Below are positions 1 through 64,000 of a DNA stretch of 64,000 bases, piece by piece. A model generated the notes under the pieces. That model had not been told where the DNA came from, ran no database searches, and was given only the letters and a program-made list of their open reading frames with translations. Each line of letters starts with the position of its first letter. Positions within the stretch are counted from its first letter, which is position 1. Source of the stretch: Alphaproteobacteria bacterium (GTDB taxonomy: Bacteria; Pseudomonadota; Alphaproteobacteria; Rs-D84); the NCBI GenBank assembly GCA_031549365.1, contig JAVBPX010000007.1, positions 1 through 64,000 on the forward strand. Reading direction: 5' to 3'. Position numbers and translations under genes: made by a program.

Positions 1-28
1 CAGCAACAGCAATCTTTGATTGCGTTGT

Positions 29-229
29 GGAGCCAAGGCTCCGCGGCAATCTTTATCTCGGCGAAACAACGTGCAGACGGATCATTTCAATTAAAAACCA
101 TCTCGCCCCAACGGGGAGAGATAATAAAACATATGATCTTCGATCATCATGTTTTATAGAGAGGGGGAAATAAAAACAATAACCACAATTAAACCATCCC
201 AAACCCTTGGTCATCCGGATCCCGCAGCC
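29..229. repeat. Dispersed composite palindromic repeat, family A (copy 1)
   Basis: Near-identical to 61761-61961. Its core CCATCTCGCCCC-AAC-GGGGAGAGATAATAAAACATATGATCTTCGATCATCATGTTTTATAGAGAGGGGG recurs at ~5557 and ~20100. Confidence 0.9.
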
Positions 230-496
230 ATTCGATTAATAGGCACATTGTCTTATTGGGCATAGACACAGATAATTAAAGTAATCGCACATTTAAAAAT
301 CAATCACACCGACCCCCGATTAACTTAAATTATGAACGGCAGTGAAATAATTTATAGTGTTTCTTGTTCGTTACCGACGGGCAAACAACACAAGCGCCGA
401 CCCAAATCCATAATAGTCGAAACAAGAGTCATATAGACGTTTTGTTTTTCAAAATCCGAAGGTCGCATCATTATTCAATAATAGTTGCAAACCAAA

Positions 497-612
497 AATC
501 ATTTCAAAATGTGATGATTGGGTGGATTTTTAATTTTTTGAAAAGGGTTAGCGTATTCAAACATACGAGCCGTTTTCGAAAAATTAAAAATGCGCCCAAG
601 GGCGCATTTTCA
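497..612. repeat. RPE-like long-hairpin repeat, family B
   Basis: TTTCAAAATG(T/C)GATGATTGGGTG...GCGTAT-N-CATACGAG...AATGCGCCCAAGGGCGCATTTT, similar to ~56645-56762 and ~62140-62258. Confidence 0.75.
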
Positions 613-620
613 AATGATTT

Positions 621-1070
621 TCACTGCATCATGGCCGTGAATACAGCTTCCGACACAACCTCTCCATTAACCTTGGCCTTACCCTCAAATTTGTACAATG
701 CGGCTTTTTGTGAAATCTGACGAACATGTAATTCCAAAACATCACCTGGAACGACGGTCTTTCTGAAACGCACTTTTTCAATCGCAGCAAAATAACCCAT
801 ATTTTCTTCACTTGATGTCCCCTTGCTATAAAAAGCAATCGCACAAGCAGTCTGGGCCAGCGCTTCAATCTGCAATACACCCGGCATTACAGGATGATTT
901 GGAAAATGTCCCTGGCACCAAAATTCATCGGATGTAACATTTTTAAATCCAACTCCTGTACCTTCTGGCGTTATATCATCAATACGATCCACTAATAAAA
1001 ATGGATACCTATGTGGAATTATGCCCATAATTTGATTTTGATCTATACTATTCTTTTTTACCATTATCAT
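621..1070 (-). CDS. fabZ: 3-hydroxyacyl-ACP dehydratase FabZ
   Basis: IPHRYPFLLVDRI and GHFPNHPVMPGVLQIEALAQ motifs; follows lpxD. Start trimmed from the ORF track (1070 or 1064). Confidence 0.95.
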   Translation of the reverse strand: MIMVKKNSIDQNQIMGIIPHRYPFLLVDRIDDITPEGTGVGFKNVTSDEFWCQGHFPNHPVMPGVLQIEALAQTACAIAFYSKGTSSEENMGYFAAIEKVRFRKTVVPGDVLELHVRQISQKAALYKFEGKAKVNGEVVSEAVFTAMMQ

Positions 1071-2121
1071 TCGTCCTTTTCTTGGACTGAATGCGAACCC
1101 AGGCAGTCTGACGCATAAAATCACCACCCTCGACGGCCGGATACCCCATATACTTGGCCCCTGCCGGAACGTCCTTCATAATTCCTGATTGCGCACCCAA
1201 TCTTGCGTCATCCCCGATATTTACTTTGTTTGCAATACCTACCTGTCCACCGACGAAAACGCGATTACCAACCACAGCACCGCCAGCCATACCAGACTGC
1301 GACGCTATGAAACACTCTGATCCAATAACTACACCATGTGCAACCTGAACCAAATTATCGATTTTTGTACCTTCTCCAATAATCGTATCGGACAAAGCTC
1401 CTCGATCTACACAGGTATTCGCCCCCAATGCCACGCGCTCACCTATGATTACTTTACCAGAATGGGGCACAGGAACATTTTTCCCATTCTCTATGGTATA
1501 ACCAAATCCCTCTTTGCCGATAACGACTCCGGGATAAAAAACACAATCTTTTCCAATTGTTGCATTTGCAACATAAACATTCGGATATAATACAGTACCA
1601 TCACCCAACGAAACATGGCGACCAACAAAACAATTCGCCCCTATCGAAACATTTGGCTCGATAACAGCGCCCATTTCAATAATTGCATTTGGTCCAATAT
1701 AAACTGATTTTTTGTTACGAAAAAACACACCTTGCGCAATCTTGGCTGTTTTGTGAATTCCAAACTTTCTGGGCTCAGCATAAACTATGCCTAAAATTTT
1801 AACCATTACCTGACGCGGGGCATCCGAAAAAATCAAAGTCGCATTTTTCGGGGCATATTTTGCATCACTTTTATCCAAAACGATAATCCCAGCCTTTGTT
1901 TTTTGCAAAATTTCAACTGGCAAAACTTTCATTACTTCACTTATTTTTTCGCGCGAATAAAAAGATAACTGATTATCCCTCGCATCAAAAATCGAAGCAA
2001 CTCCACCAATAATTTTATCGCCTTCACCCTTGAATTCCAAACCCAATTGTTCAACCAATTGGCGAACAGAAATCGCATTTGTAACACGTGGCGCAAACAA
2101 AGATTTTAACCATCCAAACAT
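1048..2121 (-). CDS. lpxD: UDP-3-O-(3-hydroxyacyl)glucosamine N-acyltransferase LpxD
   Basis: Hexapeptide repeats, GKEGFGY and GANTCVDRGALSDTIIGEGTKIDNLVQVAHGV; skp-lpxD-fabZ context. Confidence 0.95.
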   Translation of the reverse strand: MFGWLKSLFAPRVTNAISVRQLVEQLGLEFKGEGDKIIGGVASIFDARDNQLSFYSREKISEVMKVLPVEILQKTKAGIIVLDKSDAKYAPKNATLIFSDAPRQVMVKILGIVYAEPRKFGIHKTAKIAQGVFFRNKKSVYIGPNAIIEMGAVIEPNVSIGANCFVGRHVSLGDGTVLYPNVYVANATIGKDCVFYPGVVIGKEGFGYTIENGKNVPVPHSGKVIIGERVALGANTCVDRGALSDTIIGEGTKIDNLVQVAHGVVIGSECFIASQSGMAGGAVVGNRVFVGGQVGIANKVNIGDDARLGAQSGIMKDVPAGAKYMGYPAVEGGDFMRQTAWVRIQSKKRTNDNGKKE

Positions 2122-2141
2122 AAACATTCCTTTTCTAAAAA

Positions 2142-3224
2142 TTACGGACAAGCTTCAATTTGCTTAATAATATTAGTAATATCGCGCATAATTGACACTT
2201 TCATAGTGCGTCCCAATCCATCGCGATAAGTATATTCAAATGGCTGCCTACCGAATTCTGGCTCTTCGTTATAAATTGTAACAAAATCTCCCAAAATATC
2301 TTTGAACTTCTGCTTTTGCTGACACAAACAAGTATTTCTAACATCGGCCACCATGATACTGGTCGCCGTATTTGGAAATTTTTCATTCAAATCCAAATCA
2401 TTAACAAATAAACAACGTTGGCCCAATTGATAAAAATTCGCATCATCCACTAAAAATTTGTAAATCAAATCCTCTGATGCGCCGGCACGTTGCAATTGAT
2501 CAACCATACCATCAGAACAACAAGACTGTGAATTTTTGGCCAACAATTTATATCTATCCACTAAAAATTGGGCTTCTGGCGTATCGCTTGTAATTTCTTC
2601 TCCACTTCTGATCAAAGCAATCAAATCTTCGATCTGTTGATCTGTCGTTGTGCGAAATATTGGCAAAACACTTTCACGAACGTGTGGTTTTTTAAACCAA
2701 ACCATACATTCTTCTTCTGTTTCAAACGGGCAATAAACCCCGCTGGTTTCATAAATAACCTCTTCACTATTTTTGTGAATTTCAACCAACATTTCGTCTA
2801 AATTTTTAATAGAAACATTTTCTTGATTTAAAATCTTGGAATTCGATGCATCATATAAAACTTTTCCATTTGCACCAATTTTCTTTTCTAAAATAACAGT
2901 AATTTCCTGCACAGCTCGCTTATTATTATCTTCGATAACAATTGTCTTTTCTGAACGACTGCCAGATTTACTCTCAATAACTTCTTCAATTACATTTCCG
3001 CTTTCATCAACCATAACATATTCAACGTCTGACGACACTTTCGAGCGCGCAACACCATGCGCTTCATCATCGCGTCTAATTTGAATTGCGCCATTTTGAT
3101 TATCAACATCTAAAAACACGACAGAATCGCGCTCATTCATTGAATAATCGGTATTTGCCGGCTGTTCATACGAACACCCGGCTAATACTAAACCAACAAA
3201 ACCAAACAGAATTAATTTTTTCAA
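2142..3224 (-). CDS. Cys-rich hypothetical lipoprotein
   Basis: Lipobox (MKKLILFGFVGLVLAG-C), TTG start, several paired Cys in the C-terminal half. Confidence 0.7.
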   Translation of the reverse strand: MKKLILFGFVGLVLAGCSYEQPANTDYSMNERDSVVFLDVDNQNGAIQIRRDDEAHGVARSKVSSDVEYVMVDESGNVIEEVIESKSGSRSEKTIVIEDNNKRAVQEITVILEKKIGANGKVLYDASNSKILNQENVSIKNLDEMLVEIHKNSEEVIYETSGVYCPFETEEECMVWFKKPHVRESVLPIFRTTTDQQIEDLIALIRSGEEITSDTPEAQFLVDRYKLLAKNSQSCCSDGMVDQLQRAGASEDLIYKFLVDDANFYQLGQRCLFVNDLDLNEKFPNTATSIMVADVRNTCLCQQKQKFKDILGDFVTIYNEEPEFGRQPFEYTYRDGLGRTMKVSIMRDITNIIKQIEACP

Positions 3225-3884
3225 TTACATTCCCTTCGGAGCATCCATACGAACTTTGGATACTTTTTTATCCAACGCTTTAACAACATCATTTGTGATA
3301 TCCAAAGCAGGTGCGGAATTATTTGAAATTCTTACAAATCTTCCGTCCATAATCATATCCAATTTTTTCTTGGACGCGATTCCCTCGATCACAGGATCCA
3401 AATGATTTTTTTGAACATTTGCCAACGCTTTTTGGAACGCAGCATCAATTGCTTGGGCTTTTTCAGCAACACCACGTTGGAATTCATTTACTTTGTTTTG
3501 GTAATCAACAACTTTTTTTGACAAAGCCTCGCGAGACAAAACATCTTGTTTTGATTCAATGTCTTTTTTCTCAGACTCCAAAGATTTCTGAGTTTTTTCA
3601 ACATAAGATTTTAATTTTTTTTCATAATCTTCACGTTGTGCACGCAAATCTTTCAAAACGCCTGCATCTGCTTGAATCGCATCCATGCGCAACACAGCAA
3701 CATTCAAAGTAGCGGCAGACACAGCTTCATCGGAAACACCGGCCAAAACTGATTTCATACTTGGCTCCATCATGGAACGAACGCCCCAAATTGCCAACCA
3801 AACCACAGCCACTCCGGCAACAGCCATTCCGGCATATTTTCCGTATTTTTTTGTTTTTCCCATATCCATTTGTTTTTTTGCCAT
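3225..3884 (-). CDS. skp: OmpH/Skp family periplasmic chaperone
   Basis: N-terminal TM, long coiled coil, C-terminal DITNDVVKALD motif; upstream of lpxD; AGGAGA RBS. Confidence 0.8.
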   Translation of the reverse strand: MAKKQMDMGKTKKYGKYAGMAVAGVAVVWLAIWGVRSMMEPSMKSVLAGVSDEAVSAATLNVAVLRMDAIQADAGVLKDLRAQREDYEKKLKSYVEKTQKSLESEKKDIESKQDVLSREALSKKVVDYQNKVNEFQRGVAEKAQAIDAAFQKALANVQKNHLDPVIEGIASKKKLDMIMDGRFVRISNNSAPALDITNDVVKALDKKVSKVRMDAPKGM

Positions 3885-4067
3885 GAATATATCTCCTTTC
3901 TTTGTATTCATTACAGAGCTTATTTTACATCCACCCTAAAATATATGCAAGCACAAAACTTTCAAACAGCAAAAAACATTCACCCAACCCAACCAAATAT
4001 GTAAACCTCTGGCCCAACCGCCTTGATTCGGACAAAAAACCTACGATCATTTTTAATCTAATTTATA

Positions 4068-5276
4068 CTACTTATTCGCTCTAAATTTTTTCTTTGCCCT
4101 TCCGCGCGGACGCCTGCTACGGCCACCCTTCTTTTTCGCGCCGTCCGAACTTTCGGCTTTTTTATCTTCACTTTCACTATTTGGCAAACCATGTTCAATT
4201 TTTAATAATTTACAAATATCTTTCCATTTTCCATAGTCTTTCTCGGTCAATAAATTAATGGCGGCACCATTCGCACCAGCGCGCGCAGTACGACCAATTC
4301 TGTGAATATAATCTTCGGCGGCTTGTGGCAAATCGTAATTAATAACAGTCTCGATGTGCGAAATATCCAATCCGCGCGCGGCAATATCCGTCGCCACCAT
4401 AATTAAACACTTTTGACTACGAAATTCAGCAATCATACGATCCCGCTTTGCCTGTCGCATATCACCATGTAACGCACATACGAAAAATTTATCGTTATGC
4501 AATTTTTTCATCAAACGATCAGTACCATGCTTGGTCTTTACAAACACCAAAACCGAGCCCGGCTGTTTATCCAGCAATTCGACCAATTTTGCATATTTTA
4601 ACTCATCAGTAATATGAATTAATTCTTGCGTAATATTATCTGTAACAACATTTGCCTCACCAATTGCAACGCGTTCTGGATTGCTTAAATAAACACCAGC
4701 CAATTCCATTATATTTTTCGGAAACGTTGCCGATAACATCAAAGTCTGACGATCCTTTGGCATTTTTTCAACAATCGTTTCCAACTGTTTACCAAAGCCC
4801 ATATCCAACATACGATCTGTTTCATCCAACACCAACATATTGGCGCTTGTTAATTTCAGGGTCTTTTGCTTTAAATGATCATTAATACGACCTGGTGTCC
4901 CAACAACTAAACGCGCACCAGCTTTTATCTGACGCAATTGCTTTTCCATTGAATCTCCACCAATTAACAAAGCACTTGGGATTATCGCATCCTTACCCAT
5001 AATTTTTGAAATTTCGATTAAAACCTGGCTTGCCAATTCACGTGTTGGCAATAAAATCAAAACCTGATTTTTATTATCTTTTAATAAATGCGCAATTGCC
5101 GGAATTCCAAACGCAGCGGTCTTACCCGTTCCCGTCTGTGCGGACCCCAATACATCTCGTCCATCCAAAGCAATCGGAATAACAGCTTCCTGAACCGGCG
5201 TTGGATTAATATACTTCGACTGATCCAACATCCCTAAAATCTTGGATGGAATCCCCAAATCACTAAATTTTTTCAT
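4068..5276 (-). CDS. DEAD/DEAH-box RNA helicase (RhlE-like)
   Basis: Q-motif PTPVQ, AQTGTGKT, PTRELA, TPGR, DETD, SAT, ARGLD and HRIGRTAR; basic tail. Confidence 0.95.
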   Translation of the reverse strand: MKKFSDLGIPSKILGMLDQSKYINPTPVQEAVIPIALDGRDVLGSAQTGTGKTAAFGIPAIAHLLKDNKNQVLILLPTRELASQVLIEISKIMGKDAIIPSALLIGGDSMEKQLRQIKAGARLVVGTPGRINDHLKQKTLKLTSANMLVLDETDRMLDMGFGKQLETIVEKMPKDRQTLMLSATFPKNIMELAGVYLSNPERVAIGEANVVTDNITQELIHITDELKYAKLVELLDKQPGSVLVFVKTKHGTDRLMKKLHNDKFFVCALHGDMRQAKRDRMIAEFRSQKCLIMVATDIAARGLDISHIETVINYDLPQAAEDYIHRIGRTARAGANGAAINLLTEKDYGKWKDICKLLKIEHGLPNSESEDKKAESSDGAKKKGGRSRRPRGRAKKKFRANK

Positions 5277-5424
5277 ACTATCTCTTATTGTTATACGGGT
5301 TATCTCGTAACCCAAAAAAATACATACATTTGAATGAATAACGAATTTCATTTGAAACTATATAGACAAATTCCCAAAACGCAAGAAAATAGTAAGCCTA
5401 CACCTAATCCTATTTAGATTACTT

Positions 5425-5735
5425 TGTCATCCCTCGGGAATCACAACTCCGCACCAATCATTATCTCGGCGAAACAACGTGCAGACGGATCATTGCAATT
5501 AAAACCCGACAATTATTTGTCGTGGTTGAGTGGTGCGGGGGAAAATAAAAACACTATCCATCTCGCCCCAACGGGGAGAGATAATAAAACATATGATCTT
5601 TGATCATCATGTTTTATAGAGAGGGGGAAAATAAACCATTGCAACAGCAACTTTTTATTTGTCATTACTCGGGATGGATACAGAAAACAATTAATAATTG
5701 TTTTCCCAGTCCTCATCAGCAACAGCAATCTTTAA
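5425..5735. repeat. Family A repeat cluster (rearranged modules)
   Basis: Contains TTATCTCGGCGAAACAACGTGCAGACGGATCATT, the double-hairpin core (~5557-5636) and modules shared with 1-17 and ~61985-62032. Confidence 0.85.
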
Positions 5736-5790
5736 TTTCGTGGCCACATCGTCCACATTTATATAAAAACCAAAACTTAAACAATAAAAC

Positions 5791-5879
5791 TGGCGGAGGG
5801 ACCGGGACTTGAACCCGGGGACCACATTACTGCGGTCACAGATTAGCAATCTGCTGCATTACCGCTCTGCCACCCCTCC
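5791..5879 (-). tRNA. tRNA-Ser(GCT)
   Basis: Reverse complement reads GGAGGGGTGGCAGAGCGGTAATGCAGCAGATTGCTAATCTGT...GGTTCAAGTCCCGGTCCCTCCGCCA; long variable arm and encoded CCA. Confidence 0.97.
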
Positions 5880-6209
5880 GGATGCGTGCGACTCCGGGCA
5901 TAATGACCGATTTATTCCATAAAATCAAGCAAAAAACCAACCCCCGCCCATCGACACTTAATTATTGCAAATATAACAAGATTAATTGTTCAAACAACTG
6001 CACCCAAAACCCAACCACCAGATATAAGATTAATTTATTCTTACATTTTTTATTTGCATAAATAAAAAATGCCCCCACGGATCCGTGGGGAATTAAAAAA
6101 CGGATAATCATTTGTGTGCGACATATGGCCTGAAAAATCAAACCTCCCACAAAAAATCCTATAATCAAATAAAAACCACTATAATTTCATCCAGTGTGCC
6201 GACTATTTT

Positions 6210-6275
6210 TGATTCTTAATTTTTTGGGGGTTTCGCGTATTCAACATACGAGAACGCCTCCAAAAAATTAAGATC
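6210..6275. repeat. Family B hairpin (short form)
   Basis: TCTTAATTTTTTGGGGG...GCGTATTCAACATACGAG...CCTCCAAAAAATTAAGA inverted repeat. Confidence 0.65.
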
Positions 6276-6301
6276 CGAGAATAATGCGGACCGCTGGGGA
6301 A

Positions 6302-6769
6302 TTATCTAAAAAAGAACTTTACTTTGTTGGTGTTCCCGGACCTGTTACAATATAATTCCTTGCCCGCAGCATACCCATTAATACGAACTTCATCCACAAA
6401 ATCCATTTTTGCAATCGCAAAATAAGCACAATCCGAATAACGAACCTGTTCGTATTCAATTGCATAACGACTACCATTTGTTTCAGAGGTAGCAATCATT
6501 GAATCGCTAATTTGATTTTTCTCAGAACGAATTGCACCCGCTTTGATTAAATATGATGTCGAAATACCAGAATAATTTCCGCGCCCAGCAAATAAAATTT
6601 TAATAGAATCTGACAAAGTACGCAAATCATCAGTCGCAGTCATCTGACGCTGTTGACGTTGAACCGCTTGGAACAATGTCAATGCAGATATCACCATAAT
6701 GGCACCAATTGCCATAACGCCCAAAATTTCAATCAACGACCGACCAGATTCATTTTTAAAAACTCGCAT
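6302..6769 (-). CDS. Type IV pilin-like protein (PilS-type)
   Basis: Prepilin cleavage motif ESG|RSLIEILGVM plus a hydrophobic helix; C-terminal Cys pair. Confidence 0.8.
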   Translation of the reverse strand: MRVFKNESGRSLIEILGVMAIGAIMVISALTLFQAVQRQQRQMTATDDLRTLSDSIKILFAGRGNYSGISTSYLIKAGAIRSEKNQISDSMIATSETNGSRYAIEYEQVRYSDCAYFAIAKMDFVDEVRINGYAAGKELYCNRSGNTNKVKFFFR

Positions 6770-6824
6770 ATTCCTCTCCATTTTTCGCACGCCAATTATA
6801 TCATAAAACAAGCAAAATTCCAAA

Positions 6825-7643
6825 TTAAACTTTAAAATCCGTTTTTGCAGAAAACACCTGACGCACTCCTCTAACCCGAATTGCTGATTTTTGCATCCTC
6901 ATGGCCCCAGCCACCGCATCCATCCCGTCATCCTTGTTTTTTCCGATTGGATTAAACTCGGACATTTCGGTAATTAAATTTGAATCCATAACACGATTAT
7001 TAACATACATTTTCCCGGATGATAAAATCGGCTCAATTGCATCCATTATGCGCAATTCTTTTTTTTCATGATTAATAATCGGAACAATTGATATTTGAAA
7101 ATGTTCAATCTTGGCTTCTTGGCGTAAAATTTCTGGGATTGCGCTACCAACGCCATTAACCTCGATTCCAACAACATTTAAATCATATCGTCGCAAAAAA
7201 TTTAATACCGCCCGACACTGCGTTTTCATCGGATACAAATCATCATCTGAAACACGAATATATAAAACGTCATGAATAAAAACATTTTTTGACACCGCAT
7301 CAAAAAATAATAGCGCACAAACACTACCATCTGCCCGCGCACGTCCACTGGACGGATCCCAATAAACAGAATAATTGGATATCGAATATTGCCCCAAACG
7401 CCCCTCACCCCGATATGTAATCAACTCGGAATCATATTCAATCAAACGATTTGGATCCAGCCTAATTTTTTCAATTGGGATTACTTCCAACATCATCTGA
7501 GACATAAAAAGTCGAATCCCAACACGATCGCGCATTCTATTAATTGCATCAATTGAAAAAACCTCGGGCCAATTTGAATTTCCATTTTCATCCACAATTG
7601 GAATTTTTAAAATATCAAACCCATGCAAAAATCCTTGCTTCAT
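6825..7643 (-). CDS. Phage terminase large subunit, C-terminal nuclease half
   Basis: YWDPSSG, GIEVNGVG, KKELRIMDAIEPIL and KDDGMDAVAGA RNase H-like motifs; own GAGG RBS before MKQGF. Confidence 0.85.
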   Translation of the reverse strand: MKQGFLHGFDILKIPIVDENGNSNWPEVFSIDAINRMRDRVGIRLFMSQMMLEVIPIEKIRLDPNRLIEYDSELITYRGEGRLGQYSISNYSVYWDPSSGRARADGSVCALLFFDAVSKNVFIHDVLYIRVSDDDLYPMKTQCRAVLNFLRRYDLNVVGIEVNGVGSAIPEILRQEAKIEHFQISIVPIINHEKKELRIMDAIEPILSSGKMYVNNRVMDSNLITEMSEFNPIGKNKDDGMDAVAGAMRMQKSAIRVRGVRQVFSAKTDFKV

Positions 7644-7712
7644 AACAATCCTCATAAACCTTGTGTAATCTAGGGCTACAAGCAACACAATAAAAATAAA
7701 AAATATCACGCT

Positions 7713-7896
7713 ATAAAAAAACTCCGGTCTTGCAACCGGAGTTTATTCTGAGCGTCCACATAGAGAAGGAGGAAGGAAAGGAGAAAGGAACGCCCAAAAA
7801 CTTCAAAAACTTGTTATCCCAGGGGCCTAGAGGAGAGAGAATGTAGGAGGGAGTCTAGCACCCCTGGAATATATACAGGGGATTTCTCTCCTGATA
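7713..7896 (-). ncRNA. Predicted small RNA with CU-rich anti-Shine-Dalgarno loops (cuckoo/alpha-r14-like architecture)
   Basis: Sigma70-type promoter upstream, three stem-loops (two with CUCC/CCUCCU-rich loops) and an intrinsic terminator ACUCCGGU-N6-ACCGGAGU-UUUUUU. Confidence 0.7.
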
Positions 7897-7901
7897 CATC
7901 A

Positions 7902-7929
7902 AATATAACAAAAGTTTTTTATTTGTCAA
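7902..7929 (-). promoter_or_regulatory. Sigma70-type promoter of the predicted sRNA
   Basis: TTGACA (7929-7924), 16-nt spacer ending in TGT (extended -10), TATATT (7907-7902). Confidence 0.65.
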
Positions 7930-8135
7930 GGGAATAAATTAAAAAATCTTTTCTTTTGTCTAATTCGGTGAATCCACGCACTTCCCACAACTTAAAAAAC
8001 ATCAAAAACGCCAAGATTTTTCACCAAAATCAAACAATTATCCACAGAACACAAAGTGCAACGTGGAATCTCCCGGCTAATAAATAAAAATCCCCAGTAT
8101 GCTTTTGTTCAATGCAACCCGACGGCCGAAACACC

Positions 8136-8747
8136 CTACCCAACATCATAAATCGTGTCTTTGGCATGGGGCGTCCCAATATAAATCATCGCACCATCCG
8201 GCGACAAAATAAAATCCAACTCTTTTAAACGCTCTCTCATCTGTTCGCGCTTGATGGCCGTATTACAAGTATTCGGCACTTCAACATCATCACAAATAAT
8301 TAAATCTGCCCGCAATCCTGTGATATTTCCATGCAATCCCTGACATACAACCGACGGCTCACGCATACCGGGGCGCCGAGCAACAGTAATCCTATCTGAC
8401 GACCACTCTTTTTTTACACGCGGCACTAAATGTTGGCATCCCGGATGCGATTCGATAATATTTTTGATATGGGTAACCATGCGCGTTGCTAAATTTTGTT
8501 CGGCCGATAATATTAAAATTTTGCTTTCCGGCCTAACAGATAAAACATACGCGACAAATGCTCCAACCACAGATGATTTCCCAGAATGCCTAAACGCCAT
8601 CATTAACCCACGACGCGTATCCCCACATAAAACATTACATAAAAATTCAACCATACACCTATGATGCATCGGCATAGACAATCCTAAAAAATCATTCCAA
8701 ACATCAATAAAATCATTCACAGATTTTACATCAACGGATCGAAACAT
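8136..8747 (-). CDS. Phage terminase large subunit, N-terminal ATPase half
   Basis: Walker A AFRHSGKS, Walker B ADLIICDDVE, coupling motif YIGTPH; stops right after the ATPase domain. Confidence 0.88.
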   Translation of the reverse strand: MFRSVDVKSVNDFIDVWNDFLGLSMPMHHRCMVEFLCNVLCGDTRRGLMMAFRHSGKSSVVGAFVAYVLSVRPESKILILSAEQNLATRMVTHIKNIIESHPGCQHLVPRVKKEWSSDRITVARRPGMREPSVVCQGLHGNITGLRADLIICDDVEVPNTCNTAIKREQMRERLKELDFILSPDGAMIYIGTPHAKDTIYDVG

Positions 8748-9301
8748 CCATAATCATCCTCGGAATCAACAGAATCTGTAATTTTTCCATAATCATCAAT
8801 TAATGTTGGAATCGCATTATGCAACACATTGACCAAATTATAAAACAACCCCATTTGTCCAGATCCAACCCGGCTATTGATTAAATCATCAATATAATGC
8901 ATTTGCCCCAATAATTCTTTGGACCATTTTTTCATCTCTTCGTAACGAACAGACGACTCCATAGCATCCAAACTATACCCGGCAACATCCTTCATAGACT
9001 CCAATAAAAAATTAAAATCTGAATTTAGTTGATCTGCCTCGATCACACGATTTGGCTGATAATCGACCGCGCGCTCTAAATTAATAACACGCATAATTGT
9101 AACAACAACATCTTTTGCGGGCGGCACATCAAAATTGATAACTCCGCCAACCTTGCCGATTTGATGATCTACTTTATAAATTCCATATTCAATAACGTCT
9201 GAATTAACCATAACTTTAACATCATACTCGGAAAATATAAAAAACGGGAAACCAAACTCCATTTGAATCCCATCTGAAACATACTGTATTTTTTGAACCA
9301 T
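8726..9301 (-). CDS. Short phage tail fibre-like protein (T7 gp17-type N-terminal anchor)
   Basis: N-terminus YVSDGIQMEFGFPFFIFSEYDVKV...ADQLNSDF resembles podovirus fibre anchors; no long receptor-binding domain. Confidence 0.65.
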   Translation of the reverse strand: MVQKIQYVSDGIQMEFGFPFFIFSEYDVKVMVNSDVIEYGIYKVDHQIGKVGGVINFDVPPAKDVVVTIMRVINLERAVDYQPNRVIEADQLNSDFNFLLESMKDVAGYSLDAMESSVRYEEMKKWSKELLGQMHYIDDLINSRVGSGQMGLFYNLVNVLHNAIPTLIDDYGKITDSVDSEDDYGCFDPLM

Positions 9302-9309
9302 AACACACC

Positions 9310-9762
9310 CTATCCTTTAACTATATTTTTACCAATAGATTTCAATAAATTTTTACTACCTTTGGTCTTTTTATATTTTCGTACTAAATTTTTTTTCTGA
9401 TTTTCCAATTCATCCATTGATTCTTTTTGACTGATTTCTCTTTCTAAAAAATCCTCATTGATTTCTTTTTCCAATCTTTTTAACACAGCAACATCGCTAT
9501 CCGAATCCGCCGAAGCCCCACCAGCACCATAACCAGCCCGCTGTTTTGCAATTGTTTTTTTAATTAAATTAGCTTTATTTTTATTTGCCTCGGCCATCTG
9601 ACGAATTAATTTTTGTCTTTCGGTCTCAACCTCTAAAATATCACTTTTTAATTTTTTCTTTTCTTTTTTGGCATCACTAACGCTTCCGCCAATTGATTTA
9701 ACAGCATCCAAACTCCCAGATACCCCTATAATTTTTTCAACATCACTTACAATTTGTCCCAT
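9310..9762 (-). CDS. Putative internal virion/ejection-type coiled-coil protein
   Basis: Lies after the nozzle gene; coiled coil with QRAGYGAGG motif. Confidence 0.5.
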   Translation of the reverse strand: MGQIVSDVEKIIGVSGSLDAVKSIGGSVSDAKKEKKKLKSDILEVETERQKLIRQMAEANKNKANLIKKTIAKQRAGYGAGGASADSDSDVAVLKRLEKEINEDFLEREISQKESMDELENQKKNLVRKYKKTKGSKNLLKSIGKNIVKG

Positions 9763-9835
9763 AACAACCCCTATTTTTTTAAATATAATACACCAAATAT
9801 GCCGGACCTGGTCGACGCGCCGCCATAAATATCAC

Positions 9836-11572
9836 TTATATGTAATTCCCAGAAACCAAAACAGACAATACTGTTATCGGCAATTCTTCGTCCCCCACGA
9901 TTGACCATAACGGGCAATCACATTTTGTCATAGTTCCTAATACGCCAACCGAAACATCACCGGAATATCCTGGGTTATCATCCGCATAAATAGAATTATC
10001 CAATGCGATTTTTTTCGAACCATCTCCAAAATCAACATTTATTGATTTCGTATCCAACACCCGGATCACACATTTATCAATCCGAATTTTTTTCGGCAAA
10101 TTCATACTGTCTGTAATCATCGGCAAACCGGCCACACAATGTGTGTATTTATATTTTCCACAATCGCTAAAAACCGCATTATCAAATTTTTCCAAATATG
10201 TTTTTTCATCACGATCTACAACAACATAAATATCTTCCATAACAATGGCTAATGATTTAAAAATCCCCGCTGTCCTATAAACAGACCACGCAGCCACCTC
10301 AACCGACGGCACATAAGTTAACACCGCAATACTACCATCTCCACAAACGACAAACAATTGATGCCGTCCATTATGATACGCCATCGCCAACGGCCGATTC
10401 ATTAAATGGCTTGATAATACGGCTAAATCTTGGGCGCTATATGTACCGTTTAATTTATCCAAAACCAACTCACGAATTTCATTTCCTGAACGCGACACAA
10501 ACACAGTCGATCCTTCAACCGATTGCGGCGCCAAATACGAATCAACATATGACCCAACATTTGTCTGTTGCTGAATTTGAATTGATGTGGGCGTAATTGG
10601 ATCCCCTGAAATACTCCATTCTGCAATACTGGTCAAAACTTGTAAATGCGTACCAGAAACAACCGTAACAACTTTTTGCTGTTGATGCGATAATAACATT
10701 AATGAAATCGCATCATCATCCAATCCGTTTCCTACATTAAAATTAAAATGATTCCCTGTTTTTGATAACCAAACACCACAAGGCACATCCCGCGTCCCGC
10801 CAAAAACCAATCTATTTTGATGAAATGTAACGGACGACGGGAAACCACGGCGTGGTGAAAAAACGCCCTCCTGCCAATCTGGGAAAAATCCAGTCGGACA
10901 ATCTTTCAGCGGCCGATTCTGGGAAACATCAATATACTCATCCGTAACAACGCGAATAATAAATTCCCCATCATAAAATCTTAAATGCGATCCAATATCA
11001 GATTGCTTAAAATGATTTTTCTCGGACACATATAAACGAACATGCCCCAATAATTCAGACGTCCCCAATTTTAATGAAACCCCCGAATTATCATCAAATT
11101 TCGCGAATGGAATGCAGCGCATACTATCAACCAAATCAAAATAAATATTCGCAATTGAAAATTTTCCATCAGCATTTCGTTTTAAAACTTGCGGCATATA
11201 ATCGGTATGAACAAAAATCATTTGGGAAAATCGTTGCGCTGATTGAATTTGGTTCAAATCCTTTTCATCCCAAATCGTATCCAGTTCGGCAATTTTAATA
11301 TCATCATCGTAAATTGTTAATTTGCGATCTGTTAAAACACATAAATAATCCATATCATCACGGAATACGAATGAAAACAACCGCGCCTTTCCAACAATTT
11401 CATCAACCAAAACTGTCCCAGATCTACGACGAATACCCCCAGAAACCAAAACATCCATATTTTGTAATTTTGAAACACCATTGATAACATTTTTCAAATC
11501 GTTACGAACATGAGCAAATTTGCTAATTTCCCCAGACGAAAAATTAGATTGCGTTTTGATAAAACGTCCCAC
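9836..11572 (-). CDS. Podovirus tail tubular protein B / nozzle (T7 gp12-like)
   Basis: QSNFSSGEIS start, GGIRRRSGT, FPSSVTFHQNRLVFGG and VAAWS motifs. Confidence 0.85.
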   Translation of the reverse strand: MGRFIKTQSNFSSGEISKFAHVRNDLKNVINGVSKLQNMDVLVSGGIRRRSGTVLVDEIVGKARLFSFVFRDDMDYLCVLTDRKLTIYDDDIKIAELDTIWDEKDLNQIQSAQRFSQMIFVHTDYMPQVLKRNADGKFSIANIYFDLVDSMRCIPFAKFDDNSGVSLKLGTSELLGHVRLYVSEKNHFKQSDIGSHLRFYDGEFIIRVVTDEYIDVSQNRPLKDCPTGFFPDWQEGVFSPRRGFPSSVTFHQNRLVFGGTRDVPCGVWLSKTGNHFNFNVGNGLDDDAISLMLLSHQQQKVVTVVSGTHLQVLTSIAEWSISGDPITPTSIQIQQQTNVGSYVDSYLAPQSVEGSTVFVSRSGNEIRELVLDKLNGTYSAQDLAVLSSHLMNRPLAMAYHNGRHQLFVVCGDGSIAVLTYVPSVEVAAWSVYRTAGIFKSLAIVMEDIYVVVDRDEKTYLEKFDNAVFSDCGKYKYTHCVAGLPMITDSMNLPKKIRIDKCVIRVLDTKSINVDFGDGSKKIALDNSIYADDNPGYSGDVSVGVLGTMTKCDCPLWSIVGDEELPITVLSVLVSGNYI

Positions 11573-11583
11573 ATTTAACTCCT

Positions 11584-12126
11584 TTAATACCTAACATCCA
11601 ATAACGAAAAATGAATTCCCCCATCTCTTGACACTTGGGAACTGTCTATAAATTTTGCCTGACGTAATTCGGCCTCGAACAAAGAAACCAGAGTCCGGTA
11701 TAAATTATAATTCTCGGTCAGAGGCAAACAAAATTCGCACGCCAACTTTAAAACAGCAATTGATTGAAAATATGGAGGATAGTCGGAAACATCGACTCGC
11801 CGAATATAATTCAAATTAATCGAAGATGTATTTGCAAAAATATTTGCACCCATAACTTCATAATTATTTGTTTCATCCACACTTATAATCCGCAAACAAT
11901 CAGACGGGATTAAAAAACAATTTTTCCTATCCTCACCTGCAACAGGGATCAATCTTTTTGAAACTCTGGCAAAATTCCAAGGATGCATCGCCACCAAACC
12001 ATCAACAACGCCTGGAAATATTGCATGCGCCATAACGGCCGCAACCGATTCTTCCGACATGGAAACAATCGGTTTTTCACCAATTTTTAATAATGCTTGC
12101 GCGCATAAATCTATTTTGGTTAACAT
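11584..12126 (-). CDS. Podovirus tail tubular protein A / adaptor (T7 gp11-like)
   Basis: TKIDLCAQALLKIGEKPI, HPWNFA and IPSDCLRII motifs; upstream of the nozzle gene. Confidence 0.85.
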   Translation of the reverse strand: MLTKIDLCAQALLKIGEKPIVSMSEESVAAVMAHAIFPGVVDGLVAMHPWNFARVSKRLIPVAGEDRKNCFLIPSDCLRIISVDETNNYEVMGANIFANTSSINLNYIRRVDVSDYPPYFQSIAVLKLACEFCLPLTENYNLYRTLVSLFEAELRQAKFIDSSQVSRDGGIHFSLLDVRY

Positions 12127-12216
12127 TTAAAAACCTCTCTATTAATAAGGGCAACCATAATGGCACCAAACAGCCCATCGCCAAATCGAACACTTGAATC
12201 AGCAATGGGCACAAAA

Positions 12217-12444
12217 TTATAACGCAACCGTTTTAACAACTTCATCCGTGCTTGTTACAACCAATATTCTAGTGGCATCAGTTCCGTTTGTTAAAATCAT
12301 ATCGCCCTTGTTCATCAATCCAGAAACAGTATTAAAAAAACCATCGACCTGAATATTTGCAATCGCTTCACGACCGGCATAATGCCACAAAGTAAAGCCA
12401 TTTGCATATGCAATGACCGACAAACATTTATTTGAAAAAGACAT
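12217..12444 (-). CDS. Small conserved phage head-associated protein
   Basis: LSVIAYANGFTLWHY motif, strong AAGGAG RBS, directly after the capsid gene. Confidence 0.65.
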   Translation of the reverse strand: MSFSNKCLSVIAYANGFTLWHYAGREAIANIQVDGFFNTVSGLMNKGDMILTNGTDATRILVVTSTDEVVKTVAL

Positions 12445-12552
12445 AAATAACTCCTTATTTAATTATTAAAAATCCTATCGGTTCGATCTGAAATTCAATA
12501 TATTATTTTCATTGCAATAATTTATAAAATCTGACCGAACCGGTAAAATTAA

Positions 12553-13374
12553 CTATTGTGCGTCTTCACATTTCAAACGAACAACACCAGATCCATCAAC
12601 CATAATGGCCCCTTGGGACATACTGTTTGATACGAAATGCGCTGCACGTTCACCATGCCAAGAAATATCGGATTTCACATCCTGACCACATGCATGACCA
12701 ATGGCCGAACGGTGATAAATGAAACAATCACGCTCATCTCCATTAATTGGTAACGCATTATGTAAAACCCAAATAATCCCCATCCATTTTTTGGACTCGG
12801 ATCCACTCAATAATGGATATTGATTTCCAACATATTCTGATGATACAAATTCATCCATGGACAATAATTGGTTCCATTGATTAACACCAACAACAGCAAA
12901 TCTCTGACCATCATCTGGCACATCATTTTGATTTAATTTTGCAATTGCGGATAAAATCAAATCCTTGGACAAACCGGTTGAATAATCCCCAACAAATGCG
13001 GTCGCAGAATTCATAGCATTAATAATTAATTCATCGGTTTTTCGACCCAACGCATACGCCCCAGCGGACGCAACAACACGACGTTCATCAACATTGGTTT
13101 TTAATTCATCCAATGCATCAACCCAATCCCCTGCATAAAAATCATTCAACAAACATTCAACTGGCTCATGATCCAAATTCATCACAGGCACCAACCCATG
13201 ACGCGATTTTGAACTGGCAATACCTTTGCCTACTTTTTGAAAAGTTGTGCTTGCGCCAACAACTCCATTTTTTGATCTAACCGTAGCACGCAATTTTGTA
13301 CCAATTTGTTGATACGCCAAATGCACATCGGCTTCGAACTGTTTAACAAACGCTTGGTCAATTGACAAAGACAT
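12553..13374 (-). CDS. Podovirus-type major capsid protein
   Basis: SIDQAFVKQFEADVHLAYQQIGTKLR, YAGDWVDALDELK, AYALGRKTDELII and SAIGHACG; AAGGAG RBS. Confidence 0.88.
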   Translation of the reverse strand: MSLSIDQAFVKQFEADVHLAYQQIGTKLRATVRSKNGVVGASTTFQKVGKGIASSKSRHGLVPVMNLDHEPVECLLNDFYAGDWVDALDELKTNVDERRVVASAGAYALGRKTDELIINAMNSATAFVGDYSTGLSKDLILSAIAKLNQNDVPDDGQRFAVVGVNQWNQLLSMDEFVSSEYVGNQYPLLSGSESKKWMGIIWVLHNALPINGDERDCFIYHRSAIGHACGQDVKSDISWHGERAAHFVSNSMSQGAIMVDGSGVVRLKCEDAQ

Positions 13375-13527
13375 CTATAACTCCTTTATTAAATTAAAAA
13401 ACCGGGAATGAACCCCACTCCCGGCAAACACAAATACTCTCACAGTTGTACAGGAAATATTAAAAACCAAACGTCAAACAAATCACGATTTTCTGATAAT
13501 TCGAAACCCTATAATTTATCTAAATTA

Positions 13528-13599
13528 ATATAAATATATTTATTTCTACATTTTATTTTTCAAATAAAATGCCCCAACAATCGTTGGGACAACAAATAA
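13528..13599. repeat. Direct repeat copy 1 flanking the GNAT gene
   Basis: ATATAAATATATTTATTTCTACATTTTATTT...AAATAAAATGCCCCAACAATCGTTGGG matches 14453-14527. Confidence 0.75.
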
Positions 13600-13703
13600 T
13601 CCAATATCAAAATTAATGTTATATTTTTAATAAAATCTCGCGCTGCAAAAATATACTTCTAAACACTCGGGCCCAACTGGGTTCCCCGAAAAACTCACTT
13701 ATT

Positions 13704-14291
13704 TTATTTGAATTCTTTTGCTAATTTTGAAAACAATGCCGAAGTTCTGAATCTATTTTCTTTTCTTACAAATACATCTTCGCGCAATTCGCCCTCAAAT
13801 ACATAACCGCAACGGCTGGCTACTTTTTTGCTTTGTTCATTTTCCCTATCGCACCGTATAAAAATTCTATTCATTTTAAAATCATTAAACAGCTCTTTTT
13901 CCAGTGCCGAAATTGCATATTTGATAATCCCTTTGCCTGTCATATCTTTATCCAGCCAATATCCCAATCCACACAACCTGTCTTGCGTATTTATCTTGTG
14001 AACATCAATCCATCCGCACATAGCGCCATCAAAAAAAATCCCAAACTCAAAATTTTTACAATCCTCCCAATCAGACTTTGCAGCATATAAAAACGCCAAA
14101 GAATCATTAACATCTTTTACAACATCGTCATTTGCCCACTGAACAAATGGCAACAGATGATGCCGATTTCTTTCCGTCATATTAAAAAGCAATCGCGCAT
14201 TTTCCAAATCGGGTTCGACAAATCTCAATTCCAAACCTTTGACGTCCGTTGAAATTACTTTTGGAAACATCTTTAAATCAATAACATCCAT
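13704..14291 (-). CDS. RimJ/RimL-family GNAT acetyltransferase
   Basis: GLGYWLDKDMTGKGI and NEQSKKVASRCGYVFEGELRE; start trimmed to MDVID. Confidence 0.88.
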   Translation of the reverse strand: MDVIDLKMFPKVISTDVKGLELRFVEPDLENARLLFNMTERNRHHLLPFVQWANDDVVKDVNDSLAFLYAAKSDWEDCKNFEFGIFFDGAMCGWIDVHKINTQDRLCGLGYWLDKDMTGKGIIKYAISALEKELFNDFKMNRIFIRCDRENEQSKKVASRCGYVFEGELREDVFVRKENRFRTSALFSKLAKEFK

Positions 14292-14452
14292 CAAAAATCC
14301 TTTTATATTTTGTACCAATCGCTTGAAGAATAGCATAAAATTTATATTTTTCAAACTATTAACATATGATTGGCAGAATTGAACTTCGTCTACTTGACGA
14401 CCCACCCACCAGAATTTTAACACAAGGAAAACTCAACGATGCAATCTCAACT

Positions 14453-14527
14453 ATATAAATACATTTATTCCTACATTTTTATTTACCAAAATAAAAATGC
14501 CACAACACTCGTTGGGCAAAAAATAAA
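14453..14527. repeat. Direct repeat copy 2 flanking the GNAT gene
   Basis: ATATAAATACATTTATTCCTACATTTTTATTT...AAATAAAAATGCCACAACACTCGTTGGG matches 13528-13599. Confidence 0.75.
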
Positions 14528-14614
14528 ATATTTTAAAGGCTAAATACTCTCTTTCAAAAATCCCCGAACTTTTTTATTGTCCGGGGATCACTCTCTAACA
14601 AGAAATCAAAATTA

Positions 14615-15376
14615 TTACTTCTTGGCAAACATAAATGATAATTCACTATAAATTGCTCGGAACGAAGTAATTGTTAATGTCAAAATAAATGACACTATTG
14701 CGAAACGACGAACTGCAAACCAAACCATATCCCATGAAAACCAACATACTTGGTCCGATAAACAGTATTCCGACAAACTACGTCCAATTATATGCCCAGC
14801 ATCCAAATAATACAGAATTCCCGCTACAAATCCCAATCCCAAAGAAATCACAACGTTTTGTTTTAATTCCTTGGAAACTCTTGGACGACGTTTTTCTGTG
14901 TAATTTCCATAAACAAACAAAAATACACATGCAATAACAAACAAAAACATAGGAATAAAAAATTTCATAAACAACGAAATCCAAACAAAAAATTGGTCAA
15001 TTAAAAACAAATCTAATGAAAACACATCTGTGTATCTATAAACAGCAACCGCATTCATAACACCAAAATAAGTTGCAACAAATGCTGACACCATCATCCA
15101 AAATGCCATAAACCGTCTGGCACCAATATAACCCGCAATATTTGTAATTTCATGCCCAATATTGCTAACTGAATTTTGTGTTTCTTTTAACAACTTTTGC
15201 TCCGCAGCACCCTTTTTTTCAGGCACCACAGAATTTAAATCTTTTTCAACAGCTTCAACCACCTTAACAGGCTTAACAACTTTCTCCGCCTTAACTGATT
15301 TAACAGCCTTAATCTTTTTAACTTTTTTGACCTTAATTTCTCTTGCCAATGAAACTTTCTTTTTTGGTCTTGCCAT
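14615..15376 (-). CDS. Hypothetical membrane protein with Lys-rich N-terminus
   Basis: MARPKKK...VKKVKK N-terminus followed by about four hydrophobic segments; GAGG RBS. Confidence 0.7.
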   Translation of the reverse strand: MARPKKKVSLAREIKVKKVKKIKAVKSVKAEKVVKPVKVVEAVEKDLNSVVPEKKGAAEQKLLKETQNSVSNIGHEITNIAGYIGARRFMAFWMMVSAFVATYFGVMNAVAVYRYTDVFSLDLFLIDQFFVWISLFMKFFIPMFLFVIACVFLFVYGNYTEKRRPRVSKELKQNVVISLGLGFVAGILYYLDAGHIIGRSLSEYCLSDQVCWFSWDMVWFAVRRFAIVSFILTLTITSFRAIYSELSFMFAKK

Positions 15377-15455
15377 AATCCAATCCTCTCTATTCTCTCG
15401 AACTCTCCTAAACAAAAAACGGGTTCAACCAAATGGCCGAACCCGCACAACCATC

Positions 15456-16031
15456 TTATTTTTTCTTTGCTACTTTTTTAACAGCTGGTTTTTTGGCTGC
15501 TGGTTTTTTAACAGCAACTTTTTTTGCAACTGGTTTTTTCGCAGGGGCTTTTTTTGCCACTACTTTCTTAGCAACTGGTTTTTTTGCTGCTGGTTTTTTT
15601 GCAACTACTTTTTTAACAGCTGGTTTTTTGGCTGCTGGTTTTTTAACAGCAACTTTTTTTGCAACTGGTTTTTTCGCAGGGGCTTTTTTAACAGCAACTT
15701 TTTTTGCAACTGGCTTTTTTGCGGCTACAGGTTTTTTTGCAACAGCTTTTTTAACAGCCAATTTTGCAACTTTTTTTGCAACTGGTTTTTTCGCAGGAGC
15801 TTTTTTAACAGCAACTTTTTTGGCCACTGGTTTCTTAGCAACTGGTTTTTTAACAGCTACAACTTTTTTTGCAACTGGTTTCTTAGCGGCTGGTTTTTTC
15901 GCAGCTACTTTTTTAACAGCTGGTTTTTTAACAGCTGGTTTTTTTGCAGCAGCTTTAACAGCAGGTTTCGCAGCTACTTTTTTTGCAGCTGGTTTTTTCC
16001 CTTCGCTAAAGAACTTTGATAATACGGACAT
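15456..16031 (-). CDS. Histone H1-like Lys/Ala/Pro repeat protein (Hc2/AlgP-like)
   Basis: Almost entirely KKP(A/V)A, KKVAV and KKAPA pentapeptide repeats; AGGAG-rich RBS. Confidence 0.85.
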
Positions 16032-16150
16032 TCCTTTCTCCTTCCTTATTTATCTCAGATCATTTTTTAATGATCTTAAAACAATTGTAATGGATCTGGA
16101 AATTTTAGTAAAGCACTTTTTAATAAATTCTAAAAAATAATTTCAAAAAA

Positions 16151-16807
16151 TTACGAATATAATTTTTTAAAACCCGATTCAATTTTTTTTACATACTCTT
16201 GATCGTGTTCTCTCCAATATTTTGGATCACGCATCATCGTTCGTAAATCATTTTCATTTAATGATGAATCAAAATTTTCACCAGTTGAAATTTTTGGCTC
16301 AACCGATTGCATCATATTGTATAACGCTTGTATTCCCTTGGCGCTGGAACACATTGTATTCATAACATCTTCCGGCAAAAACTTTTCGCCCCACGCTTGA
16401 ATTGATTCACATGATGAAATCATTTTATCTTTTGAACCAAAAATTTTTTCTAATTCACTTAATTCTTCCAACTCGGATCGAATTTGAAAAATATTATCCA
16501 ACTCTGGTTTTAAAATTTCATCCGCCAACAAATAAATCTGTTCAACTTGATTTTTATTCAAACCAATTTTTTTAAACGTATTTCGAATCGAATCATTATT
16601 TTCAAACATCGGATGTATCGGATATTCTGAAACATCATCCGGCACACCAATTGCTTTGAAAAACTTCTGACGACATTCATCATCCATATCATTATTTGGG
16701 ATTGAAATCATCCCACCCATCTTTTTTTCCAACGCCAAATATGAATTCATCAATGAATCCACATTCAACTCACCATTTTCATTTTTAAATTTTTCTGGAA
16801 TATCCAT
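16151..16807 (-). CDS. Capsid assembly scaffolding protein (podovirus-type)
   Basis: IPEKF...SYLALEKKMG start and C-terminal LRTMMRDPKYWRE...GFKKLY. Confidence 0.8.
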   Translation of the reverse strand: MDIPEKFKNENGELNVDSLMNSYLALEKKMGGMISIPNNDMDDECRQKFFKAIGVPDDVSEYPIHPMFENNDSIRNTFKKIGLNKNQVEQIYLLADEILKPELDNIFQIRSELEELSELEKIFGSKDKMISSCESIQAWGEKFLPEDVMNTMCSSAKGIQALYNMMQSVEPKISTGENFDSSLNENDLRTMMRDPKYWREHDQEYVKKIESGFKKLYS

Positions 16808-16879
16808 AACCCCTCCACAGTAAAAGTATTACCCACTTAATGAACGAACTAAAATAACGTCAAAATGGGATGAGTATAA

Positions 16880-16948
16880 AGAATTCCAAAAATTTTAGGG
16901 CCGCGATGTACATAGTGGTACATAAGGTTCTAAAATTTTTGGAACTTG
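16880..16948. repeat. Family B-like long hairpin
   Basis: TTCCAAAAATTTTAGGGCC...ATGTAC-ATAGTG-GTACAT...GGTTCTAAAATTTTTGGAA. Confidence 0.55.
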
Positions 16949-16970
16949 TTTTTAATCGCCCATTTTCACG

Positions 16971-17159
16971 TTATTTTGCAATACTGGAACGCAGAAAAAA
17001 TATCCCAGCCAACGGAAACACCGTCTGCAATAAATCAATCAAACCTAAATCTCCGACAAAAAACGCACCGATTGCGGAAATAATTCCAACCCCGGTTGTA
17101 ATATATGTCTTTTTACCTTTAAATAACCCACCATTAATAATGCTTAAAATTGTATTCAT
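16971..17159 (-). CDS. Small two-TM holin-like protein
   Basis: 62 aa, FKGKKTY motif, two hydrophobic helices, AAGGAG RBS; next to a cell wall hydrolase. Confidence 0.6.
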   Translation of the reverse strand: MNTILSIINGGLFKGKKTYITTGVGIISAIGAFFVGDLGLIDLLQTVFPLAGIFFLRSSIAK

Positions 17160-17284
17160 AATAACTCCTTATATATAATGTCTAAAACACACCAACCTTT
17201 GACTCTAAAAAAATACCCGTACCAACAAAAGTATTTCAAAATCAATCAAAACGTACTAGTTGGCTTCGCTTTTCATTGATTTTT

Positions 17285-17740
17285 CTATAAATAAAATAAC
17301 AAATTCCCAACTTCATAAATATACCCCAACGCTCTGGCCCAATCCGGATCCATATCATTTCGATGAAACCGAACCGCTGAAAATATATTATTTGAAATTT
17401 GTCCTAACATCATCCGCCGAATTGTTCTTAAACAAACCAAAAATTCTTCATCAGTGTTATCAACAAACAAATACGAATGATGATTCGATTCCCGATCTAA
17501 CGATTCAAATAGTGCCGCATCCTCACCAATTGCTTCAAAAGATTGTCCCAACAATTTATGTCGATTTAAAATCATAGCAGCCAATGCTTCCTTAACCGCT
17601 AAATCTTCACCACTTGTTTCCGCATACATTACTCGGGCCAATTTATATTGAATCCTCTTTTCATCATCATAATTTTCAATAATTGTAAAAATCGGCTTTG
17701 AAATTTGTGAAACCATTTCTGTTTTTAAAACAACATTCAT
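17285..17740 (-). CDS. Cell wall hydrolase (SleB/Hydrolase_2 family)
   Basis: LARVMYAETSGE, AAMILNR, AVRFH...PDWA...VGNLLFY. Confidence 0.8.
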   Translation of the reverse strand: MNVVLKTEMVSQISKPIFTIIENYDDEKRIQYKLARVMYAETSGEDLAVKEALAAMILNRHKLLGQSFEAIGEDAALFESLDRESNHHSYLFVDNTDEEFLVCLRTIRRMMLGQISNNIFSAVRFHRNDMDPDWARALGYIYEVGNLLFYL

Positions 17741-18024
17741 AAATTGTCTCCTCTCTCTAATTTTTTTTCAATCCTCAACAAATGATCCGTCAACCTAGTT
17801 TCCAAATCCTTCATAGCGGACATACTTGCGTAATTCCTTGCAACATCTAATTTATAATCAGCCAAATCTTTGCGAATTGCATCTACATGAAACGCATAAT
17901 TCTCGCGTAAACGTTCAACCAAATGTTCGACTGCCGAAATCTGATTTCGAATCCATAAAAAAAAGCCCCCGATCAAGGGAACTTCTACAACCTGTATCCA
18001 CCAGGCCAAATCCATATTCTCCAT
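17737..18024 (-). CDS. Phage-type membrane-anchored coiled-coil protein
   Basis: N-terminal TM then LADYKLDVARNYAS...RLTDHLLRIEKKL; translationally coupled to the hydrolase. Confidence 0.6.
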   Translation of the reverse strand: MENMDLAWWIQVVEVPLIGGFFLWIRNQISAVEHLVERLRENYAFHVDAIRKDLADYKLDVARNYASMSAMKDLETRLTDHLLRIEKKLERGDNL

Positions 18025-18038
18025 ACAAAACTCTTATT

Positions 18039-18075
18039 TGTCATTGCGAGGAGCTATGGCTCCGTGGCAATCTTT
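18039..18075. repeat. GTCATTGCGAG...GCAATC REP-like palindrome
   Basis: TGTCATTGCGAGGAGCTATGGCTCCGTGGCAATCT; related to ~29-52, ~59658-59685 and ~61751-61785. Confidence 0.65.
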
Positions 18076-18243
18076 GCAATTATTAAAAAAGTATAAAAAA
18101 ATCGGCCCAGGGCCGATCAAATACACTTCTACTGTTAATGGAAACATAGTACCACATTTCAACCTGAAAGTCAAGACATTTTTTAATAGACAACACGCAA
18201 TTTTCGTTTTATCCTACATCGCTTAAACATGAAAGGCTTAAAA

Positions 18244-20088
18244 ATGAAGATCCGCAATATCGCAATTATCGCACACGTTGACCACGGCAAAACAACCTTG
18301 GTTGATAATATGTTAAAACAATCCGGCACATTCCGCGAAAACGAAAAGGTTGCTGAACGCATGATGGATTCGGGCGACATTGAACGCGAACGCGGCATTA
18401 CAATCAGTGCGAAACCAACATCCATTATATGGAATGATTATAAAATTAATATTATCGACACACCTGGGCACGCAGACTTTGGCGGCGAAGTAGAACGAAT
18501 TTTATCAATGGTTGATGGCGTTGTATTATTGGTCGACAGTGCCGAAGGCCCAATGCCACAAACAAAATTCGTACTGGGCAAGGCTTTAAAACTGGACCTC
18601 CACCCGATTGTTGTGATTAATAAAATCGACCGAAACGATCAACGCGCGGACGAAGTATTAACCGAAGTATTCGACCTGTTCGACAAAATGGGCGCGACAA
18701 ATTCTCAATTGGACTTTCCACATTTATATGCTGTCGGCCGCGAAGGCTGGGCCATCCGTAATCTAAACGATGAACGCAAAGATTTAACACCATTATTTAA
18801 CATGATCATTGATCACGTACCTGCCCCTGACTGTATTGCGGGCCGTTGCGAATTAAACGCACCATTTAAAATGTTGGCAACCACATTGGAATCAGATCCA
18901 TATGTTGGACGAATCTTGACTGGTAAAATTGAATCTGGAACGGTAAAAATCAACCAACCAGTACATGCAATTGATATGAACGGCAACATTGTTGAACGTG
19001 CCAAGGTTACAAAAATCATTGAACATCGCGGCATGCAAAAGGTTACCCTGGAATCCGCCAACGCCGGCGACATCGTTGTAATCGCTGGATTTACCAAAGC
19101 TACTGTTTCTGATACACTATGTGATACAACTGTAACCGAACCGATTCCTGCATTACCAATTGATCCTCCAACACTGTCGATGACATTTTCTGTGAATACA
19201 TCACCCTTGGCTGGGCGCAGTGGCGGGAAAAAATTAACATCTCGCATGATCGGCGACCGTTTATTCAAAGAAGCCGAAACAAACATTGCATTAAAGGTCA
19301 ACGTCAGTGAGAGCAACGAATCATTCGAAGTATCTGGCCGTGGCGAATTACAATTGGGAATTTTAATTGAAACAATGCGCCGCGAAGGATTCGAATTATC
19401 CGTATCCCGCCCACGTGTTATGTTCAAATACGATGAAAACGGCGCACGCCTTGAACCAATCGAAGACGTTGTAATTGATGTCGACGAAGAATACTCTGGC
19501 GTTGTTGTTGAAAAATTATCAAAACGTCGTGCAACTCTGTTGGAAATGAAACCATCGGGATCTGGAAAACTACGTTTAATTTTCTCGGCACCATCCCGTG
19601 GATTAATCGGATACTTATCCGAATTCCGCACAGACACACGCGGATCAGGAATCATGAACCGAGTATTTAATGGTTACGAACCATACCGTGGCGACATTGA
19701 ACATTACCGTAACGGCGTATTGGTATCCATGGAAACCGGCATGGCCGTAACATACGCACTATATAATTTGGAATCACGCGGAACCTTGTTTGTTGAACAC
19801 GGGACATCGGTATATTCAGGTATGATTATCGGCGAAAATGCCAAAGACAATGATTTGGAAGTAAACCCAATCAAAGGCAAAGAATTAACCAACATGCGCG
19901 CATCTGGATCCGATGAAAAACAATTCTTGGCTCCTCCTCGCCGCATGTCATTGGAAGAATCACTTTCATACATCTTGGACGATGAATTGGTCGAAGTAAC
20001 TCCAGACGTAATCCGCCTCCGCAAAAAAGAATTGGATTCGGTCATTCGCAAAAAGAACCTCGGCCGTAAAAACAAAATCGGAGAATAA
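18244..20088 (+). CDS. typA: Translational GTPase TypA/BipA
   Basis: [48 protein letters not shown] and LTNMRASG. Confidence 0.98.
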
Positions 20089-20097
20089 AAATCCCTT

Positions 20098-20176
20098 ATA
20101 AAAACCATCTCTCCCCGTTGGGGAGAGATCATAAAACATATGATCTTCGATCATCATGTTTTATAGAGAGGGGGAT
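20098..20176. repeat. Family A repeat core
   Basis: AAAACCATCTCTCCCCGTTGGGGAGAGATCATAAAACATATGATCTTCGATCATCATGTTTTATAGAGAGGGGG. Confidence 0.9.
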
Positions 20177-20260
20177 AGCAACAAAACTATTAACACATTA
20201 TTGCATCCTTTAAAAAAATATGCTATAAATCCAAACGAAAATAAGACCAAAGGACAAAAA

Positions 20261-20812
20261 ATGAAAGACTTCATGAAATCATTCCGCGCATTTTCGGAAA
20301 GCCGTAATATATTGGGCGTTGGAATCGGTGTGGCCCTGGGTGCCAGCTTTGCAAAAATCGTCGAATCCATGGTCCGCGATATTATAATGCCACCATTGGG
20401 ATTAATTTTCGGAACGGTGGATTTATCGAATATATTCTTTACAATATATCCCGGCAACGATGGCAAAATGATTTATAAAACCCTGGCCGATGCACAATCC
20501 GCGCACGCAATAACAATGAACGTCGGATCATTTTTAAATACAATAATCAGCTTTACTCTTGCCGCCATCGCGGTATTCTTGGTCATCCGCTGGCTCAGCC
20601 GCACAAACATAATGATTGATTCCACTGCATCCCGCACAAAATCATGCCCGTTTTGTTTATCGGACATTCCGTACCGCGCAACCAAATGTAAATTTTGCAC
20701 ATCAACTCAACCGGAATTAAAACCATCAAAACAAAAACGCGAAAAATCAATTGATGAAAAACTGGTCCACGAAATAAAACGCAGCGTCAAAAAAATCAAA
20801 AAACATATCTAA
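20261..20812 (+). CDS. mscL: Large-conductance mechanosensitive channel MscL with C-terminal CxxC-CxxC
   Basis: FRAF..SRNILGVGIGVALGASFAKIVESMVRDIIMPPLG and GSFLNTIISF. Confidence 0.9.
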   Translation: MKDFMKSFRAFSESRNILGVGIGVALGASFAKIVESMVRDIIMPPLGLIFGTVDLSNIFFTIYPGNDGKMIYKTLADAQSAHAITMNVGSFLNTIISFTLAAIAVFLVIRWLSRTNIMIDSTASRTKSCPFCLSDIPYRATKCKFCTSTQPELKPSKQKREKSIDEKLVHEIKRSVKKIKKHI

Positions 20813-20814
20813 AC

Positions 20815-20839
20815 AAAAATCCCCATCTGGGGATTTTTT
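20815..20839. terminator. Bidirectional intrinsic terminator
   Basis: AAAAATCCCCA-TC-TGGGGATTTTTT between the convergent mscL and antiporter genes. Confidence 0.7.
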
Positions 20840-20918
20840 AATCAATAGTTTCACTCCATTATACAAACATCGTCCGCAATCGATAATAATACAAATAAAA
20901 AAGCAAATCCGATAAAAA

Positions 20919-21857
20919 TCACATCCTGGTCAATAAAAATGCGAAATAAACTCCATACGCACCTAAATATAAAAACGCATCCTGCTTTGTGATTTTTTTA
21001 CGAACAATCATGGACCAAGCCAATAATCCCACGGCCATCAACAAAACCCAAATATCAAATGTCTGAATTGAACCTGAAATTTTCAATGGGCTGATAATGC
21101 CGGCCAATCCCAATAATAAAACTATACGAATAAAACTTGAACCCAAAATATTTCCAAACGCAATATTAGTCTTGTTATTCTTGACCGCCATCAACGTAAT
21201 AATAAATTCTGGCATGGATGTCGCCATTGCCACAACAAACGTACCAACAAATGCCTGACTTAAATTATACTGACTTAAAATCTCCATCAAAGCATCAAAA
21301 AATACATGTCCTCCAACGATTAAAACTAAACCACCCATCCCAATATATAACCAAATCATTTTCCAAGTCATAAATATCGTCGGCACCAAATCACATGACA
21401 AACAAATAACAACCTGCTTTCTACTGGATAAATATTCACGTAATAAAAATCCGCCAAATAATAACAATAACGCAAATGCTCCAATCCGCGAAACTTCTCC
21501 ATCAATAACCATCAACGTCAACAACGCCGCGGCCAATCCTAAAAATATCATATATGATTTATATCGACCAATTGGAATATCCAACGTACGAATTAACCCG
21601 GCCAATCCTAATAATAATAAAATCGCAATTAAATTTGCCCCAATAACGCCACCAACTGCAACATCCCCTAAACCTCGTGCTGCTGCGCCAATTGTTACAA
21701 CCAATTCCGGCAAGCACCCGCCCAATCCTATAACCAGTACCGCCACACAAAACTCGGGCCATCCTAAACGCGCCGACAAACGACACGTTCCTCGAACTAA
21801 ATACTCGGCACCAAAAAACATAGCAGCCATTCCCAAAATCAACCACACCCAAGCCAT
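20919..21857 (-). CDS. Calcium/sodium antiporter (CaCA, YrbG-like)
   Basis: Two alpha repeats, GGCLPEL...GGVIGAN and ATSMPEF...GNILGSS; multiple TMs. Confidence 0.9.
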   Translation of the reverse strand: MAWVWLILGMAAMFFGAEYLVRGTCRLSARLGWPEFCVAVLVIGLGGCLPELVVTIGAAARGLGDVAVGGVIGANLIAILLLLGLAGLIRTLDIPIGRYKSYMIFLGLAAALLTLMVIDGEVSRIGAFALLLLFGGFLLREYLSSRKQVVICLSCDLVPTIFMTWKMIWLYIGMGGLVLIVGGHVFFDALMEILSQYNLSQAFVGTFVVAMATSMPEFIITLMAVKNNKTNIAFGNILGSSFIRIVLLLGLAGIISPLKISGSIQTFDIWVLLMAVGLLAWSMIVRKKITKQDAFLYLGAYGVYFAFLLTRM

Positions 21858-21880
21858 AATCTCTCTCCCTATAAAATATA

Positions 21881-22801
21881 TTATCCGTGAATTAAGCGAC
21901 CAATTTTTCTAATAATCGGCATATCAATTTTATATCGATCTGCCAAAATTAAAATTGCTTTAATTGCTTCGACACCTTCGGATAACATTGGTTTTTCATC
22001 ATGAATTTGTTGCATAGTTTTACCCTGCCCCAACATAAACCCAGTTAAATAATTTCGACCTGTCACCGACGTAGCGGACAAAACCAAATCCCCTAAACCT
22101 GGAATATCCAAAAAAGTTTCCATTTTGGCGCCCATCACTAATCCTAAATTAACAATCTCTTTCCACGCCAATGCCATCTGACCGGCACGTGCATTTTCAC
22201 CACCACCGGCTCCGGCAATATAGCCAACAGCCAAAGCAACAACATTTTTACCAGCCCCGCACAATTGAACACCAACAACATCGTCTGATAAAACAACATG
22301 AAAATTGTCGCTATCCACTGCTTGCTTTGCCAATTCATTTAACTTTTTATCTTTGGCCGCAATCATTGTCCAGGTTTCCATTCCCTGGGCAACTTCACCG
22401 GCGAATTGTGGCCCGCCCAACACGGCAACCGAAACGTCGGGCAATTCTTCACGAACAACATCCGCCATAAAATGGGCAGTATTCGCCTCAATTCCCTTGG
22501 TACACATAACAATTGATGGACATTTTTCCCATTTCGCCATTTCCTTTAAAACACCACGGGAAAAACGCGAAGGCACAACAAACAATAATAAATCCATATA
22601 TTGCAATTCGGACAAATCATTCGTCGCAACAATTGCGAAATCCAATTTAACATCAGACAAATAAGGTGTTTCATGCATCTGATTAATTCCATCTGCAATC
22701 TCTTGTTCACGAACCCAAACTAAAACCGAATTTCCTGCACGCACCACAGCGGTTGATAACCCAGTCCCCCAAGCACCACCACCAATAACACCAACTTTCA
22801 T
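21881..22801 (-). CDS. gpsA: NAD(P)H-dependent glycerol-3-phosphate dehydrogenase
   Basis: GGGAWGT, TKGIE, GAGKNVVALAVG and GLGDLVLSATS..GRN. Confidence 0.95.
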   Translation of the reverse strand: MKVGVIGGGAWGTGLSTAVVRAGNSVLVWVREQEIADGINQMHETPYLSDVKLDFAIVATNDLSELQYMDLLLFVVPSRFSRGVLKEMAKWEKCPSIVMCTKGIEANTAHFMADVVREELPDVSVAVLGGPQFAGEVAQGMETWTMIAAKDKKLNELAKQAVDSDNFHVVLSDDVVGVQLCGAGKNVVALAVGYIAGAGGGENARAGQMALAWKEIVNLGLVMGAKMETFLDIPGLGDLVLSATSVTGRNYLTGFMLGQGKTMQQIHDEKPMLSEGVEAIKAILILADRYKIDMPIIRKIGRLIHG

Positions 22802-22974
22802 AACAACTCCTTTTGAATTGACGACATTATATCAAAACCACCCCCATTAATCCAAGACAATAAAACACCCGCCTAAATAGAAACAGCATTTTAAAAAAAT
22901 TCGATATAAAATTACAAAATCTTCAAATTAAGAAAACAAAACTGTTGAAAACATTGCTAAACCCCAAAGCTATG

Positions 22975-23403
22975 CTAACGGGCGCGACACAAAGTTTTTT
23001 CAATTATTGCGACAATACTTTTAAAATCTTTTGATTCAATATTTACATTTGGTAAATTTGCAGGTTTATACATTCCAGATTTTTTCATAAATAATGCTAA
23101 ATTATTTTCAATAAAAATCGGTCCACCAATCGTTCCAACAGGATAAACCTCAATTATATTATCAAACGGGGATTGTTCCCCAAAAGAGGTTGTCATCAAC
23201 CAAGAATGCTCAAAACCCGGCATATAATACCCTGTTTCAACCCTTAAATTGTATATTTTCGCAACCGCATGACAGATTTCATGGCACGAAATCAAATGAT
23301 CCTCAGGCAGATTAAATTTATCCACAGAATCAAGAACCCTCTTGATACTTTTAAAAATATCAAGCTCTTGTTGTTTTACAATATATTCTGTACGTGTTTT
23401 CAT
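22975..23403 (-). CDS. Hypothetical protein
   Basis: ORF of ~142 aa from MKTRTEY with CHEIC and EHSW motifs; no family recognised. Confidence 0.55.
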   Translation of the reverse strand: MKTRTEYIVKQQELDIFKSIKRVLDSVDKFNLPEDHLISCHEICHAVAKIYNLRVETGYYMPGFEHSWLMTTSFGEQSPFDNIIEVYPVGTIGGPIFIENNLALFMKKSGMYKPANLPNVNIESKDFKSIVAIIEKTLCRAR

Positions 23404-23581
23404 TACAAAGACAATCTTATTATAATTATTATGATATTCAAGAAAAATAAAACCCAACCCAAAACAAATAGATCTCGGTAAAATCATATATTAATTGCGC
23501 CCAAACAATTATAATTTGATACAAATGCCCATTTATGATAAAATACACCACATAACCATTTATACACACAGGAATATAATC

Positions 23582-26290
23582 ATGCAGAAAATTTTAACAT
23601 CCATGGCGATATTGATTCTGACTGCACCAACGTTACAATCTGCAACTATTACTATCGATTCTTCTAATTCTCCTTATACTTCTGACATAACTGCGGGCAA
23701 CATTGGCAACATTAATGCCACGGGTTCAACCTCTGGAATATCCGTTACCGGCACCGGCACAGCCGCCGCAACCCAAGGCTTGGCAAACAACGTCGGCGGC
23801 ACGATGAACAACACGACGATTTATGGCACTGGAACTGGCGCAAACCAGGGTTTTGTTGTTAACTCTGGCGGCGGCACTATGAACAACACAACCATTACTT
23901 TCGGCGGCCAACTGACTGCCAAGGCAAGGTCTATTATTGACGGTGGATCATTAAATACCGGCGGCACATTGGTTTTTGACAATACATCAAACAGTGCGAT
24001 CAATCGTTCAACTTTGCGCAATTTTACAATTGCTGACGGCACAATCACTACAAATGCGGCCAATTATTATAATTTTGAAAATTTACTTATAACAAAAACT
24101 GCCAAAACAACCATCTTGAATACAAACATTATCGGCAATAACATCCAGGTAATAAATAATTCCGCAACGCATTCTGACGATAATAACTACAGGCTGGAAA
24201 TGTCAACCGCTGGCGCACTAGAAGCAGATGGCTTGTTGTTACACAGCGCACGCATTAATAACGCCACCAGATTTGCATTAACAAATGTTACAGTTGATCA
24301 AAACGATCAAAATGCCCGCGCATCGCTTCTTATCAGCGGAACAACAAAAATTAATACGCTTGAAAATTTGACTATTATGGCGAACGATTTCTACCCTGTT
24401 GGCACATACAATATTGATTTTCTGATGTCCGGGATTACCGGATCCACATTAACAAACGCGAATGTAACTGGGGCCAGCATCAGATTCATTGCTCAAAACG
24501 ATGTTGTGTTGACCGGCCTTAATTTTGACGCCCAGGAATCAAAAATACAATTCAAAAACAATACTGTTGTGTCAAATTCCACTTTTGTTATTTTCAATTC
24601 CACATCTGGCGAAAGATTCGACTTGAACGACAACGCAACTCTTCGCGATTCCAGCATTTCTGGCACCGGGGAATTATGGGCCAATTCAAATTCAAAAGTT
24701 TTAAACACCGAACTGTCCGGAATCAGATTCCAACTTAACGGTTCGACATCAATTGCCCAAGGAATTACATTTAACAATGGAGCATCTGTTTATTTTGGCA
24801 CTGTCGGATCAGTATTAAAAGACGTAACTGTAAATTCCGGATCTTTTGTTGAACTGGCAAATGCCGCCAATTCTTTAACTGGCACAAATGTTTTTAACTC
24901 GGGCAGTTATTTAAACATCATTTCAAACGTCACCACCAATTATCTTTTAACCGACTCTGGATCTTCATTGGAATTGAATGGTGCAAAAATATTTATAACA
25001 GCAGGTACGACATATCAGCACAACATCAGAAATGTAACAATAAACAACCTGTCGGGAAATGGAACTTTGGATCTTGCCATTTCTGGGGCAAATTCAGATC
25101 AGATTGATTTAAAATATATAATGCAAGGAAATCTTTCTGGCGATTATGTTTTTACTTACTCCGGCGACCTTGCCAGCAACTTGCTTAATGCAGACATTCT
25201 GGACGTATCCGGCGCCACCGTTTCAAATGCAACTTTTTCATTTTTTGACACAGTAAATGGTTATCAATATTTATTACGCGAAAATCCCAATTCACCAGGA
25301 GTATTCCAAATTTATCAGGCAGGCATCGCGGATTCAGTTTACAATGTTGCCGCCATGCGTTCAGCATTGTTGGCGTACACACGCAGCTTGAATAACGCAT
25401 TGCACAAACGCAGCGGCGAAATCCAAGAAATGGTGCATAACATAAAATCCGATGAAAACGACAATCACAAGCATTATCATTCGTCAAAACGCAATTCACT
25501 GTGGGCACGTCCTGTGGCCGGGATTGGCAATGTTTCAGACAATCAGAATACAGACATACAGTTCTATGGATTCGAATTGGGATATGATCATGATATATGG
25601 TCCGGAAAAACATTCGATATTTTCCTAGGCGGGCTGTATGGTTATAACAATGGAAAATTTGATTTTGACCAACACTTTGACTTTAACACTGCGTCGGCTA
25701 AAATTGATACTCAATACACAGGCATATATTTAACATATTTATCAGACAATGGTTTTTATGTCGACACCACAGTACGTTATTATTGGTTTGATTATGATAT
25801 GACCAATACATCACCTTCTGTTGATACAATGGAAACTGGTAAAACCGACGCTGTTTCCGCCAGCCTAGAAGCCGGGAAACAAATATCGCTTGGCATATTC
25901 GGGAACAAGGAATATTTCATTCAACCACGCACAGAATTAACGTTCACAAAAATAAACGCAGAATCCGGATTGAATGCAATTATTGATACGACGAAATCGC
26001 TGGTTGGCGACCTTGGACTTATGATTGGCTGGCGCGATTTTGGTTACAACGAAAATGTTTTTGAACCATACCTTTGGCTTGGTTACAAATATGAATTCAT
26101 GGGCAAGACAGACGTAACAAACAGCGGCATACAAATGATCAGCGATCTAAACGGTGGCGCTCTGAATACAGGGATTGGAATTACAGCTCAACTATCGAAC
26201 AGCATACGAATTTACGGCCACATAAACTATGATTATTCTTCTGAATACGACATGCTAAACGGCAGCATCGGATTACGTTACCAGTTCTAA
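23582..26290 (+). CDS. Autotransporter (AIDA-like beta-helical passenger plus beta-barrel)
   Basis: Signal peptide, N/T/G/S-rich repeats, C-terminal barrel (LWAR, GFELGYD, YFIQPRTEL) ending GLRYQF. Confidence 0.9.
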   Translation: MQKILTSMAILILTAPTLQSATITIDSSNSPYTSDITAGNIGNINATGSTSGISVTGTGTAAATQGLANNVGGTMNNTTIYGTGTGANQGFVVNSGGGTMNNTTITFGGQLTAKARSIIDGGSLNTGGTLVFDNTSNSAINRSTLRNFTIADGTITTNAANYYNFENLLITKTAKTTILNTNIIGNNIQVINNSATHSDDNNYRLEMSTAGALEADGLLLHSARINNATRFALTNVTVDQNDQNARASLLISGTTKINTLENLTIMANDFYPVGTYNIDFLMSGITGSTLTNANVTGASIRFIAQNDVVLTGLNFDAQESKIQFKNNTVVSNSTFVIFNSTSGERFDLNDNATLRDSSISGTGELWANSNSKVLNTELSGIRFQLNGSTSIAQGITFNNGASVYFGTVGSVLKDVTVNSGSFVELANAANSLTGTNVFNSGSYLNIISNVTTNYLLTDSGSSLELNGAKIFITAGTTYQHNIRNVTINNLSGNGTLDLAISGANSDQIDLKYIMQGNLSGDYVFTYSGDLASNLLNADILDVSGATVSNATFSFFDTVNGYQYLLRENPNSPGVFQIYQAGIADSVYNVAAMRSALLAYTRSLNNALHKRSGEIQEMVHNIKSDENDNHKHYHSSKRNSLWARPVAGIGNVSDNQNTDIQFYGFELGYDHDIWSGKTFDIFLGGLYGYNNGKFDFDQHFDFNTASAKIDTQYTGIYLTYLSDNGFYVDTTVRYYWFDYDMTNTSPSVDTMETGKTDAVSASLEAGKQISLGIFGNKEYFIQPRTELTFTKINAESGLNAIIDTTKSLVGDLGLMIGWRDFGYNENVFEPYLWLGYKYEFMGKTDVTNSGIQMISDLNGGALNTGIGITAQLSNSIRIYGHINYDYSSEYDMLNGSIGLRYQF

Positions 26291-26298
26291 AAAACCAA

Positions 26299-26739
26299 AT
26301 GTACGAAAGAATTGGTAATGCACATGAAATCGCATCCCATGAAAAAGTGTCCCCAAAGTTGAATCACCACAAAGGCATAAATCTCCCAGAAAATATCGTT
26401 CCTTATTCTGAGTACTGGATTATTTATAATAATGAATATGCCGGTTTTATAACCCTCCGCCATGAATTAAATAGCTTTCTTAAACAACGTGCTGGAAACA
26501 TAGGGTACAATATCCGACCATCCATGCGTGGTCATGGTCTTGCAAAGAAATCATTATTTCTTGTTTTGAAAAAAGCAAAAAATACAGGGTTAAACAAAGT
26601 TTTTATAACTTGTATGGAAACTAACATTGGATCGTTAAAAACAATACTCGTGGCAAAGAAAAAATTTGGTGGTCTAGAATCAACTAAACTTACCGACAAA
26701 GACGGAACATTCCGACGGTTTTGGATTAATACACACTAA
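26299..26739 (+). CDS. GNAT acetyltransferase (possibly N-terminally shortened)
   Basis: LRHELNSFL..AGNIGYNIRPSMRGHG and ITCMETNIGS. Confidence 0.8.
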   Translation: MYERIGNAHEIASHEKVSPKLNHHKGINLPENIVPYSEYWIIYNNEYAGFITLRHELNSFLKQRAGNIGYNIRPSMRGHGLAKKSLFLVLKKAKNTGLNKVFITCMETNIGSLKTILVAKKKFGGLESTKLTDKDGTFRRFWINTH

Positions 26740-26946
26740 TTCCATAATAATATATACCACAAGATATAAGATTTATTAAAATTACAATTCCGCAATTACA
26801 GGCATAACAAAACGTTCATAATATTCGCATAAATTATCAAAATACAAATATTTTTTTGCATCCAAATCCCAAAACTTTGCCGAACAGGAAAAATTGTTTT
26901 TTAACAATCATTGACTTTTTATAGTAAAACCAATAGAGTTTTAATC

Positions 26947-27366
26947 ATGAGAAATGTATTCTGGATTTTTGGCGCAAGCCTATTATTTATATGTAACAAT
27001 GCAAACGCAGATCAATGTGCTTACATAGATAAAAACACAAGAGATAATGCGTATAACATATTGAAATCCACAGATACCTACATAGATTTTTGTGCGCCAT
27101 GCCAAGATATCGAACCAATAGAAAAAAAGATAAATAAAGTCGAATACAAAAAAGTCGATTATATTAAAAACAATATCCAGTTCTATCAAATATATATAAA
27201 CGACGAACCTATAGATATCGCATATATCTATGTTGGCGGGCGAAATCTGGGGGTAGCTGCAAACTGTGAACCATTTGTAGGTCAGCAAGTACAAAATGTT
27301 CCAGAATATATAGCGGATTATTTGTCCGGAAAATGGACTTTGCCACCTGAACGCGAACCAGAATAA
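26947..27366 (+). CDS. Hypothetical secreted protein
   Basis: Signal peptide ending ANA-DQC, FCAPC and IDIAYIYV. Confidence 0.7.
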   Translation: MRNVFWIFGASLLFICNNANADQCAYIDKNTRDNAYNILKSTDTYIDFCAPCQDIEPIEKKINKVEYKKVDYIKNNIQFYQIYINDEPIDIAYIYVGGRNLGVAANCEPFVGQQVQNVPEYIADYLSGKWTLPPEREPE

Positions 27367-27386
27367 CCTGGCTCGCGTTTTACATT

Positions 27387-28610
27387 TTAATAATTATTTG
27401 TTCTGATTGTCCATCCGCCTTTTGCTGTTGGCCAATTCGTAGTTGAACGTAAATAATCAAACCTTACCGCCTTTAAGGTATCCATAAATTCTGGGACTTT
27501 GTTTTCTGGAATTGAATTAATAGCTTTTATTGTATTAGCACCTATTTTGCCATCAACTTTTAACCCTGCATCGGCATAAGAATTTAATGCATTCTGTGTA
27601 ACGCGACCCGCGCCACCCATTACATTCATATCAAATACAGCATTTCTGATACGATCATTTTCTATTTTTGGTATATCCGTTTTATCCCAATATGCATCCT
27701 TATAAATTTCACGCGCTTGTTCTTGCTTCAAATCTTTCACATCTTTTGGGAATTCCTTATCAGGGTGTTTTGCGCTGTAATCATCAAGGGTGCTTTGCTT
27801 GATACCCATATTTGTAGGCTCATCTTTTTTCTGATTCTTTCCATCTGTATAACCACCTTCGGGCTCCTTAAGGTTTTTATACGCTGTTTCAAAGTTTTTA
27901 TCTTTATCCACTTCCTTCTCTTTCCATTCTTTTTTCTTTTCGTTTAACTCTGCCAGTTTAGCTTGTTTCTCAGGATCTGGTTTTCCGTACTCCGCCTCAT
28001 ATTCTTCCTTGGTCATTTCTTCTGCATAACATGCACAATTTGGATGCATCCCACCCGCTTCATTTGGATCGCTTAAAATTGTGCCGGCCATTGATGCGCA
28101 TGCATCACAGCCACCGCCACTGCACCAGACATATACTACCTCTTTATCACAGATGCATACTTCAATTGGCCAACCACAATCTTGGCAATTGGCCTCGTTC
28201 TCTTCCCCTGAATCCAGGATTTCAACATCATAAATTTCAAGATTTTTTGTCTCGATAACATCGTCATTCATCAAAACTCTTACTGGGATTATTTCAGACA
28301 AAATAATCTTGAACTCTGTTTCAGATTCTTCTGCATCCTCATCATTTTCATCGTCACCTTTTTTTATTTGTTTAATTTTCTCATCCAGTTCGACTTTTAT
28401 TTGGGCTTCCGCTTCCTCAAACTGCTCAAGCGTCATATCGTATTCAGGTTCTGCCATACGACCAGTCGCGTCATATTCCAAAGTTCCCGGATAGAACCTT
28501 TGCAATTGCTTTGTAACTTCTGCATTTGTTTTCGAATGGGATGGATTATCTTTATTTATGTACGCGTCCGACCGCATTAGTTTTCTTAAAAACTGTGGTG
28601 TTTTTATCAT
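27387..28610 (-). CDS. GH108 lysozyme with N-terminal acidic and Cys-rich (MuF-like) region
   Basis: EGGY...DEPTNMGI, AREIYKDAYW, VFDMNVMGG, DGKIGANT and GWTIR; upstream CDAC...HPNCAC motif. Confidence 0.8.
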   Translation of the reverse strand: MIKTPQFLRKLMRSDAYINKDNPSHSKTNAEVTKQLQRFYPGTLEYDATGRMAEPEYDMTLEQFEEAEAQIKVELDEKIKQIKKGDDENDEDAEESETEFKIILSEIIPVRVLMNDDVIETKNLEIYDVEILDSGEENEANCQDCGWPIEVCICDKEVVYVWCSGGGCDACASMAGTILSDPNEAGGMHPNCACYAEEMTKEEYEAEYGKPDPEKQAKLAELNEKKKEWKEKEVDKDKNFETAYKNLKEPEGGYTDGKNQKKDEPTNMGIKQSTLDDYSAKHPDKEFPKDVKDLKQEQAREIYKDAYWDKTDIPKIENDRIRNAVFDMNVMGGAGRVTQNALNSYADAGLKVDGKIGANTIKAINSIPENKVPEFMDTLKAVRFDYLRSTTNWPTAKGGWTIRTNNY

Positions 28611-28619
28611 TGGTTTTTC

Positions 28620-28944
28620 CTTTGTTAAATAAAAAGCCCCGCACAATGGCGGGGCAATAAAAAACGGCGGCAAATCCGCCTCAATATGCTTTGCATTGTA
28701 CCACAAATCGTCAAAAAAATCAATAATAAACACCCTTAAAATTCCGACGCACCAATGAACAGTGCACTGCCAAAAACGGGCATTGTATGTAAACATCAAA
28801 ATATCGCCGTATTTTCACATATAAAATTACATACCATTGCAATAACCTTAAAAACACATCAAAAAATCCCCGGATTCCGGGGATAATTCAAGGGCTATTG
28901 ATTTTGTTAAAAATTACAGCAAAATCAACAAGTTATCTGGCGGG
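28620..28944 (-). repeat. att/promoter/leader module, copy at left (paralogue of 52280-52613)
   Basis: AACAGTGCACTGCC...TTATCTGGCGG is clearly homologous to 52428-52613. The homology continues through TTGATT-N17-TACAAT and two leader hairpins. Confidence 0.85.
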
Positions 28945-28982
28945 TGACTAAACTTTTATCAACTGCCCCACACAAGAATTTA

Positions 28983-29195
28983 TCACATTAATAGACCTTT
29001 TGCTCTCATTGACACAATAGTACCAAGACATTTTCTTTGATACTCCTCGTTGATTTTTTCCATACCTTCAGCAATTTTGCTGTCTAATTCATAGCTTTCC
29101 TCTACAGTAAGCTGTGTTATCTTGCCTTGGGCGTATAACTCACGAAAAATCTTAGCTGATCTACTGTTATAATTCAATCTTCTCACGTATTTCAT
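28983..29195 (-). CDS. Small hypothetical protein
   Basis: 70 aa ORF with AAAGGG upstream, lying between two TGGCGG att-like sites. Confidence 0.5.
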   Translation of the reverse strand: MKYVRRLNYNSRSAKIFRELYAQGKITQLTVEESYELDSKIAEGMEKINEEYQRKCLGTIVSMRAKGLLM

Positions 29196-29500
29196 GTCTA
29201 GCCCTTTATCTAAATTTCAACTGAATTGACTCTGTGTTTTATGGCATTATATAGAATGGTAATAAAAATAGCAAGTTTTGCGTATATGTTCCATTGTATA
29301 TAATCACAAAGCCCGCTGTACGCGGGCTTTGTTTGATATTTATACTAAAACACCAGATTACTGGCGGTGGTGTAAATGTTATTGGTGTAGAGCATACTAA
29401 ACGTGATGAACCACTTATAAATTGATCATTTTAAACATTCGGCCATAATCAGCCAAAAGTCAGCGTTTTGCCCTAATACCTTATAAAACCCAACTTCATT

Positions 29501-29660
29501 AACAGGGAAAATACAGGGAATATTTTCGATTTACACCGAATAACCTACCCTTATCGTCATTACCGCACAGGTGGGGATCTATTGACCCGACACTTTACCT
29601 ACTTACCCACAGAAAATTCCCTGCCAAAATAACAGGGAATTTGTTTCAAATATCTGGGAA
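29501..29660. repeat. ACAGGGAA direct/inverted repeat cluster near the island end
   Basis: AACAGGGAA (29501), TACAGGGAA (29512), AAATTCCCTG...CAGGGAATTT inverted pair (29614-29642) and TCTGGGAA (~29653). Confidence 0.7.
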
Positions 29661-29790
29661 TACCTCATAGTAAACAAGGATAAATTCATAACTTCTTATG
29701 AAACTAGAATTCCGCTTAACTTTCAACCAAATACACGGTTGACTTCATAACACATCAATTATACCATAATCATAACGAACGGAGGCCTCC

Positions 29791-30879
29791 ATGAAACCAT
29801 TAATCAAACCATCCCCACTAAAACCCGGGGACACAGTCGCCACAGTATCTCTTTCTTGGGGTGGTGCTGGTATATTGCGAGATAGATATGAACAAGGTAA
29901 ACGCCAATTCATGGAAGCATTCGGAGTTAACATCATCGAAATGCCAAATTCATTAAGAACTCCGTCTGAATTATATGAACATCCGGAATTACGCTTGAAC
30001 GATTTAATGGATGCTTTTCAAAACTCGGAAATCAAAGCAATTTTGTGCAATATCGGTGGCGATGACACCATTCGTTTGTTGCGTTTGATGAATGATAAAC
30101 ATTTTGAAATTATGCGCAACAATCCAAAAATATTTATGGGTATGTCAGACACAACCGTTAACCACTTTATGTGTTTAAAGGCTGGAATTTCATCTTTTTA
30201 CAGCCCGGCAACAATGTTCGGATATGCTGAAAATTGCGGCATCCCGGAATTGATAGTGGAAAACACCAAAAAAACATTATTCTCAACCGAACCAATTGGC
30301 GAATTACCACACGCATCAGAATTCATGGTTGATAGGATTGATTGGGAATCTGGTAACGATATTTGTCGCCCACGTATCCCAACCACACCTTGGCGTTTTA
30401 TCCAAGGTGACAAACCAGCAACGGGCCGGTTATTGGGTGGATGCACAGATGTTTTAAATATGTTAAATGGAACACCATTATGGCCGGAAATTGATGAATG
30501 GAACAATACAATTTTATTCTTGGAGAACAGCGAAGAACGCCCATCGCCAGATTATATGTTATATACCCTGCGCTGTTTTGGTGCCCAAGGAATATTGGAT
30601 CGCATCAAAGGAATTATGTTTGCTCGTCCAGGCGGTGAGTTCAAACCGGGCGAAAAATCCGAAAAAGAAGAATGGTTAAAACTTTATCCAAAATTCGATG
30701 ACAAAATTTTAAAAGCATGTCGTGAATATGGGCGCACAGATATTCCAATTGTAACCAATATGGATTTTGGACACACCGTTCCACAATTTATATTACCATA
30801 CGGCGCCATGACCGAGATCGACCCCACAAAGAAAACCATATCAATATTAGAAAGCGCAGTCGATCAAAAGGATAAATAA
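29791..30879 (+). CDS. Peptidase S66 (LD-carboxypeptidase / MccF-like)
   Basis: LKPGDTVATVSLS, IGGDD, FMGMSDTT (Ser), FLENSEE (Glu) and DFGHT (His). Confidence 0.92.
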   Translation: MKPLIKPSPLKPGDTVATVSLSWGGAGILRDRYEQGKRQFMEAFGVNIIEMPNSLRTPSELYEHPELRLNDLMDAFQNSEIKAILCNIGGDDTIRLLRLMNDKHFEIMRNNPKIFMGMSDTTVNHFMCLKAGISSFYSPATMFGYAENCGIPELIVENTKKTLFSTEPIGELPHASEFMVDRIDWESGNDICRPRIPTTPWRFIQGDKPATGRLLGGCTDVLNMLNGTPLWPEIDEWNNTILFLENSEERPSPDYMLYTLRCFGAQGILDRIKGIMFARPGGEFKPGEKSEKEEWLKLYPKFDDKILKACREYGRTDIPIVTNMDFGHTVPQFILPYGAMTEIDPTKKTISILESAVDQKDK

Positions 30880-31838
30880 TGCTCGCAAAAAAATATCTGA
30901 ATAAAATTGTAACTGTAAAAATGGATCGTCCTTTGGGTTCGAAACATCCAAAACATGGGTTTATTTATGAAACAAATTACGGCTTTATCCCAAACACAAT
31001 TTCCGGCGATGGCGAAGAATTGGATGCGTATGTTTTGGGGCCAGATAAACCACTGGATGAATTCACAGGACGCTGTATTGCCATTATCCACAGAACCGAT
31101 GATGACGATGATAAATTAGTGATCGTTCCCGATGGTCTGGATTTGGATGATGAAACAATAGAATCTGAAACCGCATTCCAAGAAAAATGGTTCAAGCATA
31201 TAATTATTCGTGGCGGAGCTTATATTTTTGTCGCTGGTGGTGGCGATCGCGAAGATAGCGCAGAACTTGATAAACACTTCTTCGATTGCATCCCAACAAA
31301 TGGAAAAATTCTTTATTGCCCCGCGGCATTGGATTCGGATAAATATATGGGGGCATTGAAATGGTTCACCGACCTGGTTCGTCATTATCATGAAACAGCA
31401 ATAATAGAAATGCTGACCGAAGATAATGCAACCACAATCAATCTTAACGATTATGACGCAGTATATATTGGTGGTGGAAATACTTATAAACTGATGGACT
31501 TTATTGTAACCAAGGGTATGGACGTAAAATTAAAAGAATATATCAAATCCGGTGGTGTTATTTACGGAGGCAGTGCCGGTGCAATTATATTCGGAAAGTC
31601 AATCGATACAGCGCGTCAGGCAGATGACTCAACTGGATATAACCACACCAAGGGATTAAACCTATTAAACGAAGTCAGTATCGCATGCCATTGGCCGGAA
31701 CACGAAGAGTATGTCCGCCAATTTTCGATTGATAATTTTATGGCGCGAATTTATTGCCTCCCCGAAAATTGCGGAATGATTTTCGATGACCAAGGAGAAT
31801 TATTAATGACCATCGGAAACGGGATAGAGATTTTATAA
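30879..31838 (+). CDS. Inorganic pyrophosphatase-like domain fused to peptidase S51 (PepE-like)
   Basis: N-terminal DRPLGSKHP...NYGFIPNTISGDGEELDAY...DDKL; C-terminal YIGGGNT, GGSAGA and CHW. Confidence 0.85.
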   Translation: MLAKKYLNKIVTVKMDRPLGSKHPKHGFIYETNYGFIPNTISGDGEELDAYVLGPDKPLDEFTGRCIAIIHRTDDDDDKLVIVPDGLDLDDETIESETAFQEKWFKHIIIRGGAYIFVAGGGDREDSAELDKHFFDCIPTNGKILYCPAALDSDKYMGALKWFTDLVRHYHETAIIEMLTEDNATTINLNDYDAVYIGGGNTYKLMDFIVTKGMDVKLKEYIKSGGVIYGGSAGAIIFGKSIDTARQADDSTGYNHTKGLNLLNEVSIACHWPEHEEYVRQFSIDNFMARIYCLPENCGMIFDDQGELLMTIGNGIEIL

Positions 31839-31867
31839 AGATAAAATAACACCATAGAATATATAAA

Positions 31868-32392
31868 ATGACAGATTTTAAAATAAGAAATGCCAAGCCA
31901 GAAGATGCATCGGAAATCGCAAAGGTTATCCAAAGCGCAAGCAACATAGTTTATCGCGGCGTAATGTCGGATGAGCTTTTAAATCAAATGGCCACACCCG
32001 AATATTTAGAAGTTAGTACAGAAAAATTTAAAAATCGCATAGAAGATCAAAACAATGTCTCGCTAGTCGCCGTTGATAGTTCTGGTCGTATTTTGGGGTT
32101 CGTTTATGGCGGTAAAAGCAATGAGCAACTTAAAACAGATTGTGAACTTCATGCTCTCTATGTCCGTCCATCGGCTCAGAGTTCGGGTATTGGTCGAGAA
32201 CTTATGATGCAGTTTGCAAAACAAATGAAAATCCGTGGAGCAAAGACATTCGGTCTAGGCTGCCTCACCGCCAATAAAAGTTATAAATTTTATGAACGGA
32301 TGGGCGGTAAACCAATTTTGGAAACCATAAGCTCACGTGAAAACCTCCCAGAAACGTATTTTGAATATTCAATTGAAAAGTTAATTAACTAA
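31868..32392 (+). CDS. GNAT acetyltransferase
   Basis: IRNAKPEDA, LHALYVRPSAQSSGIGRELM and N..YKFYERMGG. Confidence 0.9.
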   Translation: MTDFKIRNAKPEDASEIAKVIQSASNIVYRGVMSDELLNQMATPEYLEVSTEKFKNRIEDQNNVSLVAVDSSGRILGFVYGGKSNEQLKTDCELHALYVRPSAQSSGIGRELMMQFAKQMKIRGAKTFGLGCLTANKSYKFYERMGGKPILETISSRENLPETYFEYSIEKLIN

Positions 32393-32617
32393 GATATAAG
32401 AAACACCTAAACAGGCGGTTTATTTAAAAACATAGGAAATGCCTAGCTAAAGCATAAAACAACCAACACTCTCATAATACTAATGATTTTACAAAATAAA
32501 CAACTGAAAATTAACAGATTTTAACTGATGCTAGAATATTTCACATATTTTTCAACTTGACTTATTCGTCAAATCTGCATAATAGAATATATAATATTTC
32601 AGCCAAATGAGACGCTT

Positions 32618-33922
32618 ATGAGCAGACACATCGTGATCAGAAAAGAAACATATGGAACTATTGTTTTCTCTCCAGATAAAGCTTGTTTTTATGAAATAAA
32701 AGATACAACCTTAAAAGATTTATTGATCAAAGACCCAAATTTTTTGTCCGCAGTGGAAAAGACGAAATACGCCAATGAGCTTCAAACTCTTGGCGTTTTT
32801 TCTTATCCAGTCCGAATTATTGATAATACAAATAGTAATTCATTTATCCCATTAGAGGCTTATTTTGATTACACATCAAAATGCAACCGAACATGTAGGT
32901 ATTGTTATAACAAAGATTTTATTAACCAAACAACTATGAAACCATCAATTGTTCAAAAAGTTTTCAATGATTTTTATGATCTTGGAATAATGAGAGTTCA
33001 TTTAGCCGGAGGAGAGCCAACGATAGATTATGACGGTATCAAAAACTATATTGAATATGGGAACAAAAAAGGAATGGTCATTTCTATGGCTACAAATGGT
33101 ACTCTTTTGGATGATAAAATGTGCGATCTGCTGACCTCAAATGATTTACTGTCTGTTAGTTTTAGCATTGATTCCGCATCCAAAGAAAAAAATGATGAAC
33201 GCAGAGGTGTTGGAACATTTGATAAATTAATCTCCGGAGTAGAAACATTGGGCAGATATAAAATATTGAATAACAGTTCAGTAGAGATTTGCTTTAAACC
33301 CGTTTATTCCCCAAGCTTTACGAAGCAAGAAGCAATAGATTTAATTGATTTAGCAATAAGTTTAGGTGTTGAAAAAGTTAAATTTGCAAATCCTGAGCGC
33401 TGTTTGTTTCATGAACAAAGATACTATGGAAAGATAAGTTCTGAGTATTATAACACATCTGAAATGCTTCAATCTGTCATTGATGACTATAAACTTAAAA
33501 TCGCATTAACAAACATTACTAATCCCGTATTTTGTAATGCAGATATTGGAATTTTTGAAAATAAAGGATGTATTGGCGCTCAAGAGCTTATAACAATAAA
33601 TCCAGATGGAAGAATTACACCATGTTTAATGAACCACACATTACTGGGTAATTATTATGATTATGAATCTCTATCTCGGTTTCTGGATACATCCAAAGAA
33701 TTAAAAGAATATAGAAAGTCAATAATTACAAAATCTTGTTTCAGTTGCCAATCTTACAAACAATGTCGTGGTGGCTGCCAGGTCAGAAAAATAGTCGAGT
33801 TTGGAAAAATTCAAGGTATTGACCCCCTGTGCCCAATAAAAATGGTTCAACATAAAATAAAACAAACAAATGTAATAAAAAATGAAGCAATCAAAAGAAT
33901 AAACGTTTTTCATTCTCTATAA
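32618..33922 (+). CDS. Radical SAM protein with SPASM domain
   Basis: CNRTCRYC, AGGEP, TNGT, GCIGAQ...PDGRITPC and CFSCQSYKQCRGGC...DPLC. Confidence 0.92.
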   Translation: MSRHIVIRKETYGTIVFSPDKACFYEIKDTTLKDLLIKDPNFLSAVEKTKYANELQTLGVFSYPVRIIDNTNSNSFIPLEAYFDYTSKCNRTCRYCYNKDFINQTTMKPSIVQKVFNDFYDLGIMRVHLAGGEPTIDYDGIKNYIEYGNKKGMVISMATNGTLLDDKMCDLLTSNDLLSVSFSIDSASKEKNDERRGVGTFDKLISGVETLGRYKILNNSSVEICFKPVYSPSFTKQEAIDLIDLAISLGVEKVKFANPERCLFHEQRYYGKISSEYYNTSEMLQSVIDDYKLKIALTNITNPVFCNADIGIFENKGCIGAQELITINPDGRITPCLMNHTLLGNYYDYESLSRFLDTSKELKEYRKSIITKSCFSCQSYKQCRGGCQVRKIVEFGKIQGIDPLCPIKMVQHKIKQTNVIKNEAIKRINVFHSL

Positions 33923-33931
33923 GGAAACACA

Positions 33932-35236
33932 ATGAAGATTTTTCTCATCAGACATGCTTTATCAGAAGGAAATGTAAATCACATAATTCAAGGAAATGAG
34001 TATGATTATGGAATAAGCCAACAAGGGAAAAACAATCTGAATTCGGTCAAAGAAAATTTAAAAGACAAAGGAATTTCATTCATCCTTCACAGCCCTTCTG
34101 CAAGAACTCTGGAAACAGCAGAATATATTTCCAAAAGTCTGAATATTCCAAAACAATCTGTTTCTGAATTAAGGGAATTTGATTCAGGAGTTTTGGCAGG
34201 ATTAACACATGAACAAGCAAAAAAGGACTTTCCTAAATATTATGATGAATGGATAAAAAGAGGAGATTTAGACTTTATTCCGGGTGCAGAGAAAGGGGAT
34301 AACTTACAAGCAAGATCGATTTATATAGCAAAAATACTCCAACAGTACAAAGATGAAACTATTTTAATAATATCGCACGCTGGGTTTATGAGATCTCTTA
34401 TAAATCTGCTATCATCAAAGGCCAGAATATCGCCTATCAATGTTGAGCATGAATATATCCATGAATTAAATATTGATTTAGATGAACATGAAGAAATAAT
34501 AAAAAATCTTCCAAACAAATCATTATCTAAAGTAAAAACACACGAAAAAACATACGTTATTAAAACACGTAAAAGCACAGAATCCCTACCTGATGTTTTA
34601 TACTATAAGCTATCAGAAGTGGGATTAATTCCAAGATTATGTTTCCTAAAATTAGAACATAATAATTTCACTTCTGTATCTATATGGGAAGATGGATATC
34701 ATTTACACGGAAAACTCGAATACAGCAATTTAATCCGGCTTATAAAAGCAGTAGCGACTTTATTCAATATTATAAATGAAAATAATTATAGTAATATACG
34801 AAAGTTTTCAGACATCGTTAATTGCACTTTATCTAAAAATTTATCTTACTCGGAAGTTTTAAAGATATGCCTTAATAAATTGCCAGTAGAAAACAAAATA
34901 ATTCACTATGATTTACATAGAGACAACATCTTATTTCAAAAAGATTTAATAAAAATTCTTGATGTTGACTCTTTGACTATGGGTAGTAAATTACTGCAAA
35001 TTGGAAGCTTTATCGTATCTTCATTTTTAATAGAAGATTATGATGAAAGTATCATTGATAATGTGTTGTATATCTGGAACTCCGATTATTCAAAAGAAGA
35101 TTTAATCCCGGCTATTATAGCTAAGGCTATCTTGTCATACAATTATTTTGAAAAAAATAAAGATGCTCAAAATAGAGAACATTACTTGCAAAAATATAAT
35201 AGCGTAATAAAACATTTTATAGGAAGTATCACATGA
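33932..35236 (+). CDS. Histidine phosphatase (PGM family) fused to an APH/choline-kinase-like phosphotransferase
   Basis: LIRHALS, SPSARTLETA and ISHAG in the N-terminal half; IIHYDLHRDNILF...ILDVD in the C-terminal half. Confidence 0.85.
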   Translation: MKIFLIRHALSEGNVNHIIQGNEYDYGISQQGKNNLNSVKENLKDKGISFILHSPSARTLETAEYISKSLNIPKQSVSELREFDSGVLAGLTHEQAKKDFPKYYDEWIKRGDLDFIPGAEKGDNLQARSIYIAKILQQYKDETILIISHAGFMRSLINLLSSKARISPINVEHEYIHELNIDLDEHEEIIKNLPNKSLSKVKTHEKTYVIKTRKSTESLPDVLYYKLSEVGLIPRLCFLKLEHNNFTSVSIWEDGYHLHGKLEYSNLIRLIKAVATLFNIINENNYSNIRKFSDIVNCTLSKNLSYSEVLKICLNKLPVENKIIHYDLHRDNILFQKDLIKILDVDSLTMGSKLLQIGSFIVSSFLIEDYDESIIDNVLYIWNSDYSKEDLIPAIIAKAILSYNYFEKNKDAQNREHYLQKYNSVIKHFIGSIT

Positions 35237-36468
35237 AAATTGCAATAGTCTCTTTTTATCATCGATACCAGGAATACCCAACTCAATACAGTTTGGCATC
35301 ACTACGCCTCCATCAATATATTTCCCATCATGGTTTTGATAGTCAAATAGTACCATTTTATCTGGACCAAGATAATATTGATATTGCCATTAAGGAGTTA
35401 AGCGACCAGCTTTCAAAATTTGATATCATCGGGTTATCATCATATCATTGGACAAAGAAATATGTAAAAGAAATTTCATCTTTATTAAAAATTAAAAATA
35501 ATAAATCCCAAGTTATCATAGGTGGACCAGAAGCAGAGAATGTAAACCCAAATGAATGGGAAAATGAAATATTTGTAGTTGGAGAAGGTGAGAACTCACT
35601 AATGCAAACCATCAACTATATAAAACGCGGTAAAAAAGATCTCTTGTTTTTCCAAGAGAATACTAATATTTTTGATAAAAATAACCCTGCAAATGAAAAA
35701 ATTGAAACTGAAATTCCATGTTTTAAAAGCCTATTCTCTGGCCTCTCATTTTATGATAGATCTTTCGCATGGTATGAAACAAATCGCGGATGTAGTTATT
35801 CTTGTGGGTATTGTGGACATAAAACTAGGAATAAAGTTGCCTTCTTTAACGACAAAATTATCGAAGATGAAATCAAACAAATTGGCACTATTGGATTTGA
35901 AAAAGTCTTTGTTATTGACCCTAATTTCGGAGGCAATAAAGAGAAAGGGAAACAAATTTTAAAGAAGTTTCATCAATTTGCACCAGATTCAAAATTAACA
36001 ATATATTTAAGACCCGAATTTATTGATGATGAATACATAAATCTTCTTAAAAAAACAAAATTAGCCGAAGTCCGCATAGGAATTCAAACAATTAATGAAA
36101 ACGTTCCCATGTGGGTTCGTTTCAATTCTATGAAGCATGTTCGACAAGAGCTACCAAAACTTTCACAAAATAACATAGAATGGAAAGCCGAACTAATTGT
36201 TGGTTTGCCAGGGGATAATGTGAATGGGTTGCTTCACAGCATTGATTTTGTTGAAAATTCCCTCAAACCATTTTCTTATATGTGCTATCATCTAACCATT
36301 ATAAAAAATACCAAAATAAACAAACTTGTAAATAACTTTAGTAACCCATTATGGCTAAAAATTGATCAAGACAGAAAAGTCAAAGAAGCATCAACCTACT
36401 CAAGTAATGAACTTCAATTGATGCTAGATATCTCCAAAGAAAAAGTATTAAAATACAACCACCGATAG
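35233..36468 (+). CDS. Cobalamin-binding radical SAM protein
   Basis: B12-binding domain (DIIGLSSYHW, VIIGGPE, VGEGE), ETNRGCSYSCGYC, IGIQT and LIVGLPGD. Confidence 0.9.
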   Translation: MKIAIVSFYHRYQEYPTQYSLASLRLHQYISHHGFDSQIVPFYLDQDNIDIAIKELSDQLSKFDIIGLSSYHWTKKYVKEISSLLKIKNNKSQVIIGGPEAENVNPNEWENEIFVVGEGENSLMQTINYIKRGKKDLLFFQENTNIFDKNNPANEKIETEIPCFKSLFSGLSFYDRSFAWYETNRGCSYSCGYCGHKTRNKVAFFNDKIIEDEIKQIGTIGFEKVFVIDPNFGGNKEKGKQILKKFHQFAPDSKLTIYLRPEFIDDEYINLLKKTKLAEVRIGIQTINENVPMWVRFNSMKHVRQELPKLSQNNIEWKAELIVGLPGDNVNGLLHSIDFVENSLKPFSYMCYHLTIIKNTKINKLVNNFSNPLWLKIDQDRKVKEASTYSSNELQLMLDISKEKVLKYNHR

Positions 36469-36469
36469 A

Positions 36470-38308
36470 TTATTTTAAAAAATCATTCAATCTATCGGCA
36501 ATTTTCTTATCAATCAGATTTTTTTTTAAGGAAACGATTTCATCTATTGGCAAACCTTTAAGACCATTTGCAACAGTCATTATTTTTTCATTCTCAGCTT
36601 TAAGCCAATTTTTTGCCATAGATACAACCTGGTCGATTTTAACCATTCCTTTTTCACCAGTTGATCTTACTTTCCATTCAGCAGAACCCTGTTCCAAAGT
36701 CCGTTGACTAATAACAAACTGCAGAGGAACACCCAATAAGTCTATATCGGCAAACTTTTCACCGGCACTGGTGTTTCTGTCATCCAAGATAACTTCAATG
36801 CCTTCTTTTTGCATTTGTTTATACAAATCATTCGCTTGGTTTTCAATGGTTTTGTCTTCTGATTTTCCTGCCAGTGCAACGATGGATACTTTCCATGGTG
36901 CAATCGATACTGGCCAAATAGGACCACGCTCATCATATCTTGCTTCAACTACACTTGCCATTAATCGTCCAATTCCAATGCCATAGCATCCCATAATGGG
37001 CGTTTGAATCTTTGTATTTTCATCCATATATGACATTTTCATAGATTTGGTATATTTATCACCCAATTGGAATATATTACCAACCTCGATACCTCTGTGA
37101 ACTTTGATTGGGCTTCCACATTTTTGACATAAATCACCATCTTGCACGGATACTAAATCAAACAACTCTGCTGTTGGAATATCTCGCTTGATATTGAAAT
37201 TAGCAAAATGATATCCTTCTTCATTGGCTCCTGTAACAAGGTTCTTTTCTAAAGTCAAACCTTCATCAACAATAACTCTCGCGTTTTTTAATTTATACCC
37301 AGAAGCATATCCAGGGACTACTCCAGAATTATCAAATGCAATATCATCTGCGAATTCGGGCATCGCTTGCAAAATTTTCGACAATTTACTTTCATTTACA
37401 TCTCTGTCGCCACGAATCATAACTACAATAGTTCTTTTGTCCCCATCAACAGGTTTATAAACGACAGTCTTTGCAAAACGATTTGATGGCATTTTTAACA
37501 ATTTTGAAACTTCTTCGATTGTTTCTGCATTTGGTGTATAGATTTTTTCCAATGGCTTTTCTGTGTCATTTTCATTAACTACGGTAATCTTTGAGTTTGC
37601 AACTTCTTTGTTTGCTTTGTAATCGCAGTCTGAGCAAGTGATAATTGTGTCCTCTCCGGATGAGGTTAACAACATGTACTCGTGGGCAACTTTACCACCC
37701 ATCATACCACTGTCTGATTTAATAGCAATGACTTCTGGAATCCCAGCCCTCGCAAAAATACGACTGTATGCAATAGCTGCCCTTGCATAGTAGCCTTCCA
37801 AATCTTCCTGAGAGGTATGGAAAGAATATGCATCTTTCATGGTGAATTCCTTAACTCGGATTAACCCTCCGCGTGGACGAGCTTCGTCCCTGAACTTCTT
37901 CGCGAATTGGTATATTGTAAATGGATAATCTTTATAGCTGGTAGCCTCAGTCCTTGCCAAAGCAACAGCAGTCTCTTCATGAGTCATGGCCAAAACCATG
38001 TCATGTTCGTTTCTGTCTTTGAAACGAGCCAATTCATCATTAATGGCGAAATAACGGCCAGATTCTTCCCAAAGCTCTTTTGGTTGAACCAAAGGCATTT
38101 CAACTTCTTGCCCATCAATATTATTCATCTCTTCACGGACAATAGCTTCTATATTCTTTAAAACCTTTAAACCAGGCAATAATGAAGAAAATATCCCACT
38201 GAAAACAGGACGAACATACCCACCACGAATGAGTAACTCATGGCTTTTTAATTTGGTATCACTTGGCTTTTCTTTATAACGTTTGCCAAGAAGTTGATTT
38301 ATCTTCAT
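36470..38308 (-). CDS. proS: Proline--tRNA ligase (long form with INS editing domain)
   Basis: KFRDEARPRGGLIRVKEFTMKDAYSFH, GIEVGNIFQLG, MGCYGIGIGR and an anticodon-binding domain. Confidence 0.96.
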   Translation of the reverse strand: MKINQLLGKRYKEKPSDTKLKSHELLIRGGYVRPVFSGIFSSLLPGLKVLKNIEAIVREEMNNIDGQEVEMPLVQPKELWEESGRYFAINDELARFKDRNEHDMVLAMTHEETAVALARTEATSYKDYPFTIYQFAKKFRDEARPRGGLIRVKEFTMKDAYSFHTSQEDLEGYYARAAIAYSRIFARAGIPEVIAIKSDSGMMGGKVAHEYMLLTSSGEDTIITCSDCDYKANKEVANSKITVVNENDTEKPLEKIYTPNAETIEEVSKLLKMPSNRFAKTVVYKPVDGDKRTIVVMIRGDRDVNESKLSKILQAMPEFADDIAFDNSGVVPGYASGYKLKNARVIVDEGLTLEKNLVTGANEEGYHFANFNIKRDIPTAELFDLVSVQDGDLCQKCGSPIKVHRGIEVGNIFQLGDKYTKSMKMSYMDENTKIQTPIMGCYGIGIGRLMASVVEARYDERGPIWPVSIAPWKVSIVALAGKSEDKTIENQANDLYKQMQKEGIEVILDDRNTSAGEKFADIDLLGVPLQFVISQRTLEQGSAEWKVRSTGEKGMVKIDQVVSMAKNWLKAENEKIMTVANGLKGLPIDEIVSLKKNLIDKKIADRLNDFLK

Positions 38309-38425
38309 TTCATGCCCTTTTTTTGATGTATTCTAGTCATATTCTACGGCAATTATAAATCTAAATCACGTAAAGTCAACAAAATACAAGTGTTATTAAC
38401 ATAATCCTATAAGCCGAAAACTCAA

Positions 38426-39808
38426 TCACATAAAGAATCGGTATTGATACTTTTGCCTAATAATTTCTGGGACATCCCTAACTACTTGGGCAAAAAGACT
38501 AGAATAGTGCAGCGTTATTGGGATTGACTTATACAAAGTATTATTGTTCCAATCAACCTTGGTCAATCCCAATATTGCGCTACACGTATCATGCCAGCCA
38601 TTTGATCCCAAAAACTTTTTTACAAGTACAGGCCGTGGCATAGGAGTTAAAGCGCCTTCTTTAAAAACAGAACGACCAGAAAGATCAACTGTGCCCTGAA
38701 TCCATAAAAGACATTCATTGTTTTTAAATGGTATATAACAACCACGGTTAATCGGATATCCGTCCGCTTGTTTTGCTGCCCTTATCTTTATTCCTTGCCA
38801 GTCAGTATGCTGTATTTGTATTAACTCTAGTTCAATTCCACTGCCAAGCGCCTTTCTACAACCATTTATTTCATCAGAGGAAAAAGGTATTGTTTTATGT
38901 ATGGTAATTTTTTTTGGTATTTTACCAGAGTGAGTATTTTGATATACCTGCAGACTTCTAGACATAATGTTCATGGTCTCTTGTTCGCTAAGATATGGAT
39001 TTCTGTTATTCTCATCCATTGTAAAGTCGGTAACATCATATGCGATAAATTCAAACCCGATACCCGCGGAGTCAAAAATTTGGCTGCAACATGTTATATA
39101 GCTCGAACCTTCAGACTGTTTATTCATCGCATAACTGAGTCCAACAAAAGCCTCATCATTAGTGGTAACATCTAATTTCCAGGGGATTCCGCCAGCTTTT
39201 GCATAAGTAGCTATGCTTATTCCCCACATAACATTAGCTCGGCAATTTCCACTGGATTTATCGGTAATTATTTGAATAGGCACCCCTAATGGTGCTGCAA
39301 TAGCTTTTATGAAATTATGAAGATCAAAATCAGGCGTTTTAAAAATCCCATGCCATGTATCTGGCAAATAAAGAAATAAAACTTCAAATCTCATCTTTTG
39401 TTGATTTATAGATATCAAAACCTCTTTGAATTTTTGTTTGAAAGAGCATATGTCACCACTCCTGGCAAAAACATCAATCTCAGAATCAAATTCAAAGTTT
39501 AAAGAGCTGTCCAAAACTATTTTGGTTCTGAAAATATTTTCAAAACCTATATAATCTGGATAATATTCTGGTGCATATAATGGTTTGATCGTTGAGGATA
39601 ATTCTGTCATAACTCCAGAAATTTTACCATTTCCACCAATAGGGGTCAGGCTGGCAATACGTATTGTATCTAAATATTTTAAATCCAAACTGTATGGTCC
39701 AAATGCTTTCAAGCCCAAAAGAGGATTTACAGATTTATTGCCGCCAGCAAATACCAATTCAGGTTCTTTAACCTGTGAATATGCAGATAATCTAGAGGTA
39801 GTAGTCAT
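38426..39808 (-). CDS. Short prokaryotic Argonaute (MID-PIWI)
   Basis: EPELVF, GLKAFGPYS, YAKAGGIPWKL, LTKVDWN, PITLHYS and terminal YRFFM; coupled to SIR2-APAZ. Confidence 0.92.
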   Translation of the reverse strand: MTTTSRLSAYSQVKEPELVFAGGNKSVNPLLGLKAFGPYSLDLKYLDTIRIASLTPIGGNGKISGVMTELSSTIKPLYAPEYYPDYIGFENIFRTKIVLDSSLNFEFDSEIDVFARSGDICSFKQKFKEVLISINQQKMRFEVLFLYLPDTWHGIFKTPDFDLHNFIKAIAAPLGVPIQIITDKSSGNCRANVMWGISIATYAKAGGIPWKLDVTTNDEAFVGLSYAMNKQSEGSSYITCCSQIFDSAGIGFEFIAYDVTDFTMDENNRNPYLSEQETMNIMSRSLQVYQNTHSGKIPKKITIHKTIPFSSDEINGCRKALGSGIELELIQIQHTDWQGIKIRAAKQADGYPINRGCYIPFKNNECLLWIQGTVDLSGRSVFKEGALTPMPRPVLVKKFLGSNGWHDTCSAILGLTKVDWNNNTLYKSIPITLHYSSLFAQVVRDVPEIIRQKYQYRFFM

Positions 39809-41508
39809 TACATCTCCCCTTTTGCTGTAAAGGCTGTTATTGGGGAAATTTCAAATTTAATATCGTTGTTTTCACTAAAAACAGGAAAACTAACAGCTTC
39901 CGTAGCGTTGCCAAATATTATTCTCTTCCAAATATCCAAAAGGGTATTTTGCTTGTTGTTATATCTAGTCTTCTTCCGTCCTCTAAGAAATCTAATCTGT
40001 TTTTCTCTTTCCGTTAATGGTTCTATCCATGTTTCAGGTTGTACAACTAACCAAAATACACCGTTTCTAAAATCAATTTTTATTTTTAAGCATTCAGTCC
40101 ATGATGCTGATGGCAACATTGTTCCAGCGATTTGACCTGCAAAAGTTTTTAATTCTGCAAACAAAGGGTCGTTAATGCTTCTCTCTTTTGGTACAATATA
40201 ATATGTATTTCTAATCTTCCTGAAGCTTAAAGGTTTATCTTTACATAAAGCGGTTACCAAGCCTCTATATATAAAATCTTTTAAATAACCATGTTTCACA
40301 ACATCGTCAGGAGAAAATTCAAAATCAGAAATTATACTCGGTTTAGGAAAAACCTTTTTTATTTCCTCTATTGAACCCCAAGCCAAAACGTTATCTTTTT
40401 TTGTCATTATAGCGCAAGTTCGTGCCATTTTGCACTTGTCTTTCAGATCTTTGATGCCTAAAATACTGTTATCTACTATTTGTTTGGCATTTTGTGGTAG
40501 ACCTGTTATTGGAAATGCATTAAGTCTTATTACTGGGAAATTTGTTCCTGGTTGTGGCAACGAAATATTCAAAGGTTGCTCTTCGATCTTTAATTTTTCT
40601 GATAATTCTACCGATTTTCCAGGGACACTAGCCCATATAAAATTCATAAGGCTGTCAAAAGAATCGATCTCTATAATTTCAGCATTAATACCTTTCGATT
40701 TTGCTCTATCAATAAAATCATACACTGACTGTAAACACCTAGATTTATCAGATGCCATCCAAAAAATTCCCTGGGGAAAAGGGTTCACAGTATCCAAGGC
40801 AGAATTTAGCATTCTCATAACATTGTTATCACGGCCACTGTATCCCGCGATTATCAGTCCCATACGTGTAGCAGATGCCAAAAAACATCTTTCTAATTCT
40901 TCACAATTACTGATTAAATCTTCCGATAAGTTTTTTACACTTTGATATCGATAATCGCCATGTAGTTTAACGTAAAAAGGGAAAGAGCTATTATTTATAG
41001 CGTTAATTGCCCCCTCAGCACCTTCTATATTATAAACCTGTAAAGGCTGTCCGATTACATCAGCATATGACCGTTCAAAAATATTATCAAAATTAGTTGT
41101 AAATACCAACCTCGATTTATCCATGTGCACTAATGCAGACAATATTTTAAAACCGATATTCGGGTCAACGTTTTCAGCAATAAGCATCCTATTTAAATAT
41201 TGTCTTTGTAAATTCCGATTATCACCAAACAATAATTCAAAGTAAAAGGAATATTCCTCAATAGAATCTTCAGCAGGAGCGCCCTTAGAATCCAAATAAT
41301 TTTGGATATTTCTCTTTATTGAACTTTCACCTATGTTTAAATCATCTATATTTAGATTTTCTTCAGTGGCATAGTAAATTTTCTTTAAATCCCATGTAAT
41401 ATCCCAAGCGGTAGGTAGCCCGGCAGATCTTGGCGCACCAGCCCCCAATAACCACATAAAATTTGGAGAATAATTGTTAAAATGTGTTAAAAATTCGGAT
41501 ATTTTCAC
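39808..41508 (-). CDS. SIR2-APAZ effector (SPARSA system)
   Basis: LLGAGA, TTNFD, KLHGD and GYSGRD SIR2 motifs; APAZ-type C-terminus (IRLNAFPI...RYN..QNTLLDIW). Confidence 0.9.
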   Translation of the reverse strand: MKISEFLTHFNNYSPNFMWLLGAGAPRSAGLPTAWDITWDLKKIYYATEENLNIDDLNIGESSIKRNIQNYLDSKGAPAEDSIEEYSFYFELLFGDNRNLQRQYLNRMLIAENVDPNIGFKILSALVHMDKSRLVFTTNFDNIFERSYADVIGQPLQVYNIEGAEGAINAINNSSFPFYVKLHGDYRYQSVKNLSEDLISNCEELERCFLASATRMGLIIAGYSGRDNNVMRMLNSALDTVNPFPQGIFWMASDKSRCLQSVYDFIDRAKSKGINAEIIEIDSFDSLMNFIWASVPGKSVELSEKLKIEEQPLNISLPQPGTNFPVIRLNAFPITGLPQNAKQIVDNSILGIKDLKDKCKMARTCAIMTKKDNVLAWGSIEEIKKVFPKPSIISDFEFSPDDVVKHGYLKDFIYRGLVTALCKDKPLSFRKIRNTYYIVPKERSINDPLFAELKTFAGQIAGTMLPSASWTECLKIKIDFRNGVFWLVVQPETWIEPLTEREKQIRFLRGRKKTRYNNKQNTLLDIWKRIIFGNATEAVSFPVFSENNDIKFEISPITAFTAKGEM

Positions 41509-41689
41509 AAAGTTTCTCCTTCTTTAGTATTAAAGATAACTCTTTTTATTAAAAAATCAATCATTAGTTGCAATTAATAATTCATAAACATAAACACCAA
41601 ATGAATTATTAAGCGCCTATAGAAAGGGCCGCGGGCCTTAATATGAAGAAGTTTGCTTGACTTTTGGGGTGGCATAAGCCATCATTAAC

Positions 41690-41875
41690 GTGATATCGGG
41701 AGTTCCGATATTGGGGTATAAAAACCTCTTCGTGTACGTCTGCAGACGTTAAATGCCCCCAACCGATTTATGGTTGGAGGGCTGGTGAAATAAGGCTTGC
41801 CAAATACACCGCACTATTTACACGATAGTTCTTAACCTCCAACCACCATTTCCTTGATCTGGTGGTCTTTTAATT
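41690..41875 (+). ncRNA. Putative structured leader RNA (C4-like/attenuator-like)
   Basis: Several hairpins; TGGTTGGAGG (41771-41780) can pair with either 41753-41765 or CCTCCAACCA (41836-41845). Confidence 0.4.
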
Positions 41876-41898
41876 AATAAACCAAGGAGGACCTTTTA

Positions 41899-42216
41899 AT
41901 GAGAAAAATGCTTTTAATACTATCATTAATTTTATGTGCATGCGTTTCAGATGCAAAATCTGCAGATATAGATAAATCATTCACATATCATACGGGTGTA
42001 GTTGATTGCGGTTTCAAACATCAAGGATATATAAATCTCAAAAATTTCTTGAATTGCGAGAAAGATATAAGAAAATCTCTCTCCGGGCTAACACAAAAAG
42101 AATTAGATGCATTAGATAAAGAAATACATAAAAAACTTAGATTTGATAAAACTGCTTATTCTCAAATGGAAGAAGCTGTTAAAAAAATCGGAATGTCATA
42201 CACCAACTGTTTCTAA
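41899..42216 (+). CDS. Hypothetical lipoprotein
   Basis: MRKMLLILSLILCA-C lipobox; AGGGAGG RBS. Confidence 0.7.
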   Translation: MRKMLLILSLILCACVSDAKSADIDKSFTYHTGVVDCGFKHQGYINLKNFLNCEKDIRKSLSGLTQKELDALDKEIHKKLRFDKTAYSQMEEAVKKIGMSYTNCF

Positions 42217-42230
42217 ACAAAGGAATAAAA

Positions 42231-42644
42231 ATGAAAAAAATAATATTAGCTTCTATAATAAGTTCTATATTAACTGCCTGCGTTGGCATTACGCAACAAG
42301 AAACTCGGCAGATAAATCCCGCATGTATAGGCCGAGGATCTGGAAATAAATTTTCGCCAATTCACACAATACATATTAGGCATGTTTTGAAAGATGGTGT
42401 AATAATTAGTTATGCCAGGACACATCAGGGCAATTATAGTATGTTGGCTTTCGTAAAAGCGGATGGCACAAAAGGCAATATTGTTGATGGTCAGGAGGTT
42501 CCAATAAATGAAAATTCATGTTTAGCAAAAACTGGAACATATCAATATAAGGCAAAGTCAACAGATACTCAACTTACCACCATCGAAAAATGGGAAGTTG
42601 TAAATCGTTACCTTGATGAGCCTAAAGCAGAAAAGACTAAATAA
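42231..42644 (+). CDS. Hypothetical lipoprotein
   Basis: MKKIILASIISSILTA-C lipobox. Confidence 0.72.
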   Translation: MKKIILASIISSILTACVGITQQETRQINPACIGRGSGNKFSPIHTIHIRHVLKDGVIISYARTHQGNYSMLAFVKADGTKGNIVDGQEVPINENSCLAKTGTYQYKAKSTDTQLTTIEKWEVVNRYLDEPKAEKTK

Positions 42645-42686
42645 TCCTAAAACGAACCCCGGAATTAACTCCGGGGTTGGCAATAT

Positions 42687-44144
42687 TTAATCGATTGGTT
42701 TCAATGCATAGATCATACATTGAGATAAGGCATCAACCTGATCTTTATATTTAGTTCCTGGAAATCCCAGCAACTCTTTTTTAAACTCTGGCCACCATTC
42801 AAGTTCATTTTGAGGGAATAACAATTCACCTCGTTCTATGCAAACACTCACCCCATACAGACGAGATACTTTATCTGTATCAGGTTTTATTGCCTTCATA
42901 TTAAAATGCCATCCACATTGATCCACATCATTATTTAACAATTGTATCAATTGGGTTCCGCTCGCCTTGTCTTCTATTAACATTTCAACGGGGTAACTAG
43001 ATCCCACATTGTATTTCCATACGTTATAAGCTTTCTTTACAAGATCCACTAATTCAGGCATTTCCCATTTGCCTCTATAAACCTCGACCAAATAAAATTT
43101 ATACGCATTTCGCTCTCGAATTTGGGCAACCACACAACAAGCAGAATAAGCATTATTTTCTCCAACCTTACAGGCCGTATCCCAACTGAGGAATATTTTA
43201 TGAATTTTTCGCCCGTCCACCTTTTGCAACTTTTCGATATCAAAATATTTTAACCATTTTTCTTTTACTATGCCACCTTCTGGCGGGCAAGGTTCTTGTT
43301 GATGTTGGGCTTCGAATAGGTATTCGCCTTGGATGTCTTTTATTTCGTTAACCATATCCATATTCTCACGTACAGGGTGTAACAGTTCTCCTCTCATGCG
43401 AACAAAAGATTTTTGAATATTAAAAATGCGATCTTCCCATTTCCACGTTTCATCTTCCGTTGCAATAGTTGGCAACTTTATCAATTTAAACCCAATGTTT
43501 GATTCTAATAAAAATCCGGTCAAATCATCCTGATGCAGGCGTTGCATTATCAGCATAATCTTGCCATTCGTTTTATCATTCAAACGTGTACAAAGAGTTG
43601 ACCCATACCATTCATTTACTTTGTTTCGCTGAGTATCTGACATTGCATCCGATGGTTTCAATGGATCGTCTATTATAATCCAATCCGCACCACGACCGGT
43701 AAGTGTACCACCAATTGATGTGGACATACGTCCACCCCCACGCGTTGTTTCAAAATCATTAACGGAACGTCTGGATTGCTCAATCTTTGTTCTCGGGAAC
43801 AACTCTTGATACCATGGTTGCATCATGACACGCCGACAATCACGGGCAAACTTTTCAGCCAATTCATCATTATAACTGATACAAATAATGTTTGTTTCCG
43901 GATTGTGACCTAGCAAAAAGGCCGGCAATGCCACAGAACAGATTATCGATTTCGTATACCGCGGTGGGATATTAACAATAAGGCGATTATTCTTGCTCTC
44001 TATCATATACATAATTTCATGGCAAATTATATCAATATGCCAATTGTCCAGATATGTATCCGATGACACTTCGCCAAAAACCTTGCGTACAAACTGTTTA
44101 AATTCAGTACGTAAAATTGCATTTAAAATTTGATTTTCATTCAT
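42687..44144 (-). CDS. Phage terminase large subunit (intact)
   Basis: NIPPRYTKS, TGRGADWIIIDDP, MQRLHQDDL, SWDTA, IEDKASG and KDQVDALSQ. Confidence 0.93.
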   Translation of the reverse strand: MNENQILNAILRTEFKQFVRKVFGEVSSDTYLDNWHIDIICHEIMYMIESKNNRLIVNIPPRYTKSIICSVALPAFLLGHNPETNIICISYNDELAEKFARDCRRVMMQPWYQELFPRTKIEQSRRSVNDFETTRGGGRMSTSIGGTLTGRGADWIIIDDPLKPSDAMSDTQRNKVNEWYGSTLCTRLNDKTNGKIMLIMQRLHQDDLTGFLLESNIGFKLIKLPTIATEDETWKWEDRIFNIQKSFVRMRGELLHPVRENMDMVNEIKDIQGEYLFEAQHQQEPCPPEGGIVKEKWLKYFDIEKLQKVDGRKIHKIFLSWDTACKVGENNAYSACCVVAQIRERNAYKFYLVEVYRGKWEMPELVDLVKKAYNVWKYNVGSSYPVEMLIEDKASGTQLIQLLNNDVDQCGWHFNMKAIKPDTDKVSRLYGVSVCIERGELLFPQNELEWWPEFKKELLGFPGTKYKDQVDALSQCMIYALKPID

Positions 44145-44523
44145 TGTCTTCCCCTTCATTTTTTTCTTTATTAAAATAAGCACTCAAAATTTCTTTATCA
44201 TCCGGTGCCATAATGTGATTCTTCACGGCTTCCCGATCAGCATTTTTCTCATCAATTACCAACATATGCGTAAGCAAAGTCTGAATAGCTTTGATGTCTC
44301 CTTTGATGGCCTTGTTCACCGTTTGTAACAAGATCAGTGCCTTTTTGCTAATTTTCACAGTTTTTCCGTCCCGAACAACTTGCGCTTTTTCGGACAACAG
44401 ATCATCTAATAACCTGTATGTATTCTTACTGCCACGTGTTCGGCCTTTGACATTGCCGGATTGACCGGGTTTAAATTGATTTTCTTTGGGTGGTTTCATG
44501 TAACCAACTTCATATTTTTTCAT
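44137..44523 (-). CDS. DUF5681 protein, probable terminase small subunit
   Basis: YEVGYMKPPKENQFKPGQSGNVKGR; overlaps the terL start. Confidence 0.8.
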   Translation of the reverse strand: MKKYEVGYMKPPKENQFKPGQSGNVKGRTRGSKNTYRLLDDLLSEKAQVVRDGKTVKISKKALILLQTVNKAIKGDIKAIQTLLTHMLVIDEKNADREAVKNHIMAPDDKEILSAYFNKEKNEGEDNE

Positions 44524-45827
44524 TGTGTCACCTCTTGCTTTTCGGCCAGTAATTCGGAATATTTTTTACCGTCACTAACACGCACGGCATCAATCGAAAA
44601 CATATCAAAAAACCGCCTGATGGCGGTGTCAACATACAACGGTTCCAATTCTATCCCATAACATATTCGTCTTGATTGCTGCGTGGCAATCAATGTTGAT
44701 CCCGAACCCAGGAAAGAATCCAACACAATATCGCCACGTTTGGTAACGTCCAAAATTGCGTCTTTCAACATCTCGACTGGTTTAACGGTCGGATGTAATT
44801 TAATGTCGTTTTTATGATGACCGAACGAATTCACGCCAGCATAATTCCAAACATTGGTGCGATATCGTCCATGGCGTCCAAGTTCAACATTATTGATGTG
44901 GCTTTCTTTGCCATTACGGAATATAAAACAAAGCTCATGTTGCGACCTATAAAGCGAACCCATACCACCGGACGATTTACACCAAACACACATGTTGATA
45001 GGATTACCGAACACATCGCCACCCGCAGCGGTAATTTCGCGAACGTGCCTCCAGTCGGTGAAGTTGTAGTGTAATGACCCCAGGCGAGAGAACTTAGCAC
45101 ACAATTCAAAATTCTTGCGCAGAAATTCTGTAAATTCATCGGACTTCATCTCACCCGATGCCATAGCAAATTCTTTGTGCTGAATACTGCCAGACCCACA
45201 AACATGTCCAGATATTTTTACGTTATACGGCGGATCTTGCAAAATCATATCTGCACGTTTATCGCCCATCAACTTTTCAAGCGTGTCGGATTCCAAGCTG
45301 TTTCCGCAAATAATTCGATGTTCACCAATTTGCCAAATATCACCGACATTCGTCACGATTTCGTCTTCCGAAATAAACGGAATGGCATTGGCTTTCGGGT
45401 CGGCGTGCTTTTCATCCGGATTCATCAATACATCAATTTCGATATCATCAAACCCGGTAATCGAAATATCAAAATCATCGCATATTGTTTCCAATTCTGA
45501 AATTTCCATCCGCAACAGGTCTTCGTTCCATCCGCCATTCATGCAAATTTTGTTATCGGATAGGCGATACGCTCGCTTCTGTGCGGCCGTCAGATGCGAC
45601 AGGCGTATAGCCGGCACAGTATCCATCCCAATTACCTGTGCCGCAGCCAACCGACCATGGCCAGCAATAATCTCGCCATCTTCGTCAATCAATATCGGAT
45701 TATTAAAACCAAACTCTCGAATTGATGCAGCAATCTGCTGCACCTGTTTTTCCGGATGGTTCTTTGCATTTTTAGCATACGATCGAATTTGATCAATTGC
45801 GACTTGTTCAACTGATAGGTTTTTCAT
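44520..45827 (-). CDS. ParB-like domain plus N4/N6 DNA methyltransferase
   Basis: IREFGFNNPILID..IIAGHGR, DPPY, HPTVKP and DSFLGSGST. Confidence 0.92.
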   Translation of the reverse strand: MKNLSVEQVAIDQIRSYAKNAKNHPEKQVQQIAASIREFGFNNPILIDEDGEIIAGHGRLAAAQVIGMDTVPAIRLSHLTAAQKRAYRLSDNKICMNGGWNEDLLRMEISELETICDDFDISITGFDDIEIDVLMNPDEKHADPKANAIPFISEDEIVTNVGDIWQIGEHRIICGNSLESDTLEKLMGDKRADMILQDPPYNVKISGHVCGSGSIQHKEFAMASGEMKSDEFTEFLRKNFELCAKFSRLGSLHYNFTDWRHVREITAAGGDVFGNPINMCVWCKSSGGMGSLYRSQHELCFIFRNGKESHINNVELGRHGRYRTNVWNYAGVNSFGHHKNDIKLHPTVKPVEMLKDAILDVTKRGDIVLDSFLGSGSTLIATQQSRRICYGIELEPLYVDTAIRRFFDMFSIDAVRVSDGKKYSELLAEKQEVTQ

Positions 45828-45938
45828 TTTATACCTCCTTTTATACTGTTTACAGAGGCCTGCATTTTTAAGCACGCCTCGATAATATACCCTAATTTGA
45901 ATTCACAATGTTAAAATGGCTAAAATTTGACGGTTTCA

Positions 45939-45985
45939 CTTATTGCTAGTTTTAATATCTACTAGCAAAAAGAACTAGCAATAAG
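45939..45985. promoter_or_regulatory. Putative operator upstream of the Fic-HTH gene
   Basis: CTTATTGCTAGTT / AACTAGCAATAAG inverted pair plus a third ACTAGCAA at 45961. Confidence 0.45.
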
Positions 45986-46029
45986 ATTATTTATTAGCTA
46001 TACTAAGAGTATAAATAAAGGGGCAGAAC

Positions 46030-47064
46030 ATGGCAGATTTTTCAGAATATAAAAAACTGGGCGAGCCAGATAAAACCGCAAAAAGCGAAATATGGGAAAT
46101 GGCCACTGGTCTGCAAAAAGTCGACGGATTAAAAACATCTGAATATTTGCGAGATTTGGCACGTAAAAACATCGAGGGCAAGCTTTCCATTTACCAAGTC
46201 CAAGAATCTGTGCGTCAGTATTATAAAACTCCAAAAGGAAGGTCAGAGTTTTGGGGTTCAGAGGAAGCAGACCTTGTTTCTGCGCATATAAGCGAAATAC
46301 TCTCAGAACAAACATTTGCTTTCAGTCCTGCGGAATACATCTCTATTCATGGGCGTCTATTTGCAGGTATTTTGGACGACAAAATTACTGGAAAAATTCG
46401 CGATTATAATATAATCAAAGACGAATGGGTATTGGGCGGAGAGTCCGTAAGTTACGCCAGTGCAAACAGTATCGCGACAACATTAGAATACGACTTTGAT
46501 CGTGAAAAGTCTTTTGATTATAAAGAATTGAGTGAACGCGAAATGGCCGAGCATATCGCAAAATTTGTATCTGGAATATGGCAAATTCACGCATTTGGCG
46601 AAGGCAACACACGAACAACAGCCGTATTCATTATAAAATATTTGCGCACACTTGGCTTTGACGTAAATAACGACCCATTTGCCAAACATTCTGATTATTT
46701 CAGAAACGCATTAGTACGTGCAAATTATACCAACATTAAACTTGGTGTTCATGCGACCATAGAATATCTAAATAAGTTTTTTTATAACCTGTTACTGGGT
46801 GAGAAAAATATGCTCCATAATAGTAGTCTGGTTATTATACCTGGCAAAACTAAAGAAAAGACTGCGAAACCAAAGAAAACAAAAGCACGAGATACATTGT
46901 TAATGCTAATCGCTGAAAAGCCGGACATATCAATAGAGGAAATGTCCAAAAAGACAGGTCTTTCCGTCGGTGGCGTGCGGTGGAATATTGATAAATTAAA
47001 ATCCGATGGCGTTATCCATCGTGTAGGTGCCAGAAAATTGGGTCATTGGAAAATATTAAAATAA
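46030..47064 (+). CDS. Fic family protein with N-terminal VbhA-like region and C-terminal HTH
   Basis: HAFGEGNTRTT Fic motif; N-terminal ATGLQKVDGL; C-terminal HTH ending GHWKIL. Confidence 0.9.
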   Translation: MADFSEYKKLGEPDKTAKSEIWEMATGLQKVDGLKTSEYLRDLARKNIEGKLSIYQVQESVRQYYKTPKGRSEFWGSEEADLVSAHISEILSEQTFAFSPAEYISIHGRLFAGILDDKITGKIRDYNIIKDEWVLGGESVSYASANSIATTLEYDFDREKSFDYKELSEREMAEHIAKFVSGIWQIHAFGEGNTRTTAVFIIKYLRTLGFDVNNDPFAKHSDYFRNALVRANYTNIKLGVHATIEYLNKFFYNLLLGEKNMLHNSSLVIIPGKTKEKTAKPKKTKARDTLLMLIAEKPDISIEEMSKKTGLSVGGVRWNIDKLKSDGVIHRVGARKLGHWKILK

Positions 47065-47146
47065 GTATGGTCGAATAACTTATTTAGCTTAAAGATTCAT
47101 CCACCAATCTTATCAACTTGACTTCCCAGGCCGTGTAAGCGTTAGT

Positions 47147-47410
47147 ATGGACATGTATAAACAACCGCCAAAACATAGCCAATTTAAGCCTGGACAATCG
47201 GGGAATCCACGTGGCCGACCACGACGTTTGAACAAAGACTTTATGGACTTGACTTCTCGCTTCTTTGAAGCAGTAATGAACGCAAAGGCCGGGAAACCGA
47301 ATGCCATCATCAAAATAAATCAGATACGAAGGATATTGCATGAAACCAAAAATATACCTGCCAAAAACTCTGGACGAACTACAAAAACTAAGCCACGAGA
47401 AAAAATCTGA
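47147..47410 (+). CDS. Short DUF5681-like protein
   Basis: YKQPPKHSQFKPGQSGNPRGRP motif; overlaps the next gene. Confidence 0.6.
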   Translation: MDMYKQPPKHSQFKPGQSGNPRGRPRRLNKDFMDLTSRFFEAVMNAKAGKPNAIIKINQIRRILHETKNIPAKNSGRTTKTKPREKI

Positions 47411-47798
47411 ATTATGGTCGCGATATGTACCACATCCATACAAACGGCAAATCCGTGCATTATGGTATTACGTTCGGTGTGAAAATATGAACCTAAAAAT
47501 CGAATCCAAACACATGACAAAGATTAGGAAATATTTGGATAACCCAGAACGATGCACAGACCGCGCATACAAAATAAAATACAGCCTGCACCCGGGAACG
47601 GAAATCACAAAAACATTCCGTGGTTTGGAATTCAAAGTGTTGGTCGCCGATAATGGCGACTTTCTTTATGACGGGAAACGATACAAAACATTATCACCAA
47701 TCGCCAAAGAAATCTGTGGGATAAAAGTATCCGGCCCAGACTTCTTTGGCCTGCGAACAAAAAGGATAAGGAATACAAACAAAACGACAGATGTTTAG
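47340..47798 (+). CDS. DUF2924 protein
   Basis: PGTEITKTFRG...FLYDGKRYKTLSPIAKEICGIKVSGPDFFGL. Confidence 0.85.
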   Translation: MKPKIYLPKTLDELQKLSHEKKSELWSRYVPHPYKRQIRALWYYVRCENMNLKIESKHMTKIRKYLDNPERCTDRAYKIKYSLHPGTEITKTFRGLEFKVLVADNGDFLYDGKRYKTLSPIAKEICGIKVSGPDFFGLRTKRIRNTNKTTDV

Positions 47799-48991
47799 TT
47801 TGTTCTGAAAAATCCCAACTTTCCAATTCTTATTTGATGTGGGGCTTGAACGACCCATTTTGGGTCACTCATTTTTACATCATCAAATAAAACTGCGCCT
47901 TGATTAATCAATCGCCGAATATCAGAATTTGATTTGTCTGGCATACATAATTTCACAATATCAAATACAGAATGATTTCCGACCGTTAGGTGAATAGTTG
48001 GTGCGTCTTTTGGAAACTCATTTTTTGAAAACGTATCAATAAAATTCTGTTTCGCGTTTTCCGCTGCTACGTCGCCACGAAACAACCGAACGATTTCAGT
48101 CGCAGCAAAAACTTTTGCATTCCGTGGATTATTTTGAATATCCAACGTTTTAATTTGTTCCAATGGAATCCGTGTGTTCCAACGTAAAATCATATCAATT
48201 GCAACATCTGGCATTGCCATAATTTCACCAAACATTTGATCTGAATTCGAATCCAAAAACACACCTTTGCGAAATGATTTTGACATCATCGGTTCGCCCG
48301 TATTTGGATTGGTCATTAATTGCAAAATCAGGCAAAACTTTTCCTTACCCAACTTTGTTTTAACCAATTGACGACCCAACAATGCATTAAAAGTTTGATC
48401 GGTCCCACAAACCTCAACATCTGCATTTAACGCCACGGAATCGAACCCTTGTAATAACGGGTACAGAAATTCATGCAGATGAACAGGTTTACAATCATTA
48501 ATCCTTTTTTGAAACATATCTCGTTCCAACATTCGTTGCACCGTTGTTTCAGACGCCAATGTTATAAATTCGGACAATGAAATCTTATCCAACCATTCGC
48601 TGTTGAATACGATTTGTGGTGGGTTGATCGGATCGTCGAAATCCATCAAATTTTTAACTTGTTCGCGCCAACGCATTGCGTTTTCGGTTGTCTCTGCTCG
48701 TGTTAAACACTTGCGCGCACAACTGCGATCACTGGGGTCGCCGATGCATGCTGTAAAATCTCCAAAAACCAAAAACACTTTGTGCCCCAATTTGCGAAAC
48801 TCTTCCATCAACATAAAGTTTTGCGCATGCCCAAGGTGCAAAGCACTAAATGTTGGATCAAACCCGATAAACATATTTAATTTATGCGTCAACGCATGTT
48901 CAATAAATTCGTCTTTTGATGGCAAAGCATCAACAATAAGTCCTCGACTGAAAATTTCTTCCAGTTTTTGGCGTTCATTAATTTTATTCAT
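47795..48991 (-). CDS. tyrS: Tyrosine--tRNA ligase
   Basis: GFDPT..ALHLGH, GDFTACIGDPS, YPLLQGFDS, GTDQTFN, MSKS and a C-terminal S4 domain. Confidence 0.95.
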   Translation of the reverse strand: MNKINERQKLEEIFSRGLIVDALPSKDEFIEHALTHKLNMFIGFDPTFSALHLGHAQNFMLMEEFRKLGHKVFLVFGDFTACIGDPSDRSCARKCLTRAETTENAMRWREQVKNLMDFDDPINPPQIVFNSEWLDKISLSEFITLASETTVQRMLERDMFQKRINDCKPVHLHEFLYPLLQGFDSVALNADVEVCGTDQTFNALLGRQLVKTKLGKEKFCLILQLMTNPNTGEPMMSKSFRKGVFLDSNSDQMFGEIMAMPDVAIDMILRWNTRIPLEQIKTLDIQNNPRNAKVFAATEIVRLFRGDVAAENAKQNFIDTFSKNEFPKDAPTIHLTVGNHSVFDIVKLCMPDKSNSDIRRLINQGAVLFDDVKMSDPKWVVQAPHQIRIGKLGFFRTN

Positions 48992-49278
48992 AATATTATC
49001 CCTTGTTTTGTTGTTTTATCATATCGAAAGTTTGGTATTTATTCCCTTAAGCGCGAAACTTCCGTATGACAGACAACGCCTAAGGGCAGATATAGTAATA
49101 GTTACCTACATACATCGGCGAAGATGCAACAAAACAAGGTTTAAAAAAGGTTTCATGTGATGACATGATAATTCCTTGGTTTCCGCATCAATATATTCCA
49201 GATTTCCCCAAAAGTCAAGTATTCCATTTGACTTCCCACACAACGTAAGCATTCATTGTGGTAACCAAGGGGGTAAAT

Positions 49279-50778
49279 ATGCCAAAAATTAAATGCGCGA
49301 TATATGTTCGTAAATCGACCGAGAAAGGTTTGGATATGGAATTTAATTCATTACATAACCAAGAAGATTCTTGCCGATCATACATCGCATCGCAATCATT
49401 CAACAACTGGGAATATTACAAAACATACACTGATGGTGGAATATCTGGTGGCACCATGGAGCGCCCCGCATTACAACAAATGTTGAACGACATCGAACAC
49501 GGATTGATACAAATTGTGGTGGTTTACAAAGTCGACCGCCTGTCACGACCCATCATGGATTTTCATAATATGATAAAACGTTTTGAAAAATATAATTGTG
49601 ATTTTGTTTCAATTACCCAGGCTTTTGACACATCCTCATCAATGGGAAAACTGACGCTGAATATGTTATTGTCGTTTGCCCAATTCGAACGCGAAGTATC
49701 ATCGGAACGTGTCCGCGATAAAATCCGAGCCAGCAAAGCCAAAGGCCTGTGGACTGGCGGAATGCCAAAATTGGGATACGATATTATCAATCGTAAATTG
49801 GAAATAAATCTGGACGAAGCCGATCAGGTTAAATTCATATTTGAAACATATTTGATTGTTGGATCATTGTCTGAATTATCCGAAATTACCCGCGGCCGAA
49901 ATATCACTATGAAAAAATGGACAACCCAAACCGGTCACATTATGGGTGGTGGAATATTTTCAACCAGTTCATTAAACCGATTATTGCACGAAAAATTATA
50001 CATTGGAAAAATTGAAAACAAACGCACAAAACAATTCTTTGACGGTCAACACGCGGCCATTATTTCGCCGGAATTGTTTGATGCTGTTCAACAAAAATTA
50101 TCCGACCAAAATCGCCGAAAAACTGAAACCACTAAACAATCAAACAATTTATTATCTGGTAAAATATTCAATGCCAATGGTCGGGCATTCACCAACCAAT
50201 CAACAACGGGCAGTGATAAACGATATTACGCCAGTCCTGGGTTTTACATTCCCGCCCACGATGCCGAAAGAATTGCCACAGAAACCATTGTTGAATTATT
50301 GGACGCAGACCTTTCAAAACTGCCGCCCAACACAGCGATGTCCATGAAGCAAATTGATTTCAACGGATTGGAATATTTACAGCAACGCGAATTAATCAAG
50401 TCGTTAATCGCCAAAATCATATATGCAAATAATCAAATGACATTCTTCATAAAGCCCGACCCCGCTGTAATCCGACAATTCGCAACCAACACAATCAATG
50501 AAAACAATACACCAATGGATTTCATCATCGACAACAATACAATCATTATAAAACGTGATATAGTCTTTATGAAAGGCATCAGCAGCAATAAGTATAATGC
50601 CGGTAAAACAGGAATGCTGACTATCACCGACAACAACCACCTTATCACCCGGGCATTCGTGATTGCTTGGCGATTCCGTAAAATATATGAAGAACATGGC
50701 GACACGAAACTACTGGCTAAAATGGAAAAAACATCATTGCGAAATGTTTTTAAATATTTGAATATTGCATATCTGTAA
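49279..50778 (+). CDS. Large serine recombinase (C-terminus truncated by an in-frame TAA)
   Basis: CAIYVRKST, YTDGGISGGTMERPALQ, VYKVDRLSR and FAQFERE. The frame continues PDKVNEIMSG...FEISTQ to ~50856. Confidence 0.92.
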   Translation: MPKIKCAIYVRKSTEKGLDMEFNSLHNQEDSCRSYIASQSFNNWEYYKTYTDGGISGGTMERPALQQMLNDIEHGLIQIVVVYKVDRLSRPIMDFHNMIKRFEKYNCDFVSITQAFDTSSSMGKLTLNMLLSFAQFEREVSSERVRDKIRASKAKGLWTGGMPKLGYDIINRKLEINLDEADQVKFIFETYLIVGSLSELSEITRGRNITMKKWTTQTGHIMGGGIFSTSSLNRLLHEKLYIGKIENKRTKQFFDGQHAAIISPELFDAVQQKLSDQNRRKTETTKQSNNLLSGKIFNANGRAFTNQSTTGSDKRYYASPGFYIPAHDAERIATETIVELLDADLSKLPPNTAMSMKQIDFNGLEYLQQRELIKSLIAKIIYANNQMTFFIKPDPAVIRQFATNTINENNTPMDFIIDNNTIIIKRDIVFMKGISSNKYNAGKTGMLTITDNNHLITRAFVIAWRFRKIYEEHGDTKLLAKMEKTSLRNVFKYLNIAYL

Positions 50779-50835
50779 CCCGATAAAGTAAACGAAATCA
50801 TGTCGGGCACAAAGTGTTACAGCCTTAACGATTTG

Positions 50836-50897
50836 TTCGAAATATCTACTCAATAATAAAACAGTGCACTGCCGAAAATGGGCATTGTATGTAACAT
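50836..50897. repeat. Third partial copy of the recombinase-end/att-proximal repeat
   Basis: TTCGAAATATCTACTCAATAATAAAACAGTGCACTGCCGAAA..GGGCATTGTATGTAA is shared with ~52403-52460; the AACAGTGCACTGCC part is also at ~28757. Confidence 0.85.
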
Positions 50898-51029
50898 GGT
50901 TAAAATCATCGACAATCAGGCAAAACCGCACATACGCAGTTCACTATACGAAAATAAAGGAGATAAAAATGGCTGAAACCTGCCACAACAAAAAAAGATA
51001 CTCAAACTGAGTATCTTTTTAATAAAACC

Positions 51030-51160
51030 TGGCGGAGGAGAAGGGATTTGAACTAGCGATACCTTCGCTAGTTTTTGTCGCTTTTGTGGCGACAAACGTG
51101 GCTGAACGTCGAGGTTCCATGGGTTTTGCCCATAACCTGCCACAGAATTTCAATCCCTCA
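51030..51160. other. Degenerate tRNA-Ser 3' end (att-like) embedded in a multi-hairpin structure
   Basis: TGGCGGAGGAGAAGGGATTTGAAC versus the tRNA sequence TGGCGGAGAGAGGGGGATTCGAAC, followed by three hairpins and TTCAATCCCT. Confidence 0.7.
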
Positions 51161-51192
51161 CAAAAGCCAACATTGTGGCAATACCAGGCGTC

Positions 51193-51618
51193 TTAAATAT
51201 GCACGATTTCGATATCTGGAAAATGTGTTGCCAAATATTCCGCAATCAAACGGCGATGGCATTTATCGGCGGTCTTTTCAGAACACAAAAAACACGCACC
51301 ATCCAAATCATCGGGTTTAAATAAATTCTCGACTTTTCGCGTCGCCAAAATTCCATTAAAAGTCTGTTCGTATTCTGGCCAACCGATTTCGTCGTCTTTA
51401 TAGTCTGACAACAGTTCTTTGGTCGGAGCCAGTTCCGGCATATAACAATATTTATCGCCCAATAATTTTTGCAAATTTGCGCCACTTGCCCATGGCACAA
51501 ATCGTGCCACCCGCCACATCCGAATATCAATCAATTTTTTGACGCGCACGGCATCCAGGATATCTGTAAAAATATCCTGACTTTTGCCACTGAAACCGAT
51601 TGTATAAATCTTTGTCAT
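51193..51618 (-). CDS. DUF488 family protein
   Basis: IYTIGFSGKS, LIDIR, ELAPTKELL and FLCSE...CHRRLIAE. Confidence 0.88.
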   Translation of the reverse strand: MTKIYTIGFSGKSQDIFTDILDAVRVKKLIDIRMWRVARFVPWASGANLQKLLGDKYCYMPELAPTKELLSDYKDDEIGWPEYEQTFNGILATRKVENLFKPDDLDGACFLCSEKTADKCHRRLIAEYLATHFPDIEIVHI

Positions 51619-51619
51619 A

Positions 51620-52267
51620 TTAGTACAAGAATATGCCATTCAGCATCAAATAACAATGGTTTTCTTGCATTAAAAATGGTCGCGCCAGACCAATACGACA
51701 ATGTGCAAATTGTGATGCGGCAACCACTTCGTTCAATTTTTCAACATCATTGGTTTTATCAAAAATATCGCGGATGAATTTACAGCTGACTTTCAAATTA
51801 TATTCTTTTTTTGAATAATCTGTAACCTTGGCGCGTAATTTCCCATTTTCGGTATGAAACTCAACATTTGCAGACGGGATCAAAATTGCACCCAAAGACG
51901 CACATTTTGTCTGCTTTGGCACATATGAATTTTCTTTTACTTTGTGATTAAAAATACTCTGAATGTCCTTGGATACACTGTCGCGCAACAAGTTGGCGAT
52001 TTTCTTACCCGGTTCAAAAACCTCCTGTACTTTGATTGATTCAAATTCAATATCCACATCTTCGGTTCGATGAGGATAGTCACGCGGTTCTTTAAATAGC
52101 TCATTATTCACAATGATTGATGAATATTGTGGCAACTGGTCTGCTTCCCATTATTTACCATCAATCATCAGCCGCTTCATCAGTCGTTCGTGCGTATCCC
52201 AACCAGCCACACAAAATTTATCTTTCATACATGTAATGTCCGAGATAATAATATTTGATTTTATCAT
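51620..52267 (-). pseudogene. Dual OB-fold-like protein interrupted by an in-frame TAA at 52153-52151
   Basis: RBS and ATG at 52267; MIKSNIIISDITCMKDKFCVAGW...DGK*WEADQLPQ is in frame with ORF 51620-52135 (PHRTED, SLGAI, RIGLARPF, CYLMLNGI). Confidence 0.75.
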
Positions 52268-52279
52268 AATAACTCCTTT

Positions 52280-52613
52280 ATCAAATAAAAAAAAAGCCCT
52301 GCCAGAAATAGCAGGACTAAAATTAAAAAAAGACGGATAAAATCCGCCTAAACATGTCCCATATTATATCATAAATCGTCAAAAAAATCAATCATAAATT
52401 TCTTCGAAATATCTACTCAATAATAAAACAGTGCACTGCCGAAATAGGGCATTGTATGTAAAGATCGAAATATCTAGGTGTTCCGGCAGATAAAATTACA
52501 TACCATTGCAATAACCTTAAAAACGCATCAAAAAAATCCCCGGATTCCGGGGATAATTCAAGGGTTATCGACTTTGTTAAAAATTGCAGTAAAATCAACA
52601 ACTTATCTGGCGG
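52280..52613 (-). repeat. att/promoter/leader module, tRNA-proximal copy
   Basis: Homologous to 28620-28944; TTGATT-N17-TATAAT promoter and GGCGGATTTT..CCGTC leader hairpin. Confidence 0.85.
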
Positions 52614-52697
52614 AGAGAGGGGGATTCGAACCCCCGATACCGTTGCCAGTATACACGCTTTCCAAGCGGGCGCGATCAACCACTCTGCCACCTCTCC
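52608..52697 (-). tRNA. tRNA-Ser(GGA), integration hotspot
   Basis: Reverse complement reads GGAGAGGTGGCAGAGTGGTTGATCGCGCCCGCTTGGAAAGCGTG...GGTTCGAATCCCCCTCTCTCCGCCA. Confidence 0.97.
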
Positions 52698-52765
52698 GGA
52701 TTTCTGGGATTACTATAACCACAAAACTCTAAACTTTCAAGCATAAAATCCATCCATTAAAAAAC

Positions 52766-52800
52766 AAAAAGCCCCAGGACAAATCCAAGGGGCTTTTTTA
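52766..52800 (-). terminator. Intrinsic terminator after the outer membrane protein gene
   Basis: AAAAAGCCCC...GGGGCTTTTTT. Confidence 0.65.
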
Positions 52801-52820
52801 CAAGACCCGTTTCTAAAAGC

Positions 52821-53546
52821 TTAGAAATCAATTCCCATTTTAACACCAAATGACAATTGGTCTACGTCCAAATCCATCATTTCCGGAGCATACCCAACAT
52901 AACCAAACATTGTCATATTTTGGTTAAACATATATGTTGCGCCAGCACGAAAGTCCATAACTGCTGCATCGTCAGACACATCATCTTCCCCGAACATGTT
53001 GTATTCAATTTCACCCTTTACGCCAACTTTATCAGATGTTTTAATCATCAATTCGCCCAAGATTTTGTAATCCCAGCGCCCGCCATTAACATCAACATAA
53101 CGTGCGGCACCAGTTAATCCCCATGACAAATCTGTTCCACCATAGATTTTCGCTCCAAAGGTTCCTTCTTGTTCTTCGCTATCTTGGAATCCGATTCCCC
53201 ACATACCAAATACATTCAATCCGAACTCTTCGGTATTAACTAAACGGTAATCCAATCCGACTGTTGGCGTTGCTTCTGAACCACCAAAACGGAAATAATC
53301 AGATGTTGAAAAAGTTACTGACAAATCGTTTGTAATACCATATGCGCCATAAACATCCGTCATCCAATCATCCGCTTGACGTCCGTTGATATCGCCCAAG
53401 AATTCTTCATTTTGAACAACATATTTTGTATCAACAACAACGTTGAAATGATTTTCAGCTGGACGGTATGTTGGCATCATTGTATTCGCAGCCATTGCAG
53501 ATGTCGCCATCAAAGCAAAAACTGAAGTTAACAATATTTTTTTCAT
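52821..53546 (-). CDS. Outer membrane beta-barrel protein
   Basis: Signal peptide ending AMA, amphipathic beta strands, terminal GVKMGIDF. Confidence 0.8.
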   Translation of the reverse strand: MKKILLTSVFALMATSAMAANTMMPTYRPAENHFNVVVDTKYVVQNEEFLGDINGRQADDWMTDVYGAYGITNDLSVTFSTSDYFRFGGSEATPTVGLDYRLVNTEEFGLNVFGMWGIGFQDSEEQEGTFGAKIYGGTDLSWGLTGAARYVDVNGGRWDYKILGELMIKTSDKVGVKGEIEYNMFGEDDVSDDAAVMDFRAGATYMFNQNMTMFGYVGYAPEMMDLDVDQLSFGVKMGIDF

Positions 53547-53700
53547 TCCTTTCTCCTTGTTTTTTATTACATAGCTATTGCTACATAACGAATCGTTGCA
53601 CACATCAACAACAAAAGTCAACGGGTAAAAAATCCCATTGCTTTATGGTAAAATTAGATTATAATTTCATTCCACAAAAAGAATTATGAGGGAAATAAAA

Positions 53701-54594
53701 ATGTCATTTAAATCAGCATTGGAACCCGTTGTGCGCGACGTAAATTCTGCACTTGATAACTATCTAATAATTCCGAACAAACCATTTGATTTAATATATC
53801 ACGCAACTCGATACAGCGTCCTTGACGCAGGAAAAAGATTACGCGCATTTATGACTGTTGAATCTGGGAAATTATTTAACGTTTCATACGATTCCTGTAT
53901 ACGTGCTGGCGCCACAATTGAAATGGTCCACGCATTTTCTTTAATACACGATGACTTGCCCGCATTGGATAACGATGACATACGCCGAGGCAAACCATCA
54001 TCACATAAAAAGTGGGGCGAATCGACTGCAATCCTCGCTGGCGACGCTTTGTTGAATCAGGCTTTCTATATTTTATCCTCTGACGAAAAAATATCGCCAA
54101 ACCCGGCAACCCGCCTGGAACTTGTTCGTGTACTTTCCGAATGCACAGGCATGATGGGAATGATATCCGGCGAATTAATGGATTTAATGGCCGAAGATGG
54201 CAAATCGTTCCAAACCATTGCCGATGTCGACATGATTCAATTTTATAAAACCGGACAAATCTTTACATCCACTTTGCTGTTTGGCGCGACACTTGGCAAC
54301 GCAACGGATCAGCAAAAAAACGCATTAAAAACTTATGCTCGTACATTCGGTCTGGCGTTTCAAATTACCGATGATATTTTGGATGTCGAAGGCGACCCAG
54401 AACTAGTTGGCAAAACTTTGCACAAAGACGCAAAATCCGGCAAAGCCACATACATATCAATCATGGGCTTGGAACCTGCCCGCAATACTGCAAAAAAATT
54501 AATTGACGACGCAATAAACGCTCTATCAATTTTTGATGAACGTGCGGATAATTTACGTGAATTGGCAAAATATACTCTAACTCGGAAATCATAA
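53701..54594 (+). CDS. ispA: Polyprenyl (farnesyl) diphosphate synthase
   Basis: GKRLR, SLIHDDLPALDNDDIRRGKPS and FQITDDILD. Confidence 0.93.
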   Translation: MSFKSALEPVVRDVNSALDNYLIIPNKPFDLIYHATRYSVLDAGKRLRAFMTVESGKLFNVSYDSCIRAGATIEMVHAFSLIHDDLPALDNDDIRRGKPSSHKKWGESTAILAGDALLNQAFYILSSDEKISPNPATRLELVRVLSECTGMMGMISGELMDLMAEDGKSFQTIADVDMIQFYKTGQIFTSTLLFGATLGNATDQQKNALKTYARTFGLAFQITDDILDVEGDPELVGKTLHKDAKSGKATYISIMGLEPARNTAKKLIDDAINALSIFDERADNLRELAKYTLTRKS

Positions 54595-54596
54595 TC

Positions 54597-55154
54597 ATGG
54601 CGGAAAAAATTGATGTATTAAATTCATTCGGCGAAAAAACATGGGACATCCTCGATCGCGACACAATACACAAACTTGGCAAATGGCATCGGGGCATTCG
54701 CGTTTTTATTTTAAATGATAAAAACCAAGTTTTGTTACAACAACGCTCGGCAAACAAAGAGAGCTATCCAAACATATGGGACCTATCTGCGGCGGGTCAC
54801 GTTGAATCTGGATCAACATCCATCGATACTGCAATCCGCGAAGTATCCGAAGAATTGGGCCTCACAATAACTCGCGATGAATTAAATTATTTGGGCACAC
54901 ATACAGACTCGGATAATATCTCGGAAAATTTCATAGGTAACGCATTTTATGATATTTTCTTTGTTCAAAAAAATGTTGATATAACTACTTTAACATTACA
55001 GCCAGACGAAGTATCAAATGTCAAATGGCTACCATTTTCTGAATTGGTTGACCTTGTTAATTCTGATCACCCAGAATACATAATTGATCTTATTGAAATT
55101 GCCATGCTTTCAAAAAAATTAAATTATGCTTCAACCCGCCCCACCTGCGAATAA
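54597..55154 (+). CDS. NUDIX protein, type 1 IPP isomerase-like
   Basis: IHKLGKWHR, LLQQRS.NK..YPNIWD.SAAGH and AIREVSEELG; coupled to ispA. Confidence 0.8.
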   Translation: MAEKIDVLNSFGEKTWDILDRDTIHKLGKWHRGIRVFILNDKNQVLLQQRSANKESYPNIWDLSAAGHVESGSTSIDTAIREVSEELGLTITRDELNYLGTHTDSDNISENFIGNAFYDIFFVQKNVDITTLTLQPDEVSNVKWLPFSELVDLVNSDHPEYIIDLIEIAMLSKKLNYASTRPTCE

Positions 55155-55201
55155 AATAAAAAATGCCCCGACATATGCCGGGGCTACAATTATCCCTTAT
55201 A

Positions 55202-55579
55202 CTACTTAAAATTTTGAACCTTTTTCTTGACAGCATCCGACACAACACTGGAAGCTCCTGTTTCATTTTTAATAGCCTCCATCAATATTTCTTTATCCTT
55301 ATTATTACCAATTGATGAATATACTGAATAAAAATCATCAAAATTAAAATCTTTAACCGATATTTTTAAAATCTCGATATAATTATTTTCTTCCAATAAA
55401 CGTATCAATAACTCAATATTTTCATCCATAAATTTATAACTGACACCAGCATACACAGCCAACGTTTTCATATCTGCGCGATCAAGAGCATCTTCTAAAC
55501 GTTTTTGCTGCTCTAAATGCTTTACAGCTTTTTTTAAACGTCTTCTTCCAAAAATTGATAACATCACCATATCTAGCAT
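55202..55579 (-). CDS. Hypothetical protein
   Basis: 125 aa ORF with GAGG RBS. Confidence 0.55.
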   Translation of the reverse strand: MLDMVMLSIFGRRRLKKAVKHLEQQKRLEDALDRADMKTLAVYAGVSYKFMDENIELLIRLLEENNYIEILKISVKDFNFDDFYSVYSSIGNNKDKEILMEAIKNETGASSVVSDAVKKKVQNFK

Positions 55580-55714
55580 TTACCTCATAAAGCCATTATA
55601 TCATACATACTATCTCCAAAACAAATATTTCCATTCATTGTGAAAAAATCCCCAAATTTGCTTTAATTTTTGCAACATGATATAATTCGTTAAAATAAAC
55701 AACGGAAATACGCA

Positions 55715-56365
55715 ATGATAAAAAACAATCCACTCCGCCACGCACTAATCCTCAGCCTGCCCTATCTAATCGCCATAATGGTCGCAGTAATATTATTTAT
55801 AATATCTGACCTCTACATTGAACATCCTGGCATAAACAACATGTTCATCAGTGTGGCCTCCACCCTGATCGGTGTTCCGACGGTGTTTTTATGCTATGAC
55901 ATCATCCGGCACTTTACAACAATGGATCTGCGTCGTTCTTTGTTTAATCATTTTTCATTGGAAATGAACAAATCGATCCATGAAATTTTATTAACATTTC
56001 AACGAATGCTCCGAAAATCAAGCGGCAAAACAGATGAACTCTATATCTTAAAATCATTAAACAAATCGGAAATCCAAAAACGCTTACGCATAAATGATTT
56101 GGACGTAAAAACATTGCATAATCAATCGATACACTTAAATTCTATCATACACGGCAACGCATACCGCTCGGCCCTATCGCGCGAAGAAATGCTAATGCTC
56201 GTAAACTTTTCGCGTACATTAAATGCGTTGATCCACGAAATGACTTTGAACGATAACAAACATCGCAACCTGGACGTAATCGCCACATTAATGATTGAAT
56301 TATTGAACATGATGGACGAACTCTCTGGCCTGGGCGAAACCGAAGGCCTCATCGAAATAAACTAA
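55715..56365 (+). CDS. Hypothetical membrane protein (two N-terminal TMs)
   Basis: Two hydrophobic helices followed by a soluble helical domain. Confidence 0.65.
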   Translation: MIKNNPLRHALILSLPYLIAIMVAVILFIISDLYIEHPGINNMFISVASTLIGVPTVFLCYDIIRHFTTMDLRRSLFNHFSLEMNKSIHEILLTFQRMLRKSSGKTDELYILKSLNKSEIQKRLRINDLDVKTLHNQSIHLNSIIHGNAYRSALSREEMLMLVNFSRTLNALIHEMTLNDNKHRNLDVIATLMIELLNMMDELSGLGETEGLIEIN

Positions 56366-56539
56366 AACCAAACAACAAAACACCTATCCTAAAAATCGTT
56401 CATATACCTAAAACAAAAAAACAATGGTTTCAAACTAAAAAATCGCGTCCGAATGTGGAATAAAATAAATAGTAAATATTTATTTTATGGAACAGAAACA
56501 ACAAATTTTTAATTTGTATGTTTCGCCGTTTGAATGGAA

Positions 56540-56762
56540 AAATTTATCGTTTTTCAAGGCCCGCTGTGTATATAAACATACATGACCGAGCCCAGGTCCG
56601 AAAAAATCATCAGCCACAGGATCCCCAATAATTTTTCCCACGGTTAAATCGTTTCAAAATGCGATGATTGGGTGAATTGCCGAAGTTTTTTGACGCGACG
56701 GAGCATATATAGACATATGTGACCCGCGCAAAAAACTAGCAATGCGCCCAAGGGCGCATTTT
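56540..56762. repeat. Family B RPE-like repeats (two hairpin units)
   Basis: GTGTATATAAACATACATGACC and GGAGCATATATAGACATATGTGACC cores; ends AATGCGCCCAAGGGCGCATTTT as at ~590. Confidence 0.75.
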
Positions 56763-57721
56763 CAAACGATTTCTGTAACGGCGCGCAACGCCCCATCCCT
56801 GGCCAACTGCACCACATGAATCTTTTTCTTCATTTCGGCCATTAATTCGGATCTGTTTAAACTCGGCTTGGTATGCAAAATTCTGTCTGCAAATGCGGCA
56901 TATGCTGCCTCGGCTGATTCTGCATGAATGGTTGTATAAAAATGATCATGACCTGTGCCCATCATTTCCCACAAAATCCCGGCATTATCTGTCGAAATTT
57001 CACCACCGATGATCACATCTGGGGTCATACGCACAACCAAATCCAATAATTTTGCATAATTAAAATTATTGTTTTGTTCGGTACGTGATAAAATAAAATG
57101 AACCCGGTTTTCTTGCGGCACTTTAACCTCACGCGCATCTTCAACTGTAATAACGCGCAAATTTCTGTCCAACAAAGTCAACAAATGATTTAAAAACGTG
57201 GTTTTACCGGTGGACGTAGCCCCAGAAATCAAAATCGGCGACCCATCGTTAATGGCCGCCATCAAACGTTCATACGGATCATCTGGTCGAACCTTGCCGC
57301 GCTTTTTAATTGACTTCAAAGCCTCGCCTTTTTTCAAATGATAATTTTCAAAAGATGTATCTTTCGCCATAGTCCCACGAATATTTAACGCAACACCACC
57401 CGTAACATCATTATCGTCATACATAACATTTGGTCCCGCAATCCCAGTAAATCTGTGATTCCCGGGTAACGTAGCATAAACAACCGGATTCCCATGAATC
57501 GGATCAAACGGACGTTCGTAAATATTTGCAACTGTATGAATTAAATCGACCAAATATTGCTTTGATAACTTGTCGGACATATGACGCACCCACGGAACTT
57601 TTGTTCCATGCAAACGCATCCAAACCTCGCCCGCCCGATTAATTGCGATTTCCTCGACAAATTCAGGCTCAAAAAACTCGGCCAACGGTTTTATCAAAGT
57701 ATCTAAAACAATATCCGCCAT
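56762..57721 (-). CDS. virB11: Type IV secretion ATPase VirB11
   Basis: EEIAINR, ISGATSTGKTTF, TVEDAREV, RMTPDVIIGGEI and TGH...TTIHA. Confidence 0.88.
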   Translation of the reverse strand: MADIVLDTLIKPLAEFFEPEFVEEIAINRAGEVWMRLHGTKVPWVRHMSDKLSKQYLVDLIHTVANIYERPFDPIHGNPVVYATLPGNHRFTGIAGPNVMYDDNDVTGGVALNIRGTMAKDTSFENYHLKKGEALKSIKKRGKVRPDDPYERLMAAINDGSPILISGATSTGKTTFLNHLLTLLDRNLRVITVEDAREVKVPQENRVHFILSRTEQNNNFNYAKLLDLVVRMTPDVIIGGEISTDNAGILWEMMGTGHDHFYTTIHAESAEAAYAAFADRILHTKPSLNRSELMAEMKKKIHVVQLARDGALRAVTEIV

Positions 57722-57869
57722 AAAAATCCTCTCTCTGGCATATTTTACCACACCCTAATAAAAAACACAAAAGATAAAAATACCCAAAGGCACGCCACAA
57801 CTCCATAATCGCGTCAGAATCTAACAGTCATAATTAATTCAGACAACATTCACACTGTATAAAAACATT

Positions 57870-57978
57870 CAAAATGTGTCGAATGAGCGTGTTTACGAAG
57901 TTTTTTCAGCGGGAGGAGCGTATACAGACAGACATACCCCTAAAAAACGAGAAACGCGCCACAGACGGCGCGTTTTCA
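57870..57978. repeat. Degenerate family B repeat
   Basis: AAAATGTGTCG...GAAGTTTTTT...GGAGCGTATACAGACA...AAACGCGCC..GGCGCGTTTT. Confidence 0.5.
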
Positions 57979-57984
57979 ACGTTT

Positions 57985-59574
57985 TTACTCTTTGCGATCT
58001 GGATACTCACCCCTATCCAACTTCTCACGAATCTCGTGATGCTTCACTTTTTTCGTGCTGGTCTGTGGTAATTCATCCGTTGTCATCGCGTAATGTGTAA
58101 CCCATTTGTACGGCGCAATTTTAACATTTGACGAAGCAATATCAATCGCCAATTTTTGCATTGTTACCTCTGGTTTAACTTGGAATACTCCGTATGCAAC
58201 CATTTTGCCACGAATAACTCGTTCCAAAACAGCAGCCGATAAAATATCAGGATTCTGCAAATACAAATCTTCCAATTCATCTGGATAAACGTTTTTACCG
58301 CTGTCCAAAACGATGACTTGTTTTTTACGTCCTTTTACAACCAAACGGCCTTTTTTATCAAACATCCCCAAATCACCGGTTTTATACCAACCGTCTTCTG
58401 TGAATGAATCTGCATTTGCTTCCGGGTTATTAATGTACCCAGGCATAACAACACGCCCACGAACATAAATTTCTCCAATTCCTTGCTTATTCGGTTCATT
58501 AATCTTGACTTCGTTTCCAATTAATGGTCCGGCATAAACACGTTTTCCATCAGCATTAACGAATTCCAAATTAAAATTACTTGGCCCAGTTGTTTCTGTC
58601 AATCCATAACAATCGCCGACTGTCATACCCAATGCTTCGTAAAATTTACGAATAGTTGGTTTTAACGTGGCCCCAGCTGAAATTAAAACAGAAACACGTC
58701 CACCAAACATTTCATGAACTGGCTTGGTAATTCCTTTAACAATGAATCCTAAACCAATGGCACGCAAAAATCCGCGCATAGCCATAACAGTTTTGAACAA
58801 CCAATACACGCGTTTTTCTCTGTAACCATCAATAATTTTTTTGTAAAACACTTCCCACATGCGTGGCACAGCCGGAATAACTTGCGGACGATATTTTTTG
58901 AAATCAGCCAAAAATTCTTTTGGATTCATGCCCGGCTGTAATAACAATGAACCATCCAGCGCGATTGGAGCAATAATATTAATCACAAATCCATAAATAT
59001 GGTACAGAGGCAAAAACCCATAAAATATAAACCCAGTCTTAATAACAGATCTATAATATTGTGCCCCATCATAAATACCCAAAATATTGTCATGCGTTAA
59101 GCCAACAATCTTTGGATTCCCAGTCGATCCCGAAGTAAATGATAATGACGCCAAATCATCCAATTCTACATCGGCGGCAACAAAATCTTTTTCATCGCCT
59201 GTATCTTTGGAATTAATGTCATACATTTCCGGTCCGCCTTCAACGAACAAGTTTTTCTCGGCCAGAGCAATTGAACAATTCGTACGTGCCATCATGTTCA
59301 AATGTTCTGTTTTGGCCAATGATGTGTCCAACATTAAAACTCTGGCTCCTTGTGAAACCACGGCAAAATATGAAACCAAAAATTGTGGAGAATTTGAACA
59401 TAACAAAGCAACAGTATCGCCTTTTTTAATCCCCAATTTTTTTGACAAAGTAACCGCACGCAATTTAACCAAGCGCAACAAGTCAGCATATGTCAAATTT
59501 TCCCTTACAAAAAACAAACGCTCTTTATTCTTCTCGCATGTTTCTTGTAACATTTGATATATATTTTTAAACAT
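57985..59574 (-). CDS. Long-chain fatty acid--CoA ligase (AMP-binding)
   Basis: FTSGSTGNPK, YGLTET, TGDLG and GRKKQVIVLDSGKNVYPDELE. Confidence 0.92.
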   Translation of the reverse strand: MFKNIYQMLQETCEKNKERLFFVRENLTYADLLRLVKLRAVTLSKKLGIKKGDTVALLCSNSPQFLVSYFAVVSQGARVLMLDTSLAKTEHLNMMARTNCSIALAEKNLFVEGGPEMYDINSKDTGDEKDFVAADVELDDLASLSFTSGSTGNPKIVGLTHDNILGIYDGAQYYRSVIKTGFIFYGFLPLYHIYGFVINIIAPIALDGSLLLQPGMNPKEFLADFKKYRPQVIPAVPRMWEVFYKKIIDGYREKRVYWLFKTVMAMRGFLRAIGLGFIVKGITKPVHEMFGGRVSVLISAGATLKPTIRKFYEALGMTVGDCYGLTETTGPSNFNLEFVNADGKRVYAGPLIGNEVKINEPNKQGIGEIYVRGRVVMPGYINNPEANADSFTEDGWYKTGDLGMFDKKGRLVVKGRKKQVIVLDSGKNVYPDELEDLYLQNPDILSAAVLERVIRGKMVAYGVFQVKPEVTMQKLAIDIASSNVKIAPYKWVTHYAMTTDELPQTSTKKVKHHEIREKLDRGEYPDRKE

Positions 59575-59875
59575 TACTACTCCTTACTTGCATTCCACCA
59601 GCAAACCATTCGCTGGCGAATTTTTATGTGCGGTCCCCCACACAAACTATCATTTATTGTCATTGCCAATGTAACAAAGCAATCTCGGCAATACAAACAT
59701 TTCCTCTTACATACTCCAAAATCTGTAACTACACAATTCTCACAAACTATAAATCGTGTCAGAATTATGTAGTTACAAAGAATTTATTGTTTTTTATGGC
59801 CCGCGGTTTACATAAACGTAAATAAGGGTCATAAAAACAATAAACTTGTTGGTAAATGCGTGATTATCACACGAT

Positions 59876-61465
59876 TTACTCTTTACGTTGGGAATACTCA
59901 CCTTTTTCCAACATCTTCCTAACTTCATGATGCTTTACCTTTTTTGTACTTGTCTGTGGTAATTCATCATTCGTCATCGCATAATGTGTAACCCATTTAT
60001 ATGACGCGACACGCATATTTTGCTTGGCAATACCCTTACCCAATTGCTCCAATGTAACATCAGGCTTAACTTGAAATACGCCATATGACACAGTCTTATT
60101 CTTGACCTTATGTTCAAACACAGCAACATTTTCAACCCCAGGTATTTCCATATATAATGCTTCCAATTCGTCTGGATATACATTTTTACCGCTATCTAAA
60201 ACAATAACTTGTTTTTTACGTCCACGGAAAAATAAATCTCCCTTTTCATCCATGACAGCCAAATCCCCGGTATTAAACCAACCATCTTTGTCAAACACTT
60301 CTGAATTGGCCAATTCGTTGTCCAAATATCCTTTGAATACAGAATGCCCACGAACCCACAATTCGCCAACGCCTTCGTTGTTTTTGTTACGAATTTGACA
60401 TTCATTGTTTGACAACGATCCGCCAATTGAAAACGGCTTTCTATGCTTTGTTGGCTTACTGATACAGATTGGTCCCACGGTTTCGGTCAAACCATAGCCC
60501 TGAATAAATCCAAATCCCAACCGGGTATAGAATAATTCGATTTCAGGTTTCGTAGCGGCCCCACCAGCAATTAATAAACGAACACGTCCGCCGAACAAAT
60601 CATGAACCGGCCCAGTTAATTTGCGAACAACAAAACCCAACCCCATTGCTTTTAAAAATTTTTGTGATTTTAAAATAAACTTCAATACGCCGTACATATG
60701 CTTTGCTTTGTAGTTTTCAACAATCTTGTTATAAAATACTTCCCACAATCTTGGCACCGCAGGAATAACATGTGGCCTATATTGTTTAAAATCGGCCATA
60801 ATATCTTTTGGGTTCATCCCTGGCTGTAACAAAATATTTGCACGATAATGTAACGTCGCCAAAATTTCTACAGCAAATCCATACACATGATACATTGGCA
60901 AAAATCCATATAAACAAGCACCATGATGAATGTATTCGGACATATCTTCCAACGAATTGGCCGTTTCAACCAAATTGAAATGTGTCAAAGGCACAACCTT
61001 TGGCATCCCAGTAGATCCAGAAGTAAATGATAACGAAGCAATTTCACAAGACGCAGCTTCATATGGTTTAAATACAAACCCTTTTTCCAACGCTGGATCT
61101 TTTTCTGTAATATCGTGAAATTTAAAATTCTTGCTTTCAAAGAAAAAACTTTTCTCGGCCAAAATCAATTTACAATTAACAATCTTGGTCATATTTTCAT
61201 ATTCATATGGTGTTAAATTGGTATCCAACATCAAGACACGACCCCCGGCCGCCAAAATCGCAAAATACGACAATGGGAATTCTGGAATATTATGCGCCAA
61301 AATACCAACAGTATCACCTGGCTGAACTTTATATTTTTTTTGTAAATTTACGGCTCTGGCATTAACCAATTCCAAAAATTCACCATACGTAGTTCCCTCA
61401 CGGGTTAAAAACACATTGCTTGGGACTTCCCTAACAACCTGTTCCAAAAATTGATACATATTCAT
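59876..61465 (-). CDS. Long-chain fatty acid--CoA ligase (tandem paralogue)
   Basis: FTSGSTGMPK, QGYGLTET, NTGDL and the same GRKKQVIVLDSGKNVYPDELE segment. Confidence 0.92.
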   Translation of the reverse strand: MNMYQFLEQVVREVPSNVFLTREGTTYGEFLELVNARAVNLQKKYKVQPGDTVGILAHNIPEFPLSYFAILAAGGRVLMLDTNLTPYEYENMTKIVNCKLILAEKSFFFESKNFKFHDITEKDPALEKGFVFKPYEAASCEIASLSFTSGSTGMPKVVPLTHFNLVETANSLEDMSEYIHHGACLYGFLPMYHVYGFAVEILATLHYRANILLQPGMNPKDIMADFKQYRPHVIPAVPRLWEVFYNKIVENYKAKHMYGVLKFILKSQKFLKAMGLGFVVRKLTGPVHDLFGGRVRLLIAGGAATKPEIELFYTRLGFGFIQGYGLTETVGPICISKPTKHRKPFSIGGSLSNNECQIRNKNNEGVGELWVRGHSVFKGYLDNELANSEVFDKDGWFNTGDLAVMDEKGDLFFRGRKKQVIVLDSGKNVYPDELEALYMEIPGVENVAVFEHKVKNKTVSYGVFQVKPDVTLEQLGKGIAKQNMRVASYKWVTHYAMTNDELPQTSTKKVKHHEVRKMLEKGEYSQRKE

Positions 61466-61489
61466 TTTTTTTCCTTTTTTATGTTCCAC

Positions 61490-61554
61490 CTGCGTTTATA
61501 ACGGACCAGGCGTGTATCATAACTTCATCTGCGTTTATAACGGGCCAGACGTGT
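61490..61554. repeat. Two-copy 26-bp direct repeat (39-bp period)
   Basis: CTGCGTTTATAACGGACCAGGCGTGT / CTGCGTTTATAACGGGCCAGACGTGT. Confidence 0.8.
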
Positions 61555-61750
61555 TTTGGATTTGCCATTTATACAAAATGACCTCGATATGATAACTATC
61601 CGCGGGAAAAAAGTCAACATCCCAAGAATAAATTACCACTCACCAAAACACACGTAAAATTTTTATTCCAAATTATACCTCTCTCAAAATCCCAACCATA
61701 TTAAAACCTCACTCCTGGCGCCCCCGCACCAATCCCAACCATTATATTAT

Positions 61751-62032
61751 GTCATTACTAGGGGCCAAGGCTCCGTGGCAATCTTTATCTCGGCGAAACA
61801 ACGTGCCGACGGATCATTGCAATTAAAAACCATCTCGCCCCTCCGGGGAGAGATAATAAAACATATGATCTTCGATCATCATGTTTTATAGAGAGGGGGA
61901 AATAAAAACAATAACCACAATTAAACCATCCCAAACCCCTGGTCATCCGGATCGCGCAGCCGAGAGGATCCAGTAAAACAAACGTTGCGACAGCAACTTT
62001 TTATTGTCATCCCTCGAAACCACAACTCCGCT
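61751..62032. repeat. Family A repeat (long copy)
   Basis: 61761-61961 matches 29-229; flanking modules match ~5425-5452 and ~5641-5665. Confidence 0.9.
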
Positions 62033-62139
62033 CGAATTCCAACGATATAAAAAACTCAACCATTAAAAATTAATAAACATAAACAAGGGTTCTAAAAAAC
62101 GACGAACCTGTTCCGAGGCGATACGTTTTCATTGATTTA

Positions 62140-62258
62140 AAACATTTCAAAATGCGATGATATGGCGGGTTCTTTTTATTTCCGAGTGGGCCGAGCATAT
62201 ATAAACATATGTGATGTCCCCGATGAAAATGAAAAAACGCGCCATTGCGCGCATTTTC
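62140..62258. repeat. Family B RPE-like repeat
   Basis: CATTTCAAAATGCGATGAT...GAGCATATATAAACATATGTGA...AAACGCGCCATTGCGCGCATTTT. Confidence 0.75.
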
Positions 62259-62259
62259 A

Positions 62260-64000
62260 TTAATTTTTATTGGTATATCCCATTGACGCTCTGTGCTTCT
62301 CTACTAAAAACTCTGGCACAGCAGGGCTCGGCGGAATCGCGGATTTTTCTATTAATTTTGCATCTTCATATGAACGAACATGATCTGCCTTAATCGGACG
62401 ATTTGCATACCCCTGCAATATTACCAACTGATTTTTTGTACTCATCGTAACAATATCCATTGGGGAAAACAAAACAGATTCTTTTTTCTCGTCTTTTCCA
62501 TCTTTTGTTTCAATCTTAATTTTTGTACCCATCATTTCGGAAAATATTTTTGCAGTCTCTAAATTATTCTGGCGCAATACAATCTTCGCCGCGGTGGTTG
62601 ACATTAAAATTTCCATATTTTCTTTTGAATACTTGGCGGCAATCTGTTGCAAATCTTGCCCAATTAATAAATAAGAAACCTTCTGCCCACGACCCAAATC
62701 CGGCCCTTCGATAACAGCTTGTAATTTCGCCATCTTTGGAAATTCGTCCAACACAAATAACACAGGGCAAGGTCCTAACTTTTTACCCGCATGTTCAAAT
62801 TCTGGCGGATTCGCAATTAAAAATCTGGACATCAAAGTAACAAAAATCCCAGTAATTGGATTCAAAGCATCTGCATCAACCTGATTAATGGACAAATAAA
62901 CAGTAACAGGTTTCATTTTTCCATCACGCGGATCAATCATTCCACGCAAATCTTCGAAATGGAAATCGGAATGCGAAGTCCTCGCACGCACGGCCGAATT
63001 TTTGAAAATCGCCATTGATGCGGCAACGGTGGACAAAATGGATCCACGTTCACGATCTGGCGTATTTGCCAACTGTGTTAATTCTTGAATCGAGCGATGC
63101 GCATAACCAAATTGACGCCCTTCGTTCACAGCATCTTGGAACAAATCTTTCATCGGATCTGCCAACGCCACCATTTGATCTCCTTGGCGGCGACGATTTT
63201 CCAATTCTTCTGTAATATTAATCTGACTGGTTGTAATCCAATCCAATAACATAGACAACGAAGCTTCCTTACCAACCCACTGCGGCGGAATCCCTTTCCA
63301 GGTCCCAACCGGCACATAATTCATAATATTCATCTGACCGTTGTTTAATAAATTCCAAGCCCCTTCGGCATTTAAATCATTCATTTTCATATAATAACTT
63401 GATAATAAAACCTTGTCCTCGGCATCAAAAGTATTTGTTTTAAACCGATGATAAAAATAATCATTTGCGCGCGCACGTTCACACTTGGAAACAATGAATT
63501 GAATCAAACCTGATAAAGCTGCACGCCCTGATAATGTCCAATGTGGATCGGCGGACGACGCAGCCTTGTCTTCAACCAATACAGCCACCATACTGTCCAC
63601 ATACAAATCGCGCTCGGCCGGATCTTGCGGCACATGCGATGGCGACAAAGGATTCCAACTCGGATAATAAATCCCGGCATCTGGATTATCCTGGCCCGCC
63701 CAATTGATAATAAACACGGGCCCAACTGTTGAACGATACCCGGACGTCAAATGCGCCAATTCCGGCTTTGGATCATTAACAATCATGGACACAGTATCAC
63801 ACTCAAAAATTGTTGGCATAACAACACCCTTGGTTTTACCTGTCCCCGGGGGTGCCACGCATAATACAGATAACGTTTCATCCAACTTTAACCACTTTTT
63901 TTTGAATTGCCCCAACACAACCATAAACCCTTTGAATAAACCCATTTTTTCAACATCTTTTTCCGCCGCTTCCAAAGAACTCTTTTCATCAAACTTATCC
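62260..64000 (-). CDS. virD4: Type IV secretion coupling protein VirD4 (5' end outside the window)
   Basis: VAPPGTGKTKGVVMPT, VNDPKPEL, WNPL, VLDEFPKM and QDLQQI..KY. Confidence 0.9.
   Translation of the reverse strand, partial: DKFDEKSSLEAAEKDVEKMGLFKGFMVVLGQFKKKWLKLDETLSVLCVAPPGTGKTKGVVMPTIFECDTVSMIVNDPKPELAHLTSGYRSTVGPVFIINWAGQDNPDAGIYYPSWNPLSPSHVPQDPAERDLYVDSMVAVLVEDKAASSADPHWTLSGRAALSGLIQFIVSKCERARANDYFYHRFKTNTFDAEDKVLLSSYYMKMNDLNAEGAWNLLNNGQMNIMNYVPVGTWKGIPPQWVGKEASLSMLLDWITTSQINITEELENRRRQGDQMVALADPMKDLFQDAVNEGRQFGYAHRSIQELTQLANTPDRERGSILSTVAASMAIFKNSAVRARTSHSDFHFEDLRGMIDPRDGKMKPVTVYLSINQVDADALNPITGIFVTLMSRFLIANPPEFEHAGKKLGPCPVLFVLDEFPKMAKLQAVIEGPDLGRGQKVSYLLIGQDLQQIAAKYSKENMEILMSTTAAKIVLRQNNLETAKIFSEMMGTKIKIETKDGKDEKKESVLFSPMDIVTMSTKNQLVILQGYANRPIKADHVRSYEDAKLIEKSAIPPSPAVPEFLVEKHRASMGYTNKN

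Follow-up and report, generated by a model that had tools for sequence, protein, structure and literature searches.

A 64-kb window from the genome of a gut alphaproteobacterium (Enterousia group, order Rs-D84; 0.91 Mb, 97.6% complete) probably contains the chief locus of a podovirus-type (T7/HTVC010P-like) particle system that has been domesticated in this order and is inherited vertically, working in the manner of a gene transfer agent (GTA). The locus occupies positions 6825-18024 of the minus strand, numbered on this window, that is, on the whole stretch of DNA that was analysed. At least three sites in this genome hold parts of the predicted system, namely the window cluster, a portal locus on contig C4, and a locus on contig C3 that carries an HTH regulator with two small genes, sA and sB. 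The system is a strong candidate for a new kind of GTA. A literature search found no published description of this podovirus-type cluster. Comparisons drew on a set of 80 related cluster loci (labelled L008, L055, L060, L066 and so on) and on a survey of 301 Rs-D84 genomes (223 graded good; 29 genera, 6 families), with 14 control genomes.

The particle genes and their dispersed parts

The interval holds a T7/HTVC010P-type set in which all listed genes are intact and co-oriented (Table 1), and family matches bear out the lysis, head, tail and terminase genes that a first-pass annotation had read there. The capsid is found in all 80 related loci, at 56-81% identity; a terminator-like hairpin (13425-13401) lies just upstream of its gene, and the small head protein gene, present in 78 of the loci, lies directly 3' of it. 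Homologues of the 150-aa coiled-coil protein, which matched no family in Pfam or PHROG searches, keep the same position in 61 of the 80 loci. The fibre stub was detected in 35 loci and shares its N-terminal domain with a full-length, 674-aa spike in L066, and gp14-16-type ejection (internal core) proteins were seen neither in the cluster nor in its flanks. The 95-aa lysis-associated protein combines a membrane helix at its N-terminus with a coiled coil, as judged from sequence and hydrophobicity, and its homologues adjoin hydrolase or terminase in unsplit clusters. The hydrolase has homologues in 57 of the 80 loci, the one in L060 matching PF07486 at E 2e-20. In L055, L099 and L072, as here, a pilin-like gene is the next neighbour beyond the nuclease half.

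The earlier description of the composition as chromosome-like needs a small correction: in 2-kb windows the cluster has a GC of 0.33-0.39, whole contigs have 0.38-0.41, and the value dips slightly at 13-18 kb. An RNA library from the study to which the probable source sample belongs, with possible DNA carry-over, has contigs on the small head gene (12151-12434), on the capsid gene (12451-12903) and at 14619-15299, which gives a weak hint of expression.

Table 1. Features of the particle cluster and of the second element, with positions in the 64-kb window
Feature	Position	Strand	Basis
Type IV pilin-like gene, membership uncertain	6302..6823	-	weak PF07963, PF05307, PF08805 matches
Terminase large subunit, nuclease half	6825..7709	-	PF22530 E 1.4e-8; phrog_38 positions 468-706, E 8e-36
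Small RNA gene between terminase halves	7716..7929	-	promoter, two hairpins with CU-rich loops, terminator (predicted)
Terminase large subunit, ATPase half	8136..8747	-	phrog_38 positions 290-458, E 2e-39
Fibre stub, 191 aa, N-terminal tail-attachment domain only	8726..9301	-	phrog_30017, phrog_28871, phrog_1640, residues 2-103
150-aa coiled-coil protein, possible internal or tail accessory	9310..9762	-	position after nozzle
Nozzle / tail tubular protein B (gp12-like)	9836..11572	-	phrog_376 E 6e-94, PF25675; 80/80 loci
Adaptor / tail tubular protein A (gp11-like)	11584..12126	-	phrog_394 E 1e-37, PF17212; 80/80 loci
75-aa small head-associated protein	12217..12444	-	phrog_18004 E 1.5e-10
Major capsid (HTVC010P/T7-like HK97 fold family)	12553..13374	-	PF19821 E 7e-71
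GNAT acetyltransferase, host-type insert	13704..14423	-	PF13302 E 2e-16
266-aa protein, Lys-rich N-terminus, several membrane helices	14615..15415	-	hydrophobic windows
Lys/Ala-repeat histone H1-like gene	15456..16031	-	PF07382 E 7e-34
T7-type scaffold protein	16151..16807	-	PF05396 E 1e-11; 67/80 loci
Cell-wall hydrolase (SleB/Hydrolase_2-like endolysin)	17285..17740	-	PF07486 E 0.004 (weak), phrog_938
95-aa lysis-associated protein (holin- or spanin-like)	17737..18024	-	phrog_29007 E 6e-23
Second, unrelated terminase	42687-44183		second element, with serine recombinase
Large serine recombinase (integrase)	49258-50778		second element

The portal, absent from the window, had been predicted to lie elsewhere in the genome, and an intact T7-type portal gene was located on contig C4 (4225-5625; 466 aa; PF12236 E 1.8e-101), together with a Bbp19-like gene (5606-5815). 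The small terminase (terS), for which the same had been predicted, was not found in this genome; in unsplit clusters a phrog_31793 gene precedes terL, and tblastn detected no homologue of it here. Contig C3 carries, at about 12445-13515, a 78-aa HTH regulator that is divergent from the small conserved genes sA and sB. In 59 of the 80 related loci a homologue of this HTH gene is linked to the cluster, and it is this linked gene that suggests control by the host. ComEC, DprA and RecA are kept in the genome, as they are in 10-14 of the 14 control genomes. Cluster and portal together come to about 13 kb, a length that would fit a head as large as that of the related 32-37 kb phages, so that an inability to self-package does not follow. 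The one virus-labelled entry located among public records is of the cluster itself.

In the proposed mechanism, a host signal acting via the HTH protein, perhaps with sA as activator or antiterminator, would start particle production. Procapsids would be assembled from portal, scaffold, capsid and small head protein, and then filled by a terminase of two polypeptides, one the ATPase half and the other the nuclease half; because no small terminase was found, the cargo would probably be cellular DNA taken without sequence choice. Adaptor, nozzle and stub fibre would close the head, the membrane protein and the cell-wall hydrolase would lyse the producer cell, and kin cells could import and recombine the DNA using ComEC, DprA and RecA.

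Inheritance, selection and absent phage modules

Family searches of the cluster and its flanks agree with the earlier observation that the window has no replication gene. Neither replication nor integrase genes flank this cluster or L008, L055, L060 and L066, and none were seen at L079, where the flanks alone were scanned and most ORFs matched no family. The portal and C3 loci have no replication, integration or lysogeny module beside them, and no att-like flanking direct repeat was found around the cluster, in keeping with the att site reported as absent. The polymerases, primase-helicase, gp14-16, full fibre and integrase of a complete T7-like or HTVC010P-like prophage are missing from cluster and flanks. 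A T7-type RNA polymerase was matched nowhere in the genome, in a search that matched none of its controls, and three tyrosine recombinases are present, on contigs C14 and C15. The first-pass annotation was mistaken in stating that the window has no integrase, since a large serine recombinase lies in another element, 25-31 kb away from the particle cluster, that also carries the second terminase. This second terminase is patchy (15 of 61 genomes, 3 of 16 genera), with stops in three copies and two further copies reduced to fragments; being patchy and sometimes broken, the second element provides an internal contrast to the conserved cluster.

The capsid family was detected in 273 of the 301 Rs-D84 genomes, 27 of the 29 genera and all six families, almost always in single copy, and in none of the 14 controls. 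Its presence in 210 of the 223 good genomes is near-universal, where a patchy distribution would speak against domestication; at class level the gene is patchy (37 of 198 good Alphaproteobacteria genomes). Other Alphaproteobacteria, including Micavibrio-labelled genomes, carry unsplit clusters of about 10.5-14 kb; a CI-like repressor adjoins the one in L060, and IMG/VR provirus calls end at 12.3-14 kb. Relatives share one chromosomal site: of 79 loci, 48 have LipB on the upstream side and 51 have u127 on the downstream side. A capsid, adaptor and nozzle tree of 40 genomes follows taxonomy, as expected from vertical inheritance: the two large families each form one clade with 100% support, and labels change three times, the minimum possible (shuffled labels average 12.8 changes, with 0 of 200 shuffles as low).

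Purifying selection, rather than neutral decay, is indicated by median dN/dS values of 0.09 for the capsid, 0.10 for the portal, 0.11 and 0.19 for the ATPase and nuclease halves, 0.21 for the nozzle, 0.22 for the adaptor, 0.25 for the scaffold and 0.32 for the hydrolase. This range of 0.09-0.32 resembles that of the three linked host genes measured (LipB, 0.18), and the 150-aa coiled-coil protein gives 0.25 in the L008 homologue set. Relative to L008, the capsid is 80% identical, against 52% for DnaB, 48% for LpxI and 47% for LipB. The cluster matches best to its stripped counterparts in related genomes and not to complete, recently integrated prophages. The portal, distribution, tree, dN/dS and best-match checks together favour domestication of a podovirus-derived cluster, as had been proposed.

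These observations leave hardly any probability to a live mobile element, such as a small phage or satellite, spreading horizontally. IMG/VR does list many such stretches as proviruses, and a 5-kb faecal record labelled 'Bacteriophage sp.' carries an L060-type piece. Against this stand the lack of an integrase, replication gene or att-like repeat beside the cluster, its fixed chromosomal site and single copy in relatives, a tree that follows taxonomy, and the scattering of the parts over three contigs in this genome.

Among isolated phages, the closest capsid is that of EXVC031P (44.5% identical), the others reaching 33% at most. Related true phages exist: capsids 45-59% identical are found in 36-37 kb IMG/VR contigs and in marine contigs, and the parts here are incomplete (no terS, no ejection proteins, a stub fibre), both of which would suit an anti-phage device or the exploitation of phages, with decoys poisoning podovirus assembly or parts completed by a helper phage. 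We consider this improbable: a decoy would need no whole coherent set, from portal, scaffold and capsid through adaptor and nozzle to both terminase domains and the lysis genes, conserved for the age of the order, and the other genes are only about 30% identical to those phages, which makes mixed assembly unlikely.

The divided terminase and the host-type genes

The large terminase is not a single ATPase-nuclease chain, its two domains being encoded by two genes. The ATPase half keeps the Walker A, Walker B and TPH motifs, and the nuclease half keeps YWDPS, VExNG and DDGxDAVAG. The true start of the nuclease half is probably near 7646; the gap from the ATPase stop measures 426 nt to the start of the longest ORF and about 490 nt to the likely start, and a promoter-like site and a terminator sit within it. 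In 55 of 67 related loci, 3.3-4.6 kb separate the two halves. A split terminase was found in the five other Rs-D84 families tested, with both halves kept in four of the five genomes; the split is seen in families f2, f3 and f5, and in f6 the N-terminal half only was found. The arrangement offers a natural experiment on whether a packaging ATPase and its nuclease must share one chain. The predicted small RNA gene in the gap has a promoter-like site at 7929-7902 (11 of 12 matches), a terminator at 7744-7719 and a fold z-score of -4.0. It matched no Rfam family; homologues are present in 44 related loci, the 28-nt loop is identical in 45 of 45 sequences, and 10 of the 23 predicted pairs show compensatory changes.

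Host-like genes had been noted between scaffold and capsid, and three are indeed present there: the histone-like gene, the membrane protein gene and the GNAT gene. The first is built from 15-nt tandem repeats and is predicted to form its own transcription unit (promoter-like site 16112-16084, terminator 15446-15419), and 51 of 67 loci have a similar ORF at the corresponding position. The 266-aa membrane protein, for which no Pfam or PHROG family was found, is probably a host-type insert, with weak homologues in the corresponding position of L055/L099 and L096; the GNAT insert is present in none of the 80 related loci. Terminator-like hairpins and host genes split the cluster into several units, so that the parts could also have stopped acting together.

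Such interruptions, the two-piece terminase, the relocated portal and the missing replication and integration genes might be taken as signs of a decaying, functionless cryptic prophage remnant. That reading is very improbable, as every gene is intact, dN/dS is 0.09-0.32, the capsid gene persists in 210 of 223 good genomes, and the cluster tree follows taxonomy; moreover, the split terminase recurs in other families, with both halves conserved in four of five genomes tested there, and the true remnant within the window, the second terminase element, behaves differently.

The histone-like gene, held at the same place within the head module in 51 of 67 loci, bears on a further explanation, that the particle serves something other than transfer, as a killing or predation device, a vehicle for DNA or protein delivery into other organisms, or a DNA-condensing capsid working with the histone-like protein. 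The conservation data fit any selected function, the small terminase and ejection proteins were not found, the fibre is a stub only, and related unsplit clusters occur in Micavibrio-labelled genomes. Even so, we regard this explanation as rather unlikely: the kept catalytic motifs of the terminase, under purifying selection, point to DNA packaging, the lysis genes and ComEC, DprA and RecA are kept, and no linked cargo or toxin gene was seen in the loci examined.

Comparison with known gene transfer agents

GTAs were first discovered in Alphaproteobacteria. If the GTA-like system favoured here makes particles that carry DNA, a short-tailed virus was domesticated independently in the same class as the first-known GTAs, and abundant, uncultured gut and rumen bacteria would have a route of gene exchange. 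The unsplit clusters in IMG/VR provirus calls may allow a direct bench test, as some of these record numbers look like what we take to be isolate-genome entries. Related genomes measure 0.7-1.1 Mb and have lost the TCA cycle and respiration, according to the available text of PMC12306168, and retention of the cluster in such genomes suggests a strong benefit, one possibility being recombination that counters mutational decay.

More tentatively, and as a possibility, the cluster may represent a second, old alphaproteobacterial GTA lineage, podovirus-derived and unrelated to RcGTA, whose ancestral form would be a cluster of about 10.5-14 kb that persists in many orders; in Rs-D84, with its reduced genomes, it would have become a dispersed host regulon whose large terminase has two subunits and which has no small terminase, perhaps tied to the histone-like protein and the small RNA.

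Like GTAs in general, the cluster consists of chromosomal, phage-derived head, tail and packaging genes, is without its own replication, integration or lysogeny module, and is inherited vertically under purifying selection. As far as the available parts of PMC9662315 and PMC5721377 describe them, RcGTA and CcGTA (Rhodogtaviriformidae) are alike in being chromosomal clusters of Alphaproteobacteria that came from phages and encode head, tail and packaging functions, in lacking replication and integration genes, in vertical inheritance and purifying selection, in having further parts at other loci, and in the presence of the recipient genes ComEC and DprA. In contrast to RcGTA, the structural genes here are non-homologous (PF19821 capsid, PF12236 portal, gp11/gp12-type short tail), a small terminase was not found, two genes make up the large terminase, and the function is putative. 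The HK97-type PF05065 capsid had no match in the 97.6%-complete genome, in a search that matched four controls including Caulobacter; the cluster is therefore unlike RcGTA, as first supposed, and is not of its type.

The HTVC010P-type and EXVC031P-type pelagiphages and other temperate T7-like podoviruses have the same gene families in the ancestral order, which in L060 and L066-L083 runs portal, Bbp19-like, scaffold, capsid, small protein, adaptor, nozzle, fibre, terminase, lysis; HTVC010P/EXVC031P-type phages differ in being complete 32-37 kb genomes with replication modules. FpGTA of Faecalibacterium prausnitzii, as portrayed in the accessible portion of PMC12946183, is alike in its gut host, its stripped particle set at two or more loci, its absent replication genes and a morphology that is probably podovirus-like; it differs in its Bacillota host, its candidate TerS, and its packaged DNA of 8.4-8.9 kb, documented by sequencing alongside proteomics. 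In the sections available of PMC9254644, RcGTA-like clusters of highly reduced endosymbionts are likewise particle genes kept by Alphaproteobacteria with genomes of about 1 Mb, and their retention suggests that they are beneficial while genomes shrink; those clusters are homologous to RcGTA, whereas the present cluster comes from another virus lineage.

A podovirus-type particle gene cluster and its dispersed parts

The window is contig C8 of a genome of 911,163 bases in 15 contigs (97.6% complete). The genus Enterousia belongs to the order Rs-D84 and, according to the excerpted text of the Enterousia genome paper (PMC12306168), genome reduction is common throughout the order. The cluster, read on the minus strand from 18024 to 6825, holds a coherent, selected list of parts that covers head, short tail, packaging enzyme and lysis, and the host-like genes that the first-pass annotation had placed between scaffold and capsid are indeed found there (see the table). 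One flank is made up of the host genes FabZ, LpxD, Skp, a DEAD helicase and tRNA-Ser, and the other of BipA, MscL and GpsA; a search for direct repeats flanking the cluster gave no att-like candidate, in agreement with the same annotation. Pfam and PHROGs offered no family for the 150-aa protein, a 266-aa protein, or the two small conserved genes sA and sB, and Rfam at gathering thresholds returned only two tRNAs in the window. A search for T7 RNA polymerase gave no match in this genome, the positive control likewise being without a match. Next after the nuclease half comes a type IV pilin-like gene, an arrangement shared with loci L055 (at 19938-20405), L099 and L072 and thereby present in three separate lineages; the gene may encode a receptor or an uptake component, or may be adjacent by chance.

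Features of the particle gene cluster (listed from 18024 to 6825), of its dispersed parts and of its neighbours, with median pairwise dN/dS
Feature	Position	Strand	Description	dN/dS
95-aa protein	cluster gene 1	minus	membrane and coiled-coil
Cell-wall hydrolase	cluster gene 2	minus		0.32
Scaffold	cluster gene 3	minus	T7-type	0.25
Three host-type inserts	after scaffold, before capsid	minus	histone-like gene, multi-pass membrane protein, GNAT
Lys/Ala histone-like gene	15456-16031, leader to 16112	minus	own promoter-like site, palindrome, terminator
Terminator-like hairpin	13401-13425		strong; 27 nt upstream of capsid start codon
Major capsid	after inserts	minus	PF19821, E 7e-71	0.09
75-aa head-associated gene	after capsid	minus
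Adaptor	after 75-aa gene	minus		0.22
Nozzle	after adaptor	minus		0.21
150-aa protein	after nozzle	minus	coiled-coil
191-aa fibre protein	after 150-aa protein	minus	N-terminal attachment domain only
Large terminase, ATPase half	end of cluster	minus		0.11
Small RNA gene	7716-7929, between terminase halves	minus	near-consensus promoter, two hairpins with CU-rich loops, terminator
Large terminase, nuclease half	end of cluster	minus		0.19
Type IV pilin-like gene	6302-6823
117-aa protein				0.25
Portal	contig C4, 4225-5625		T7-type, PF12236, E 1.8e-101	0.10
GH108 protein	27387-28799
GH108 protein (paralogue)	G000:C4:2661-3725
Low-GC stretch	32618-36468		GC 0.30-0.33; radical SAM enzyme, histidine phosphatase-family protein, B12-binding radical SAM enzyme
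Second mobile remnant	39808-50778		SIR2-like, terminase, DUF5681, ParB-methyltransferase, Fic, DUF2924, large serine recombinase
tRNA-Ser	52608-52697
TraG/VirD4-like protein	62260-63975		type IV secretion coupling protein
Host LipB				0.18
Host double-HTH regulator				0.10
Host gene u149				0.31

The portal, predicted to lie elsewhere in the genome, was recovered intact on contig C4, where its end overlaps with a 69-aa Bbp19-like gene and where genes for ClpB, SerRS and ribosomal proteins surround it. The portal has two further neighbours on C4, one encoding a GH108 lysozyme protein and the other a 441-aa protein without an assigned function; both were rejected as parts of the system because no homologues of either occur near the cluster in 80 related loci. 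The GH108 protein has a paralogue in the window, both having a long N-terminal part and a C-terminal GH108 lysozyme domain. The small terminase, likewise expected elsewhere in the genome, was not found there: the phrog_31793 gene, a small-terminase candidate by its position, immediately before the terminase in unsplit clusters (relatives with ATPase and nuclease in one gene), has no tblastn match in this genome.

In the unsplit relatives, the cluster opens with a divergent HTH gene, sA and sB, and homologues of all three are grouped together on contig C3 of the window genome. Of 80 related loci, 59 show the HTH gene in linkage with the cluster; in the unsplit locus L060 it encodes a 206-aa CI-like repressor (phrog_4), and the version in the window genome is shortened to 78 aa. 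The top Foldseek match of sA was the Q21 antiterminator (E 0.74), and in VIA-align the same chain scored Z 6.5, AlpA Z 5.2 and sigma region-4 rows Z 4-5; as none of these scores reaches the level at which helical proteins can be told apart, a Q-type antiterminator-like function for sA may serve as a lead only. Fold searches with sB gave no significant match, and a few LRAT/NlpC-P60-like rows (probability 0.06-0.18) and the presence of invariant His and Cys columns make an LRAT/NlpC-P60-like fold another possible lead, and only that.

Distribution, phylogeny and selection across the order

A patchy distribution is contradicted by the presence of the capsid family in 273 of the 301 genomes sampled within the order, nearly always as one copy. 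It occurs in 210 of the 223 genomes that are at least 90% complete, in 27 of 29 genera and in all six families, and in none of 14 control genomes. A capsid relative was present in 161 species genomes of the collection, and among the best 80 of these, in which genes were counted by tblastn, the capsid, adaptor and nozzle were found without exception (80 of 80 loci), followed by the small head gene (78 loci), the ATPase half (73) and the nuclease half, portal and scaffold (67 each). LipB lies upstream in 48 of 79 loci and u127 downstream in 51 of 79, and these recurrent neighbours therefore place the cluster at a fixed chromosomal site. The window genome is a rearranged variant of this layout, the nearest to it being the termite-gut locus L055.

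A maximum likelihood tree of concatenated capsid, adaptor and nozzle was built from 40 genomes, after exclusion of one of the original 41 in which the nozzle had no match. The tree is congruent with taxonomy, as the vertical inheritance first proposed would have it: the two large families form clades with 100% support, and family labels change three times, which is the minimum (mean of 12.8 for shuffled labels; 0/200 shuffles as low), while genus labels change 14 times for 15 genera. Neutral decay is also contradicted, since median pairwise dN/dS (Nei-Gojobori, pairs with dS of 0.1-1.5, many pairs with the window genome being saturated in dS and thus left out) is 0.09-0.32 in the cluster versus 0.10-0.31 in three host genes.

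The first-pass annotation had also stated that the window contains no integrase; a serine recombinase is present, but in a separate second element that is unrelated to the particle cluster and whose span includes the host TyrRS gene. The terminase of this element is intact here (498 aa) and occurs in 15 of 61 good genomes and 3 of 16 genera, where three copies have stop codons and two are fragments, so that the element is an internal contrast to the conserved particle cluster. As for other neighbours in the window, the low-GC stretch may be an acquired cassette, and the TraG/VirD4-like gene at the window end hints at a conjugative system.

The split terminase and regulatory elements

Alignment with unsplit homologues places the terminase break in the inter-domain linker, the first gene keeping Walker A, Walker B and the TPH motif and the second keeping three acidic nuclease motifs. 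The split was checked in five genomes from other families of the order: the halves are about 400 nt apart in family f2 and about 264 nt apart in f5, the portal immediately precedes the nuclease half in both f3 genomes, and only the first half was found in f6. Its occurrence in these other families means that the split predates the radiation of the order. The halves are separated by 3.3-4.6 kb in 55 of the 67 loci that have both, and in all but one of these (54) the portal comes after the nuclease half. In locus L008, the gap holds a 224-aa gene, a double-HTH regulator and DnaB on the opposite strand; DnaB is single-copy in the window genome and lies on contig C7, so that in most relatives, though not here, the replication helicase lies between the two terminase halves. 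The f6 order is portal, lysis genes, nozzle and scaffold, and the order of the cluster genes is fluid while the genes themselves are retained. Loci L210, L211 and L212, from f3 and f6, show further rearrangements of the cluster.

Homologues of the small RNA that lies between the terminase halves adjoin the HTH gene in 44 related loci, at about 250 nt and directed away from it. One 28-nt loop is identical in 45/45 sequences, compensatory changes occur at 10 of 23 predicted pairs, and the CU-rich loops look like anti-Shine-Dalgarno sequences; in Rfam, no family matched the small RNA or the terminase gap, and none came even near threshold. The small RNA was considered as the cause of the terminase split and rejected, since it was not found in the short gaps of f2 and f5. 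Of the 1262 candidate ORF starts in this genome, the start region of the histone-like gene is the one predicted to pair most strongly with the loops of the small RNA (-28.7 kcal/mol); the leader of this gene carries a long GA-rich ribosome-binding region. Just upstream of this gene, L008 (at about 9380-9430) and, at the corresponding place, many Enterousia loci share an inverted repeat (GAACAAA, an A/T spacer, TTTGTTC) that looks like an operator. RNA-library contig depth over the histone-like gene is far above that of its neighbours, a figure possibly inflated by repeats from other organisms. The terminator-like hairpin leaves so little room before the capsid start codon that expression of the capsid operon would depend on read-through or on a very compact promoter; such hairpins also occur elsewhere within the cluster and, together with the weak match of sA to Q, they suggest read-through control, as a lead only.

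Particle function and comparison with phages

From the gene content, we infer that the parts would assemble into DNA-filled particles by which host DNA passes from cell to cell. This reading is favoured by the conservation of both predicted terminase activities and by the retention of the lysis genes and of ComEC, DprA and RecA, and it is weakened by the failure to find a small terminase, by the lack of ejection proteins and by a fibre reduced to a stub. The three sequencing runs examined come from one study, possibly of the source sample, and run X3 is nearly empty. RNA-library contigs from this study lie on the capsid and small head genes, which counts weakly in favour of particles, and none lie over the terminase halves or several other cluster genes, which proves nothing.

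No description of the system was found in the literature, supplements aside, on Enterousia, Rs-D84 phages, podovirus-type GTAs, domesticated T7-like or defective prophages, and split terminases, and the words phage, capsid and gene transfer are absent from the excerpted Enterousia genome paper (PMC12306168). The plasmid collection held no capsid relative, and the protein atlas gave only generic capsid clusters without useful taxa. Across the class, the capsid query gave a single close match in 37 of 198 good genomes, mostly 50-69% identical. Two of the related loci, L060 and L066, were annotated over their whole length, and for a third, L079, the flanks alone were scanned, where most ORFs had no family. 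Both L060 and L066 carry unsplit clusters that run from the HTH gene through the lysis genes, with host genes on both sides, and no replication genes were found in either locus. In IMG/VR, many such stretches of 12.3-14 kb, from sA to just past the lysis genes, are called proviruses. The 5-kb faecal record MT838907 ('Bacteriophage sp.') was set aside, being an L060-type portal-to-nozzle piece that is uninformative on packaging. Phage-sized contigs encode capsids that are 45-59% identical and other genes that are about 30% identical, and the closest capsid of an isolated phage is 44.5% identical, so that the best match is not a complete, recently integrated prophage.

Follow-up and report, generated by a model that had tools for sequence, protein, structure and literature searches.

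The window analysed here, a stretch of 64,000 nucleotides from an alphaproteobacterium of the order Rs-D84, contains a T7-like large terminase that is encoded by separate ATPase and nuclease genes, divided precisely at the site of an RNA gene. Judging from its conserved loops and covarying stems, this RNA is a member of a genuine, hitherto uncatalogued family of modular 'CU-loop' hairpin RNAs that extends across the order. In the reading we favour, to which we would give a probability of roughly 0.55, it is a small RNA of ~183 nt whose loops copy the anti-Shine-Dalgarno (anti-SD) sequence and would block purine-rich ribosome-binding sites; the blocking of mRNA ribosome-binding sites is the most likely function to which the predicted pairing points. 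The RNA gene is laid out as follows.

7902..7929, minus strand: sigma-70-type promoter of the small RNA, predicted from sequence, with a start at ~7895
7713..7895, minus strand: predicted small RNA transcript of ~183 nt, its ends deduced from promoter and terminator
7871..7899, minus strand: P1, the 5' hairpin, variable in sequence and length among relatives
7816..7870, minus strand: P2, a 55 nt hairpin in the fold prediction, which carries loop 1
7832..7853, minus strand: loop 1, CUCCCUCCUACAUUCUCUCUCC, 22 nt, which holds the anti-SD core CCUCCU
7747..7798, minus strand: P3, a 52 nt hairpin in the fold prediction, which carries loop 2
7758..7787, minus strand: loop 2, CUUUCUCCUUUCCUUCCUCCUUCUCUAUGU, 30 nt, which holds CUCCUUU and CCUCCUU
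7713..7744, minus strand: intrinsic terminator with an 11-pair stem (7744-7719), a GCAA loop and U7

The original prediction had proposed an unannotated small RNA in this place, and the promoter, stems, loops and terminator that it listed were all found there on the minus strand; with its own predicted promoter and terminator, the RNA looks independently transcribed. The promoter, made up of TTGACA (7929-7924) and TATATT (7907-7902) with a spacer of 16 nt between them and TG at 7910-7909, agrees with the consensus at 11 of 12 positions and ranks first among the 15 promoter-like sites between 6500 and 9500, the region scanned. Equivalents of the promoter are present in 139, and of the terminator in 137, of 145 homologous loci, and the gene lies outside an mRNA, the next gene being convergent in most genomes. 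The segment 7900-7713 folds into four hairpins with a minimum free energy (MFE) of -61.6 kcal/mol (z = -4.17), and none of 200 shuffled sequences was as stable. Loops 1 and 2, which in the window read CUCCCUCCUAC... and ...CCUUCCUCCUU..., are unpaired in both the MFE fold and the consensus fold. The 5' hairpin had been assigned a GAAA loop; the hairpin is present, but the match to GAAA is merely approximate. A search for RNA runs that include the stretch listed none. Two metatranscriptome contig sets from a related study contain zero contigs on the small RNA and are uninformative on its expression; in one of them perfect contigs cover the nozzle, tube and capsid region, which places the organism in that set.

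The stems and loops, on whose conservation the proposal had staked itself, are kept in relatives, as can be seen from both a covariance model and alignments. The model, R1, matches 119 of 121 genomes of the same family, counts that are not independent as 107 of the 119 matches belong to the single genus g14, and it matches the window at 7715-7875 with E = 1.4e-25. Over 26 nt loop 1 shows no variation (columns A40-T67 of an alignment of 114 sequences), and this invariance spans more than 100 species and at least 17 genera; its exact 22-mer occurs in at least 119 genome records, all of them gut Alphaproteobacteria-type MAGs, and the loop-2 motif is found in 138 of 145 loci. The stems vary in a compensated fashion. 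RNAalifold, applied to the 114 sequences, gave 24 pairs, 19 of them with compensatory changes, and the pairs of the terminator covary too. In a set of 44 diverse sequences the paired fraction of cells is 97.2%, and double changes occur at 16 of 20 stem pairs, scores that were reached by none of 500 shuffles (slid controls were 12-60% paired). By helix, helices 1 and 2 of P2 are 93.5% and 98.6% paired, with compensatory changes in 8 of 12 pairs, and helix 3, of P3, is 99.4% paired, with compensatory changes in all 8 pairs. G-U pairs are frequent (24/44 and 29/44 at two positions), from which it follows that the CU-rich strand is the RNA strand. Since more than 100 genomes share the element and its stems covary, it lies far beyond chance.

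The family is modular, with one, two or three CU-loop hairpins per RNA depending on the bacterial family, and it is typically present once per genome, as it is in the window's genome. Its hosts are gut Alphaproteobacteria of the Enterousia group, order Rs-D84, with genomes of 0.7-1.1 Mb. No Rfam family reached its gathering score in the window or at three related loci. A cmscan of 7400-8300 with E up to 10 returned 12 weak matches with no alphaproteobacterial small RNA family among them; the top match, PsrR1, scored 23.1 bits where the gathering score is 42, and the PsrR1, ylbH and PyrR matches were set aside as matches of composition or of terminators. Among the literature titles listed on Enterousia, on anti-SD C-rich-loop small RNAs and on T7-like gene transfer agents (GTAs), not one concerns this RNA or a T7-like cluster in the Enterousia lineage, and the words 'RNA' and 'phage' are absent from the text of PMC12306168.

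What the loops might do is suggested by the 3' end of 16S rRNA (...GAUCACCUCCUUU), which terminates in CACCUCCUUU. Anti-SD-like unpaired loops had been claimed, and they are there, with CCUCCU in loop 1 and both CUCCUUU and CCUCCUU in loop 2, the latter two being the 16S 3' tail letter for letter; CCUCC is present in 119 of 119 RNAs and CUCCUUU in 117 of them. Loop 1 is antisense to AGAGGAGAGAGAAUG, and its 3' half to GGAGAGAGAAUG, so that the single-stranded loops are complementary to a Shine-Dalgarno and start region of the form GGAG-spacer-AUG. By mimicking the anti-SD tail, the loops would pair with purine-rich ribosome-binding sites (GGAG, a purine spacer and AUG) and thereby prevent binding of the 30S subunit. 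Such blocking would be independent of Hfq, ProQ and CsrA, none of which was found in the G000 genome (97.6% complete).

The closest functional parallel is provided by the cuckoo RNAs, which the original prediction had cited for comparison. In the passages of PMC4615179 that describe them, cuckoo RNAs of Rhizobiales and Rhodobacterales (alpha-r14, RSs0680a-d, CcsR1-4) carry the motif CCUCCUCCC in every hairpin loop and are proposed to occlude ribosome-binding sites. Membership of that group did not survive scrutiny, as none of 119 RNAs carries CCUCCUCCC, CCTCCTCCC is missing from all 119 unique full-length RNAs of the family, and there is no match to any Rfam model; the likeness is functional only. 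Going by the same passages, it consists in alphaproteobacterial hosts, in modules of adjacent hairpins whose number varies by taxon (1-3 here), and in large apical loops that present an anti-SD-like pyrimidine motif on variable, covarying stems. The cuckoo model has two to four simple, adjacent hairpins, limits their length to 24-50 nt and their loops to 9-27 nt, and excludes multiloops; here two simple CU-loop hairpins stand side by side, one of 55 nt with a 22-nt loop and one of 52 nt with a 30-nt loop, in addition to the 5' hairpin and the terminator. The differences are that the two loops here are unlike each other, loop 1 being invariant over 26 nt, that the host order is Rs-D84 with typically a single copy per genome, and that the linkage is to a phage-derived cluster and a split terminase whereas CcsR is co-transcribed with a DUF1127 gene. 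Cuckoo RNAs are also bound by Hfq, which, as noted, was not found in G000. More distantly, the RNAIII and Rsa RNAs of Staphylococcus carry UCCC loops. These belong to an unrelated phylum and share no homology of sequence or structure with the present RNAs, whose pure-pyrimidine loops of 22-30 nt contrast with a short UCCC. In PMC4615179 the unpaired hairpin loops of these C-rich-loop RNAs are cited as proposed or shown to seed pairing with the Shine-Dalgarno region and to prevent translation.

Which messages might be bound is a harder question. An SD-like tetramer is present in 457 of 922 start regions (50%), and the best candidate target within the phage-derived cluster is the leader of an H1-like gene.

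15456..16031, minus strand: H1-like gene of 191 aa, rich in Lys, Ala and Pro, between the scaffold and capsid genes
16032..16047, minus strand: purine leader of the H1-like gene, AAGGAAGGAGAAAGGA, which abuts the ATG

This leader had been singled out as a close complement of the second loop, and rightly so: the predicted duplex, at -26.4 kcal/mol, is the third-best for loop 2 and falls in the top 0.2% of the 922 start regions, with 11 contiguous bases complementary to the loop sequence. Of 22 cluster loci, 17 have the gene in the same place; its leader AAAAGGAGAGAAGAAUG is exact in 3 of these 17 and replaced by near, purine-rich variants in the rest, with predicted loop-1 duplexes of -14.6 to -19.9 kcal/mol in all 17. 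In each genus examined, the leader consists of purines throughout and is predicted to pair with one of the two loops. The H1-like gene is thus the most consistent leader match, so that the RNA may restrain translation of cluster genes. The proposal as a whole, a translational repressor that may silence the particle cluster or the histone-like gene, is partly supported: the H1-like leader is conserved and ranks highly, but genome-wide the loops are predicted to pair with start regions no better than reversed loops of the same composition do, and no specific target stands out. The leader, which is generically purine-rich, is still in the top 0.9% when loop 2 is reversed, the true loops form 24 and 35 duplexes at or below -18 kcal/mol over the 922 start regions as against 27 and 33 for the reversed ones, and long contiguous matches are similarly numerous for both. 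Six of 15 cluster genes, with start codons picked by hand, fall in the top 10% for loop 1, compared with three of 15 for reversed loops. The start region of a VirB3-like gene is complementary to loop 1 at 14 of 15 positions in the window's genome. Among 29 loci of relatives, the predicted duplex with loop 1 has an energy of -11.3 to -19.7 kcal/mol in 24, of which 22 fall between -12.8 and -17.8, whereas pairing is poor in five (-2.0 to -10.4 kcal/mol). What the relatives retain is limited to short GAGAGA-type matches; as a putative loop-1 target the VirB3-like gene is suggestive only.

The genomic setting of the RNA opens up other readings. The open reading frames on either side are indeed the two halves of a split terminase, as had been proposed from the window; their coverage of the terminase family phrog_38 is complementary, and the split is found order-wide.

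8136..8747, minus strand: terN, the ATPase half of the T7-like large terminase, 203 aa, phrog_38 positions 290-458
6825..7643, minus strand: terC, the nuclease half, a separate gene with a likely ATG start at 7643-7641

The terC open reading frame as a whole (6825-7709) matches phrog_38 positions 468-706; a GTG at 7709 was rejected as its start, since it sits in the terminator tail of the small RNA and the ATG is likelier. A separate terN, of 202-255 aa in the intact matches, occurs in 34 of 41 related genomes from six families, and terC homologues in 139 of 151 family genomes. The relatives in free phages have a single unsplit terminase of 499-505 aa and lack the CU motif, from which it follows that an insertion event took place. 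The gap between the halves varies by genus: where it contains the RNA it measures 0.2-0.5 kb, and where it contains host genes 1.8-15 kb. In five families terN is followed immediately by a CU-loop RNA (genomes G000 and G003 of f1, G025 of f2, G026 of f3, G027 of f4, G028 and G032 of f5), so that the layout in the window is probably the ancestral one. Enterousia has the RNA at the head of the cluster rather than between the halves, and there DnaB and two more genes on the opposite strand separate terN from terC.

The unsplit phage terminases and the genus-specific contents of the gap would also fit a decayed mobile insertion, an ex-intron or small mobile RNA gene that at one time interrupted the terminase and has since simply been tolerated. 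We find this very improbable: invariant loops, covarying stems and a promoter kept in 139 of 145 loci are at odds with decay, terN and terC are both conserved order-wide, no intron family was matched, and the window's genome has a single copy of the element, so that this reading is disfavoured. A self-splicing group I or II intron was rejected in its own right, as no intron family was recovered at any threshold used and the Enterousia arrangement, with DnaB and its two opposite-strand companions between the halves, speaks further against it.

A cis-acting role deserves more weight, though we still hold it to be unlikely that the element is mainly a leader or attenuator of terC, its hairpins and terminator setting read-through and the short RNA being a by-product. 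In G000, G025, G027, G028 and G032 a promoter is followed by the CU-loop hairpin(s) and then by the start of terC, 35-70 nt past the last hairpin or terminator; in G027, which is without a terminator, the hairpin is the 5' UTR of terC. No promoter-like site lies between the small RNA terminator and the start of terC in the window. A leader would be expected upstream of the same gene and on the same strand. Instead, in 86 of 87 family genomes in which both share a contig, the RNA heads the cluster; there it is separated from terC by 10-15 kb, runs on the opposite strand and is followed by a convergent gene, yet its loops remain invariant. In G032 a further CU-loop RNA is found at a distance of 7 kb from terC, and in G035 the RNA is on the opposite strand. 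As the loops are conserved away from terC, a purely cis role is insufficient.

In the reading we prefer, an RNA that acts in trans on ribosome-binding sites, the company it keeps is that of a phage-derived cluster. In the window its promoter-terminator cassette would, in addition, immediately precede terC, which could then be transcribed only when polymerase reads through the small RNA terminator. The terminase halves lie inside a conserved particle cluster whose genes are T7-like, of podovirus type (tube A, nozzle, T7 scaffold and T7-type portal), and which has no replication genes and occupies at least two loci, the portal being located apart at C4:4231-5598. Given its positions at the head of the cluster or after terN, the idea of a housekeeping chromosomal small RNA with no tie to phage genes was dropped. 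The RNA is genetically linked to the particle cluster order-wide, though the linkage is not universal: among 24 relatives within f1, 22 of them with the RNA, RNA and terN are on separate contigs in 13 of the 22, including a genome of three contigs, and in other genomes its neighbours are an XRE-type gene and a methyltransferase gene. Integration of a prophage into a small RNA gene serving as att site was also rejected, as vertical conservation of the cluster extends throughout the order and an integrase was not observed. INPHARED phage records contain no DNA match to the terminase region. In IMG/VR, where six loop-1 loci and eight distant loci were examined, 72 of 80 terN loci have a terN that is 60-70% identical, many of them on contigs of ~10 kb, and these we take to be the same chromosomal clusters.

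The strict invariance of loop 1 over 26 nt exceeds what generic SD pairing needs, and may reflect a constant partner, be it a protein or a particular RNA. One could therefore imagine a protein-binding RNA whose pyrimidine loops, unchanged across so many genera, form a docking platform, whether as a sponge for S1, a cold-shock or a KH-domain protein or as an RNA subunit of the terminase or packaging motor. The prohead RNA (pRNA) of phi29, a structured RNA of ~170-190 nt from a podovirus-type packaging system, is a loose precedent for the latter. The gene here likewise adjoins a packaging ATPase gene, in five families it sits precisely in the gap between terN and terC, and none of the cluster ORFs scanned was assigned to a small-terminase family. 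Nevertheless, no partner protein was identified, neither pRNA nor any other Rfam family was matched, pRNA-type loop-loop pairing into a ring is impossible as both loops consist of pyrimidines only and there is no complementary loop pair, and modules that number one, two or three by family would be unusual for a structural subunit. We consider a protein-binding role quite doubtful, and a packaging role for the RNA pure speculation.

Returning to translational blocking, it is tempting to ask what the cluster itself has become. GTA clusters occur in reduced endosymbionts, according to PMC9254644, and the present one resembles RcGTA-type agents in being a phage-derived structural cluster, vertically conserved in small genomes, at several loci and without replication genes. 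It differs in that its particle genes are T7-like and not HK97- or RcGTA-like, in that its terminase is split, and in being known from its genes alone. In the most far-reaching version, which we rate as improbable, the RNA would be the translational switch of a domesticated, order-wide, GTA-resembling T7-like system of podovirus type: it would have created and maintained the two-piece terminase, and, by masking purine-rich starts (the H1-like gene and others) and terminating before terC, it would silence the particles until release.

Whatever its targets, this RNA family ranks with the most conserved non-ribosomal sequences of an uncultured gut-bacterial order, and the 22-nt loop sequence could be used as a highly specific metagenomic marker of the lineage. 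In a reduced genome in which the RNA chaperones were not found, any surviving small RNA is likely to be important. That the RNA is tied to an inherited T7-like cluster and to a terminase cut in two raises the question of how a two-piece terminase works, and also whether a podovirus-derived, GTA-like system may be under RNA control.

The elements of a small RNA gene listed in the original prediction are all present when the minus strand is read directly (7500-8150), and they describe a predicted RNA of about 183 nt, here the sRNA (7895-7713), flanked by the separate genes terN and terC, the ATPase and nuclease halves of a T7-like large terminase. Its promoter (TTGACA, a 16-nt spacer and TATATT, with TG ahead of the -10; 11 of 12 positions match) ranks first among the 15 promoter-like sites in 6500-9500, and the same scan places the terminator, an 11-pair stem followed by a U-run, at 7744-7719 on the minus strand. 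The segment 7900-7713 folds into four hairpins: a 5' hairpin (P1), two whose loops, of 22 and 30 nt, consist entirely of pyrimidines (P2 with loop 1, P3 with loop 2) and the terminator. The minimum free energy is -61.6 kcal/mol (z = -4.17), equalled by none of 200 shuffles. Rfam at gathering score returned two tRNAs only from the window, and around the sRNA, at E values up to 10, nothing convincing, the top score being 23.1 bits for PsrR1 (gathering score 42).

The stems and loops, whose lack of conservation in relatives would have counted against the original prediction, are instead conserved and covarying. A DNA search of 40 relatives matched 22 of the 24 same-family genomes, with the loop-1 region 100% identical across genera and the closing pairs of P2 changed compensatorily (UAGA/UCUA to CAGA/UCUG). 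R1, a covariance model built for the sRNA, found matches in 119/121 family genomes, as a rule one copy each, counts that are not independent because a single genus, g14, supplies 107 of the 119; the RNA is nonetheless present in nine of the ten sampled genera of the family, the window's own included, and R1 also gave weak matches in three further families. The exact 22-nt loop-1 pattern occurs in at least 119 stretches among the ~185,000 species genomes searched, and every title among the matches listed is a gut or rumen MAG: Candidatus Enterousia, uncultured Alphaproteobacteria, 'Rickettsiales bacterium' and a few 'Muribaculaceae' bins. Enterousia is described as a member of the uncultured order Rs-D84, with reduced genomes in all its members (PMC12306168).

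From 145 loci with the core we obtained 119 distinct full-length RNAs, mostly of 175-200 nt; a TTGACA-N15-18-TAnnnT promoter is present in 139 of these loci, the loop-2 motif in 138 and a T-run terminator in 137. In a few genomes the RNA is present twice, or as two adjacent partial copies (G021 on C17 and C39; G001, two adjacent on C35; G011 on C35 and C19; G153), and the copy in locus L044 is without the usual promoter. A second TTGACAA-like box lies 12-13 nt upstream of the -35 box in 114 of 121 distinct sRNA promoter regions (loci L018-L165) and may be a site for the divergent XRE-like or weak OmpR-type regulator described below; the window's own promoter, as read from its sequence, has no such box.

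Alignment of 114 of the 119 RNAs (the five outside 160-205 nt were left out) gave an RNAalifold structure of 24 pairs in which both loops are unpaired; compensatory changes occur at 19 of the pairs. In a diverse set, thinned to <90% identity (47 sequences) and freed of three with large insertions (n = 44), the P2 and P3 helices are 97.2% paired, with double changes at 16 of 20 pairs; none of 500 shuffles reaches any observed measure, and slid controls pair at only 12-60%. The CU-rich strand is the RNA strand, since many helix positions are G-U pairs, which an RNA read from the opposite strand would carry as C-A mismatches; the orientation of promoter and terminator agrees. The sRNA represents a new RNA family with extreme loop conservation.

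The closest known design is that of the cuckoo family, described as two to four adjacent hairpins of 24-50 nt with CCUCCUCCC in every loop, found in Rhizobiales and Rhodobacterales, one of whose members, RSs0680a, is Hfq-bound (PMC4615179). The sRNA follows the same design principle and, as seen across families, is similarly modular, but it differs in that CCUCCUCCC occurs in 0/119 RNAs, no model matches it, its hosts are of a different order and a search for Hfq in the window's genome found none. For these reasons it is an analogue of the cuckoo family rather than a member. Our literature searches turned up neither the RNA nor, for this lineage, a T7-like cluster.

The sRNA lies within such a cluster, whose genes are all on the minus strand:

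Genes of the T7-like cluster and its surroundings, as listed.
6302-18024 (-): cluster (window 6.3-18 kb)
(-): lysin-like gene
(-): T7 scaffold
15456-16031 (-): H1-like gene, 191 aa, candidate target leader at 16047-16032
13704-14423 (-): GNAT acetyltransferase gene
(-): capsid
(-): small head-associated gene
(-): tubular protein A
(-): nozzle
(-): two small tail-associated ORFs
(-): terN, phrog_38 positions 290-458
7895-7713 (-): sRNA
(-): terC, phrog_38 positions 468-706
6302-6823 (-): pilin-like ORF, 173 aa
5794-5879 (-): tRNA gene, just past the pilin-like ORF

Genes for replication or an integrase were not seen in the cluster, and an intact T7-type portal lies on a separate contig of the same genome (G000:C4:4231-5598). 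Different genera, and six families of the order Rs-D84, keep the gene order lysin, scaffold, H1-like, capsid, tube, nozzle, terN, and their capsids are 70-81% identical. The GNAT gene stands between the H1-like and capsid genes, with an 82-aa ORF on the opposite strand; no GNAT homologue matched at this position in the other cluster loci, and the scaffold-capsid gap in L226-L228 holds the H1-like gene only. The pilin-like ORF, with weak PilS/Bundlin matches below cut-off, also follows terC in G003, G004, G020, G025, G027, G028, G032, G043 and G049. Perfect matches to the capsid, tube and nozzle region occur among the contigs of one metatranscriptome.

The two terminase halves are conserved. 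terC is present in 139/151 family genomes, mostly as its own ORF of 270-385 aa, and terN in 34 of 41 relatives and all six families sampled, as an ORF of 202-255 aa except for two stop-interrupted matches. In eight of eight distant IMG/VR contigs (terN 46-52% identical) the two halves match contiguously and the CU motif is absent, and the two checked by ORF have one terminase gene, of 505 and 499 aa. Given these unsplit free-phage relatives, the split, at the domain linker, is a derived, ancient and maintained feature of the chromosomal cluster. Many of the other terN-bearing IMG/VR contigs (among L308-L379; ~10.0-10.5 kb, 60-70% identical to terN) look like the chromosomal cluster excised by provirus prediction rather than free phages. 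Host genes, birA and neighbouring regulators, are present in three of the six loop-1 IMG/VR loci (L302, L305, L306).

The RNA directly follows terN in the window, as it does in G003, which is of another genus of the family and whose contig breaks after the RNA. Outside the family, six of seven genomes examined have a hairpin with a CU-rich loop of ~20-32 nt within ~0.2-0.6 kb downstream of terN, the exception being G029 (f6), where none was found adjoining terN; a TTGACA-type promoter precedes the hairpin in G025, G026, G027, G028 and G032, and none was recognisable ahead of those in G035.

CU-rich-loop hairpins downstream of terN in other families (f2-f5) of the order.
G025 (f2): two hairpins and a terminator, then terC; architecture as in the window
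G027 (f4): single hairpin, without a terminator, serving as 5' UTR of terC
G028, G032 (f5): one hairpin, then terC; in G032 also a second loop-1-like RNA 7 kb away
G026 (f3): three tandem loop-1-like modules after terN, period ~115 nt (L267:11640-12080)
G035 (f3): hairpins on the opposite strand

Each G026 module ends in an identical 3' arm, GACUUAGGGG, an array-like expansion of the RNA. By parsimony, the ancestral layout was probably terN-RNA-terC. The terN-terC gap of Enterousia, and of two or more other genera, holds opposite-strand genes for DnaB, a double-HTH protein and a 226-aa ORF (for example L226:4908-8241 in G024, with the replicative helicase DnaB and a protein with two HTH_3 domains). 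In Enterousia terN and terC cannot share one transcript. Genomes with this arrangement have the RNA at the opposite cluster end, divergent from genes for XRE-like and weak OmpR-type winged-helix proteins and birA, which precede the lysin gene. terC and the RNA are on one contig in 87 of 113 genomes having both. Of the 87, 86 have the RNA upstream of the cluster and encoded on the other strand, and 83 have it at a distance of 10-15 kb from terC. The linkage is not universal, as RNA and terN are on separate contigs in 13 of the 22 RNA-bearing f1 (window family) relatives among 24 compared, including a three-contig assembly.

What the RNA does is suggested by its loops. In the window's genome the 16S rRNA has the 3' terminus ...GAUCACCUCCUUU; loop 1 contains CCUCCU and loop 2 both CUCCUUU and CCUCCUU, with CCUCC in 119/119 RNAs and CUCCUUU in 117/119, and loop 1 has an invariant 3' half exactly antisense to AGAGGAGAGAGAAUG, which comprises a Shine-Dalgarno sequence, a purine spacer and a start codon. 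Searches of this genome (97.6% complete) found none of Hfq, ProQ and CsrA, and together with the loop sequences this makes direct base pairing between the exposed loops and purine-rich regions of translation initiation the simplest mechanism; such pairing would exclude the 30S subunit, and occlusion of the ribosome-binding site is plausible. Less probably, the sRNA may bind a protein or act as a cis-attenuator for terC. The promoter scan of 6500-9500 found no promoter-like site between the sRNA terminator and the terC start, and terC in this genome should therefore depend on read-through of that terminator.

For direct pairing, target prediction singles out no specific target. Against 922 predicted start regions, loop 1 scored -18 kcal/mol or lower in 24 and loop 2 in 35, versus 27 and 33 for the reversed loops, and long contiguous matches were similarly numerous with true and reversed loops, so that loop complementarity is real but generic. 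One VirB3-like gene of type IV secretion (G000:C15:72153-72431, +) has the start region AGAGGAUAGAGAAUG, complementary to loop 1 at 14 of 15 positions; VirB3-like leaders in relatives are GAGAGA-rich, with only moderate predicted pairing. Within the cluster the H1-like leader is outstanding, pairing with loop 2 at -26.4 kcal/mol (top 0.2%, 11 contiguous bases), although the reversed loop still reaches -21.2 kcal/mol (top 0.9%). The H1-like gene occupies the scaffold-capsid interval in 17 of 22 cluster loci, with a conserved leader that reads AAAAGGAGAGAAGAAUGGCA in three of the 17 and is a close purine-rich variant in the rest; with loop 1 this leader forms 7 bp, a bulge and 5 bp including the AUG (-14.6 to -19.9 kcal/mol). 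By our reading of hairpin and leader sequences in two f3 genomes, the leader there matches the variant loops of the same genome, with contiguous runs of 12 and 10 bases. The protein is Lys/Ala/Pro-rich with AKKPxAKK repeats, usually starting MAFxFLKP, and is possibly a DNA-condensing or internal head protein.

In these genomes of 0.7-1.1 Mb the cluster has the look of a domesticated particle system similar to gene transfer agents. The RNA marks the split point of its T7-like terminase, and it is plausible that it would silence the cluster or the H1-like gene.

Follow-up and report, generated by a model that had tools for sequence, protein, structure and literature searches.

A mobile radical-SAM cassette beside a second, bacterial-type prolyl-tRNA synthetase in a reduced alphaproteobacterium-like genome

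Why should a reduced bacterial genome hold a second prolyl-tRNA synthetase (ProRS), set end to end with an operon of radical-SAM enzymes? The question is raised by one locus of the window, by which I mean the whole 64,000-nt stretch of DNA that was analysed. A first-pass annotation had proposed here a cluster that makes or resists an aminoacyl-tRNA synthetase inhibitor, protected by several layers of self-resistance, and the genes it named (S66 peptidase, pyrophosphatase-like/S51 fusion, GNAT acetyltransferase, radical-SAM operon and ProRS) are all present where it placed them. The genome holding the window (G000) was compared with 40 relatives, giving 41 genomes of the order.

The trio of enzymes

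The radical-SAM operon consists of three genes on the forward strand, preceded by a promoter-like site (32566..32595, forward strand; a 10/12 match to the consensus only). The first gene (32618..33922; GC 0.319) encodes a SPASM radical-SAM enzyme of 434 aa, with the Pfam domains Radical_SAM, Fer4_12 and SPASM and, at the N-terminus, a conserved domain of about 80 aa that resembles an RRE. Its best NCBIfam matches are peptide maturases, with every score far under the cut-off (the best, 95 bits, faces a cut-off of 400 and the next, 93 bits, one of 340), and its sequence matches in the PDB are PqqE, CteB and SuiB. Viperin (pVip) models match its radical-SAM core alone, over about 105-175 of their 257-262 positions, and the 68 bits that the trio radical-SAM enzyme scores against NF038283 (cut-off 180) fall short of a full-length viperin match.

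The second gene (33932..35236; GC 0.294) encodes a histidine phosphatase (residues 1-173; His_Phos_1, 1.6e-32) fused to an APH/protein-kinase-like half (about 190-434), and its homologues bear PF01636 APH. Profile searches of the PDB lead from the N-terminal half to phosphoserine phosphatase and PGM and from the C-terminal half to APH(2''). Across 13 sequences the phosphatase half keeps E82 and H149 invariant, and the kinase half K211, D327, N332 and D344. The enzyme resembles 6-phosphofructo-2-kinase/fructose-2,6-bisphosphatase in joining a kinase and a His_Phos_1 phosphatase in one polypeptide, but the order of the domains is reversed and the kinase here has the APH/protein-kinase fold. The first-pass annotation had overlooked this fusion.

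The third gene (35233..36468; GC 0.317) encodes an enzyme of 411 aa with B12-binding and Radical_SAM domains, a putative methyltransferase whose PDB matches are TokK and CysS. The PADLOC model PDC-M51A matches it over its full length (E 7.9e-42), and did so for this enzyme in four of the four loci scanned (the window, L029, L032 and L035; E 1e-36 to 1e-44). Among the remaining cassette genes of those loci, no further PDC-M51 component nor any other PADLOC model was matched, and no text describing PDC-M51 was found.

The trio (32618-36468) has a GC content of 0.29-0.32, compared with 0.38-0.44 in nearby genes of native type, no SPASM homologue was found in the 40 relatives, and the three genes read as a horizontally acquired, low-GC cassette. 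Thirteen distinct loci carry all three genes, arranged in one of three orders; SPASM orthologues occur in 14 other loci at 29-55% identity, and in one protein (P0140, 40% identical over 419 aa) the B12 enzyme and the phosphatase-kinase are naturally fused. The co-location and the fusion make the trio a conserved unit. It is also found in Clostridia, Bacilli and archaea, all uncultured, and the cassette moves among these and the present genome. It is nonetheless rare: about 105 clusters were found among 1.84 billion representatives, with the phosphatase-kinase at full length in roughly 60. No published description of the cassette was found.

Across the trio loci, conservation does not extend to an exporter, an adenylating enzyme or any other enzyme recognisable as building a scaffold. 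Nor was a conserved precursor-like small ORF found, either within and near the loci (15 scanned) or between their genes (the gaps of 14 loci), though short precursors can escape such a scan.

The two synthetases and their linkage

The second ProRS (612 aa; 36470..38308, reverse strand) converges on the operon as the first-pass annotation described, with a gap of 1 bp between the TAG of the B12 enzyme gene (36466-36468) and its own stop codon (36470-36472). A promoter-like site upstream of it (TTGACT, 16 nt, TATAAT; 38352..38379, reverse strand), a consensus match only, is the best such match (11/12) within 29300-42000. The protein is of bacterial type (type II), with an anticodon-binding domain, an INS editing domain and catalytic motifs 2 and 3 (NF006625, 652 bits against a cut-off of 558; TIGR00409, 572 against 307; Pfam tRNA_edit, 1e-19), and of the 52 columns that hardly vary among 29 housekeeping ProRS it retains 47, motifs 2 and 3 included. 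A contig of 1482 nt from an RNA library is identical to the window over 36632-38113, within the gene.

That this ProRS is truly an extra one, as had been claimed, is borne out by a family search and by conserved columns, which place a separate, intact core proS on contig 14 of the same genome (G000:C14:166811-168256). The latter is of archaeal/eukaryote type (type I; TIGR00408, 452.5 bits against a cut-off of 437) and holds 112 of 112 invariant columns. Copies 54-72% identical occur in 21 of the 40 relatives, and the gene is judged to be vertically inherited. In a protein search with the window ProRS it appears as a weak second match; its full type-I identity comes from the family search. The genome thus apparently carries two intact ProRS of different types. 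The window copy, in contrast, was found in none of the 40 relatives, which leaves it the sole case among the 41 genomes of the order. The proteins closest to it share 53-55% identity and come from a single other family of the class (f112), which lacks the trio.

Of the 13 distinct loci, 6 have a bacterial-type ProRS no more than 1.5 kb from the trio; these make up 6 of the 8 informative bacterial loci (the window, L029, L035/L105, L100, L106 and L108), and L033 holds a remnant; contigs were too short to judge linkage in L034, L101, L102 and L104. The expected recurrence of proS beside the operon is therefore found in five other distinct loci and one remnant, beyond chance. The original proposal was to fall if such operons were never linked to proS or if this were the genome's only proS, and so far as proS is concerned neither is the case. 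In L100 the ProRS gene has the genes for tRNA-Asp and tRNA-Phe on one side and the trio on the other; if those tRNA genes are taken to be where the island integrated, it falls within the island.

The hosts have a ProRS of their own. All five Firmicute hosts tested (G041-G045) encode a type-I housekeeping ProRS elsewhere (560-616 bits), and in three of the five the cassette-linked copy is the only type-II ProRS; both types are present in G041, G042 and G043, as in G000. In bacterial hosts with their own type-I ProRS, then, the cassette is usually joined to a second, bacterial-type one. No bacterial-type ProRS was found in the assembled contigs of G045 (L036) or of the archaeal G964 (L032), despite an intact trio in each; both are MAGs of unstated completeness. 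For the archaeal-like clade only L032 allows a judgement, and there no ProRS adjoins the trio.

The subtree of linked ProRS mirrors clades B and C of the SPASM enzyme, and the window ProRS falls outside the clade of linked copies (100* support). The window repeats the pairing with a ProRS of different ancestry: the copy is not orthologous to the others, which implies that a second ProRS was recruited independently, and its nearest relatives belong to a family without the trio, so two separate transfers came to rest 1 bp apart.

The linked copies, so far as their sequences tell, are ordinary ProRS types and not a special resistant lineage. Both kinds retain the catalytic motifs (44-48 of 52 columns), and no evident resistance signature was seen in them, the few differences in motif 2 occurring also in some housekeeping enzymes. 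Genomes that have the short type of the linked copies but not the cassette usually have no other ProRS, and its gene stands there in housekeeping contexts (no type-I enzyme was found in 9 of 12). It is sporadic, present in 5 of 399 Clostridia and in 9 of 121 genomes of the order of G043.

Weighing what the pairing means

The reading that I favour, tentatively and at somewhat less than an even chance, is that the trio acts as a tailoring pathway, that its product interferes with type-I ProRS, and that the linked ProRS provides immunity by bypassing the target. The B12-type enzyme would probably be a C-methylase, the SPASM enzyme would carry out a radical oxidation or form a cross-link, and the cassette would make a small molecule or interconvert its phosphorylated and free forms. 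That molecule would block type-I ProRS or compete with proline on it, and the adjoining bacterial-type ProRS would keep tRNA-Pro charged. What I infer here is the existence of the small-molecule product, ProRS as its target and the insensitivity of the second ProRS. A role in immunity would explain why any bacterial-type ProRS suffices and why a host already bearing a ProRS gains another. Against the reading weigh the two hosts with an intact trio but no bacterial-type ProRS in their assembled contigs, the want of a conserved exporter or scaffold-building enzyme, the likeness of the SPASM enzyme to peptide maturases although no conserved precursor ORF was found, the four loci on short contigs, the ordinary character of the linked copies and, for this one genome, the chance of a fortuitous neighbour in an island of foreign cargo. 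As for tests of duplicated-target immunity, a second, distinct synthetase and its recurrent physical linkage to pathway genes were both found. Target-directed genome mining searches for just such a pattern, a pathway accompanied by a second copy of its probable target, and the reading, if true, accounts for two ProRS in a 0.9-Mb genome. Regardless of it, the two radical-SAM enzymes and the phosphatase-kinase fusion form an undescribed set of enzymes that has passed from one domain of life to another.

ProRS is a validated drug target (halofuginone, antiparasitic programmes), so a natural inhibitor that discriminates eukaryote-like from bacterial ProRS would be useful if the reading is true. 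In its boldest form, which I regard as a long shot, a reduced and probably host-associated bacterium would make a halofuginone-like inhibitor of eukaryote-type ProRS, directed against a eukaryotic host or against neighbours with type-I ProRS. Since the native ProRS is also eukaryote-like, the producer would survive only by means of the adjoining bacterial-type enzyme, and the trio would represent a new class of natural ProRS inhibitor, following the same rule in gut Firmicutes. As for precedents, producers of albomycin, mupirocin and indolmycin have a second, evolutionarily distinct and insensitive synthetase (SerRS2, IleRS2 and TrpRS2) kept, as here, with biosynthetic genes (PMC9437257), and Table 1 of that review has no ProRS case among producers of synthetase inhibitors. 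The biosynthetic genes of those clusters, however, are unlike the trio's, and the ProRS linked here is of ordinary type.

The linked ProRS might instead be a working part of the pathway, feeding Pro-tRNA or prolyl-adenylate into a product or placing a modified prolyl group on a protein, as SerRS does in valanimycin and PoxA on EF-P; I consider this unlikely, though deserving of real weight. The radical-SAM aminomutase of EF-P beta-lysylation is EpmB. There the synthetase-family PoxA/EpmA is clustered with a radical-SAM enzyme, as the ProRS is here, and copies and paralogues of synthetases serve in biosynthesis and protein modification (PMC9437257). PoxA, however, has no anticodon-binding domain, whereas the linked ProRS are full synthetases. 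Their retention of that domain and of the catalytic motifs speaks for this reading, as does the orientation of the gene, co-directional with the cassette in L035, L100, L106 and L108. Against this, no locus showed a recognisable tRNA-dependent transferase domain of the Fem, CDPS, LanB or PEARL type, Pro-tRNA could come from the ProRS that the host already has, the position is filled by non-orthologous ProRS types, and the archaeal-like clade does without an adjacent ProRS where this can be judged. In Streptomyces a duplicate bacterial ProRS, ProRSx, fills a special role and has its own tRNA-ProA (PMC9437257), whereas no dedicated tRNA gene adjoins the trio or the linked ProRS; tRNA genes occur nearby only in L100 (Asp and Phe) and L034 (Gly). 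A little less credible still is chance adjacency in this window, the trio having landed beside a spare synthetase in an island that collects foreign cargo, with no functional tie. The island also holds a second extra synthetase, a TyrRS (47795-48991) that the first-pass annotation had likewise overlooked, as well as SPARSA, phage and recombinase genes, and the ProRS has its own promoter-like site and differs from the trio in ancestry and in GC (0.376 against about 0.31). Conserved genes are often richer in GC than accessory genes, and the difference in GC is therefore compatible with joint selection. Against chance, among the synthetases of the four Pfam families searched (with individual hits named by length alone) only ProRS and TyrRS appear duplicated, and the copy at the trio's side is of the very kind found with the trio in five other distinct loci.

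Quite improbable, to my mind, is that the trio works as a system against phage or stress, producing a modified nucleotide or signal whose level the phosphatase-kinase would set, with ProRS as an accessory. The match to the PADLOC candidate PDC-M51A speaks for it, as do the proximity of SPARSA in the window and of a type I R-M system in L032, the NUDIX, MazG-like, metallophosphatase and HAD genes flanking several loci, and the likeness of the phosphatase-kinase to PFK-2/FBPase-2. In the oxetanocin A pathway, OxsB is a B12-radical SAM enzyme and OxsA a phosphohydrolase; this pathway and prokaryotic viperins with kinases resemble the trio in combining radical-SAM with phosphate-adding or -removing enzymes on mobile DNA, but the trio has two radical-SAM enzymes, an APH-type kinase-histidine phosphatase fusion and a linked ProRS, and a nucleotide substrate is only putative. 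The other cassette genes, moreover, lack a PADLOC match, the likeness to viperin stops at the radical-SAM core, the trio was absent from the viral contigs searched, and the second ProRS is left without a reason. Less probable again is the maturation of a RiPP or modification of a protein by radical cross-linking, C-methylation and phosphorylation: the best family and structure matches of the SPASM enzyme (PapB, PqqE, MftC, DynA, CteB and SuiB) and its RRE-like domain point that way, against which stand the low family scores and the want of a conserved small ORF.

The peptidase and acetyltransferase neighbours

The full picture of the first-pass annotation, in which the operon makes an aminoacyl-nucleotide and the S66 peptidase, the S51 fusion, GNAT and ProRS confer resistance to it in layers, I take to be very improbable. 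The S66 peptidase (29791..30879, forward strand) does lie on the MccF side of its family, as had been said: by likeness of sequence, its best solved relative is the B. anthracis 'MccC family protein' BA3275 (E 5.5e-98), with MccF at about 1e-20 and LdcA-type carboxypeptidases scoring below both. To that extent it recalls microcin C immunity (MccF S66, MccE/RimL acetyltransferase). The GNAT (31868..32392, forward strand), however, is a generic one with no specific likeness to MccE/RimL, contrary to the kinship suggested. The window is also without MccA- or MccB-like genes; the earlier remark that no MccB-like adenylase is visible holds, as scans of 18 and 37 window ORFs showed no ThiF/MccB-like domain.

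Of the neighbourhood that was expected to recur with the operon, proS does so, but no S66 or GNAT homologue was found near the trio in any of 22 other loci searched. The S66, S51 and GNAT genes have a native-like GC of 0.39-0.40, as the surrounding window does, and the S66 and the pyrophosphatase-like domain are found in relatives without the trio. These neighbours are best placed outside the cassette. The fusion (30879..31838, forward strand) consists of a partial pyrophosphatase-like N-domain (residues 28-103) and Peptidase_S51 (117-305), the former standing alone in four relatives (G006, G007, G010 and G022; 60-76% identical). The S66 gene overlaps the start of the fusion, so the two are probably co-transcribed. 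A lone S51-like match near the trio elsewhere lies 7 kb off, in L108.

Genes of the window and the genome that carries them

All genes named in the first-pass annotation are present in their places, as judged by an open reading frame map and by domain scans. These are, in order, an S66 peptidase gene (29791-30879), a gene joining a partial pyrophosphatase-like domain with Peptidase_S51 (30879-31838), a GNAT (31868-32392), three co-directional genes (32618-36468) and, convergent on them, a prolyl-tRNA synthetase (ProRS; 36470-38308). The reported 1-bp gap is real: a single base lies between the stop codons of the last of the three genes and ProRS. I will refer to these three genes as the trio, comprising a SPASM radical-SAM enzyme, a histidine phosphatase with an APH/protein-kinase-like C-terminal half (the phosphatase-kinase) and a B12 radical-SAM enzyme. 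The kinase half is recognized by the presence of PF01636 in homologues and by the invariance of K211, D327, N332 and D344.

The source genome, G000, is 911 kb in length and 97.6% complete, the window being its contig 8, and all 40 sampled relatives of the order have genomes of 0.5-1.1 Mb. The best named matches to its TypA are from Alphaproteobacteria (61%), and the window DNA is present in an invertebrate-gut metagenome run. The window also carries VirB11/VirD4, an autotransporter, T7-like phage remnants, recombinases and a SPARSA short-pAgo system. The phage remnants at 6300-17800 consist of a T7-like capsid, a capsid assembly protein, a nozzle and terminase pieces, and another terminase lies at 42687-45875 with DUF5681 and a ParB-methylase. 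Beyond this second remnant are a Fic-HTH gene (46030-47064), DUF2924 and a serine recombinase (49258-50778). The SPARSA-type pair (38426-41508, minus strand; GC 0.34-0.36) consists of a short pAgo (PADLOC pAgo_I, E 8e-156) and a SIR2-APAZ protein (E 1e-156), directly upstream of the extra ProRS and on the same strand.

Distribution and composition of the trio

The trio has a GC content of 0.29-0.32 (GC3 0.23-0.27), nearby native-type genes lie at 0.38-0.44, and a search of the 40 relatives gave no copy of the SPASM gene. Scans of genome and metagenome contigs provided 22 other loci, which were compared by tblastn and Pfam. The three genes occur together, in three gene orders, at 13 distinct loci: the window, L029, L030/L031 (near-identical), L032, L034, L035/L105 (identical), L036, L100, L101, L102, L104, L106 and L108. 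L099, L103 and L107 are fragments of the cassette, L033 is a remnant, and L109-L112, weak matches to the kinase alone, were dropped. Judging from record names, the hosts are Clostridia, one Bacilli MAG and two archaeal MAGs; no trio was found in viral contigs or in the plasmid collection. In Firmicute loci L029, L030/31, L033, L035, L100, L103, L106 and L108, the trio is followed by a PTP-like phosphatase (PF13350), and some loci also have NUDIX, MazG-like, methyltransferase, metallophosphatase or HAD genes close by.

A word-indexed search for the phosphatase-kinase returned 13 proteins, and an exhaustive profile search through 1.84 billion cluster representatives returned 105 with E <= 1e-30, of which some 60 are full length. 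The fusion is present in one of 399 sampled Clostridia genomes, a host already known. One representative, P0140 (957 aa), is a natural fusion of B12 radical-SAM enzyme and phosphatase-kinase, its B12 part 40% identical to that of the window over 419 aa, and the two genes are therefore functionally tied. In another, P0191 (1161 aa), four His_Phos_1 repeats are attached to a fragment of a class I synthetase. In the near-identical Clostridia loci without ProRS (L030:6555-8062 and L031:5694-7201), the B12 gene is broken at identical positions into three frames and is probably a pseudogene.

Repeats flanking the trio do not exceed chance-level 10-mers. No riboswitch or T-box passed Rfam thresholds in 15 loci or in the 26-50 kb part of the window, the sole match being a sub-threshold GcvB, and a pyrrolysine-like code-expansion system was rejected for lack of a tRNA gene beside the trio.

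Literature searches turned up no description of the cassette, nothing on PDC-M51, and nothing that joins prolyl-tRNA synthetase, radical SAM and self-resistance. The PADLOC embedded-defences preprint mentions neither radical SAM, PDC-M, B12 nor cobalamin. The only database trace of the cassette is the likeness of its B12 enzyme to the PADLOC candidate PDC-M51A, itself undescribed.

Prolyl-tRNA synthetases linked to the trio

The linkage of radical-SAM operon to proS recurs, in that other homologous trios adjoin ProRS. A cassette gene has a bacterial-type (type-II) ProRS no more than 1.5 kb away in six of the 13 loci (the window, L029, L035/105, L100, L106 and L108) and also in the remnant L033. 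L031 and L032 have ample flanks and no ProRS; L036 has none downstream, and the contigs of L034, L101, L102 and L104 are too short to judge. All linked cases fall within two bacterial clades of the SPASM tree, B (window, L108, L036, L035, L107) and C (L106, L029, L100, L030/31), where they account for six of the eight informative loci, and the subtree of linked ProRS splits as these clades do. In L100, ProRS is flanked by two tRNA genes on one side and by the trio on the other.

All five Firmicute hosts tested have an archaeal/eukaryote-like (type-I) ProRS elsewhere in the genome. The cassette-linked copy is the only type-II ProRS in three of them (G041, G042 and G043), and the other two (G044 and G045, the latter the host of L036) have no type-II ProRS. 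The six linked short ProRS copies form one clade among 36 sequences (support 100), which suggested a special, divergent paralogue, but this was rejected because the type is widespread and is usually the only ProRS in genomes without the cassette; upwards of 120 clusters share 67-80% identity with the ProRS of L035. Its occurrence is sporadic (five of 399 sampled Clostridia; nine of 121 genomes of G043's order). None of 12 cassette-free genomes with the short type has trio genes nearby, and nine of the 12 gave no type-I match; the neighbourhoods in four that were scanned are housekeeping or unrelated, e.g., ScpB-ProRS-RuvA. The nearest named ProRS (a Subdoligranulum record) also has no trio nearby. 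The short-ProRS clade is thus not specific to the cassette, and what type-I hosts carry beside it, as a second copy, is a bacterial ProRS of an ordinary kind.

In the haloarchaeal trio host G965, a short ProRS of bacterial type (G965:C7:25052-26218; L164:9553-10722) is located on a separate 36.7-kb contig, whose GC content of 0.67 is similar to the 0.64 of the trio contig. A search without a type-I model gave no type-I-like ProRS among the matches listed for this genome.

The ProRS of the window was claimed to be an extra copy, and a family search bears this out, finding a separate core proS of type I at G000:C14:166811-168256 (452.5 bits, cut-off 437). Weak second protein matches had suggested that the window's gene was the only proS of the genome, a possibility ruled out by this match. 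Counterparts of the type-I enzyme, at 54-72% identity, are present in 21 of 40 relatives (among them 17 of the 24 in its own family), and the enzyme retains every one of the 112 columns that do not vary among 16 other type-I enzymes; it is the vertically inherited copy. A short ProRS (405-467 aa) lacking the editing domain INS is found in 18 of the 40 relatives and is 37-49% identical to the window ProRS. The 612-aa, INS-containing type of the window is absent from all 40, and it appears in only three of 401 sampled genomes of the class, all three from one other family, at 53-55% identity and with no trio. From this distribution, the window ProRS is an added, foreign copy. The window thus repeats the second-ProRS pattern with a ProRS of different ancestry.

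Of 52 columns that are near-invariant among 29 housekeeping enzymes, the window ProRS retains 47, motifs 2 and 3 included, and its promoter-like site is the best in the region (by consensus match). No terminator-like site lies between it and the convergent B12 gene (36402-36472), and any transcript running on from the trio would be antisense to ProRS. In a metatranscriptome run from the study that gave the invertebrate-gut metagenome run, a 1482-nt contig is identical over 36632-38113, within ProRS, and shorter contigs fall on the S66 and SPASM genes, DNA carry-over being possible. RNA library X2 gives little cover of the trio, and the uncovered parts carry no conclusion. Adjacent ProRS genes occur elsewhere: type I and short type II in one relative (G011:C13:7764-10464; loci L073, L041, L056), and two annotated in a C. 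difficile record of the plasmid collection.

A second extra synthetase, TyrRS, lies at 47795-48991 (minus strand; TIGR00234, 254 bits) and shares only 30% identity with the genome's own native TyrRS (G000:C3:7922-9010). The native type is also what the relatives have, their copies being 26-31% identical to that of the window, with the exception of G028 (54%); copies from another family of the class (f112) are 29-42% identical. Among synthetases of four Pfam families, with individual matches identified by length only, ProRS and TyrRS alone appear duplicated.

A possible self-resistance role of ProRS, and the upstream genes

A functional tie between trio and ProRS seems to me quite probable; that the linked ProRS confers immunity is a tentative reading, the balance tilted somewhat against it. 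A pathway found time and again beside a spare, structurally different copy of an essential enzyme matches the pattern of self-resistance known for albomycin, mupirocin and indolmycin (PMC9437257); no ProRS case is listed in that review. A role in immunity or bypass would explain why non-orthologous bacterial-type ProRS serve equally well and why hosts already charging tRNA-Pro gain another, neither of which is explained if the linked ProRS instead acts as a donor. Against immunity stand two intact trios in MAGs without bacterial-type ProRS (G045 and the archaeal G964), the absence of any exporter or scaffold-forming enzyme conserved across loci, the peptide-directed look of the SPASM enzyme (no precursor peptide for it was found) and the presence of the extra TyrRS in the same island.

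The proposal of layered resistance through S66, S51 and GNAT is not supported, as no tie between these genes and the trio emerged. Their GC content (0.39-0.40) is native-like for the surrounding window, the S66 and pyrophosphatase-like domains occur separately in relatives without the trio, the GNAT is generic, and neither S66 nor GNAT is present in any of the 22 other loci. The S66 protein belongs to the MccF side of its family, and the three genes may form an independent unit for resistance or recycling. The pyrophosphatase-like N-domain stands alone in four relatives (G006, G007, G010 and G022; 60-76% identity, in open frames of roughly 120-244 aa), and another, G001, has a gene of its own for the S51 part (37% identical), the fusion of the two being seen in G000 only. 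The sole hint linking these upstream genes to the trio is an S51-like gene on a metagenome contig (L108:764-1324), 35% identical to the S51 part of the window and 7 kb upstream of the trio.

Follow-up and report, generated by a model that had tools for sequence, protein, structure and literature searches.

A rare radical SAM gene cassette that recurs beside second prolyl-tRNA synthetases

Overview

The window analysed here, a 64,000-nucleotide stretch of an alphaproteobacterial contig, carries three adjoining genes for a radical SAM/SPASM enzyme, a phosphatase–kinase fusion and a cobalamin-binding radical SAM enzyme. This trio is a conserved cassette, rare and mobile between distant microbes, and it is recurrently adjacent to a second prolyl-tRNA synthetase (ProRS), drawn each time from one of several different lineages. 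Our tentative preference, held at rather less than even confidence, is for a small-molecule pathway in which a phosphate handle would be put on and later taken off and the product would act on ProRS, with the adjacent ProRS serving as a resistant back-up. A previous sequence-only reading of this DNA had seen in the trio a possible antiviral pathway; as a whole, that interpretation is partly supported.

Architecture of the cassette and its proteins

The trio is made up of three intact open reading frames on the + strand, with a 9-nt gap between genes 1 and 2 and a 4-nt overlap between genes 2 and 3, and has a GC content of 0.28–0.33 (32–36.5 kb) against 0.36–0.40 on either flank. Gene 1 (32618..33922, +, 434 aa, PF04055 and PF13186) encodes the radical SAM/SPASM enzyme, whose N-terminal domain is RRE-like and whose C-terminal tail (...INVFHSL) is conserved. 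Gene 2 (33932..35236, +, 434 aa, PF00300) encodes a branch 1 histidine phosphatase (residues 1–175) fused to a kinase of the APH/choline-kinase type (residues ~185–434), and gene 3 (35233..36468, +, 411 aa, PF02310 and PF04055) a class B, cobalamin-binding radical SAM enzyme. Just 5' of gene 1 is a promoter-like site (32566..32595, +, TCGTCA-18-TATAAT), which is weak evidence, being a consensus match only (10/12 positions) from a scan that found 45 such sites where shuffles led us to expect 32. The best NCBIfam matches of all three proteins lie far under the cut-offs and, with none reaching that of a curated family, the trio is by sequence classification an uncharacterised cassette, as the sequence-only reading had held. 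The open reading frames, GC content and invariant residues likewise confirm its description of three linked, AT-richer genes with intact catalytic motifs, and Pfam agrees with the domains it assigned to genes 1 and 3 and to the phosphatase half of gene 2.

In the family alignment of gene 1 the residues C89/C93/C96 and the six SPASM cysteines are all invariant, as are R8 and E10 of the N-terminal domain, and the tail has a ...H-[S/T]-L pattern in which H432 and L434 are invariant in 13/13 sequences. The family is small, with ~23 SPASM representatives at ≥370 bits among 1.84 billion proteins, and a related SPASM protein was found fused to NUDIX. The AF2 model (pLDDT 93) gives the N-terminal domain three strands and three helices and places a further strand at residues 425–429, and a full-length Foldseek search returned SuiB (TM 0.68) and CteB as the best matches, followed by SkfB and anSME. 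The best sequence families, all below their NCBIfam cut-offs, are the peptide maturases GeoRSP, PapB, PqqE and MftC. The modelled enzyme thus appears to have the architecture of a peptide maturase, which had been missed previously, and it resembles SuiB, CteB and SkfB (also PqqE and anSME) in whole-chain architecture, fold, CxxxCxxC motif and auxiliary-cluster cysteines.

All of these features, the N-terminal domain with its invariant R8 and E10, the fold and family matches, and the tail with its modelled strand, speak for an alternative in which the cassette acts on a peptide or protein: the SPASM enzyme would be a true RRE-dependent maturase, the B12 enzyme a methylating partner and the kinase one that phosphorylates Ser/Thr, as APH-type kinases do in some RiPP pathways. 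The gene for the substrate could then lie elsewhere; otherwise the substrate might be a conserved protein of the cell, with the adjoining ProRS as one candidate, or the invariant tail of the SPASM enzyme itself. Against this, no conserved precursor-like small ORF adjoins the cassette in 15 loci, and the window likewise has none, in agreement with the sequence-only reading. That reading had also reported no protease or exporter, and none is conserved with the cassette, although two peptidase-family genes (S66 and S51) stand directly 5' of the window's trio, together with a GNAT gene, and are themselves not conserved with it. The cassette enters both bacteria and archaea, which makes a host-encoded peptide substrate unlikely, and the nearest folds of the kinase domain are the small-molecule kinases LicA and APH(2''). 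Compared with RRE-containing RiPP maturases, the trio lacks a precursor gene and falls far below every NCBIfam maturase cut-off, while gene 1 has a family-specific invariant tail and in every case a B12 radical SAM enzyme and a phosphatase–kinase as its partners. We consider a peptide or protein substrate unlikely.

The fusion encoded by gene 2 is known from 13 clusters only among 5.8 billion proteins. Pfam places PF00300 (His_Phos_1) on it at 113 bits; its C-terminal half has no Pfam match of its own at E≤0.01, but PF01636 (APH) is carried by 9/13 clusters of the family, and this, with invariant K211, D327, N332 and D344, upholds the kinase half that the sequence-only reading had proposed. 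Gene 2 also has R8-H9, and E82 and H149 are invariant in the family. The family profile matches PspA/PhoE/CobC phosphatases and APH(2'') kinase structures, and in the AF2 model (pLDDT 87.5) the kinase domain has choline kinase LicA as its best fold match. The best family of the phosphatase domain is the alpha-ribazole phosphatase CobC, at 77 bits and under its cut-off of 163.

In gene 3 the B12-binding domain PF02310 scores 33.2 bits (cut-off 32.1) beside PF04055 (Radical_SAM), C187/C191/C194 are invariant, and no other B12-binding domain was found in the window's genome. The nearest sequences with solved structures are TokK and CysS; OxsB is absent from these matches. Among library families the best match is to PADLOC PDC-M51A (141.5 bits, E 8e-42), component A of PDC-M51, which aligns over the full length of gene 3 and is also matched by three homologues at 123–150 bits; genes 1 and 2 match no PDC-M51 component. 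According to the available text of a preprint (10.1101/2024.01.29.577857), PDC-M51A is a defence candidate from 'guilt by embedding'.

Island context and the question of defence

The cassette lies on an integrative island of 23.7 kb, bounded by direct repeats of ~270 bp at a spacing of 23.67 kb. The left repeat (28672..28943, repeat families D1–D4) is 72–93% identical to the right one (52340..52613), which overlaps the 3' end of a tRNA-Ser(gga) gene (52608–52697, −). Inside is a large serine recombinase, the likely integrase (49258..50778, +, Pfam Resolvase and Recombinase), with DUF2924, terminase and ParB-methylase genes nearby; the mobile island of the sequence-only reading is therefore well founded. 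Its SPARSA system is also on the island (38426..41508, −), comprising a short pAgo (38426–39808; PADLOC pAgo_I, 517 bits) and SIR2-APAZ (39808–41508; Aga_SIR2, 521 bits). The stated proximity to the trio, about 2 kb, is right as to neighbourhood, but the gap is filled by the complete second ProRS gene, and SPARSA is cargo of the same island outside the cassette. Other cargo includes a second TyrRS, a Fic protein matching the PADLOC candidate PDC-S72 (389 bits) and an S66 hydrolase whose closest match is B. anthracis BA3275 (331 bits) and which scores 75 bits with the microcin-C immunity protein MccF against 26–50 bits with LD-carboxypeptidases.

SPARSA and the Fic protein, together with the PDC-M51A match of the B12 enzyme and its homologues, lend themselves to the earlier idea of anti-phage defence, in which a modified nucleotide is made and the kinase and phosphatase set its phosphorylation state. 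So do a trio lying between fragments of a decayed type I RM system (L012), cassette-adjoining NUDIX genes (L010 and L013), and the NUDIX-fused relative of gene 1. The systems of prokaryotic viperins with kinases and of OxsB–OxsA apply radical SAM enzymes to nucleotides, as the trio may do, and resemble it in a B12-type enzyme and phosphate-handling partners; the trio has no HD phosphohydrolase. The viperin likeness drawn by the sequence-only reading is not supported for gene 1, which scores 67.9 bits with the viperin family NF038283 (cut-off 180) and is matched by the PADLOC pVip models only in the generic radical SAM core, residues 85–195. No other PADLOC model matched the SPASM or fusion proteins. 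Nor did the anticipated enrichment near defence genes appear, clear defence genes adjoining the cassette in 1/10 other loci in a PADLOC scan (L012) and SPARSA being found beside the trio in no other locus. Searches of plasmid, phage and viral-contig collections did not find the cassette, and a defence role leaves the ProRS link without a place. We regard this explanation as improbable.

Distribution of the cassette

Conservation of the trio, on which the sequence-only reading depended, is borne out: all three genes occur together in 15/18 related loci (L009–L026), with two further loci cut by contig ends. These loci belong to Clostridia, Bacilli and two archaea (Halodesulfurarchaeum and one other), and show four gene orders. 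A PF13350 PTP-type phosphatase follows the trio in six loci and a HAD phosphatase in one (L017); the former, like the NUDIX genes, is no more than a hint of a nucleotide product. Gene 3 is broken in two hosts (G044 and G346), and family-II ProRS is absent from both.

The linked prolyl-tRNA synthetase

The gene overlooked in the sequence-only reading (36470..38308, −) is convergent with the trio, 1 nt from its end, and encodes a second ProRS, a bacterial family II enzyme that contains an editing insertion (NF006625, 652 bits, cut-off 558). In form it is canonical and full-length, retaining both the editing domain and an intact THEE motif, and a 1482-nt exact contig of it is present in one metatranscriptome library. 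The 911-kb genome (G000) also keeps a family-I ProRS (G000:C14:166844-168163, 452.5 bits, cut-off 437), and a family-I enzyme is likewise encoded elsewhere in each of the genomes G041, G042 and G043. A family-II ProRS lies ≤2 genes from the cassette not only in the window but also in six other distinct loci: L010, L014 (the same as L022), L016, L019, L021 and L026. In trees these linked synthetases fall into at least three lineages (L014 with L026; L010, L016, L019 and L021; and that of the window, which groups with the ProRS of its own class and not with the cassette-linked ones of Firmicutes).

Such adjacency might be incidental, arising because insertion favours certain sites or because the genes travel in one mobile neighbourhood, with the trio a stand-alone tailoring or salvage cassette unrelated to translation and handling, for example, a nucleoside or part of a cobamide. 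The CobC likeness of the phosphatase domain fits such a role, and four distinct flanked loci have no ProRS (L009, L012, L013 and L015). Three hosts have an intact trio without an adjacent ProRS: G045 and G345, with family I only, and G344, with a family-II enzyme on a separate contig and no family-I enzyme found. The relative G011 has both ProRS types and no trio. Short family-II ProRS is common in a host order, occurring in 80/301 genomes of the order of G041, beside the housekeeping gene scpB in 16/20 sampled genomes, and more than 120 clusters are ≥49% identical to the ProRS of L010; since it is common without the trio, it is not a dedicated cassette gene. The second TyrRS means, moreover, that the island may simply collect synthetase genes. 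What counts against coincidence is that three different ProRS lineages recur beside the cassette in varied orders and orientations, and that chance adjacency, a few genes apart in a ~1500-gene genome, is estimated at well <1% per event. We judge an incidental association to be unlikely.

The adjacent ProRS could instead be a pathway enzyme that supplies prolyl-adenylate or Pro-tRNA, the product being a proline-bearing nucleoside or similar conjugate. The same adjacency serves this explanation, and the linked proteins retain anticodon-binding domains and pass the TIGR00409 cut-off in 5/5 scanned (that of L016 being left out). Linked lineages also have active-site changes at otherwise conserved positions, THEE to TAEE alongside motif 2 changes of Q136 to G/A and R153 to K, the latter also in the family-II ProRS of G344; among 11 comparators R153 occurs in 11/11 and position 136 is Q in ten and S in one. 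This motif 2 signature is a property of the whole short family-II subfamily, one member of which a source names 'aminoacyl-tRNA ligase-related protein'. Set against such a role are the absence from the cassette of an aminoacyl-tRNA-using transferase (PEARL, Fem-type or cyclodipeptide synthase), the canonical form of the window's ProRS and the three intact-cassette hosts without an adjacent synthetase, and we think it distinctly unlikely.

Comparison with known systems

Extra synthetase copies beside inhibitor clusters are familiar from albomycin (SerRS), mupirocin (IleRS) and agrocin 84 (LeuRS), and the cassette resembles these in having a second, divergent synthetase by biosynthetic genes while the ordinary enzyme is kept; it differs in that its ProRS type is widespread without the cassette. 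In the literature searched we found no ProRS-directed bacterial product with a self-resistance synthetase cluster. The available text on Bacillus thuringiensis describes co-existing P-type and E-type ProRS and indicates that the two ProRS types of one bacterium can tolerate inhibitors to different degrees (PMC11229370), and that on Streptomyces a divergent bacterial-type ProRSx with a neighbouring tRNA-ProX (PMC10404621). Both cases recall the cassette hosts in having two ProRS forms, or a divergent ProRS by a special gene; as there described they involve no radical SAM genes, and no unusual tRNA gene was found near the trio.

The closest parallel in logic is sinefungin biosynthesis in Streptomyces incarnatus, for which the accessible part of a preprint (10.64898/2026.05.21.726688) describes a B12 radical SAM enzyme, SinC, that joins adenosyl to arginine, a 'cryptic phosphorylation' in which the kinase SinF adds and the phosphatase SinD removes a 2'-phosphate, and the use of tRNA-charged amino acids, a point that also suits a ProRS acting within the pathway. 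The trio as we read it would share with this pathway key carbon chemistry by a cobalamin radical SAM enzyme, on an amino acid or a nucleoside, as well as a phosphate handle that a kinase puts on and a phosphatase takes off, and contact with aminoacyl-tRNA machinery. As that part of the source presents it, sinefungin biosynthesis uses no SPASM enzyme, its kinase and phosphatase are separate where those of the trio are fused, and the cassette has no counterpart of its arginase, PEARLs, corrinoid adenosyltransferase and exporter; the parallel is in logic alone.

A possible role for the cassette

In the explanation that we favour, the trio would work as a biosynthetic cassette complete in itself and able to move horizontally, in which the cobalamin and SPASM radical SAM enzymes carry out carbon-centred reactions on a small metabolite that probably derives from a nucleoside or an amino acid. 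The fused kinase would add a phosphate handle that the phosphatase later removes, with the extra PTP-type phosphatase assisting in most Firmicutes loci. The product would target a prolyl-tRNA synthetase, the likeliest being the family-I enzyme on which every tested bacterial host relies, and the adjoining family-II enzyme would be insensitive. The class of substrate, the logic of the phosphate handle, the target and the resistance role are all points that we infer.

Counted for this explanation are the unity and rarity of the cassette, the ProRS adjacency, the lack of family-II ProRS in both hosts with a broken gene 3, the motif 2 changes, the fused kinase and phosphatase, the island theme of TyrRS and MccF-like S66 hydrolase, the sinefungin precedent and ProRS inhibitor tolerance. 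Counted against it are a maturase-like SPASM enzyme, for which a small molecule would be a less fitting substrate than a peptide or protein, the want of an exporter, the frequency of family-II ProRS without the trio, the three intact-trio hosts without an adjacent ProRS, G011 with both ProRS and no trio, and an island that may merely gather synthetase genes. Taken together, the rarity of the cassette, its spread among distant hosts and its repeated adjacency to ProRS indicate that it probably makes an unknown compound tied to proline charging.

Architecture of the cassette proteins

The cassette consists of three open reading frames on the forward strand, gene 1 (32618-33922), gene 2 (33932-35236) and gene 3 (35233-36468), which are spaced by a 9-nt gap and then a 4-nt overlap and have a GC content of 0.28-0.33, as against 0.36-0.40 in both flanks. 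Pfam assigns Radical_SAM and SPASM domains to the first product, His_Phos_1 to the first half of the second, and B12-binding and Radical_SAM domains to the third. The motif residues are intact in both radical SAM proteins, as are the six SPASM cysteines and the phosphatase site, and the sequence-only reading of three linked, AT-richer genes with intact motifs stands on all these counts. All three proteins score far below the cut-off of every NCBIfam model (best scores 95 against 400, 77 against 163 and 87 against 600 bits) and the protein atlas returns generic radical SAM/SPASM clusters only; assignment to a known family was rejected on these grounds.

The gene 1 product carries its CxxxCxxC motif as C89/C93/C96, with C89 and C96 invariant and C93 nearly so among 50 sequences. 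C318, C336, C374, C377, C383 and C405 are also invariant, and the PF13186 (SPASM) match, at 20.2 bits, lies slightly below the cut-off of 21.5. Among NCBIfam maturases the best matches are GeoRSP (95.3 bits, cut-off 400) and PapB (93.4 bits, cut-off 340). The AF2 model is confident (pLDDT 93) and begins with strands at residues 5-10, 13-18 and 23-27 followed by helices at 30-38, 42-47 and 52-58, a three-strand/three-helix layout resembling that of the peptide-binding RRE (PqqD-like) domain; this part of the modelled protein may be called RRE-like. The best whole-chain folds are those of the RiPP maturases SuiB and CteB, followed by SkfB and anSME, and the alignment with SuiB is full length over 452 columns. 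A C-terminal tail, ...H-[S/T]-L, is invariant in all 13 family members and is modelled as a strand, while remoter homologues keep the N-terminal domain and lack the tail. About 23 representatives score at least 370 bits against a profile of the gene 1 product among the 1.84 billion searched, and the next scores fall to 319, 290 and lower. A distant homologue with the same N-terminal domain (P0096) is fused to a NUDIX hydrolase, and NUDIX genes adjoin the cassette in two related loci (L010 and L013).

The absence of a precursor peptide, claimed from the sequence of the window, holds more widely: no precursor gene lies by the trio in the window, when 626 small open reading frames of 15 loci were compared all against all, the sole matches joined near-identical loci or were shadows of real genes, and the intergenic frames of 11 loci, checked by eye, had nothing in common. 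The enzyme resembles RiPP SPASM maturases in its CxxxCxxC motif, its auxiliary-cluster cysteines and its SuiB/anSME fold, and differs from them in the absence of an adjoining precursor gene and in scores below every curated equivalog cut-off. A role of the cassette in modifying a protein or peptide, possibly in cis, is a minority reading that we consider unlikely.

The phosphatase half of the gene 2 product (PF00300, 113 bits) has R8-H9 in the window and an invariant E82 and H149, and so contains the RH motif, second histidine and acid residue that characterise branch 1 histidine phosphatases. The second half has no Pfam match of its own in the window at E<=0.01. Across the family, PF01636 (APH) is found on nine of 13 clusters, K211, D327, N332 and D344 are invariant (the ATP lysine, the HxDxxxxN catalytic loop and the metal-binding aspartate) and the family profile matches APH(2'') structures, from which the second half is assigned as a kinase of the APH/choline-kinase type. 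The AF2 model (pLDDT 87.5) has fold matches to the phosphatases PspA, PhoE and CobC and to the choline kinase LicA.

Gene 3 has the predicted architecture of class B (cobalamin-dependent) radical SAM enzymes, with an N-terminal B12-binding domain (PF02310, residues 26-124, 33.2 bits against a cut-off of 32.1) followed by a radical SAM core (PF04055, residues 182-340). TokK and CysS are the nearest among solved structures, and the best subfamily match is PhpK, at 86.9 bits against a cut-off of 600. The nearest library family is the PADLOC candidate PDC-M51A, and a full-text literature search for PDC-M51 gave no description. The gene 3 product is the sole B12-binding protein detected in the source genome (G000), where cobalamin would therefore need to be taken up.

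Conservation and spread

The gene 2 fusion is rare: a search of 5.8 billion proteins at E<=0.001 gave no more than 13 clusters, and among 41 genomes of the window's order a full-length match occurs in G000 alone. A profile scan of species-representative genomes gave eight loci, and one of metagenomes gave 13, of which three are trivial kinase-motif matches; this leaves 18 real loci (L009-L026). The trio lies side by side in 15 of these, two are cut by contig ends, and in one (L016) the fusion gene is reduced to a remnant; L014 and L022 do not differ in sequence, and the near-identical L011 and L013 have a B12 gene broken into three. The cassette occurs in Clostridia, in one MAG of the Bacilli and in two archaea, one of them a Halodesulfurarchaeum MAG, and its genes are found in four orders. 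The trio, whose conservation had been proposed as a check on the sequence-only reading, is a conserved, rare and mobile unit.

A PF13350 (PTP-type) phosphatase gene lies 3' of the trio in L010, L013, L014, L019, L021 and L026, and a HAD phosphatase gene in L017. The PF13350 gene was not detected in G000 and is regarded as accessory rather than core. Collections of plasmid, phage and viral contigs gave matches to stand-alone phosphatases only, and IMG/VR had no match with either profile.

The adjoining prolyl-tRNA synthetase

The window encodes, on the reverse strand at 36470-38308 and with its end 1 nt past the trio, a second prolyl-tRNA synthetase (ProRS) of the bacterial family II. It scores 652 bits against NF006625 (cut-off 558) and 572 bits against TIGR00409, and has the catalytic core, editing insertion and anticodon-binding domain (PF00587, PF04073, PF03129). 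Although only 911 kb in size, G000 encodes a family-I ProRS as well, on contig 14 (452.5 bits against a cut-off of 437). Among 25 relatives, 14 have family I only, nine have a short family-II enzyme only, one (G011) has both and in one neither was detected. In G011, a relative of G000, the family-I and short family-II genes are adjacent (C13:7803-10464), without the trio.

Short family-II ProRS genes without the editing insertion also lie within two genes of the cassette in L010, L014/L022, L016, L019, L021 and L026, and all five of those tested score above the TIGR00409 cut-off. Nine distinct loci combine a complete trio with a flank of 2 kb or more on one side; the synthetase is beside the cassette in five (L010, L014, L019, L021 and L026) and is not seen in four (L009, L012, L013 and L015). 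The hosts of L010, L014 and L016 (G041-G043) have a family-I ProRS elsewhere; these three genomes and G000 each combine a family-I enzyme with a family-II copy by the cassette or its remnant, the gene arrangement to be expected of a biosynthetic cluster with a self-resistance copy of its putative target. Where the B12 gene is broken (G044 and G346) the genome has family I only, as have an intact-cassette host (G045) and one archaeon (G345), and six of six tested bacterial hosts use the family-I enzyme. In the Halodesulfurarchaeum MAG (G344) family-II ProRS alone was detected, on a different contig from the trio. This gene (L059:8996-10267, on G344:C7) stands in ordinary chromosomal surroundings, and its product is a short ProRS of bacterial type that scores 366.7 bits with TIGR00409 (cut-off 306.7); the lack of a detected family-I enzyme is unusual in an archaeon, and the MAG may be incomplete. 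No T-box or riboswitch was found in 12 loci at gathering scores, and no tRNA-Pro lies by any cassette.

The partners of the cassette belong to more than one lineage. In a tree of 23 rows the six Firmicutes partners formed one clade and the window enzyme fell among ProRS from its own class (support 99/98). The notion of a single dedicated clade was rejected once the tree took in 20 resident ProRS-II sequences from the order to which the L010 host belongs, since the partners then split into L014 and L026, next to residents, and L010, L016, L019 and L021, with the window enzyme as a third lineage. With at least three lineages, either the trio has arrived beside a family-II ProRS on three or more occasions, or gene replacement has preserved the position; without a functional tie, recurrent adjacency of this kind is difficult to account for. 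The ProRS-II type is no private gene of the cassette: it is present in 80 of the 301 genomes of the G041 order, forms more than 120 clusters with identities of 49% or above, and comes after scpB, a housekeeping gene, in 16 of the 20 genomes sampled, and five further genomes that have it (G463, G353, G621, G414 and G499) gave no fusion, only stand-alone phosphatases. Weighing this wide distribution against the recurrence, we think it unlikely that the ProRS is an incidental neighbour.

Compared with 11 other enzymes, the partners differ at ten otherwise conserved positions, with THEE changed to TAEE, QIQTK to QIGxK and RxREF to RxKEF, and the window and G344 enzymes share those of these changes that lie at positions 136 and 153. 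The same signature was found in ten members of the wider subfamily, and the motif-2 changes were rejected as a hallmark of linkage to the trio because the entire clostridial short ProRS-II subfamily carries them. This subfamily is large in the G041 order (L061-L079), has THEE changed to TAEE or TGEE and usually lies directly after scpB, and its hosts, where tested (G041-G043), have a family-I ProRS as well. One source labels a member 'aminoacyl-tRNA ligase-related protein', and a literature search on ProRS paralogues found no role described for the subfamily. That the synthetase acts as an enzyme of the pathway itself is, in our judgement, distinctly unlikely.

The island and its cargo

Direct repeats of about 270 bp at 28672-28943 and 52340-52613, the right one touching a tRNA-Ser gene, bound a 23.7-kb segment with a serine recombinase, DUF2924, a terminase and a ParB-methylase. 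The recombinase and SPARSA, a short pAgo and SIR2-APAZ defence pair, both fall within this segment, in agreement with the earlier view that the trio is carried on a mobile island close to SPARSA. The cargo comprises an S66 hydrolase, an S51 peptidase, a GNAT protein, the trio, ProRS, SPARSA, a Fic protein and a second tyrosyl-tRNA synthetase (TyrRS). A partial third copy of the repeat (50831-50894, 64 nt, 95% identical to 52398-52461) lies just past the recombinase gene, and an RNA scan of 26-44 kb of the window gave a single match, a sub-threshold GcvB-like one (Rfam, 28.1 bits against 42) inside the left repeat.

The S66 hydrolase, S51 peptidase and GNAT genes form a co-directional set (29791-32392, forward strand) directly upstream of the trio. 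The hydrolase has B. anthracis BA3275 as its best match (331 bits) and resembles the microcin-C immunity protein MccF (75 bits) more than it does LdcA/LD-carboxypeptidases, the N-terminal piece of the S51 peptidase is pyrophosphatase-like, and the set resembles immunity genes against aminoacyl-nucleotide antibiotics. Elsewhere the trio occurs without this set, apart from an S51 homologue 7 kb upstream in L026. In that gut metagenome contig the region upstream of the trio (L026:5653-9935) encodes a LysR regulator-radical SAM fusion, a CYTH protein and a RelA/SpoT homologue.

The island TyrRS (TIGR00234, 254 bits; 47795-48991, reverse strand) lies between DUF2924 and the serine recombinase, and is 30% identical over its full length to a second TyrRS-like protein of G000 (C3:7922-9010). 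Together with the ProRS it makes two extra synthetases on one mobile element in a 911-kb genome. The Fic/DOC protein (46030-47064, forward strand) has a winged-helix domain and matches the PADLOC candidate PDC-S72 (389 bits). A second phage-like patch at 6302-17740 contains a T7-type terminase nuclease domain, nozzle, Phage_capsid_2 and T7 capsid assembly genes, with a GNAT gene among them.

The source organism comes from an invertebrate gut metagenome, and a metatranscriptome library of the same study contains contigs identical to parts of the island, among them 33021-33343, within the SPASM gene, and 36632-38113, most of proS. DNA carry-over is possible and the uncovered parts are uninformative; these contigs are at most a weak hint of transcription.

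The defence context

The sequence-only reading proposed a nucleotide or small-molecule pathway, possibly for anti-phage defence, drew a comparison with viperins and named enrichment near defence genes as a check. Neither the enrichment nor the viperin likeness found support. Apart from the window, clear defence neighbours were found at one of ten other loci (L012). The PADLOC pVip models match only the core of the gene 1 product, and the NCBIfam viperin model NF038283 matches residues 85-193 only, at 67.9 bits against a cut-off of 180. In L012 (81-9785), from an archaeal MAG, the trio lies amid fragments of a type I restriction-modification system, namely two S pieces, a 309-aa M and a 133-aa R fragment, a setting which may be read either as embedding in a defence locus or as insertion into a decaying one. 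Anti-phage defence as the role of the cassette could call upon this locus, the defence cargo of the window island and the match of gene 3 to PDC-M51A; with such neighbours at only one of the ten other loci, we regard it as improbable.

A possible pathway directed at prolyl-tRNA synthetase

We tentatively favour a reading in which the trio makes a small molecule that is linked to ProRS, and in which the adjoining family-II enzyme would be the insensitive copy. Several observations fit this reading: the independence of the cassette from its host, the fused kinase-phosphatase together with the extra phosphatases, the use of a family-I ProRS by each of the six bacterial hosts tested, the theme of synthetases and hydrolases on the G000 island, and the precedent of sinefungin, whose pathway, according to a preprint (10.64898/2026.05.21.726688), combines cryptic phosphorylation with B12 radical SAM chemistry. 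Against it stand the maturase build of the SPASM enzyme, the absence of an exporter and the wide occurrence of this type of ProRS without the trio.

A further reading takes the tail of the SPASM enzyme as the precursor, on which the radical enzymes and the kinase-phosphatase would build a proline-related antimetabolite. The RRE-like domain would hold the invariant ...V-x-H-S/T-L tail as scaffold or substrate, the adjoining ProRS would deliver activated proline, and a separate precursor gene would be needless, the enzyme bringing its own. Such a scheme would be akin to pearlin-like scaffold-based synthesis of small molecules and differ from it in having the precursor in cis. We consider it very improbable; if true, the product would be the first bacterial natural product against ProRS.

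Synthetase inhibitors are proven antibiotics, and an extra copy of a target gene beside biosynthetic genes is among the most reliable pointers to a new one. Full-text literature searches found no account of the trio cassette, no bacterial pathway for a ProRS-directed compound and no such product with these genes. Even should our guess at the target be wrong, the combination of enzymes is new, as is a 'leaderless' maturase-like SPASM enzyme with an invariant tail. If the cassette does make a ProRS-directed compound, as we tentatively favour, this would be a new chemotype from two radical enzymes; it would offer an explanation for the second, odd ProRS of many gut Clostridia, and provide an example of a mobile island bringing such chemistry into a bacterium with a 0.9-Mb genome.
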